Origin: a virus
Taxonomy: Duplodnaviria; Caudoviricetes
Strand: one strand, 5' to 3'
IMG/VR virus record: IMGVR_UViG_3300027396_000061
Span: 1 to 33,042 of that record
DNA length: 33,042 bases
Shown: positions 1 to 33,042 of the stretch, piece after piece
Numbering within the stretch: the stretch's first letter is position 1
Layout of the letters: every line of letters begins with the position of its first letter
Program-made: the position numbers and the translations under genes
Notes under the pieces: model-generated
What the model was told of the DNA's origin: nothing
Databases searched by the model: none
Seen by the model: the letters and a program-made list of their open reading frames with translations, nothing else

Positions 1-1435
1 CGACGGCGCGGGTTTCAGATCCATACACCTGACCACGACCAGCTGTCTCTGTGCCTGTTGTCCACGCTGATGGTTGCGTCGTGGTGCAAGTTTCTTGGCC
101 CCATACCCACAGCGTCCCCGTGGCCTGTGCCAAACCAAACTTGCTGATGCGCTCCCATTGAACAGTTCCTGGATCGGTGCCACGGCTGGTTTGCTCTGGC
201 GCGCCATAGGCCGCTGCACTGAACTCGTCGTAAGTCGGCAACCGCTTGCCAAAACTCCGCGCCACTTCACTAAAGACATACCACTTGCCATCGGCATAGG
301 CCGTCGTCCCATTGCCGCCATATTGCGCTGGGATCAATGGCGGGCTGGAGCCATCAGCAATCGTCAAGCCAATGCGGCTGCTGGGAACTGCGCTGAAACT
401 GTTACTGGCATAGCTGGTCGCACCAAGCAGATACAGGTCAATCCAAAATCCACCTTCGATACACGCCATTGCGCGTGGATCTGGGCAGCTCGGCCGCCAT
501 GTCAAATCCCAAATGCTGAACTCAAGAATCTCCGCTGCAGCTGTTGGCGCGCCGCCGTTGAAGCCAGTTGGCCTGCCAGCAGGGATGTAGTGATACCCGC
601 CGACAATGCTGCCGCCAGCCGCCACGGCGGGAGGTGTGACAAAACTCGCATCAGCGGCAAGTGCGCCTGTTGTGGGGTGCTGCCAAATTGCATAGTCAGC
701 ATTGTTTGTGTGCGTGCCAGGCATCGTCACTGCCGTAGCTGTCGAATAAAGCCGACCGTTTAACACCGCACCTGCTGCAATGCTGATGGCATTGGCTCCT
801 GTCTTGCTGAACAGTGAACCTCGATGCAATGCGGGGCGTCTGTTGTAAAGCAAGACTGACCGCAGTTGAGCAGCATCAACAGCACGCCCTGCAGTGCTAG
901 CTGCAACCGCAGCGGCGTCAGCCATCTGCACAGCACCCTGGGCAGAAGTTGATGCAGCAGGCAGTACAGTGCGGGCAACAAGATCACCAGCGTTTTTGGG
1001 ACGGAGTTCATTGCCAACCCTGTCCCACAGATCTTCAGCCTGTAGCTCTGCCTTCGTCGCATACTTCGCATCGTTGGCAATCGCCGCAGCCGCCGATCCA
1101 TCAGGTGTAGCTGTCACCCATGCCGTGCCATCCCAGATCTTGGTGACACTGGGGGTTGCGCTGGTATCAATCCAGATCTGACCCGTCGCCGGGGTGGTCG
1201 GTGCCATGGCGCTGGTCACCGTGGTGCCAACCTGCGACACCCAGGTAGTGCCGTTCCACACCTTGATGGTGCTCGGGCTGGTGCTGCTATCCACCCACAC
1301 CTGCCCGGCGGTGGGCGCAGCGGGGGCAGTGCTGCTGCCAGCCTGAGACCCGGCAACGATGTCGCCAAAGCTCACCTTGTATGTGTTCGTCCCTCGCGTG
1401 ACAGCGAAGACATCAGTGTTCTGTAGCTTGCTCAT
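1..1435 (-). CDS. mtd: Tail adhesin with C-terminal Mtd-like (major tropism determinant, C-type lectin/FGE fold) domain; 3' end outside window
   Basis: Not in the ORF track because there is no stop in the window. Manual translation from ATG 1435 is open to base 1: MSKLQNTDVFAVTRGTNTYKVS...GGYHYIPAG...EFSIWDLTWRPSCPDPRAMACIEGGFWIDLYLLG...TIADGSSPP...YGGNGTTAYADGKWYVFSEVARSFGKRLPTYDEFSAAAYG...SKFGLAQATGTLWVWG...GRGQVYGSETRAV. This is colinear with BPP-1 Mtd as I recall it. Confidence 0.88.
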   Translation of the reverse strand, partial: MSKLQNTDVFAVTRGTNTYKVSFGDIVAGSQAGSSTAPAAPTAGQVWVDSSTSPSTIKVWNGTTWVSQVGTTVTSAMAPTTPATGQIWIDTSATPSVTKIWDGTAWVTATPDGSAAAAIANDAKYATKAELQAEDLWDRVGNELRPKNAGDLVARTVLPAASTSAQGAVQMADAAAVAASTAGRAVDAAQLRSVLLYNRRPALHRGSLFSKTGANAISIAAGAVLNGRLYSTATAVTMPGTHTNNADYAIWQHPTTGALAADASFVTPPAVAAGGSIVGGYHYIPAGRPTGFNGGAPTAAAEILEFSIWDLTWRPSCPDPRAMACIEGGFWIDLYLLGATSYASNSFSAVPSSRIGLTIADGSSPPLIPAQYGGNGTTAYADGKWYVFSEVARSFGKRLPTYDEFSAAAYGAPEQTSRGTDPGTVQWERISKFGLAQATGTLWVWGQETCTTTQPSAWTTGTETAGRGQVYGSETRAV

Positions 1436-1437
1436 GA

Positions 1438-2466
1438 TCAGGGCAGCAGGGTGAGTTTGGAGATGTCCTTCGGCATGTAGTTCGCCTGCAACCCAGAAGG
1501 CGTCACCGCCTTGGTTGCCAGCGGTGCAGCAACGTCGTAAGCGGTCTCTGTGTTGGTGGCCAGCTGCACCACACCCTTGGCTGTGGTCAGTGCATCAGCA
1601 ACAGCAACTACCTTTGCGGTGTTGGGACCCGTGATCGTGATCGGTGCCGTACCACTGATGCCAGTGATGCCACCACCAGCAGCAGTAGCAATCGCATCGT
1701 TGGTGAGCTTCAGCTGGTCAGCAGTAACCACCAGACCAGCAGTACCAGCTGTGACTGCAGCTGCATCAGCCAGTTGCACCACACCCTTCACCGTGGTGCT
1801 GGCGTCCTGCACGCTGATCACCGGAGTGCTGGTGCCGGTCGCCACCTGGATTGGCGCAGTACCGGAGACGTTGGTGACGGTGCCAGGCTGCGCACCCGAG
1901 GCAATGCCGTTCAGTTTCTCCAGCTGCACTGCCGTGATCAGACCGGCCGAACCACCAGCACCAGCGGTGGATGCCACAGCATCAGCAACCCGCACATCCG
2001 GCGCTGTTGCCGTACCACCAATCGTGACCGGTGCAGTGCCGGTGACAGTGGTGACACCAGTGCTGGCACCAGCGCCAACGATGTCCCACTTGGTCCCATC
2101 CCACAGGACCATCTCACCAACAGCTGCTGTCCGGCCACCAATGCCAGTCCAGCCAGCATCAATCGCACCAGCGGTGGTGCTCACATACAGGTGACCAACA
2201 GCCAGGCCAGTGGTGACACCAGTGCCCGGTGCAGCCGTCAGGTTGGCAGTGCCCTTGTAGGTGAGAGCACCGGTGACATTGGCTGACAACGTGCCATCAG
2301 CTGTCACCGTCAGGTTGGTGCCAACCTTGATGCCACCCAACACAGCCGCAGTGGCGGGGTTGAGGGTGACGCCGTTCTGGAAAAAGGCTTTCAGCGTTTG
2401 AGCACTGACCTTGTAGGCCGTGGTGCCCTGCTGAATGACCATCAGGTCAGTGTTCTGTACAGGCAT
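1438..2466 (-). CDS. Tail fibre shaft/connector protein
   Basis: G/T/A/V-rich, with three (V/I)xGTAP(V/I)x repeats and two xTTxKGVVQLA fibre repeats. Lies between the gp17-like gene and the adhesin. Confidence 0.8.
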   Translation of the reverse strand: MPVQNTDLMVIQQGTTAYKVSAQTLKAFFQNGVTLNPATAAVLGGIKVGTNLTVTADGTLSANVTGALTYKGTANLTAAPGTGVTTGLAVGHLYVSTTAGAIDAGWTGIGGRTAAVGEMVLWDGTKWDIVGAGASTGVTTVTGTAPVTIGGTATAPDVRVADAVASTAGAGGSAGLITAVQLEKLNGIASGAQPGTVTNVSGTAPIQVATGTSTPVISVQDASTTVKGVVQLADAAAVTAGTAGLVVTADQLKLTNDAIATAAGGGITGISGTAPITITGPNTAKVVAVADALTTAKGVVQLATNTETAYDVAAPLATKAVTPSGLQANYMPKDISKLTLLP

Positions 2467-2471
2467 GGTTC

Positions 2472-3407
2472 TTAGGGAAGAGTGGCGAGAGGAGTCATGT
2501 CAAAGCCATAGGTCACAGTGCGCGGAGCAGTGCCCACAGTCGTCACCGTGATCGGGGCGTTGGACGCAAACACAAGGTCTGCACCACTACCCGGTGGACC
2601 AATCGGCCCTTGTGGACCAATCGGACCGGCAGGACCAGCAGGCCCCGCAGGGCCAGGGCCACCAGCAGGTCCCTGTGGTCCGGTATTCGCCAGCGTTACC
2701 CAAGCGCCAGCGTCTGCATCCCAGAACCGTTGGACCAGATCATCGGTATCGAACCACTGCTTACCGCTCTGTTCCTTCTGCGGCAGGCCGTAAGCAGTAG
2801 GGGTGCCGTCCTGCACATACGGATCAAGCCGAGCACTGATCGCATCGGTGGTGGCGATGAACTTGTCCTTGCCATCCTTCGGCCAGTCACCCAGCAGCTG
2901 GTCCAGCTTGTCGATGGTCTGGGCAATCTCTGTTGCTGTGCCCTTGTTTGGATCCTTGTTACGGGGCAGCTTGTTCCAGAACGCCAGGCTGGTCGCAGGG
3001 CTGCCACCACCTGGCACCGTCCACTGCCCATTGAGCAGCAACACCAGATTGTCGTGGTGTTCCTGAATCAGATACAGCCACTGCTTGTCTGATTCATTCA
3101 GATCATCCGCAATGATGTAGCTGCCATCCCTCCACTGAACGATCTGATCGTCTTCTGGCGTGATGCGCCTGACGGTCAACACCTCAGCTGGCTTGGGTGT
3201 GGTCCCTGCTACCGGGGCCTGGGGTGCAACGGTCAGCTGAATCTGCGTACCGCTGGTCCAGTTGTAGTCAGTCCCATCCTTCAGCTCCTTCCCGTCCAGG
3301 TAGACGTGAACGTGAACCCGTTGCAGATATGGGAAGGGAACGGAGAAGTTCTTCGCAACCCCGTCCCCTGTGTATTGCCGGTATGAGTAAGGGGTTGGTA
3401 TGGCCAT
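2472..3407 (-). CDS. T7 gp17-like tail fibre N-terminal adaptor with collagen-like segment
   Basis: N-terminus YTGDGVAKNFSVPFPYL...VHVYLDG...LTVRRITP...ADDLN is typical of the T7 tail-fibre attachment domain. Follows the internal virion genes. Confidence 0.88.
   Translation of the reverse strand: MAIPTPYSYRQYTGDGVAKNFSVPFPYLQRVHVHVYLDGKELKDGTDYNWTSGTQIQLTVAPQAPVAGTTPKPAEVLTVRRITPEDDQIVQWRDGSYIIADDLNESDKQWLYLIQEHHDNLVLLLNGQWTVPGGGSPATSLAFWNKLPRNKDPNKGTATEIAQTIDKLDQLLGDWPKDGKDKFIATTDAISARLDPYVQDGTPTAYGLPQKEQSGKQWFDTDDLVQRFWDADAGAWVTLANTGPQGPAGGPGPAGPAGPAGPIGPQGPIGPPGSGADLVFASNAPITVTTVGTAPRTVTYGFDMTPLATLP
2589..2681 (-). repeat. Collagen-like Gly-X-Y repeat
   Basis: Encodes GPQGPAGGPGPAGPAGPAGPIGPQGPIGPPG. 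Confidence 0.9.
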
Positions 3408-3416
3408 GTAATGGCT

Positions 3417-3428
3417 TGCACCTGTGCA
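3417..3428 (-). promoter_or_regulatory. TGCACAGGTGCA near-palindromic box upstream of tail fibre gene
   Basis: Identical 12-mer at 16896-16907. Lies 9 nt before the ATG, with a TAACGT (-10-like) hexamer 6 nt upstream. Confidence 0.55.
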
Positions 3429-3449
3429 CCCCTTACGTTATCGGTCTTG

Positions 3450-6400
3450 CTACAGGCGGCCCACTCCCAATGGGGACATCGTTTCCACGTACTGCTCAAG
3501 GCTGCCCTGTTTCTGTTGAACCACCTGCTTGAACCGCTCAGCGAATCCCATGCTGTTGTTCAGCAGTAAAGCCTTGATCGCTTGGTCGTCGTAGTAGTTG
3601 ATGATGTCGTCGATCGGGGCGTAGATGTCCCCGCCAGCGGACTGCTTCCGATCGTTCAGCGACTTACCAGGCTGCACCTTCAAACTGGGGCTGACTGATC
3701 CACCAGGGTTATTCAGCAGTGCCTGGTAGTCCGGGTCACGGAACAGCGCACGCAATGCACCCTGCATGTCATTGCCTTCCACGTACTGCGTGATGTCCAG
3801 CAACCGGCCAGAGGATGCTGGTGGTTCCACCCCTCGAATGGTGCGCATCTGATCGCGGTAGTAGCCCTCCTCCTCGGTGGTCATCTGCAGTTGCACGCCA
3901 CCCATCGACACCTTGCCATCGGGTCTGGGCTTGTCACCGAAGCCATGCTTGGCCAGCTCCTTGTAGAGCCAGTCATCAGGCTTGATCACAGGCATGAAGG
4001 GGATGGTCATGTCCAACGGCAGGCCAAGCGGTCGCTGGATGGTGTTGCCCAACCAGTCCTTCTCGCGTGGCACTGCCATCCCGATACCTGGGTAGTTGGC
4101 ATGGGCTGAAGCGAAGGCCTGACCCAACAGTTCAAACGGTGCAGAGATCAGGTTCCACAACGGATCCTTCTTCAGTGCTGCCATCTCATCAGGCGTCATC
4201 GCCCGACGTGGTGCCTGCATTTCCTCAGGGTCAGACACCGAACGGGTCAGGTTGCTGAGGAATCCACTGACTGGCATCAAGCCACCCATCTGTGAACCAA
4301 CCAGCCGACCTAGGTCGTAACGCGATGGGTCCTGCGCCCAGTTCATTACATCACTGATGTTCTTCAGTGCTGCCTTGTTCTTCAGCAGTTCACCGTGGGC
4401 CAGCATGATCTTGCCAATGGCCATGCCGGCATCGTTGTTGCCGATCAACCCGTCATGCCAGGCACGCAGCACATCAGCGTGCAGACCCATCAGGTCAATG
4501 ACATCAATGCCACTGCCACGGAACTTGGCAGCACCAAGCATCGTGCCAGCCAAGCTGAAGCTATAGGACGGTGCCACCCGACGCTCACGATCACGCTGCC
4601 GTGGGTCGTTGCTGCCACCATCAGTGAAGACACCTGACTCCCACAGTGCATGGGTGATGCCAGCAATCGCCATCGACACCAGCGTGCGAGCACGGGCATC
4701 AGCCATCTCCTCCATGGTGAATGGCTTGTTCTTGGCAAAGGCCTGCCGTCCTTCCATCAGCAGCTGACGTGGCATCTGGATCAATGCCTCACGGTTCAAC
4801 ACCCAGCCGATGCCATTCATTGGCACCTTGAAGAACGGCACCAACCAACCCACAACTGGGTTCTGACGGGTCATGTTCAGACCAGCCATGACCTGGTTAT
4901 CGAAGGGCCTCGTGAACGTGACGTTCTCACCACGCTCATAACCAATGGCACCTAGCTCACTGTTCTTGTTCGGGGCGTTCTTGTACTGGTCGTACAACAT
5001 TGCCCGCAGCTCATCATCCGATAGCTCATCACCAACAGGGATTCCGTACTCCGCGTTCCGCTTCCTGCGATACGCCGCAAGCATGTCGTCGGTGTAGATG
5101 CCATCGAAGATCAGGCCCTCGGCCAGTTCATCAGCCCTGTCCTGGATCCATTCGATGGACTTGCCAGCAGCACGTCCCTCCTCTGACGCACGGAGGAACG
5201 CCTCATGGTTGGTCTTCCACACATAGGCCTGAGTCCTGATGAACTCATCACCCATGTTCAACAGACGGAAGGGCAGGCCATAGCCAGCATCCGTACCGAA
5301 CCTCTCGCCCACCTGCCCGAACACCTGCCAGACAGCAGCGTTCATGGCGTTGAACATGTTGATCGGATTGGCCAGAGAAGCGGGATCAGTCTTGAACTTC
5401 TCGAATGTGTTGTTGATCAGGGACTTGGGATCCTCGAACAGGTTCTTCTGATCAACGAACTTGAGGTTCTCATCCCCCATCGTTCCCTTCCCAGTACGGA
5501 AGGACTCAGAAGCATTGCCCCATGCCATGCCCCATGCTGAGTTGAACTGTCGCCAGGCATGAGCAGAAGCCTGCAGGCCATCGAACATCCCTGGCTTGAG
5601 GGCGTTCTTGTTCATGGTCCTGATCACACCAGACACGGTGTCTTCAGCCATGTAGGTGGCTTGCACCAGCGCACCAGACAGTGGGTTGCGAACAGCCCAG
5701 CTGGCTACAGAGGACAGCAGGTTGGCGCGACGGAAGGTGTTGAGCAGCCTGAGGTCAGCCATGAAGCCGCCTTCATTCACACCACCTCCAACGGTTTGGT
5801 TGAGGCGCTTCGCTGCTGCACGCTTACGCAGCTCAGAGGCATTGCCCTCAGCTGTCAGCTTCAGCATGTCGGCAACCAGTGAGTTGCCCTTCACCTTCTC
5901 CAACGTGAGGAACTCAGCGTCCTTACCGATGTCCACCAAGGAGAGGTCAAAGTCCTGTTTGAACTGACGGGTCACCAGTGCCTGGCCAACCTTCCGTCCA
6001 ACAAAGGCATCCAGCTGCTCAAACACATACGCCCATTGCGCCACGTTTGCGGCCTGGGCTTTCAGTGCATCAGATGCAATGCCCTGCTCGATGGCATCAG
6101 CCATCTCATCCAAGGCGTCGGCGTACTGACTGGCGCTATCCCACTTGGCCTTGGCCACCATGTACACCGTGGCCGGTAGCTTCTTCAGTCCTCTGGTCCT
6201 GTTGCCCAGTTGCTTTGCAATCTCAGCTGGGTCACCACCTGAGCGTGCAGCGAGGATCTGCAGTTCCTTGCTGGCCACCTCAGCAGTCCACACCTGCTTC
6301 AGCTCTTGACCCTTCTTGGTAGCAACACGGGTCTCACCCATCACCTCAAGCAAGGTGGCAAGGTTGTCCTTATCTGGCTCCAGCTGGGAGTAATTGAGCA

Positions 6401-6692
6401 TCCGGCCAGTGCGACCAGCAGGCTTGCTCTTCTGATCAAACGATGAACGGACCAGCTGCCTGACCTGTTCATCACCCATGCGCACAGCATCAAGCTCGAC
6501 CTGTTTGATCCACTCCTGTGAATCAACACCGACCTTCTTGCCATCCCAGGTGCGCAAGATCTTTGGCTTGCTACTGGCGGTCTCATCAGCCAAATCAACC
6601 CGTGCTTCAAGCCCGCGCTTGGCGGACTCGATAGCTGCAAGGCGATCATCAATCTCTTTGAGCTGTTGGTTGAGGTCGTTGCAGCTAGCCAT
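3450..6692 (-). CDS. Internal virion (ejection) protein, gp16-like
   Basis: About 1080 aa helical protein immediately before the tail fibre gene, containing the motifs NLLSS and RLLNMGDEF. ATG 6692 overlaps the upstream stop (TAATG). Confidence 0.75.
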   Translation of the reverse strand: MASCNDLNQQLKEIDDRLAAIESAKRGLEARVDLADETASSKPKILRTWDGKKVGVDSQEWIKQVELDAVRMGDEQVRQLVRSSFDQKSKPAGRTGRMLNYSQLEPDKDNLATLLEVMGETRVATKKGQELKQVWTAEVASKELQILAARSGGDPAEIAKQLGNRTRGLKKLPATVYMVAKAKWDSASQYADALDEMADAIEQGIASDALKAQAANVAQWAYVFEQLDAFVGRKVGQALVTRQFKQDFDLSLVDIGKDAEFLTLEKVKGNSLVADMLKLTAEGNASELRKRAAAKRLNQTVGGGVNEGGFMADLRLLNTFRRANLLSSVASWAVRNPLSGALVQATYMAEDTVSGVIRTMNKNALKPGMFDGLQASAHAWRQFNSAWGMAWGNASESFRTGKGTMGDENLKFVDQKNLFEDPKSLINNTFEKFKTDPASLANPINMFNAMNAAVWQVFGQVGERFGTDAGYGLPFRLLNMGDEFIRTQAYVWKTNHEAFLRASEEGRAAGKSIEWIQDRADELAEGLIFDGIYTDDMLAAYRRKRNAEYGIPVGDELSDDELRAMLYDQYKNAPNKNSELGAIGYERGENVTFTRPFDNQVMAGLNMTRQNPVVGWLVPFFKVPMNGIGWVLNREALIQMPRQLLMEGRQAFAKNKPFTMEEMADARARTLVSMAIAGITHALWESGVFTDGGSNDPRQRDRERRVAPSYSFSLAGTMLGAAKFRGSGIDVIDLMGLHADVLRAWHDGLIGNNDAGMAIGKIMLAHGELLKNKAALKNISDVMNWAQDPSRYDLGRLVGSQMGGLMPVSGFLSNLTRSVSDPEEMQAPRRAMTPDEMAALKKDPLWNLISAPFELLGQAFASAHANYPGIGMAVPREKDWLGNTIQRPLGLPLDMTIPFMPVIKPDDWLYKELAKHGFGDKPRPDGKVSMGGVQLQMTTEEEGYYRDQMRTIRGVEPPASSGRLLDITQYVEGNDMQGALRALFRDPDYQALLNNPGGSVSPSLKVQPGKSLNDRKQSAGGDIYAPIDDIINYYDDQAIKALLLNNSMGFAERFKQVVQQKQGSLEQYVETMSPLGVGRL

Positions 6693-9562
6693 TAGCACTT
6701 AGCTCCTTGTTGTTGGCGAAGGATCTGATCCCGTTGTTTGAGGAGATCGGCCGTCTCCTTATCCAAGACGGTGTTGGAACGCTTTGCACGTTCACGCTCA
6801 GCGTTGTACTCAGCACGCTTGGCCTTCTTGGCTGCCGCGGCCTGCTCCCTGCTGGGCTTTGGAATAGCTGCTTCGTTCACCACCACGGGATTGCCGTTGT
6901 CGAACTTCAGCGCATACACCGCTGGCTCACGAGGAGGTGTTGCAGCCTTCGCTTCCTGTGTTGCCTTGGCACCGGCAGCCATCTTGTCCAGCTGCGCCGG
7001 CGTCAGATCAGAACGCGCAGCAGGTGTTGGGTCACGGAAGCGCTCGCTGTAAGGAGCCAGGGAATAGAACCCCTCACCCAATACACCCAACTGCTTCCGC
7101 TCTTCCCACGTCAGCTTGTCCCACCCATGCGCCGCCATGTAGGCCTGACGCTGAGCACGCTGCGCTTCAGCATCCAGCACCTGGTACTCAAACCGCAGAC
7201 GCATCTCCTCCACCAGGGAGTCAACGTTCTTGCCGCCAGCCTTGTAGGTGGGCATGGCATCGGTGGCATACGCCAACGGCAGCTGACCACTTTCATCAGC
7301 CAGCAGCTCACCAATGAATGAACTCTGCTCAAACTTGGTGACAGGACGGTTGGGCAGTGGGCTGAAGGGTGCCTGTACCTCACCGTTAGCGATGGCCTTC
7401 TGCAGGATCTGAGCCTTCAGACGCTCACGGGTGTTGGCATCCATGCCACGAGGGGCATAGTCCTCAAGAGGAACCACCACCTCATTGCCATCGGCATCAA
7501 GCACCTTGCCCATGCCAGGCACATCCAGTTCCGCCGGTCGGTCAAACAGTGGTGCTGAGTCACCGAAGTCATTGGCCTTCAGCTGCATCGCCAACTGCTC
7601 TGGCTCTGGTGGCAGGTAGCGACCGCGCTGCTCGCTGATCTCAACCAGTGCATCAATGATGTCCTGCTTCTTGGCTTGCCATACCCGCCGGCCAGTGCGT
7701 GCCTTCACCAGTGCTGCCACCTCAGGGCTCGATTCAGGCATGGCCAAGCGACGCAGCTGATCACGTGTCCACCCCGTCAGTGCGTTGCGGTAGTCATCCG
7801 CTGTCCGGTAGCCGAACTCGCTCGCAGTGCTGGTGATCTCCTTGAACGGTGGCAGCTTCACCGCAGGCAGCAGATCAAGCTGACCCTGCTGTTCAATGCG
7901 CAGCTGCAGCTGATCACCAACCAGTGATTCAGGCACCCGTGCACGGGATTCAATGCCACGCAGCGCTAGCTCTGCATCAGTCAGTGCCTTCTCTGCTTTG
8001 GTCAGCAGACGCTTGGCACCGGTATCTGTGATCTCACCAGCATCACGGCGTGCATTGATCTGCTCGATCTGCTGCTGTGCTGCTGCAACCTGCTGCTGAA
8101 CAGCTTCCTGTTCCTGCACCATCCGTGCATCAGCATCCTCACGCCAGACACGGCTATGGATCTGACGCAGCTCTGCATCACTCAGCTCATCCAGGTTGGC
8201 CAGGTAGGTGTCTAACTCCGGCCGGCCATCAGGCATGTCCAGCTCCGGCTGCACCGGTGGCCGTGCATCCATCGCATCCTGTGCCCTGCCGCTTTGGATC
8301 AGATCACCGATCTGCTGGTCGATGTTCGCCAGCTCCTGACCAACGTCCTGTCCGCTCTCGGTGGCTTGTTTGATCAGCTGACCACGCTGCGTCTGCAGCT
8401 GTCTGACCTGCAGCCTGATCTCAGGGTCAACACCAGCATCAAGGCTGAACTCCAGCTGGCCACCTTCACCACGCTGCACCAGACCCATGCCTTCCAGGCG
8501 TTGGCGTTGCTGCTCGACCTGCTTGATCTGCGTCTGCTCTTGCAGTGAACGGCTGATTGCTGAGTCGTACTGCGCAGCTGGTGCTTCCAGCCGGCCGTAG
8601 TCAAAGCCCGTCTGACCAAAGGCAGGCAGTGACTTGCTGCCGTTATCCACCAGATCAGCAGCTGCAGCCGGTGGCAGTGCAGGACCAGCAGGTGCCTGCG
8701 GCATGTACGGCGCCAGCTCTGCATCAGCCAGCTCGTCTAACCAACCCAACCCACCGGTGGCCATCCCTTCACGGATGGGTTTGATCAATGCACCAGCACC
8801 AATCAATGCAAGCGGTGCAGCTAGACCCTCAACACCAAGCGACTTGCCCAGGGCCTGCAGGTAGTTATCGCCAGGCTCAACACGACCCGGCAGCTTCAGG
8901 CCAAAGGCGTCACCCAGGTTCGCCAGGTTGCCGTCCTGTGCATCGAGGAACGGAACAGCAAGCGTGGTGCTGACCAGTGCCTCGCCAACGTTCTTCCCAG
9001 CGTTCAGACCAGCACGCAGTGTTGGGTTCACCTTCGCTGCAACAGCTGCACTCTTGACGGCCTGCGTCTTCTTCAACGCTTGCGCTGCTTGTTGCAGTCG
9101 GCGGATGTTCTGCAGTCGGCCAAGGATTCCGATACCCACCAGCTCAGCACCTATCCCCTCGCCAACCTCCAGACCTGCCTGGTCTGATGGCCCCACGTAC
9201 TGCCCCACCCCAGCACGCCAGGGGTTCAGGCGACGTGCGTTTTGATCGCTGATCGTCCAAGCATCCGATACATCAATCGGCTTGCCCTGGACCAGATCAC
9301 CAACAGCATTACCCAGCTTGCTGATGCCATTCACCGGGCCAGTGAAGATGCCCATCTTGGTGTCAGGGCTGGCCAGGACATTGGCGAACTGCGTCAGACC
9401 CTTCAGGACAGGGCCAACAACAGGCACAGAACCAGCAGCGTTCTCAATGCGCTGGTTACCAGCAGCCCGTGCCTCACCCGCACCCATCTTTGGTGGCGTC
9501 TTAGGCGGTGACCACGTGGGTTCGTAGCTATCGACTTCAGGTGGGAGATCGAACTTCGGCAT
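6692..9562 (-). CDS. Additional large internal virion protein (956 aa), Gln-rich coiled coil
   Basis: Long ORF between the gp15-like and gp16-like genes, with N-terminal hydrophobic/Gly segments followed by Q/E-rich helices. Function inferred from position only. Confidence 0.6.
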   Translation of the reverse strand: MPKFDLPPEVDSYEPTWSPPKTPPKMGAGEARAAGNQRIENAAGSVPVVGPVLKGLTQFANVLASPDTKMGIFTGPVNGISKLGNAVGDLVQGKPIDVSDAWTISDQNARRLNPWRAGVGQYVGPSDQAGLEVGEGIGAELVGIGILGRLQNIRRLQQAAQALKKTQAVKSAAVAAKVNPTLRAGLNAGKNVGEALVSTTLAVPFLDAQDGNLANLGDAFGLKLPGRVEPGDNYLQALGKSLGVEGLAAPLALIGAGALIKPIREGMATGGLGWLDELADAELAPYMPQAPAGPALPPAAAADLVDNGSKSLPAFGQTGFDYGRLEAPAAQYDSAISRSLQEQTQIKQVEQQRQRLEGMGLVQRGEGGQLEFSLDAGVDPEIRLQVRQLQTQRGQLIKQATESGQDVGQELANIDQQIGDLIQSGRAQDAMDARPPVQPELDMPDGRPELDTYLANLDELSDAELRQIHSRVWREDADARMVQEQEAVQQQVAAAQQQIEQINARRDAGEITDTGAKRLLTKAEKALTDAELALRGIESRARVPESLVGDQLQLRIEQQGQLDLLPAVKLPPFKEITSTASEFGYRTADDYRNALTGWTRDQLRRLAMPESSPEVAALVKARTGRRVWQAKKQDIIDALVEISEQRGRYLPPEPEQLAMQLKANDFGDSAPLFDRPAELDVPGMGKVLDADGNEVVVPLEDYAPRGMDANTRERLKAQILQKAIANGEVQAPFSPLPNRPVTKFEQSSFIGELLADESGQLPLAYATDAMPTYKAGGKNVDSLVEEMRLRFEYQVLDAEAQRAQRQAYMAAHGWDKLTWEERKQLGVLGEGFYSLAPYSERFRDPTPAARSDLTPAQLDKMAAGAKATQEAKAATPPREPAVYALKFDNGNPVVVNEAAIPKPSREQAAAAKKAKRAEYNAERERAKRSNTVLDKETADLLKQRDQILRQQQGAKC

Positions 9563-9565
9563 GGG

Positions 9566-12433
9566 TCAGCGTCCTGATAGTTGTTTGCGAGCAGCGATCA
9601 GTGCTTGTCTCACGCGAGCAGCACCAACAGATGCACGGTTCCCGGCCTTGTCGCCGTCGTAGTAGCCACGGCCATTAGGGCCAGCGACCCCAGCCCACTC
9701 CATGGACAAGTCCTGGTGTGCACCGGTCAGGTCGTTGCTCTCGCCGCGTAGATAGGCAGCAAGCCGCTCACGCTTGCCACCCAATGCCAGACCCCAGAAC
9801 AACTTGGTCTGCACATCAGGTGTCATCACCTCATTGCCTGTCAGCCCGGCGTCACGACGTGCCCTTGCCAGCACACCAGGGGTGAACTGATAAGCACCAA
9901 CGGCGAACACCTTGCCCTTGGATTGCAGCGCCTCCACCTGCTTGATGGTCATGCTGGTCAACCGCATCTGGCTGGCAGAACCAGTGGTGCCGTAGTTGAC
10001 GCTGTTCCATCCACCCTCGCCAGCAGAGACAGTGGCAGCCAACCCACCCTTGTCACCAGCAATCGTGGAAACACGGCCAGGCTTCTCATCAGCAAAGCGC
10101 TGATAGCTGGGAGGCAATGTTGCTGCTGCAGCTGGTGGCGTGAGCATGTTCATCAGCCAGCTGCCAGGTGCCATTGGGTTGAACGGCGCCTGACCGATCA
10201 CAGCCTGGTAATTGGCACTCGATACCTGCTGACCTTGCCGCTGCTTCTCCACCTCCTTCTGCAGGTATTGCCTGATCCCACCTCGTGGATCCAGCTGTGG
10301 GTAGAAACGCAGCTGCTCAAGCAGGAACTTGTTGGTGCTGGTCTTGGCGCGATTGGCCAAGCGATACAGCTCAGCACTCACCGGCTTGCCCTTACCCACA
10401 TTCACCAACTCCTCGCGTAACCACTGCCCCTCCATCACGGGCTGTACACGGAAGCGTTGTGCTGCTGTATCTGACAGCTGACCAGCAGCAGACTTCGGAA
10501 CACCGCGCACCTTCTCGCTGGGCTCAGTGCCAACCTCCGCAGCACCAACCTTCTTGGCACCCACCTCACCAGGGTTCAACCCCGTGGCTTGCTTATAGGC
10601 ATCCTTGTATTCCTGCCCCTTGCGTACCTCGGTGACGGCCTGATTCAGCAGGACGTTCTTGGTAGCAGGTGTCAGTGGTTGGCCAGGGTTCTTGGCCTGC
10701 CACTCGCCCAGCTTGGTCTCGAACGCACGGACGTACAGGTCCTCCACCCTGCTAGCGAAAGCACCAGCCCTGGCATCAGCAGCACCAGCAGCACCAGCAG
10801 CACTCTGCCCACCCTGGATTGCAGCAAGGAAAGCGCTCTGCTCTCCCTTCTTCGCCAGCAACTTGGCGACAGGGCCAGCCTTCAGGTCCTGCTGAACAGC
10901 GCTATCAATCCCCTTCTGGATGCCAGGAGTGAAGGCCTCCGCCTGCTTGACCTTCTCATCCAGCAGACCACGTAACTCCTTGAGCTTTGCCTCCTGCAGC
11001 TGCCGAGTGGGCTGACCAGCAGCAATGCTCCTGACCTGTTCACGCAAGGCCTGCACAGCACCAGGACTGCGCAGCTCAGTGATCGTCAGGTCATTGATCT
11101 GATCACGCAGGATGTCCTCCTGAATTGGATCAGCGGCATAGGCCTCAGCAGCAAACGTGCTGCGATCCTTCATCTTCCCGCCCATGTAGCCATCGAGATC
11201 TCGATAGCCCTTGGCTGCTGCCTGGTTGCGGAACTCCAGCAATGCACCGGCATACGCCGGATCAGTGGGAAGCATTGAGCCAGGCATCCCAGCCTGGTTC
11301 CACAACCCATCTAGCTCGTTCTCAATCCCCTGCTGCTCGTTCTCATACGCCTTCAGCCGTGCGTCATTACCACGGTTGGTCAGCTCAACAGCACCCAGCG
11401 GATTGCTGGCACCCCATGTCGGACGGCTCTTGTCACCAGGATTGCCGCCCTGCACAAAGGTCAGCACATCACGCAGCCCAGGCACCTGGCCATACGTGCC
11501 ATACAGCTGCGTCTGCAGTGCCTTCACTGCTTCTGATCGATCGGTGCCACCAACCATCGACAGCGTGCGATCAAGCTCTGCCGTCATCAGCAGGCCACCC
11601 AACTGCGCAAACCGTGGATCACCTAGTCGGATGATCTCACCGTTAAACGGGATGCCGTTCTGTGCATAGCCCTGCAGCAACGCACCCATGGACGCAACGC
11701 CCATGTCGATGGTGTTCTGCTTAACCGTCTGCGCATACAGCGTTTGCTGTTTCTCGCTGTACTTGTCCCACGCTTGGTTGAGCTTGGGCACCGTATAGAA
11801 CTGAGCTTCAAGCTCATCGCCCGTCAGCCCGTACTTGCTCATCACCTCCTGGGTGATCTGAGCCTTGCGCTGCATCAAGGCAGGGCTGCCCGGCTGCATG
11901 GCGGCCAGCTGACCTTGGTTATTGATGAGGTCAGAAGACAGCGCGTTGTCGATGCTCTGCCCCGCCAGCTGCGCTGCAGCACGACGGCGACCAATCAGCT
12001 TCCAAGGGTTGCTGTCCTGCAGTAACTGCGCAGCAACTGGATCCCTCTTCTGCAGCTGGCTAACCGTGGTCGCGGCATTGATCGCACCCTGCTCTTGCTG
12101 CAGCTGCATACCCAGCGCCGCCTTGGCTGACTGGTTCTTCAGCTCGTCGTAGTAACCAGACTCAATCTGACCACTGACATACGAAACAATCCCCGTCTCA
12201 GTCAGGCTCAACAGCGTCTTGCTGAACGGTGCCAGCGCTGTCGCTACCTGTTGAAACTGGTTATACCCCTGAACACTGCCACCACTGCCTTGCTGCAGTT
12301 GGACAACCCCACTCGGGGAATCAAGCAGTGCAGGGCGTGCAGCACCTGCAGTTTGGATCTGAGCCGGTGAAACGAAAGCACCCAGCGGCTTAGCGCCAGG
12401 GCTGACCTCACCAAATGGAAGACGTTGTGCCAT
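9566..12433 (-). CDS. Internal virion protein gp15-like with C-terminal lysozyme-like domain
   Basis: Follows gp14. C-terminal AGEGGWNSVN...MTIKQV...AVGAYQFTP...PDVQ...EWAG resembles lambda-lysozyme-like muralytic domains. Confidence 0.75.
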   Translation of the reverse strand: MAQRLPFGEVSPGAKPLGAFVSPAQIQTAGAARPALLDSPSGVVQLQQGSGGSVQGYNQFQQVATALAPFSKTLLSLTETGIVSYVSGQIESGYYDELKNQSAKAALGMQLQQEQGAINAATTVSQLQKRDPVAAQLLQDSNPWKLIGRRRAAAQLAGQSIDNALSSDLINNQGQLAAMQPGSPALMQRKAQITQEVMSKYGLTGDELEAQFYTVPKLNQAWDKYSEKQQTLYAQTVKQNTIDMGVASMGALLQGYAQNGIPFNGEIIRLGDPRFAQLGGLLMTAELDRTLSMVGGTDRSEAVKALQTQLYGTYGQVPGLRDVLTFVQGGNPGDKSRPTWGASNPLGAVELTNRGNDARLKAYENEQQGIENELDGLWNQAGMPGSMLPTDPAYAGALLEFRNQAAAKGYRDLDGYMGGKMKDRSTFAAEAYAADPIQEDILRDQINDLTITELRSPGAVQALREQVRSIAAGQPTRQLQEAKLKELRGLLDEKVKQAEAFTPGIQKGIDSAVQQDLKAGPVAKLLAKKGEQSAFLAAIQGGQSAAGAAGAADARAGAFASRVEDLYVRAFETKLGEWQAKNPGQPLTPATKNVLLNQAVTEVRKGQEYKDAYKQATGLNPGEVGAKKVGAAEVGTEPSEKVRGVPKSAAGQLSDTAAQRFRVQPVMEGQWLREELVNVGKGKPVSAELYRLANRAKTSTNKFLLEQLRFYPQLDPRGGIRQYLQKEVEKQRQGQQVSSANYQAVIGQAPFNPMAPGSWLMNMLTPPAAAATLPPSYQRFADEKPGRVSTIAGDKGGLAATVSAGEGGWNSVNYGTTGSASQMRLTSMTIKQVEALQSKGKVFAVGAYQFTPGVLARARRDAGLTGNEVMTPDVQTKLFWGLALGGKRERLAAYLRGESNDLTGAHQDLSMEWAGVAGPNGRGYYDGDKAGNRASVGAARVRQALIAARKQLSGR

Positions 12434-12436
12434 TGA

Positions 12437-13285
12437 TTAACTCCCCTTCGGTGTGCCAGCACCTGAAGAACTGCTCGGTGTCTTCAGGCTGTTCAACGTG
12501 TTCTGCATGGAGAACACCGACTGAACACCACCAAGCAATCCAGTGGCGATGTTCAATCCAGCAGCAGCACTGCTCGGCCCAGCACCTGTCATCGTTGGAC
12601 CAGGCGGTGTGATCAACGTCGGCAGCGGTGCAAACGGTGGCAGCGGTTCCATGTACGGCTGCTCTTCGTAGAACTGCTGACTGTTGTATTGACTCAGGTA
12701 CTGCGCCACTCGCGCTGATTGCGTTCGACTGAACTGCCGACTCCTGATTCCCTTGTTGATCTCCTGCAGCGTCGCGTAGTCACCCTCTTGCCGGGCGTAG
12801 TCATTGACCAAACGATCAACGCTGTTGCCCTCCATGTTCATTGCCTGCACCGATGACCGCGCCTGCAGTGATCGCCACTGGTACTGCTGCATCGCTACTG
12901 CCTCCTGCATTGAGGCCTCGCCATAGGCAGCAGTAATCGCCTCGCTGTCCTGCACATAGCTGGCACCAGCAGCGGCGCGGGTGTCACGCACCACCTCTGC
13001 CTGCCGGATGCCCTTCAGCAGTTCAACGTTCCTGAGCGCCTTCGTGTACGCCAGGTTCTGGTTGTAATTAACAGTCTCCTGCCAATACTTGTATTGGTTG
13101 TTGGCGTCGTTGATCTTGGCGTTGAACCCAGCCTGCCAAGACGCGAATTGACTGTTCGCTTTCTGGAACGCCGTCTGGTTCAGGTAGTCCTGTTGAGCAG
13201 CCTTGTTGCTGGCGCTGGCACCCATCAGGTTCAACCCTGTGGATACCGCACCAAAGGCCAGTGAGATCGGATCAATAACGACCAT
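12437..13285 (-). CDS. Internal virion protein gp14-like
   Basis: Hydrophobic N-terminus (IDPISLAFGAVSTGL), Q/A-rich helix, GNSVDRL motif and synteny after gp13. Confidence 0.75.
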   Translation of the reverse strand: MVVIDPISLAFGAVSTGLNLMGASASNKAAQQDYLNQTAFQKANSQFASWQAGFNAKINDANNQYKYWQETVNYNQNLAYTKALRNVELLKGIRQAEVVRDTRAAAGASYVQDSEAITAAYGEASMQEAVAMQQYQWRSLQARSSVQAMNMEGNSVDRLVNDYARQEGDYATLQEINKGIRSRQFSRTQSARVAQYLSQYNSQQFYEEQPYMEPLPPFAPLPTLITPPGPTMTGAGPSSAAAGLNIATGLLGGVQSVFSMQNTLNSLKTPSSSSGAGTPKGS

Positions 13286-13731
13286 CAGGCTGCCCTCCAG
13301 AAATTGCAGAACAAGGCACCGCTTGAACCAAACGGCCTCGGCTGCTCAACCGTGAACCCCAAGTGCTTCAACCAGCGGATCGACGCTTGGTTGGAGTAAT
13401 ACACGTCGTTCCCTATGGGACCGCCCACTCGTTTCAAACAATGCTCAACCCATCCTCGCCCTTCTCTGCACAGCTGCAATCTTCTTGACCGTGTTGCTGT
13501 CAGCTCTTCAGTGCCAAGCAACCAGATCCGATCACCAACAACACCCGTCACACCCACTGGCTCACCGTCATTGGTGACGATGCAACGGCAGAGATCGCTC
13601 TGCTGCCAGCTCTCGACAACCGCCTCAGGGCCTGGGATGTGGTGACTTAACCACACCTCACGCTCGTCCTCTCGTCTGATGTTCGCAGCCACGTAGTAGA
13701 CGAGGCCCTCCTGTGGATCCGCCCACCTCAT
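13285..13731 (-). CDS. gp13-like protein (GNAT-like fold)
   Basis: NIRREDEREV...IWLLGT...N.VYYSNQASIRWLKHLGF. ATG 13731 overlaps the tail tube B stop (ATGA). Confidence 0.8.
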   Translation of the reverse strand: MRWADPQEGLVYYVAANIRREDEREVWLSHHIPGPEAVVESWQQSDLCRCIVTNDGEPVGVTGVVGDRIWLLGTEELTATRSRRLQLCREGRGWVEHCLKRVGGPIGNDVYYSNQASIRWLKHLGFTVEQPRPFGSSGALFCNFWRAA

Positions 13732-16232
13732 TGCAGGGACCTCGCACGACCAGTCAGTAAGGCCATCCATTCACAGGTGCTGAACTTGCAGGGGTGTGGG
13801 GAGTCATTGAGGATCTCCACCAGGCATTGACTACCGCGACTCAGGATCGGGATGTTGAACACACCCTCGAAGTACCTCGCGGTATCCGGCTGATACGTGC
13901 CACCCACCTGCCCAATCCGGGCATTGCGAACAGCACTCACCGTTCCATCAAACGTGTAGAGCCCAGGCACCCGATGCTCAGGCATCACCTTCACCTGGAA
14001 GAACCCTGACTCGTGGTATCGGAGCTTGGCCTGCCTGACCTGGGTGCGCATCATGTTCACCGCTGCCTTGCCGCCACCGATCTCACGCATCAAACGGAAA
14101 CGAGTGAAGCGATAACGGAACTCATACAGCTCACCAAAGAACACATCCGCTTGGCTCCAGTCACCCCTGGCCGTGATGGTGTTGCCAGTGCTGGCCTCAC
14201 CCAGCAACACACCGCCGTTGTACGTGGCCGGCCCAGCCGTGTAGCTACTCCATGCCTGGGTCTTGGCCTTCACCTCATACGGCAACGTCCAGGTGGTCTT
14301 CCTGGTAACCGGGTCATACGTGCCCCTGGCAACACGCATCGCAGCAGAGGTCGCAGCAGTCGTGCTCACCCTCCGATCCAACAGCAACGGATAGGGCGTG
14401 CCCAGCACCTCACCCATCCGGTCCATCACAGGGATGACCTCAAGGAAGATGTCATTGCCGTACCGCATTAAGCAGTACAGCGCCTCACGGATGCAAACAA
14501 TCTGCAGCACCTCATCGGCGCCGTTGAACTGCCAGTGGCTCCAGCTGGACTGCGCCCTCTCCGCACCACCACCGGTATTACGGAAGAACCACTTGTACAC
14601 ATAGATCCGATCCTTGTATCCGTCCTTCCCGCTGATGACATACAGGCTGTTGCCTGTGTCATTCACCGTGACCTTGAACACCTCGTCAGGGATGTAAGCC
14701 GAGACATACCCCGTCAGATCCTGTGCATCAGCAGTCAGCGCAGTTCCCGCACCACGGACACTGAACTCACGGAACTGACTCCACTGCCCGTTCTCCTGAC
14801 AGAAGATGATCCCGCCGCCAGCCTGTTGTGGCCTGACGTTGGTATCAATCTCGAACTGCGTCAGCACCGTGATCTGCGCTGTCGCTGGTGTCAGCACCGT
14901 CTCCGCTGCGTTGAAGCGGAACTGATACTGCGAGCTGAACAGGATCAACTCATCCTGATACGGCACTGCATACCGGAGAACGGATACCCGGTTATTGCTA
15001 GCCACAACATCAATAGGATCAGTATCCAGAACTGTCGTGACCGTTGCAGGGAAGAACTCAAAGAACTCCCTGGTCCGACTGAGGATGACGTTCTCGTCAG
15101 CAAGGAAGACCAGCCGGTTCTTGTAAATCGCTACATCGTTGATGGCAAAACCAATGAAGCTCGGGTCAGGCGCGGTCTCGTAGTCACCAGTAACTCGATG
15201 ACCCCAAGCAGGCATGTCAACACCGCCTTGGGTGCTGCCATCTGCTGGGCCGAAGTAGAACTCCCCATTCGGTAACCGCACCAGGATGTGCGGCATGGTG
15301 CTCTTGTCGATCTTGTACTCGACACCAGGACTGACGATCTCAGCCCAGACACCCTCACCAAACGTCCCGCTATTGGGACGGAACTCCACGTAGTAGTTAT
15401 CGAAGTTGTTCCCCGGATCACCGGAGATCTCAACCGCATAACCCTTTGGACCAATCGTTGGTAGATCAGTGAAAGCCTGCGCCTTGCCCAGAATTGCCGT
15501 GATGTCAGCATTGGCCCTGGCATCAGTCGCTGACACCGTGATCGGGTTGGCAGACTGCACCCAAAGCACGGAACCCTCACGGGTGATCGTCACCCCAGTC
15601 AAGGTGCCAAGTGCTGTCTTGATCTGCTCTGCAATCTCAGCTGAGCTGATCCGGTTCTCAGTAACTGTGGTGCCGTTACTGACCACTGGCGCCACAGCCG
15701 TGGTCACCGTGGCTTCAGTTCCGTTGACGTTGACCTTATAGGTCTGGCCATAGTTGGCCGCTTTCACCCAGATCAAACACTCATGCGCTGATGGCCGTGC
15801 TGTCTCCGGCGACAATGCCGGGTCCATCGCTGTCACCTTGTTGGTGTTCAAGATGAAGGTGTAATCAGCCACCGTCACAGCACGGATCTGCTGCCTGGCA
15901 TCCGTCACTGAAGACAGATAGCCATACCCACCAGGGGCATTAACGGTCTTCTCATTACCCTGCAGATCAAACACCCGGATCGAGGTCTTGGTGATGACCG
16001 CCAGATACTCCTCGGTGTTATCACGCAGGATCGTATGGATGAACGCATCACCAAACGGTGCACTGCTCACCTTGGCCAGCGTGTGCGTGCTGTCCCGCTT
16101 CCTCAATCCCTCCGCGATGGAGGACATCCCATTGATCTGGATCTCAGCCTGACTCGGATCGCGTTGTGCATCCGGTTGCTGGCTGATGCCTTGAATCAGA
16201 TTGGGGATCGTGTAGCTATACAGCTCAGCCAA
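13728..16232 (-). CDS. Tail tubular protein B (gp12, nozzle)
   Basis: IPNLIQGISQQPD...GLRKR N-terminus, MPHILVR, YKNRLVFL, QSSWSHW. Likely TTG start at 16232 preceded by GGAGGT. Confidence 0.92.
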   Translation of the reverse strand: MAELYSYTIPNLIQGISQQPDAQRDPSQAEIQINGMSSIAEGLRKRDSTHTLAKVSSAPFGDAFIHTILRDNTEEYLAVITKTSIRVFDLQGNEKTVNAPGGYGYLSSVTDARQQIRAVTVADYTFILNTNKVTAMDPALSPETARPSAHECLIWVKAANYGQTYKVNVNGTEATVTTAVAPVVSNGTTVTENRISSAEIAEQIKTALGTLTGVTITREGSVLWVQSANPITVSATDARANADITAILGKAQAFTDLPTIGPKGYAVEISGDPGNNFDNYYVEFRPNSGTFGEGVWAEIVSPGVEYKIDKSTMPHILVRLPNGEFYFGPADGSTQGGVDMPAWGHRVTGDYETAPDPSFIGFAINDVAIYKNRLVFLADENVILSRTREFFEFFPATVTTVLDTDPIDVVASNNRVSVLRYAVPYQDELILFSSQYQFRFNAAETVLTPATAQITVLTQFEIDTNVRPQQAGGGIIFCQENGQWSQFREFSVRGAGTALTADAQDLTGYVSAYIPDEVFKVTVNDTGNSLYVISGKDGYKDRIYVYKWFFRNTGGGAERAQSSWSHWQFNGADEVLQIVCIREALYCLMRYGNDIFLEVIPVMDRMGEVLGTPYPLLLDRRVSTTAATSAAMRVARGTYDPVTRKTTWTLPYEVKAKTQAWSSYTAGPATYNGGVLLGEASTGNTITARGDWSQADVFFGELYEFRYRFTRFRLMREIGGGKAAVNMMRTQVRQAKLRYHESGFFQVKVMPEHRVPGLYTFDGTVSAVRNARIGQVGGTYQPDTARYFEGVFNIPILSRGSQCLVEILNDSPHPCKFSTCEWMALLTGRARSLQ

Positions 16233-16887
16233 TGACCACACCTCCGTAGACACCACGCAGCAGACCCATGCCTGGTTGGTAGGTAGGCATCGGACCAAGG
16301 CCCCGACCACCTGTCAGTGCATTGGGCTGGGATTGATCCAGCTCCACACGCATCAACTCAGTCAGCGCTGCTTGCTCATCCGCAGCGGTGTACTTCACGA
16401 TCGAGTCAGAACCCATCACGCGAGCAGCAAACACCCGTGCTGCACGGATCGTGGTGTACCGGTTAAATGCTTCTGGTGACTCGTCCCAAGTCAATAACCA
16501 CACCACATTGGCGTGGATCTCCTTGATGTCATCAGGCAGTTTGGTGGTGCGATTCAGCTTGTCGTAGACCTTCTGCCCACGAAGGATGAACCGACCGTCA
16601 TAGAAGTACGGATCCACCGTGAACCGCACCACATTGGCCGGCACCACGATCTCCTTTGTGGCCTGGTCCTTCTCGAACGGATAGAACTCCTCACTGTTCC
16701 AGCTCCATGCCCGCAGCTGTCCTTCGCGGTGCAGCTCAAGGATCGTGTGCTCAGCGATCCGTGCGTCCTGGATCTGTTCCTTCTCGAAGGCGTCCACCGG
16801 CTGCTCGCCGATGTTCTCCAGCAGAACGTTGATGGCCTCCAGCAGGGTTGTCCTGCCAGGCGTTATCCCCTGATTCGCAAGACCCAT
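16225..16887 (-). CDS. Tail tubular protein A (gp11, adaptor)
   Basis: TLLEAINVLLENIGEQPV...WSWNSE...PEAFNRYTTIRAARVF. ATG 16887 chosen because the longer track ORF runs through the terminator. Confidence 0.92.
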   Translation of the reverse strand: MGLANQGITPGRTTLLEAINVLLENIGEQPVDAFEKEQIQDARIAEHTILELHREGQLRAWSWNSEEFYPFEKDQATKEIVVPANVVRFTVDPYFYDGRFILRGQKVYDKLNRTTKLPDDIKEIHANVVWLLTWDESPEAFNRYTTIRAARVFAARVMGSDSIVKYTAADEQAALTELMRVELDQSQPNALTGGRGLGPMPTYQPGMGLLRGVYGGVVIG

Positions 16888-16895
16888 ACCACTAC

Positions 16896-16907
16896 TGCAC
16901 CTGTGCA
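16896..16907 (-). promoter_or_regulatory. TGCACAGGTGCA box upstream of gp11
   Basis: 8 nt before the ATG and directly after the capsid terminator, with a TACCAT hexamer 5 nt upstream. Confidence 0.55.
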
Positions 16908-16925
16908 GACCAATGGTATGAGGGC

Positions 16926-16958
16926 AAAAGAAAAGGGGCCAGGATCGCTCCCAGCCCC
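16926..16958 (-). terminator. Intrinsic terminator after capsid gene (T-phi equivalent)
   Basis: Minus strand GGGGCTGGGA-GCGA-TCCTGGCCCC followed by TTTTCTTTT. Confidence 0.9.
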
Positions 16959-16984
16959 ATCGAACATTCCAGAACCAGTCTGGA

Positions 16985-18067
16985 TCAGGCAGTGACAACC
17001 CGAACCGCACTCTCAGCGCGGAGGATGCCCATACCCAGTGCCTGACGAGCAACCAGCAGGGTGGCCTGATGGCTGATGTTCCAGTCACCAGAGGTGGCCT
17101 GCAGAGAGGGGCTCAGCAGAGACAGCACACCAACAGCATCACGGTTGAAGATCAGACCGTGGCACTTGCTCAGATCCTGGGCGTAGTCAGCGTTGTAATC
17201 GCCGGCCACCAGGGTGTAAGCAGGCTGGGTGACGTGGTTGGACATCATGATGGGGATGCCAGCCACACGCAGAGTGCGACCCTCAGCGATGGTGCCGTTG
17301 GAACCACCACCACCGTTGAAGTCGGTGTTGATCGCACGGCTCGACTGGGTGATGGCGTAGTAGTCATCAGGGCCGAACACAGCCACGGTGCCTTCCATCG
17401 GCACATCCTTCTTCTCCATCGCAATGCGAGCGTCGAAGATGGCATTAACCAAGGCATCGCCTTTGGCTTGGCGGGTAGCGCCAGCACCGGTGTAGTCAGC
17501 GCCCAGGGTGATGGTTGCACCGATGCGACCCCGGTTATCAGCAGGACCCTTGGGAGAAGCCGTGCCGTCCTTAGCCAGAGGCTCAGTGGCATTAGCTGCT
17601 GCCGCAAAGATCATGCGAGCAACGCGCTTGTCGTACTCGTATGCCAGAGCGCGACCCAGTTCAGTCGTATAGATCGACCGAACATCGAAGTAGGTCATCA
17701 GCTCATCGAGGTTGTCGATTGCCACATCGGCAATCATCAAACCATCGAGATTGATGACCCGTTCGTTCAGGTCAGACGGCATGTTGCCGTCACCCAGGAT
17801 CGCCTTGCCAGGCTCGTGATAGCGGGCACCCATCTTGCCGGTGATGGGGAAAGCAACGCTCTTGCCACCACGGATGTTGCGCTCACGGGTCTTGCCCTTG
17901 AACACAGTGGTGCGCTCGAAAGCATCGAGCACTTCAGCAGCGCCGAGCTTGAGGAACAGTGCACGGTCTTTGTCAAAGCCCGCAGCACCAGGACCCCACG
18001 TTGCCGCGTCGCCCTTGATTTGACCTGTCCGCGAAAGACCCGCGTCCCAGGGGATAGTGACAGCCAT
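16985..18067 (-). CDS. Major capsid protein (gp10)
   Basis: ALFLKL..AEVLDAF, RNIRGGKSVAFPITG, ELGRALAYEYD, GMGILRAESAV. Confidence 0.96.
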   Translation of the reverse strand: MAVTIPWDAGLSRTGQIKGDAATWGPGAAGFDKDRALFLKLGAAEVLDAFERTTVFKGKTRERNIRGGKSVAFPITGKMGARYHEPGKAILGDGNMPSDLNERVINLDGLMIADVAIDNLDELMTYFDVRSIYTTELGRALAYEYDKRVARMIFAAAANATEPLAKDGTASPKGPADNRGRIGATITLGADYTGAGATRQAKGDALVNAIFDARIAMEKKDVPMEGTVAVFGPDDYYAITQSSRAINTDFNGGGGSNGTIAEGRTLRVAGIPIMMSNHVTQPAYTLVAGDYNADYAQDLSKCHGLIFNRDAVGVLSLLSPSLQATSGDWNISHQATLLVARQALGMGILRAESAVRVVTA

Positions 18068-18173
18068 TGTCTTGAAAGAGAAAGTGAGCAGGGTTCACTT
18101 CCGCCTTCCCTTTCCCGGTTATCCCCGCAGGGGCCGGTCCGTTGCAGGGGTGAGATGTATCCCTACCGGCAAG

Positions 18174-19037
18174 TTAGAACACGTCGCTGTTGGATAGCAA
18201 CGAGATGAACTTCTGACGGTAGGCATCATCCACGTCATAAAGGCGCTGACCACGCTCATTGGTCTTGTTCATGGCATCCAGCACTTGCTGCTTGCTTTCG
18301 AACTTGGCCACGACAGGCGGCTGTCCACCACCGATCAACTTGGGTTCAGCGACCTCTGCCTTGCCTGATGCACGTGCCTGCATAGCAGTCAGCGCCCAGC
18401 GGATGGCTTCCTTGTTGCCGCTATCAACAGCAGCGTTGTAGTTGGCCAACTCCTGCTGGTTCATGTTGGCTGCAGCCCATTGGCTCAAAGCATTGAACTG
18501 CTCATCACCACCGACGTAGGCCTTCAGCTCAGACACGTCGGCATCGGTCAAGCCAGGTGAGGGGTCTGCCGAGGGTCGGACCTGCGCCTTTCCCACGTAG
18601 TTTTCGACAACCTGCCGTGGCACCTTGAACACCTCAGCAAGGGTGTCGTAGTGATTGCTGATGTCTTGGCCGTTATCGGCCTTCCACATCACATCAGCAA
18701 GATCAACGCCCTGCTCAGATAGCAGATCAACAGCTTCTTGCCCATATACCTGAGCAGCCTGTTCAGCGGTATAACCGGAGGGAGCCTGTTTGGGTTCTGC
18801 TGAGGGAGACTCTGGGGTAGGAGCTGATCCCTGCCCCAGTTTTCTCTCCAGTTCTTGATAAGCCTTGGCGAGGTCCTCTGGTGAATTGAACTTGCCAAGG
18901 ATCTTTTGCTGCTCCTCAGCACGGGAAGCAGCTTCCTGTTCTTGGATGAACTCTTCGAGGATGCTCTCCTGCCCAGGGGCAACCATCCCAGAAGCTGCTG
19001 CCTCTGGGGTAGAGATCACAGGTGCTTGGTCGTTCAT
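18174..19037 (-). CDS. Capsid assembly scaffolding protein (gp9)
   Basis: ILGKFNSPEDLAKAYQELERKLG, VGGDEQFNALSQWAA, Y..DDAYRQ. Lies between portal and capsid. Confidence 0.92.
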   Translation of the reverse strand: MNDQAPVISTPEAAASGMVAPGQESILEEFIQEQEAASRAEEQQKILGKFNSPEDLAKAYQELERKLGQGSAPTPESPSAEPKQAPSGYTAEQAAQVYGQEAVDLLSEQGVDLADVMWKADNGQDISNHYDTLAEVFKVPRQVVENYVGKAQVRPSADPSPGLTDADVSELKAYVGGDEQFNALSQWAAANMNQQELANYNAAVDSGNKEAIRWALTAMQARASGKAEVAEPKLIGGGQPPVVAKFESKQQVLDAMNKTNERGQRLYDVDDAYRQKFISLLSNSDVF

Positions 19038-20671
19038 GCGGTCGGTTCAGGTGGTTGTGGGTTTGCCATCTCCTGAGAGGTGGCAGCGGCATTGGCCAAC
19101 TTCTGTGGGTCGGCCATACCGGCCGCCATTGCTTGTTGAGCCATTGCCATCTGCTGCTGTTGCTGTGCTTCAGCAGCAAGTTGTTGCTCGGTCTTGACGA
19201 GACCAAGCGGGCTGATGCCCATCGAGCTGGCCAATCGCTTGATCAGCTCGCCAGGCACCACGTACTGAGCGATGCCTTCTGGGCCCAGCGTCTGCTGCAG
19301 GATCTGCATGAACCGTGCAGTCTTCTCAAGGTCATTACCGCGACCAACAGCAGCAAGGCCAACACTGACCATGGGCCTCACCAGCCCTTCAGGCAGCTTG
19401 GTCATCCCACCCTTGCGGGTGAAGAGTTCGAGTTTCCGTGCGATGTACGGCGACTGGAACTCAACCGTGAGGATTGCGTAGATCGAACCCAGAGAGTTCT
19501 CGATCTGCTGCGCCTGTAGGCGGACTTCCTCAGCTGTTGTGCGCTCAGAGTCACGCACATCCGCCAGCATCATTGCCTGCGCCAACCGCGCCTCAACGCG
19601 AGCCAGAGCAGCCATGGCAACGTTCATGTCACCACCCTTCTGGGTTTGAACGGTGAACACGTCATCAGGGTTGCCAGGCAGAAACGCACCATTGGGTGCT
19701 TCGGCCAGTTGCTTGGCGTTGGTGACACCACTGGGCTTGACCAGATGCTTCACCTGGGCGGAGATCAGTGCGCCTTCACAGACCGCACGGCTCAATGCCT
19801 CAGCGGTTTGCAGGTCAGCGATGCAAGCCGACTCGATGTAACCAGGGCCATAGCTACTGCTGTCCTGTCGGATCATGCGCAGTGGCAACCAAGGAGAGGA
19901 CTCCATGGGTGAAGAGCCATGACTGCCTTCGATCTCATGACCCTTCACCTCCTGATGCCAGCGGACACGACCATCAGCCCAGATCACGTGGGTGTAGATC
20001 CTGACTGGCTTCTCCTTCTTGCTACCCGTTAGATCCTCGTCATCAAGGATTCCCTTGAGGTCTTCCTCTTGTTCAAGCAGTTGCTTCTGCAACGGCAGAG
20101 GCAGTGCACTGAAGGCAAGTTCTTCACACACCACAGCCTCCATGGGATTACCCATGGGGTCACGCAACAGCACGTAGCGGTTGAGGTGGAAACATTGCAA
20201 CCCGTCTTCCGAGACGTAGAGCAAGCAGTTGCCAGCAACGATCAGGTGAACCAGTGCCTCATGCACAGCCACACGGTCATTGCTGGTTTCAATGCTGCGC
20301 AACACCGAAAGCTCAAGCCGGTTGAGAGCCAGCTCGATCTCAGACTTCATCTCTGCGATCTGATCTTCTGAAGCACCCGACTGCGATAGACGCAGCTCTT
20401 CTTGCTGCATGGCCACCTCATCCACGGTGAAGCGGAAGAAGCTCTCCGTAGGAGGGAGAAGAGCAAGAAGAAGACGAGAAGCCAGATTGTGAACACCGCG
20501 AGCCCCAATACCGTTCCACGGCAGAAGGTGAACGTCCTTGTTCTCCCGTACAGGTTCGTTACTGCGTGGGATCAGGTATGGAATCGTGAGACGTGCTGCA
20601 TCACGCGCTCGCTCCAGGTAGTAATCGCGGTCGGTCCGCAGCTGGTCATAACGCTTCTGTGCTGAGGCCAT
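19034..20671 (-). CDS. Portal / head-tail connector (gp8)
   Basis: GIGARGVHNLASRLLLALLPP, RDSERTTAEEVR, GRGNDL. Confidence 0.96.
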   Translation of the reverse strand: MASAQKRYDQLRTDRDYYLERARDAARLTIPYLIPRSNEPVRENKDVHLLPWNGIGARGVHNLASRLLLALLPPTESFFRFTVDEVAMQQEELRLSQSGASEDQIAEMKSEIELALNRLELSVLRSIETSNDRVAVHEALVHLIVAGNCLLYVSEDGLQCFHLNRYVLLRDPMGNPMEAVVCEELAFSALPLPLQKQLLEQEEDLKGILDDEDLTGSKKEKPVRIYTHVIWADGRVRWHQEVKGHEIEGSHGSSPMESSPWLPLRMIRQDSSSYGPGYIESACIADLQTAEALSRAVCEGALISAQVKHLVKPSGVTNAKQLAEAPNGAFLPGNPDDVFTVQTQKGGDMNVAMAALARVEARLAQAMMLADVRDSERTTAEEVRLQAQQIENSLGSIYAILTVEFQSPYIARKLELFTRKGGMTKLPEGLVRPMVSVGLAAVGRGNDLEKTARFMQILQQTLGPEGIAQYVVPGELIKRLASSMGISPLGLVKTEQQLAAEAQQQQQMAMAQQAMAAGMADPQKLANAAATSQEMANPQPPEPTA

Positions 20672-20674
20672 TGC

Positions 20675-21259
20675 TTACACCGCGAGATTGGAGCCGCTGC
20701 CGGCTCTGGAACCAGTGGTGCCCATCCGAAGAGAGGCAGTAGTGCTGCGAGCACCGGCGCGACCAGCAGTCGGCTTGGATGTCGAAGCTGTAGGGGCCTG
20801 ACCTCCTGCTTGGGCCAGGATCTGCAGGGACTGAGAGACGGCCTGTCCGCGAGAGCGGATGCCGGCAACACGCTCAGCCTGTTGAGCACGCAGCTCTTCG
20901 GTCTGAACCTTCTGCTGAGCCTGCTGCTCAGCCATGCGGTTCTGGTAGCTGATCATCTCTGCCTGCTGCTGAGCGGCCAGCGCACTGCGCTCTGCTGCCA
21001 AGCGACGAGGCGTGTCACGGCGGTACTGCTCATCAGCAATCGCCTTCAGCTGCGCCTCCCGAAACCTGATCTCATTGGCATTAGCGTCATTGCGCTCGAT
21101 CCGGCTCAGATACTCACGGCCTTGCTCGGACTGGATGCGCAGGCCAAGGTCATCAACCCCACCGAAGTTGAAGGTGGGATTGGGGTTGTCGTACAGCTGC
21201 TTGACGAGAGGCGGCGTGTACGAAGCAGATGGCCCCTGCTTGGTCGATCCGGTGCACAT
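20675..21259 (-). CDS. gp6.7/7.3-like small virion protein (paralogue 3)
   Basis: MCTGS N-terminus, Q-rich coil, C-terminal SLRM...GSGSNLAV. Directly upstream of the portal gene. Confidence 0.6.
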   Translation of the reverse strand: MCTGSTKQGPSASYTPPLVKQLYDNPNPTFNFGGVDDLGLRIQSEQGREYLSRIERNDANANEIRFREAQLKAIADEQYRRDTPRRLAAERSALAAQQQAEMISYQNRMAEQQAQQKVQTEELRAQQAERVAGIRSRGQAVSQSLQILAQAGGQAPTASTSKPTAGRAGARSTTASLRMGTTGSRAGSGSNLAV

Positions 21260-21261
21260 GA

Positions 21262-21663
21262 TCAGACTCCGATGTTGAGACCGGTGCCAGCACCGCTAGG
21301 CAGTGCAGCTGTGCTGATGCGCAGGTTGCTCTTGGGCTTCTCCTTCTTGACGGTTGCCGCTGTGGTCTGAGCAGAAGAGGGTGCCTCGGACTGGGTAGCT
21401 GTCGCGGCATAGGCGCCGGTCTGCTGTGCTGCTGCAGAAGCTGCTGCCGCTGCAGCCTCGGTGTCGTATTTGGTCTTCAGTGAAGCGGTCTCAGCATTGG
21501 CGGCATCAATCTGCTGCTGCAGTTGGGTGTTGAACATTGCTGACTGCTGCTGCATCTGGGTCTTGTACTGATCCAGCGCCGCCTGATTGGCAGCAATGTC
21601 AGCGTCACTCGGGCCCTGGTAGGTGATCTGCGGGGCTTGAGGCTGGGATCCTCCGAAACACAT
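21262..21663 (-). CDS. gp6.7/7.3-like small virion protein (paralogue 2)
   Basis: MCFGGSQP start with an AGGAG RBS, and C-terminal KSNLRI...GAGTGLNIGV. Confidence 0.7.
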   Translation of the reverse strand: MCFGGSQPQAPQITYQGPSDADIAANQAALDQYKTQMQQQSAMFNTQLQQQIDAANAETASLKTKYDTEAAAAAASAAAQQTGAYAATATQSEAPSSAQTTAATVKKEKPKSNLRISTAALPSGAGTGLNIGV

Positions 21664-21673
21664 GGCTGGTCTC

Positions 21674-22069
21674 CTAGGTGATGTTGAGGCCAGCTCCCTG
21701 GCCAGAGCTGGTGGCAACAGGGCGGTTGATCCTTAAAGCGGATTTGCCCTTGAAGGTCTTGCGGTTCTGGTCAGCAGCAGTGACCGGAGCCTCTGCTGTC
21801 TTCTCTGGAGGCGGCGCACCGATCAACGCTGCAAGCCGTGCGGCCTGAGCGCTGGTGTCATTGGCCCTCTGGGTTTCGAGATCACGCAGCTGGGTGAGCT
21901 GCTCTTGCTGACGAGAGAGAACAGAGTTCAACTCGTTCTGCTTGATCTTGATCGCGTTGTCCTGAACGGACTGCATCGCACTGATCTGCGATTGCGCCAT
22001 CCGGTCGTATGCACCGGTGTCAGGCATCGTGATGGTGGCGCCACCACCGCCGCCCCCTCCAAAGCACAT
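21674..22069 (-). CDS. gp6.7/7.3-like small virion protein (paralogue 1)
   Basis: MCFGGGG start and C-terminal KSALRI...GQGAGLNIT. Confidence 0.7.
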   Translation of the reverse strand: MCFGGGGGGGATITMPDTGAYDRMAQSQISAMQSVQDNAIKIKQNELNSVLSRQQEQLTQLRDLETQRANDTSAQAARLAALIGAPPPEKTAEAPVTAADQNRKTFKGKSALRINRPVATSSGQGAGLNIT

Positions 22070-22254
22070 CAGAGTTCCTCCACTGAGAAAGGTCCTTCTT
22101 CCTGCTCCTCCAGCTTGGAAGCAAGCCAGCGAACAACAGAGACCTGGCCGGCCTTAAACCACACCTGCTTCTCATTCCAGTCCAGGTCTGGGGCCTGGTC
22201 AGGAAACTGAGCAGCCAATGCAGCCACCAGCTGTTCAGATAAGCGCGGAAGCAT
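22069..22254 (-). CDS. Small conserved podophage protein (gp6.5 position)
   Basis: L..QFPD.APD......VWFKAGQVSVVRWL pattern, located after the exonuclease. Confidence 0.65.
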   Translation of the reverse strand: MLPRLSEQLVAALAAQFPDQAPDLDWNEKQVWFKAGQVSVVRWLASKLEEQEEGPFSVEEL

Positions 22255-22277
22255 AGTCACGGTGAAGGTCTCTATGG

Positions 22278-23021
22278 TCAGGCTACCGGCGGGTTCCAGA
22301 GGATCGGAACTCCCCGTTCATGGTCATACTCACCGCTGCGCAGTATTCGTGCACATCGGGCTTGTGTGATCGCATAGCGCTGATCAAAGCCTGCCTTCTC
22401 ATAGGCAGCCAGCACCTTGCTCCACATCTCCAGTTCAGTGAGACAACCAGCCAATAACTTGGCAGCTGTCACCGGGCCGTACTTCGGACAACCGGGATAG
22501 TTATCCGCTGAATCACCGGTCAGCACCTGGGTGTAGAAGGCGAGATCTGCTTCCCGCAGGCTGATGTGCTCGACCTGACCATCAACAAGGTGACGACCCG
22601 GCAGGGTCTTCATGTCCTTGTCCATGCTGTAGATCACGTCGCCTTCCTCATAGAGGATGCCGAGCACGTCATCACCCTCGACCTCGGGCAGGCGAGCGAT
22701 GTTCCAGCCGCAGGAGGCTGCAGCTGTAGACACCCACTCGATCAGTGCGCCGTAGCCAGCAGGGCGACGCATCTTCTTGCGTTGTGCCTTGTACTTCGGC
22801 CACACCCCATAACGGAAGGTGCTGCTATCGCTGAAGACCAGCATCGGCTGAGCAGCAGGCACGGCTTCCATTGCCAGAGCGATCTGCTCTTGGAAGCCGA
22901 GCTTCGCGTCGGAATGACGGCACATGTAGGTCCAGTCATCCCCGTGCCAGTTGATCTCCACCTCCGAGCCGGCAGCGGCGCGGTAGAGGAAATACTCGGC
23001 ATCAACCAGCAGCTTTGACAT
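22278..23021 (-). CDS. 5'-3' exonuclease (T7 gp6-like)
   Basis: LLVDAEY, FRY...P.YKAQR, EGDDVLG, SMDKDM, LTGDSADNYPGCP..GPVTA. Confidence 0.92.
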   Translation of the reverse strand: MSKLLVDAEYFLYRAAAGSEVEINWHGDDWTYMCRHSDAKLGFQEQIALAMEAVPAAQPMLVFSDSSTFRYGVWPKYKAQRKKMRRPAGYGALIEWVSTAAASCGWNIARLPEVEGDDVLGILYEEGDVIYSMDKDMKTLPGRHLVDGQVEHISLREADLAFYTQVLTGDSADNYPGCPKYGPVTAAKLLAGCLTELEMWSKVLAAYEKAGFDQRYAITQARCARILRSGEYDHERGVPILWNPPVA

Positions 23022-23220
23022 AGGGGTAGAGCGGGAGGATGCGTGGATCAAGGCAAGGCGTCACCTGTTCCAATGGCTGACCGGTGTAGAAGATCTGGCC
23101 ACAGCAGAAGCATTTGCGACGCCTCATGCGAAATCCACGCTTGAGGAAGGTCTGCTGACAGCGGGTGTCACCACTGCCGCAACCAGGGCAGGGCGGATGG
23201 TTAGGACTCTTGATCCCCAT
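23002..23220 (-). CDS. Stand-alone NrdR-like zinc-ribbon protein
   Basis: CPGCGSGDTR...RMRRRKCFCCGQIFYT. Confidence 0.7.
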   Translation of the reverse strand: MGIKSPNHPPCPGCGSGDTRCQQTFLKRGFRMRRRKCFCCGQIFYTGQPLEQVTPCLDPRILPLYPYVKAAG

Positions 23221-23434
23221 CCTTCTTCTCCGGTGTTTCGCAATCGCGCTTGATCCGATCCGCGATCTCATTGGTCATCAGGAAACAGATCCGGGCCTGG
23301 CTTTCATCCGGTGCCCAGGTTCTGATCTCCTCAGCCAGGTGGTAAAGCACCGCCTTCATCCGACGGCGATCGTCAATGCCGTACTCAGCAAAAGACCAGT
23401 ACAGCTCAGTGCAGGCATCAAGAAGGTTGCTCAT
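23201..23434 (-). CDS. Hypothetical protein
   Basis: 77 aa ORF overlapping both neighbours in a tightly packed operon. Confidence 0.6.
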   Translation of the reverse strand: MSNLLDACTELYWSFAEYGIDDRRRMKAVLYHLAEEIRTWAPDESQARICFLMTNEIADRIKRDCETPEKKDGDQES

Positions 23435-23664
23435 TTGATGATTTCGATAGAGGCCTCAGGCCAACGGTTCTGGGCGTAGTGCAGTGCTCGCTTGGCGGTC
23501 TCCGCCTGCATCACCACACGCATCGGTTGTGTCCTGGCAAAGCGCACCAGGAGTCGAAACTCCCTGGTTCGCACCTTGGCGGCGGGCCGGCTAATCCCCT
23601 CGCCGAGATTGGGGGCGCCCTCATACGCCTCCATCGTTCCGCCGAAACTCGTTCTATTGGCCAT
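23431..23664 (-). CDS. Hypothetical protein
   Basis: ATG 23664 overlaps the upstream ORF end, and the stop overlaps the next ATG. Confidence 0.6.
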   Translation of the reverse strand: MANRTSFGGTMEAYEGAPNLGEGISRPAAKVRTREFRLLVRFARTQPMRVVMQAETAKRALHYAQNRWPEASIEIIK

Positions 23665-23842
23665 CAGCTTCGAGAATGTGATCACAGGCCCGCAGGTAGC
23701 CGTCCCACCAGGAGGCAACCGTTGATTGGCCGTTGGTCATCGCGTCGTTGTACGAACGGATCGCCATCTCCTTCAGGCGCGTGATTGTCTCGTGGCTCAC
23801 GTCCAGCAGCGGCTCACTGGAACTTGATGCTTCGTGTGTCAT
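23654..23842 (-). CDS. Hypothetical protein
   Basis: Short ORF with a WWDGYLRA motif. Start is uncertain. Confidence 0.55.
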   Translation of the reverse strand: MTHEASSSSEPLLDVSHETITRLKEMAIRSYNDAMTNGQSTVASWWDGYLRACDHILEADGQ

Positions 23843-23987
23843 AGACCCTCGTGATTTTTTCGGTGCTGCCCACGTACCAGAGGACGCTGCAGCTGTTCTC
23901 GTAGACGGCGGCGATGGTGCCCTTCTTCCAACCAGAAGCGGTGTAGAAGCGAACAGTCATCCCCTTGCGAAGCGACCCCCAGTTCAC
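23814..23987 (-). CDS. Small hypothetical protein (57 aa, SH3/KOW-like beta pattern), not in ORF track
   Basis: GTG overlaps the upstream TGA. Translates to MNWGSLRKGMTVRFYTASGWKKGTIAAVYENSCSVLWYVGSTEKITRVYDTRSIKFQ and fills the gap exactly. Confidence 0.6.
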   Translation of the reverse strand: MNWGSLRKGMTVRFYTASGWKKGTIAAVYENSCSVLWYVGSTEKITRVYDTRSIKFQ

Positions 23988-24193
23988 AGATACCCTCGAT
24001 GGTTGTGTTTCCTGTATGCCTCCATGTCCCGGAAGGACATGTCCAAGAACTTGGGATTGGCCTCTAGGAACTCACGACTCGGAAGGATGGGATCTTTCGC
24101 TTTTGCGTTGAACTGTTGGATGGACCACTTCCCTGTAACCAAGCCCCGTTCAAGGATTCCCCTGAGCTGAGCCTCGGTCATCAGAGGTTCCAT
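23984..24193 (-). CDS. Hypothetical protein
   Basis: 69 aa ORF with a GAGGAGG RBS upstream. Confidence 0.65.
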   Translation of the reverse strand: MEPLMTEAQLRGILERGLVTGKWSIQQFNAKAKDPILPSREFLEANPKFLDMSFRDMEAYRKHNHRGYL

Positions 24194-24713
24194 CTGTTTC
24201 CTCCTCAGCGAGTTGTTTGAGATACGCGGCCCACTGCCGTGGTGTCAGCCCTGTTGATTCAGAAGCTGCTGGTAGAGCGGGCCATTGTTCAGTCGTGAAC
24301 ACCTGATAGGCCCCGGAGTTATGCGGGTCAGGTGATGCAGCAATGGATTGCGGCGAGGGAGGCAACGCCGCCAGCTGTTGCGCTGAAGGCTGCAGCTGAA
24401 TGGGCAAGGAATCCTTGAACCCCCAGCTGCGATTGGCCTGTCCGTTCTCGCTGCGATACAGCGGCGACATCAACTCCTTCCACGTGGGATAGCGGAGGAA
24501 GTCCTTGCCACCGGTGTCCTGCAGCCATTGCTCTGCAGACCAGAGGAACTGAGCGTCATTCACCTCTGGAAACTCAGCGGTGAAGGACACGTATTTGAGC
24601 TGACAGATCTGAGGCGCCCAGCGATCGGCCTCCTTGATGCGCAGTTGTGCTGCGACCATCTCAGCTACCGCCAGGAATGTTTCGATCGTCAGCCCGCTGC
24701 TCTGGTATTCCAT
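24150..24713 (-). CDS. Putative helicase loader/inhibitor (G39P/lambda P position)
   Basis: F.EV.DAQF.WSAEQWL...F.RYPTWKEL resembles the loader-family pattern. Coupled downstream of the initiator-like gene. Confidence 0.5.
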   Translation of the reverse strand: MEYQSSGLTIETFLAVAEMVAAQLRIKEADRWAPQICQLKYVSFTAEFPEVNDAQFLWSAEQWLQDTGGKDFLRYPTWKELMSPLYRSENGQANRSWGFKDSLPIQLQPSAQQLAALPPSPQSIAASPDPHNSGAYQVFTTEQWPALPAASESTGLTPRQWAAYLKQLAEEETDGTSDDRGSAQGNP

Positions 24714-25261
24714 TGCTCAATGGCGGCTTGCATCGCCGAAGACTTCGGCTGAAGACCAGAGGCCGGCGGTGGTGGCACATCCTTCAGGTACTCAGGCTTG
24801 AGTGCCTGCCATCCGTGTTCAACACCGGCCTGCGCCAAGACCAACTGCTTCCAGTTCGGAAGAGCAGCAAGGCGCAGGATGCTCTGCTTCCAGGCGTTCT
24901 CAGTCCAGGCAGCCTTTGAACCGTGCTTACTCAGACGGCTCTCGTTCCACCAGGAGAGAAGTGCCTCGCACACCTCTGGCTCAAACGGTTCCAGAAGGGG
25001 GTCAGCCGGCTGCGCGACAAACCGTTCCAGCGCTTTGCGCCGTACTGGCTTGACCTCAGCTGGTTCTGGATCTCCTTCTGCTTCTGGTTCAACAGAGCTT
25101 TCAAACCATCCAGCCGCTCGGCCTGCGTAGACCGCCACCCGCTCAAACGTCGTGAACGTCTTACCGCAACCACGGCAAATACGAATACGGCGATCGTGAT
25201 CAGGGTTCGCTCTGGTTTCACTAACTCTGGAATCAGGGTGATTGCAATGGGGACAGTTCAC
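24689..25261 (-). CDS. NrdR-like Zn ribbon fused to replication-initiator-like C-terminal domain
   Basis: GTG start overlaps the rusA stop. N-terminus CPHCNHPDSRVSETR...RRIRICRGCGKTFTTFERV; C-terminus WWNESR..K...WTENAWK..L..L...GVEHGWQAL. Confidence 0.6.
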   Translation of the reverse strand: MNCPHCNHPDSRVSETRANPDHDRRIRICRGCGKTFTTFERVAVYAGRAAGWFESSVEPEAEGDPEPAEVKPVRRKALERFVAQPADPLLEPFEPEVCEALLSWWNESRLSKHGSKAAWTENAWKQSILRLAALPNWKQLVLAQAGVEHGWQALKPEYLKDVPPPPASGLQPKSSAMQAAIEQWNTRAAG

Positions 25262-25620
25262 TGATAGATGACTTTGAGAACAATGAATTGATCCGCTTTC
25301 TTGCTGCCGACCCACTCCAACTCCAAGCGGCGGATAACAGTCACTCGATCAGAAGCCCAGACCACACCTTGACCTGCATCCATGACGGCACCGGCAAGGT
25401 TGTCCAGATCGCTGGTCCCAGGACCGTGGAAGATCATGTGGATAGCGATGACTTCCCCTTTCTCAAGAGGTGGATGTGGCCACCACTCGGAAAGGATCGA
25501 AGCGGTGTTCTCCATCCAGGCCCGGTACTTCTCATCGGTGTAGGCCTTGCCAAACCGGCGGAAGCGCGGACGTGCCTTGGGCTGGAGATTGACAGGCAGA
25601 ACGAAGTCCGCCTGCTTCAT
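25258..25620 (-). CDS. rusA: RusA-family Holliday junction resolvase
   Basis: PKARPRF...DLDNL...MDA..GVVW.SD motifs, 120 aa. Confidence 0.85.
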   Translation of the reverse strand: MKQADFVLPVNLQPKARPRFRRFGKAYTDEKYRAWMENTASILSEWWPHPPLEKGEVIAIHMIFHGPGTSDLDNLAGAVMDAGQGVVWASDRVTVIRRLELEWVGSKKADQFIVLKVIYQ

Positions 25621-26285
25621 CAGAAGGGGACTTCCTCAGCGAGCACATCAGCGGCTTCGGCTTGCACCTCAGCAGCGCGTGCCTTCAGCTTTTCGGCGAA
25701 GGTCGGCTCATCGTTGAAGGGGACAGCAGCAGCAGGGGTATCCACCACGTAGCCCTCTTCCTCGCCAAAGACGCTCTCAACCGCCTCCTTCGAGTAGCCA
25801 ACCAGCTCGATGACCTGGACTGATTCCAGTTCGAGACTCATTCCCTTGCCGCTGGGGCCAGACCAGGGCCAGGGGGTGAAGGCCACTTTGATCTTGCTGC
25901 CGTTGCCGATCAGCTGGTCATGGGGCCAGTAGTTCTTCTTGGAATCCAGGACGATCGGACCATCCTTGATGCCGCCGCGTGCAGTCTCCTGCTTGCGCTT
26001 GAAGTTGAACTTGACCTTGCCGGTGGGGACAGGGCGACCCTTCTCATCCTTGATGGTCTCCTCAGCAAAGGGCCAGCCATGCGTGGCGACCTTGGGCTTG
26101 GAGCCATGGAACTCCTCAAAGGAGGCTTCCAGTCGCTCAATGAAGGCAATCGTCTCGGGATCCTGGGGATCAAGGAGCAGGGAGACGGACCACGCTTTGG
26201 GGTTGTCCTCATAGGCGGTGGGTTCGCCAAGGATCTTTGCCCAGAGCGCCTCACCCCGTGGGGAGACGATCAGCTCGCGTGCCAT
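25620..26285 (-). CDS. ssDNA-binding protein (T7 gp2.5-like)
   Basis: SPRGEALWAK..EP, IGNGSKIKV, SLELESVQVIELV and an acidic tail ending in F. ATG 26285. Confidence 0.9.
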   Translation of the reverse strand: MARELIVSPRGEALWAKILGEPTAYEDNPKAWSVSLLLDPQDPETIAFIERLEASFEEFHGSKPKVATHGWPFAEETIKDEKGRPVPTGKVKFNFKRKQETARGGIKDGPIVLDSKKNYWPHDQLIGNGSKIKVAFTPWPWSGPSGKGMSLELESVQVIELVGYSKEAVESVFGEEEGYVVDTPAAAVPFNDEPTFAEKLKARAAEVQAEAADVLAEEVPF

Positions 26286-26291
26286 GTGTTC

Positions 26292-26342
26292 TGCACAGGT
26301 GGGGAACAGCGCGACCGTAGTGGCGTAGGTGTGGCCGCGCAA
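26292..26342 (-). promoter_or_regulatory. Sigma70-like promoter for SSB operon plus TGCACAGGTG box
   Basis: Minus strand TTGCGC(26342-26337)-N17-TACGGT(26319-26314). Box at 26292-26301 is inverted relative to the copies at 3417 and 16896. Confidence 0.45.
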
Positions 26343-26379
26343 GACCCCTAGGAGGAGTCCGATTGGGTTCAATCTGAGA

Positions 26380-28734
26380 TCAACTGAAGCAGTAGGGGTT
26401 CTGGCCGATTTCACCTTCGCAAAGATCTCCAACCATCGGTGGGTGCGGTAGGTGTACGCCTGCCCTCTTGCCAATTTCTACCCGCATCTCAGCCAGCCAG
26501 TCCTGCCGATACAGAGCCGACAGCTCATGCAGCAACGCATGGTGCAACCAGTCCGCCCTGGCGGGGATCGTGGCGAAGCAGTCGTGGTTGGTCAGTACCG
26601 GAGTTTCGATCTGTGCACATCTGAGGACCACTGCCTGACAGTGGGCGGCATCAAAGGTGTGGATCGTGTTGGCGGTGATGCCGCGATTGGTTGCGCGAGC
26701 GCTCAGCTCACCCGGCTCCCAGCCGGCATCAGCCTGCTGCCAGCGCCGTGCACCATGAAGGTCCGTGCGCACCTTCTGCTGACGTTCCAGCTCATTACCA
26801 AGCGCGATCGGGAACCCCAGTGGACTGGTCCACTCAATCCGCTTCTGCTTCTTCACGCATAAAGCGCTGACTTTCCTGAGCCACTTCTCCAGCTCAACGC
26901 AGCTCTTCAGCTCAGCCCCAATCGCAATGTTCAGCTTGTGCGCCAGGTACTGCGCAGGAAGCGTGTACTCCCTTGCCCAGCGCTCAACCGGTACGTCAGG
27001 CTTCTTCTGCCGTAACCAGTCGATCAGTTGTTCAACGATTCCGAAATGACGAGCGCCATAGATCGTCGTCATGGTTGGCCCTTTGGCGAGGTCACGGCCG
27101 ATCGGGTACTGCAACCACATCTCAGCGAGACGTTGATCACGCGGGTCGAACGAATCCAGATCCGCCTGGAGGAGATTCAGCAGGCAGCCTGAGATGTAGG
27201 CATAGAGATCAGAACGTCGATCCCCGATGATGTTGGTGTGCAGCGCCAGCTGACGGTCACGGCACAGCGCACCGATGACCCCCATCCCGCTTGCGGTCTG
27301 GTCAAAGCGAATCGGCACCCCGCTGTAGAGGTCGCCAGCCACCACATCCGAGATGGCGCGTGCGATCTGGAGGAACTGCCAGGGATCCTTGGCGCTCTTC
27401 CAGAGATCCAAGCGATCCAACGGCTGCGCCGAAATTGCTTGCAGACGAGAGAGGTGGTCCCTACCCCACTCCACTCTCTCGTCCCAGGTGCAGTGGCCTA
27501 ACCCGTAGTGCCCAGCGGCGGCCGACAGCATCTGGTTGAACGCATCATCGTCAACCGCTTCCTTTTGCGCAAACGAGATCAGGGCCTTCTGATGATCAGG
27601 ACCCTGGTGACCAGCAATGCGGCTTGAGCAATACAGCCGGCCACGGAAGTCAAAGTCATGCTCCAGCCAGATCGGATAGCCCTGCACCTCGGTGAACTGC
27701 CGCAGTGACTCCTCGATCCGTGCACGCTCTGGCGCCTGCTGCGTCGCTAGCCACCGTTCCTGTGGGTCACGCTGCACTGAAAACAGACCAGGCAGGTTGC
27801 AGTCCCATGCCTCACGCTGCACCGCCACCATCCAGGGGTCGATCTGCAGCTGCTGCTGTTCCACGTAATTCACCACCTCCAACTGAGTGGCGCAGCTCTT
27901 GGCCGTGATGTGGGACAGATCCATCGGCCGGCGGCTGGAAACCAGCGCCTTGCCGTCACGCCTCACGTCGCACCAGGGTTCAGGCGGCACGATCGACGGC
28001 AGCATCCGTACCGGCAGTGGTCGCGGCGGGTTGAGGCGCACCACCTCAAGCACGTCCTCAGTAGGCAGCACCCGTGGGATCCGCTCATCACTGAAGGTGA
28101 TCAAGTTGGTGTTGGCAGCGATCACCTCCAGCAGCAACTGACCCAGCTCACGGCGGTCCTGCACCGTCCAACCCGATGGGTCCACATGCAACTGACCCAA
28201 CACTCGGGTTGAAACCGCACGCTTGCCGTACTCCTTCTTGACCATCTCAGCGAGCACCGCGCCGCGACCCCTCCGTAGGCGGATGGCCTTCAGTTCATCC
28301 TGCAAAGCGCGACCAATGCGCTTAGCCAGAATCGGTCGCTGTGGGGTGGTTGAGATCCCATCAATCACCACACCAAGAGCTATCGCCGCAATGGACCGTG
28401 GGCCGCGATCACAGAAGTGCAGTAGTAGCGGCCAAGCGCTGAAGTGCTTCCCCGCACGGGTGGGGTTCTCCAGCAGATCTGTGAGCAGCGCATCAATCGC
28501 AACCCCGACGCTTTCGCCATACAGCTCAAACAGGGCAGCCCCGTAACCCGTGGAACCTTCTCGGCCCTTATCCCTGAGGTTGCGCTGCATGGCCTCAGCA
28601 CGCTCCTTGGCCCGCCTGACCTCCCTCCTGAGCCTCTGCAGCTGCAGTTCATCCACCGGTGTGGAAGGCGCGTTTTCGGGTTTCACCGTGCAGAGTTGGC
28701 TGCTTTCAGCAGTAATTCCACCCCACCAGTGCAC
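26380..28734 (-). CDS. Single-subunit T7-like DNA-directed RNA polymerase
   Basis: DFRGRLY, motif A PIRFDQTASG, motif B RDLAKGPTMTTIYGA, ANTIHTFDAAH, motif C NHDCF. Exact start is uncertain (several GTGs). Confidence 0.95.
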   Translation of the reverse strand: MHWWGGITAESSQLCTVKPENAPSTPVDELQLQRLRREVRRAKERAEAMQRNLRDKGREGSTGYGAALFELYGESVGVAIDALLTDLLENPTRAGKHFSAWPLLLHFCDRGPRSIAAIALGVVIDGISTTPQRPILAKRIGRALQDELKAIRLRRGRGAVLAEMVKKEYGKRAVSTRVLGQLHVDPSGWTVQDRRELGQLLLEVIAANTNLITFSDERIPRVLPTEDVLEVVRLNPPRPLPVRMLPSIVPPEPWCDVRRDGKALVSSRRPMDLSHITAKSCATQLEVVNYVEQQQLQIDPWMVAVQREAWDCNLPGLFSVQRDPQERWLATQQAPERARIEESLRQFTEVQGYPIWLEHDFDFRGRLYCSSRIAGHQGPDHQKALISFAQKEAVDDDAFNQMLSAAAGHYGLGHCTWDERVEWGRDHLSRLQAISAQPLDRLDLWKSAKDPWQFLQIARAISDVVAGDLYSGVPIRFDQTASGMGVIGALCRDRQLALHTNIIGDRRSDLYAYISGCLLNLLQADLDSFDPRDQRLAEMWLQYPIGRDLAKGPTMTTIYGARHFGIVEQLIDWLRQKKPDVPVERWAREYTLPAQYLAHKLNIAIGAELKSCVELEKWLRKVSALCVKKQKRIEWTSPLGFPIALGNELERQQKVRTDLHGARRWQQADAGWEPGELSARATNRGITANTIHTFDAAHCQAVVLRCAQIETPVLTNHDCFATIPARADWLHHALLHELSALYRQDWLAEMRVEIGKRAGVHLPHPPMVGDLCEGEIGQNPYCFS

Positions 28735-28796
28735 ATCTTTGCCAGCAACGCTGGAAAGGCTTCAAACCATTCCAGCGCAACTGCTATGCACAGGTG
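28724..28796. promoter_or_regulatory. Nested inverted repeat upstream of RNAP
   Basis: CGCTGGAA(28749-56)/TTCCAGCG(28770-77) stem flanked by CACCAGTGCA(28724-33) and TGCACAGGTG(28787-96). Confidence 0.5.
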
Positions 28797-28813
28797 AATG
28801 GATCAAACGCGCT

Positions 28814-28844
<31 letters not shown>

Positions 28845-28869
28845 TGGTCCCGCCTTGTCCTGCAAGGGA

Positions 28870-29091
28870 TTAGAAGGATCCCGTGCTCTGCCGACTGCCG
28901 CAGTCTGCGGGGTTGAACCAGCAGAAATTGGCATCCGGTGGACGCAGGAACATTACAGCCTTCAACTCATCCAGCTGTTGGCGGTAGCGACGGGCGGATG
29001 CAAGCGCTTCAGCGGCCACCTCAAACGGGTCGGCTCCTGATTCCGCTAGCTCCTTCTTGATCTCCCTGATCTCTCTTTGCGCCGTGGTCAT
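28870..29091 (-). CDS. Small early hypothetical protein
   Basis: ATG 29091 with a GGAGGT RBS, helical N-terminus. Confidence 0.6.
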   Translation of the reverse strand: MTTAQREIREIKKELAESGADPFEVAAEALASARRYRQQLDELKAVMFLRPPDANFCWFNPADCGSRQSTGSF

Positions 29092-29181
29092 GGAGACCTC
29101 CAGCAATTTATGGACTAACTGTAACCAAACGATGCAGTTATCCCTAATACTTTCTGTGCACCGGTGGGCTACAACAGGCCA

Positions 29182-29772
29182 ATGATGAGCGACATCACCT
29201 TCTCCGCTGAGCGCTGGGCCGAGTTCTGGAAGTTCTTCCGTGGCGAACCGCAGCAGCTCAAGGCCATCGAGATCCTCCGGCAGCACATCCTGGAATCCGA
29301 CCCCTCGTTGCTGACCGAATCAGCAGCGTGGACGCAGGCTTTCCATGAGCGGCCCCCTGCACCAGCCGATTACCCGAACACCTGGGATGGGGTGAAGGCA
29401 GCAGCGCAGGCTTGCGGTGCCAAGTTCCCAGAGCTGGTTGCTGCTCAGTGGTCCCTGGAATCCGCCCACGGCACGGCTGTCAGCGGCAAGAACAACTTCT
29501 TCGGCATCAAGGGCAGCGGCTCGCAGCACGTCACCCAGGAAGAGGTGAACGGCCAGATGGTCACCATCACCGCTGGCTTCATCGACTTCCCCACCCTCAA
29601 GGACTCGGTGAACTACCTCGTGTCCCGCTGGTATCTGGATTACAAGGGCTACCAGGGGGTGAACCACTGCCGCACGGCTGAGGACGCGGCGTATGACCTC
29701 AAGCGCCAGGGTTACGCCACCGACAGCTCCTACCCGCAGAAGCTGGTCCGCATCATGCAGGAGCACCGATGA
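29182..29772 (+). CDS. Endolysin, GH73 glucosaminidase/FlgJ-like
   Basis: AAQWSLESAHG, NNFFGIKG, F.DF.TL.DSV, GYATDSSYPQKL. Confidence 0.88.
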   Translation: MMSDITFSAERWAEFWKFFRGEPQQLKAIEILRQHILESDPSLLTESAAWTQAFHERPPAPADYPNTWDGVKAAAQACGAKFPELVAAQWSLESAHGTAVSGKNNFFGIKGSGSQHVTQEEVNGQMVTITAGFIDFPTLKDSVNYLVSRWYLDYKGYQGVNHCRTAEDAAYDLKRQGYATDSSYPQKLVRIMQEHR

Positions 29773-30086
29773 AGCGAGCCAAGCTCGACCTCGGCGGCGG
29801 GATGCTCATCGAGACAGGCCCTGACTGGAATGGCCGCTACTACGTGGCCTATCGCAATGGCTGCTCGATGTTCTTCCGTGACGTGAAGCTGTTGCGGAAG
29901 TTCCTCAGCCTTCCGGTGAAGACCGATTCCAGGGCCAAGTTCGATGCCTGGATTGCAGAGGTCACAGCCGAGAGACCCAAGCTGCAACAGGAAGGAATCA
30001 GCCCTGAGCTAGCAGCTACCGGGTTCGGCCCTGAGGTTCACCTCGATGAGTCGGACCCGAACTTCCAAACACGGATGGTCACCTGA
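29769..30086 (+). CDS. Hypothetical protein coupled to lysin
   Basis: ATGA overlap with the lysin stop and typical codon usage. Confidence 0.65.
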   Translation: MKRAKLDLGGGMLIETGPDWNGRYYVAYRNGCSMFFRDVKLLRKFLSLPVKTDSRAKFDAWIAEVTAERPKLQQEGISPELAATGFGPEVHLDESDPNFQTRMVT

Positions 30087-30366
30087 ACGCCCTCGTCTCC
30101 AGCTCCTTCACCCGGTCTCTCAACGTGGTGATCTCACGTTCCAATGCCTGAGCGTGGAACTTTGCTTCCACTGATTCAGGCGCAGGAATGATCTTGCCGT
30201 CAGGTCCCAGCAGGATTCGTGTCGCCTGTTCGAGCTTGTCGATCCTGCCGTCCAGTTGAACGCCAGCACTGATCATCCAAGCCAACAAGCCACTGACAGC
30301 AGTGAGCAGTGCAGCGGCACCTGCTGCATGTTCCTTGGCGATCAGTGACTCTCTAGGGCTCGTCAT
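30079..30366 (-). CDS. Membrane protein with coiled coil (holin/spanin-like candidate)
   Basis: One hydrophobic helix followed by heptad patterns (LDGRIDKLE, LEREITTLRDRVKELE). Confidence 0.5.
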   Translation of the reverse strand: MTSPRESLIAKEHAAGAAALLTAVSGLLAWMISAGVQLDGRIDKLEQATRILLGPDGKIIPAPESVEAKFHAQALEREITTLRDRVKELETRAFR

Positions 30367-30602
30367 TCAGGTGGGTTACTGCGCAAGCCAATCAACGTGG
30401 CTAGCAATGCCGTGAGCACCTGCAGGGCACGGTTCTCCGCGTCTTCACAGACAGCAGGCTCATGTTGCAACTTGCCCTGCATGGCGGCATCAAACATCCG
30501 TGGTCCGATGTAAAAGGTGCAGGCTGCACTCCAACCCACAGACAGCACCGCAGTGGTGGCAACCACCAACACGATGCTGCTTGTGAGCCAACGAGGTGTC
30601 AT
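30363..30602 (-). CDS. Small two-TM membrane protein (holin candidate)
   Basis: Two hydrophobic segments, 79 aa, overlapping start/stop with both neighbours. Confidence 0.5.
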   Translation of the reverse strand: MTPRWLTSSIVLVVATTAVLSVGWSAACTFYIGPRMFDAAMQGKLQHEPAVCEDAENRALQVLTALLATLIGLRSNPPE

Positions 30603-33042
30603 CAGTTCACCTTGATGAAGTAGTTGACGGCGTAGGACTTGGGCTTGGTTTCAGCATCACCGCCGCCTGTGATTTGAACGGTGTGGGTGTGAGCGCCATC
30701 GCTATCCATCCACCGCCCAGAAACGTCTGCCACACCCCCTGCCGAGATACCTTCGCCAACTGTTTGAGCAGCGGGGTAATAGCCAGCACCCGAGTAAGCG
30801 CTCATCCGCCTTGACCACAGGTTGTGCGTATGGCCTCCGGCGGAGTCGGTTGAACCAGTGAAGGCGTTCTTTGGACGTGCAGTGCTGTCCTCAGTAAATC
30901 CGTTGAGCGCACCGCCGTCCCAACCAGACAGGCTCTGCCCAGCCATCCGCAGGAAGGAGCCCCGCAGGTCAGGCAGTGTTGTGGCACCAGTGAGAGTTGC
31001 GTAGGCAGTACCCGTGCAATCACCACCAGCAGCAAGACGCCACTTGCTGCCATCGGCGCCCATTGCAGTCTGGAACTGCTGAGGGGTCAGCACCGACTGA
31101 ATGATTGTTCCAACAGGAGTAGTGGAAACAGCTGTTGCTGTTGTGGCTACTGCCACCTTCACCCATGCCGTTCCATTCCAGTGCCACGTCTCAGCGACAT
31201 CTTCAACGAGGTGTGTCTCGTTAGTGCGGGGATCAGCGAACTGCCAGGCTGTGCCATCCCAGCGAGCCAGCTTTCCTGCGTGCCCAGCCCATAACCCAGT
31301 CGGGACTGTGCCCGTGATGTAGAGGTCGTTGAGTGTTGGTACAGCAGGAGGATCATTGGCAATCGCCATGACCGACTCCTCATGTTCCAACGTGGTGGTG
31401 AGGGTGGCGAGCTTGGTGTCGACCTCAACCTTGCTGTAGGCCGTGGCGGCGTTGTAGTAATCAGCCGTCCAGTTTTCCCAGTGATCAGTGTTGAACCGTA
31501 GCAGCTGATTCGTGACTGGAGTGGTGATGGTGACATCGCCAAGGTCTTTGAGGCCAGTTGGCACCAGATCCTTGAAGGCCAACCCACCGCCGATGGCACC
31601 AGCGGTTCGATGCACGCCATCGCCAGGTGCAGGGGGTGGCGGACTCCCCGGTGCTGTGAACACCGTGATGTCGCCGGTTGTGATGTTGATGTACTGATCA
31701 CCCGGCACTGGTGCCCAGACCTTGGGGTCAGGCTGGGTATCGGAACCCATGCCGTAGTTGTCGGCCCTGCTGGCAACCTTGCTGGCATCCCATGCGCCAG
31801 TGCCCAGGAAGATGATGGGGCTGGTGAGTGTCTTGGGCTCCCACCTCGCCAGGGTGTCATTCCAGACAGGCACCTGCCCATCCGTTGCGGTGGCTAGTTC
31901 GTTGCAATCGCCAAGGCTTTCAAGGCTCAGGCCGGCGATGTAGTTCTTGACCGCCTCCACTGATGGGACAGCGGAGATGTCGTTGGTGGCGGTGTTGATG
32001 TCGCTGACAAACTCCTCGATCACCTGGCCGGGGTGGCCGTCGAAGGTGATGCCAGCCACGTCCTCAATCGTGGTGCTGGCCACCCACTGATCACCAATCG
32101 GATCCCAGGTCAGGAACCGTGTCTCCCCATAGCTGCCAGGTGGCAGGGTCTCAACATTGCTCAGCTCCTCCAGCCGGATGCTCGGATGCGGAGTGATGTC
32201 CACCCATTTGTTGGCGGCAGTCACGGCTCCAGCCATGACATCAACAGTGACGCCGCTATCGGCTGTTGCTCTGAATGTTCCGGCAGCGCGGGTGACGGTG
32301 ACACTGAAGCCAGCTGTCAGGGTCGGTGCGCCAAAGGCAGTCAGCGCCGTGTTGCCCAGCATTGCTGCCTGGACATTGGTAGCCAGGCGTGATGCGACTG
32401 CATCGCCCGCAACGGTGGTGTAGTTGAAGCTGACAGGAGCCCCTCCACCTGTTGGGGTCAGAACGAAGTGGATTGTGGTGCCATCTGCCAGGCCATCTGG
32501 CATGGAGAACCGGAGGGCCGTGCCATCAGTTGGCGTACCCCCACCAGGAGTTGTTGCCCCAGGCTCCTCATCACCCGCGACGACGTTGGAAGTAGCTCGC
32601 CAGAAGGCTTGGTTGTGGCTGACAATCGAGCCTGATTCCCAGCTGGTATCGGTCCAGGGCTGGAAGCCCCCCAGACTCAGCCAACGCTGCTTGGAGAGCA
32701 GGTCGCCGCTGACGTGGACGTACTTGGATCCGTCACTTTGGATCCAGTCGCCTGGGTTCAGGACGCTGCCAACGAGCGCTGGCGCTAGTGGGGTGTCACC
32801 TGCTGTGACGACGTAGCCCGATGCTCCTGCCCAGGTCCAGTAGTAGCCACGGTTGACGGCAGCAGGCGCTGGCAGGGCGCTGATTCCAGGCTGCTGCAGG
32901 GTGCTGCGGAAGAGTGAACCGGCGGCAATCCACTGCTTGATCGTGTCCTCGCTCAGGCTCTCAACCCAGGCCGCACCATTCCAGAACTTGATCTCCTTGT
33001 GCAGGTTCTCAGCGGTGAACTGCACATCCCCCTGCTTCAGCT
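30602..33042 (-). CDS. Large tail fibre/virion protein with DUF2793-like and tail-collar motifs; 5' end outside window
   Basis: Frame is open to the window edge. Contains PP..P..ND.YI....PTGLWAGHAGKLA.WDGTAWQF..P (DUF2793-like), PVGTII...LPDLRGSFLR (collar) and GGHTH/AHTH...ETKPKSYAVNYFIK (fibre tip). Confidence 0.8.
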   Translation of the reverse strand, partial: LKQGDVQFTAENLHKEIKFWNGAAWVESLSEDTIKQWIAAGSLFRSTLQQPGISALPAPAAVNRGYYWTWAGASGYVVTAGDTPLAPALVGSVLNPGDWIQSDGSKYVHVSGDLLSKQRWLSLGGFQPWTDTSWESGSIVSHNQAFWRATSNVVAGDEEPGATTPGGGTPTDGTALRFSMPDGLADGTTIHFVLTPTGGGAPVSFNYTTVAGDAVASRLATNVQAAMLGNTALTAFGAPTLTAGFSVTVTRAAGTFRATADSGVTVDVMAGAVTAANKWVDITPHPSIRLEELSNVETLPPGSYGETRFLTWDPIGDQWVASTTIEDVAGITFDGHPGQVIEEFVSDINTATNDISAVPSVEAVKNYIAGLSLESLGDCNELATATDGQVPVWNDTLARWEPKTLTSPIIFLGTGAWDASKVASRADNYGMGSDTQPDPKVWAPVPGDQYINITTGDITVFTAPGSPPPPAPGDGVHRTAGAIGGGLAFKDLVPTGLKDLGDVTITTPVTNQLLRFNTDHWENWTADYYNAATAYSKVEVDTKLATLTTTLEHEESVMAIANDPPAVPTLNDLYITGTVPTGLWAGHAGKLARWDGTAWQFADPRTNETHLVEDVAETWHWNGTAWVKVAVATTATAVSTTPVGTIIQSVLTPQQFQTAMGADGSKWRLAAGGDCTGTAYATLTGATTLPDLRGSFLRMAGQSLSGWDGGALNGFTEDSTARPKNAFTGSTDSAGGHTHNLWSRRMSAYSGAGYYPAAQTVGEGISAGGVADVSGRWMDSDGAHTHTVQITGGGDAETKPKSYAVNYFIKVN

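Follow-up and report, generated by a model that had tools for sequence, protein, structure and literature searches.

Gene content of the window

The window—the whole 33,042-nt stretch of phage DNA analyzed here—carries a minus-strand gene block in the order T7-type RNA polymerase (RNAP), SSB, RusA, a 190-aa and a 187-aa gene, six ORFs, and exonuclease, followed by T7-type structural genes (Table 1). The 190-aa and 187-aa genes overlap by 25 nt, and RusA occupies the place of the T7 endonuclease I. An earlier note on this DNA had described the RNAP-to-exonuclease interval as filled by SSB, RusA, the 190-aa and 187-aa genes, and short ORFs, a description borne out by our ORF and family scan. T7-type portal, scaffold, capsid, tail tube, and nozzle genes are present, and the terminase comes from record G001. 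The 20 largest repeat families included no evident phage promoter repeats.

Table 1 Features of the replication block and its surroundings in the window
Feature	Coordinates	Strand	Evidence
T7-type single-subunit RNAP	26380..28734	-	PF00940 E 3.5e-45; phrog_414 E 7e-111
gp2.5-like SSB, tail EEVPF	25620..26285	-	phrog_112 E 1.9e-27
RusA resolvase	25258..25620	-	PF05866 E 2.6e-10
Candidate initiator, 190 aa	24689..25261	-	PF22811 E 6e-11; phrog_678 E 0.0016; structure model; C-domain profile matching P0251, P0253
Candidate G39P-like loader, 187 aa	24150..24713	-	model pLDDT 85.5; top fold match 1NO1, Z 5.6
Six short ORFs, 57-95 aa	23002..24193	-	ORF calls
Last of the six short ORFs: second stand-alone zinc ribbon, NrdR/Ogr-like, just upstream of exonuclease	23002-23271	-	phrog_10675 E 7e-4
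gp6-like 5'-3' exonuclease	22278..23051	-	PF02739 E 3.9e-13; phrog_107; 62% identity, S-SRP02 p034 region
Glucosaminidase endolysin (outside replication slot; covers lysis)	29164-29772	+	

The window represents part of the genome of an S-SRP02-like (clade S) member of the T7-like cyanophages. The annotated phages closest to its RNAP are S38-C3 (53%), S-SRP02 (48.5%), S37-C6 (33%), and S31-C1 (32%), and both an RNAP tree and a portal tree group the window with S-SRP02, the host of which is Synechococcus SR-C1. Matches to genome bins were cyanobacterial in four of seven cases.

CheckV rates the window as 78% complete and linear, and it carries no terminase. Record G001 is 100% identical to window positions 2586-31438 and, beyond the window, supplies genes for an integrase, a MarR-type protein, and an HTH_36 protein, together with terL and terS. 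A circular genome was ruled out, as a terminal repeat is absent and G001 shows the window to be incomplete. Where window 30602-33042 aligns with G001 8406-10700, the two are identical as far as window 31438 and diverge from there (72%) over the N-terminal stretch of a tail-fiber gene, reflecting either a fiber swap or an assembly difference. Three successive tail-fiber-like genes lie on the minus strand at 2-1435 and 1438-3407, and the one truncated at the contig end has an Mtd second domain (PF21916, E 1.5e-16). Window 28870-33042 and locus L085 (from G001) display a rearranged order, with an opposite-strand endolysin and a tail-fiber gene just upstream of RNAP, and the integrase and early genes beyond terL.

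Absence of polymerase and primase-helicase

The usual gp4 and gp5 replication genes of T7-like phages (Autographiviridae) were not detected here. None of the 37 window ORFs scanned matched the PolA, TOPRIM, DnaB, endonuclease I, or amidase families, in agreement with the earlier note, which had seen neither a family A polymerase nor TOPRIM/DnaB, endonuclease I, or amidase in the block. A PF00476 search of the window gave 0 matches, and a gp4 profile run against it in all six frames found no match. The earlier note had also pointed to the rest of the genome as a possible place for polA and dnaB; G001 has no match to PolA or DnaB_C, and the same holds for the near-complete relatives searched that have the two small genes (hereafter, the pair). 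Specifically, among 32 records searched, the 20 near-complete pair-carrying ones—including five with direct terminal repeats, plus S-SRP02—gave PolA in 0/20 and DnaB_C in 0/20, their sister records PolA in 0/9 and DnaB_C in 9/9, and other gp4 phages PolA in 2/3 and DnaB_C in 3/3. Relatives were also inspected for a helicase gene lying next to the pair: 150 inserted ORFs were clustered and viewed by eye, and none was helicase-like. The p014 product of S-SRP02 (234 aa; L001:10903-11607; PF02767, E 0.0065) bears the annotation Pol III beta subunit, and no homologs of it were found in 84 other loci compared.

The pair and gp4 are mutually exclusive

The presence of the pair in place of gp4 is real and widespread in clade S. 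Among 79 loci selected by RNAP alone, 71 reached the slot and eight ended short of it; the slot held gp4 in 38 and the pair in 33, with no locus having both or neither. In all 328 loci, the C-terminal domain (C-domain) of the 190-aa protein and the loader domain were each found in 199, gp4 occurred alongside either in none, and the two unpaired domain cases lay at contig ends. These 328 loci include many repeat fetches, the 183 complete pairs reducing to 62 distinct ones. Across pair-carrying loci, the loader gene directly follows the initiator gene, and the two overlap by 4-22 nt in 59 of the 62 distinct pairs.

The RNAP tree (69 rows, de-duplicated from 200, HTVC109P having been lost in the process) contains a 62-row clade (support 100) made up of 19 gp4 rows (100) and 43 pair rows (83). 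A portal tree of 30 rows, its root left open, has the same single split, and monophyly of the pair group was not rejected (p-AU 0.38). Since the exclusion of pair and gp4 falls on the trees as a single split, it reflects one evolutionary event rather than many independent ones. The gp4 sequences of the sisters group together on a long stem, and none of the 35 rows compared is a close donor; this favors, without proving, gp4 as the ancestral occupant of the slot. A single replacement of gp4 by the module is probable, after the lineage had lost its polymerase.

Individual loci depart from the common layout. In L177-L180, gp4 seems to be broken in two where the frame shifts ~100 codons from its start, and it is not preceded by a ribbon match. 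The pair-carrying loci L297, L299, L302, L306-L314, L318, and L327 are mostly without a RusA match and have other nuclease-like and small genes inserted between SSB and initiator.

The 190-aa protein, a candidate initiator

The structure model of the 190-aa protein comprises a zinc ribbon (residues 1-44), a flexible linker of low confidence, a helical domain (residues 80-160), and a conserved tail helix. The ribbon is of the NrdR type (PF22811) and matches an NrdR structure with a Z of 5.6 over 43 residues; the structural match stops at residue 44, and no family match to an ATP-cone follows. Ribbon and C-domain are in frame in 54 of the 62 distinct pairs by pattern and in six more by eye, and of the remaining two, one is cut by a contig end. 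In the other (L016:7480-8013), the frame changes between ribbon and C-domain and an ATG marks the point where they meet, owing to either a natural split or a sequence error.

The helical domain matches the 'replication initiation O-like' family weakly (phrog_678, E 0.0016; four of 35 members match). A profile of the C-domain searched against 1.84 billion proteins returned 78 matches, 20 of which were scanned. In two long proteins, the C-domain sits behind an initiator-type N-terminus: P0251 (421 aa; C-domain profile E 3e-21, HTH_36 E 1.8e-7, phrog_678 E 4e-15) and P0253 (415 aa; C-domain profile E 4.5e-20, initiator family phrog_4707 E 1.4e-9). Their genomic context was looked for and not recovered. 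P0277, P0278, and P0282 were discarded as C-domain relatives, being repeat-protein noise. Within the whole-protein model, the best solved fold for the C-domain was unrelated (Z 4.5). BFVD yielded nothing at E<=0.001 beyond S38-C3 orthologs and zinc ribbons, and Atlas rows comprised unnamed viral clusters (0.95) and Phg_2220_C (0.90).

The 190-aa protein itself harbors no winged helix, having the NrdR ribbon in its stead, and its gene showed neither iterons nor an AT-rich trough (repeated 8-mers, 5.45 vs 5.67 in controls). The assignment as initiator made in the earlier note finds support in the C-domain, which is common to winged-helix initiator-like proteins; the winged helix usual for such proteins and iterons were not found. 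Based on these domain relationships, the 190-aa protein is likely an initiator and we treat it as a candidate.

The 187-aa protein, a candidate helicase loader

The top fold match of the 187-aa model (pLDDT 85.5) is the SPP1 loader G39P (1NO1; rmsd 2.5 over 67/67 residues), with a Z of 5.6 that, for a small helical domain, lies below the tool's level of 8 and within its common-arrangement range. G39P was the only match with a Z of at least 5 among 48,161 chains; the next rows, AAA+ lid domains included, reached 4.5. The match carries weight because it was predicted beforehand—a G39P/P-type loader had been guessed in the earlier note, and G39P duly ranked first, if with a modest Z—because it covers the whole target, and because it is on a par with the Z of 5.5 to the same structure that the accessible text of PMC11087808 reports for VdhL1, an experimentally verified DnaB loader. 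No convincing sequence match to Pfam (G39P_N included), PHROG, or PDB was found for the 187-aa protein, and an Atlas row for G39P_N (0.76) is a lead only.

Co-folding of the initiator C-domain with the loader scored 0.50 vs 0.00 for the best control; the mark applied is reached by 116 of 157 solved and two of 215 mismatched pairs, with scores <=0.60 accounting for 18 of the 157 solved pairs and both mismatches. At least 78% of contacts were common between runs, and the partner's pLDDT was at least 75. The modeling weakly supports a complex between the candidate loader and the C-domain. Judging from the fold, the 187-aa protein is likely a G39P-like helicase loader, again as a candidate.

A host-like SSB tail

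Bacterial SSB tails recruit replisome proteins. The window SSB ends in EEVPF, like host SSBs: all six cyanobacterial SSBs from three bins end in EEEVPF or DDIPF. Tails ending in PF were found in 67/79 pair loci, 18/33 gp4 sisters, 1/6 PolA-carrying loci, and 0/4 reference phages, counts that refer to distinct tails from related, hence not independent, loci and to a small control set.

A host-DnaB-loading module likely replaced gp4

We consider it likely that a host-DnaB-loading module, consisting of the 190-aa initiator and the 187-aa G39P-like loader, replaced gp4. The basis observed here is the set of absences, the domain relationships, the exclusion of pair and gp4, and the host-like SSB tail, from which we infer the replication steps themselves. 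The origin would be bound by the zinc ribbon, or by a winged-helix protein encoded elsewhere, and its opening might be aided by transcription from the phage RNAP. The O-like domain of the 190-aa protein would recruit the loader, which would deliver host DnaB to the phage DNA. Host DnaG and Pol III would then copy the DNA with help from the phage SSB tail, and exonuclease and RusA could make and resolve concatemers for T7-type packaging. A union of T7 transcription and morphogenesis with host-dependent, temperate-style replication, as envisaged in the earlier note, is supported by the C-domain, the rank of G39P, and the pair/gp4 exclusion. Against the model, the accessible text of PMC3561973 states that SPP1 G39P serves a phage helicase and that G38P-G39P failed to support host replication in the condition tested.

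In a variant of this model that we regard as unlikely, the origin would be bound by a stand-alone winged-helix protein, with the 190-aa protein acting only as an adaptor to the loader. A stand-alone HTH_36 gene upstream of terL (L085:4756-5199 in G001; E 2e-5) was found with a single query in 17/17 pair genomes and 1/9 gp4 genomes, and HTH_36 also makes up the N-domain in P0251. In 14/18 loci, the stretch 246-544 nt upstream holds a conserved non-coding element that combines a G-run with ATCRCGCGA-AAAA and shows a skew flip from C-rich to G-rich, and the separate frames of ribbon and C-domain in L016 would likewise fit a division of labor. However, the likeness of the HTH_36 gene to P0251 is generic (probability 0.4%), and a site between the early genes and terL suits a packaging or terminal site. 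With a profile, the HTH_36 gene turns up in the gp4 loci L281 and L283 as well, and the gp4 phage S37-C6 has the element together with a divergent winged-helix gene in the same place; a winged-helix gene strictly specific to the pair lineage is thereby ruled out. The HTH_36 protein may be an origin binder or packaging factor. A full three-part host hijack in this widespread branch of cyanophages—distant winged-helix origin binder, zinc-ribbon adaptor with the initiator C-domain, and G39P-like loader for cyanobacterial DnaB, complemented by SSB tail mimicry, with all replication enzymes given up—appears similarly improbable; if true, it would mean that a family of phages whose hallmark is autonomous replication includes members with a split initiator.

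The element and the HTH_36 gene lie outside the window (L085:4460-5199 in G001), the element being upstream of both the HTH_36 gene and terL; it is common across clade S and constitutes a candidate origin or packaging site.

Quite unlikely in our view is that the 190-aa protein is a transcription regulator—NrdR, as GenBank labels its orthologs—and that the 187-aa protein acts as a block on host DnaB or does something else, copying being achieved via the host's PriA restart pathway, either at R-loops of the RNAP or at recombination forks. The ribbon does resemble NrdR (Z 5.6) and stands alone in the gp4 sisters, the PDB title of G39P names it a loader/inhibitor, and recombination-dependent replication would also suit a phage with an exonuclease, RusA, and an SSB tail of the host type. 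Yet the structural match to NrdR ends with the ribbon and no ATP-cone was matched, the C-domain belongs to initiator-like proteins, the pair occupies the exact slot of gp4 in the sisters, and a DnaB block would harm a phage without helicase.

Finally, it is very improbable that some other part of the genome conceals a divergent phage polymerase or helicase. The window is incomplete (78%), no Pfam match was obtained for three of its ORFs (955-1082 aa), and complete relatives were profiled for PolA and DnaB_C only. However, these large ORFs occupy the internal-virion-protein position, the extra ORFs of G001 are integrase, terminase, tail fiber, and small genes, and neither the five records with direct terminal repeats nor the isolate S-SRP02 has PolA or DnaB_C.

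Relation to published work and implications

The absence of polymerase and primase-helicase in clade S is already published, and the replacement module appears to be undescribed. The earlier note had cautioned that polymerase-less cyanopodoviruses might have been reported, and so they have, as MPP-C (PMC9860041) and clade S (PMC12695635), going by the accessible portions of both papers. In the latter, clade S is described as without DNA polymerase and S-SRP02 as missing the primase-helicase; we found no replacement mechanism for the missing enzymes in the part of that account available. Some Autographiviridae are without replication genes and may depend on the host (PMC12361551, accessible text), and clade S is unmentioned in the accessible text of PMC11348598. 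Our literature search, with supplements (that of PMC12695635 could bear on this point) and most subscription papers outside its reach, found no paper that reports a pair of initiator and loader for T7-like phages.

Only two of 50,697 phage records, S-SRP02 and S38-C3, were matched by either domain, and in these the pair genes are labeled 'NrdR regulator' and 'hypothetical'. The S-SRP02 ortholog of the gp6-like exonuclease is annotated as DNA polymerase I; as far as the accessible texts go, the S-SRP02 paper took the exonuclease as 'DNA polymerase', and PMC8790148 lists NrdR, RusA, and 'DNA polymerase I'. Two misleading labels, NrdR and DNA polymerase I, are thereby corrected.

Self-sufficient replication has its textbook example in the T7-like phages, and the clade S branch lost the primase-helicase besides the polymerase. 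The accessible text of PMC9860041 presents DNA copying in polymerase-less T7-like phages as an open question. The two small genes provide a concrete mechanism, testable in the cultured pair of S-SRP02 and Synechococcus SR-C1, with the gp4-bearing sister branch as a natural control. Surveys built on polymerase or primase genes overlook clade S phages.

Comparison with known systems

Lambda O/P recruits host DnaB, and lambda has its iterons inside O; within the gene of the candidate initiator, in contrast, none were found. The Vibrionaceae protein VdhL1 has a G39P-like fold and loads cellular DnaB (PMC11087808, accessible text). No sequence link between the proteins described here and either VdhL1 or lambda O/P was found. 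In SPP1 G38P-G39P-G40P, as proposed here, an initiator is followed by a loader of the G39P fold, and copying falls to host DnaG and polymerases (PMC3561973, accessible text); unlike the present phage, SPP1 is a siphovirus with its own helicase, whereas here no helicase was found, the candidate initiator bears a zinc ribbon, and the RNAP is of the T7 type.

The MPP-C cyanopodoviruses (P-SCSP1) are, like the window, T7-like and without DNA polymerase, and an SPP1-like recruitment of host Pol III is one option raised by their authors (PMC9860041, accessible text). They differ in that they keep a primase-helicase, as a core gene, and endonuclease I, and their RNAP identity is only 25%. MedDCM-OCT-S37-C6 (Oinezvirus) and S31-C1 (Nohivirus), the sister group on the RNAP tree, share the order RNAP-SSB-RusA-zinc ribbon and have no PolA, but their ribbon is a stand-alone ORF with a full gp4 primase-helicase gene behind it. 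S-SRP02 (MW822601) and MedDCM-OCT-S38-C3 (Stopalavirus) have the same gene order as the window, with orthologs of both genes at 49-54% and 55-61%.
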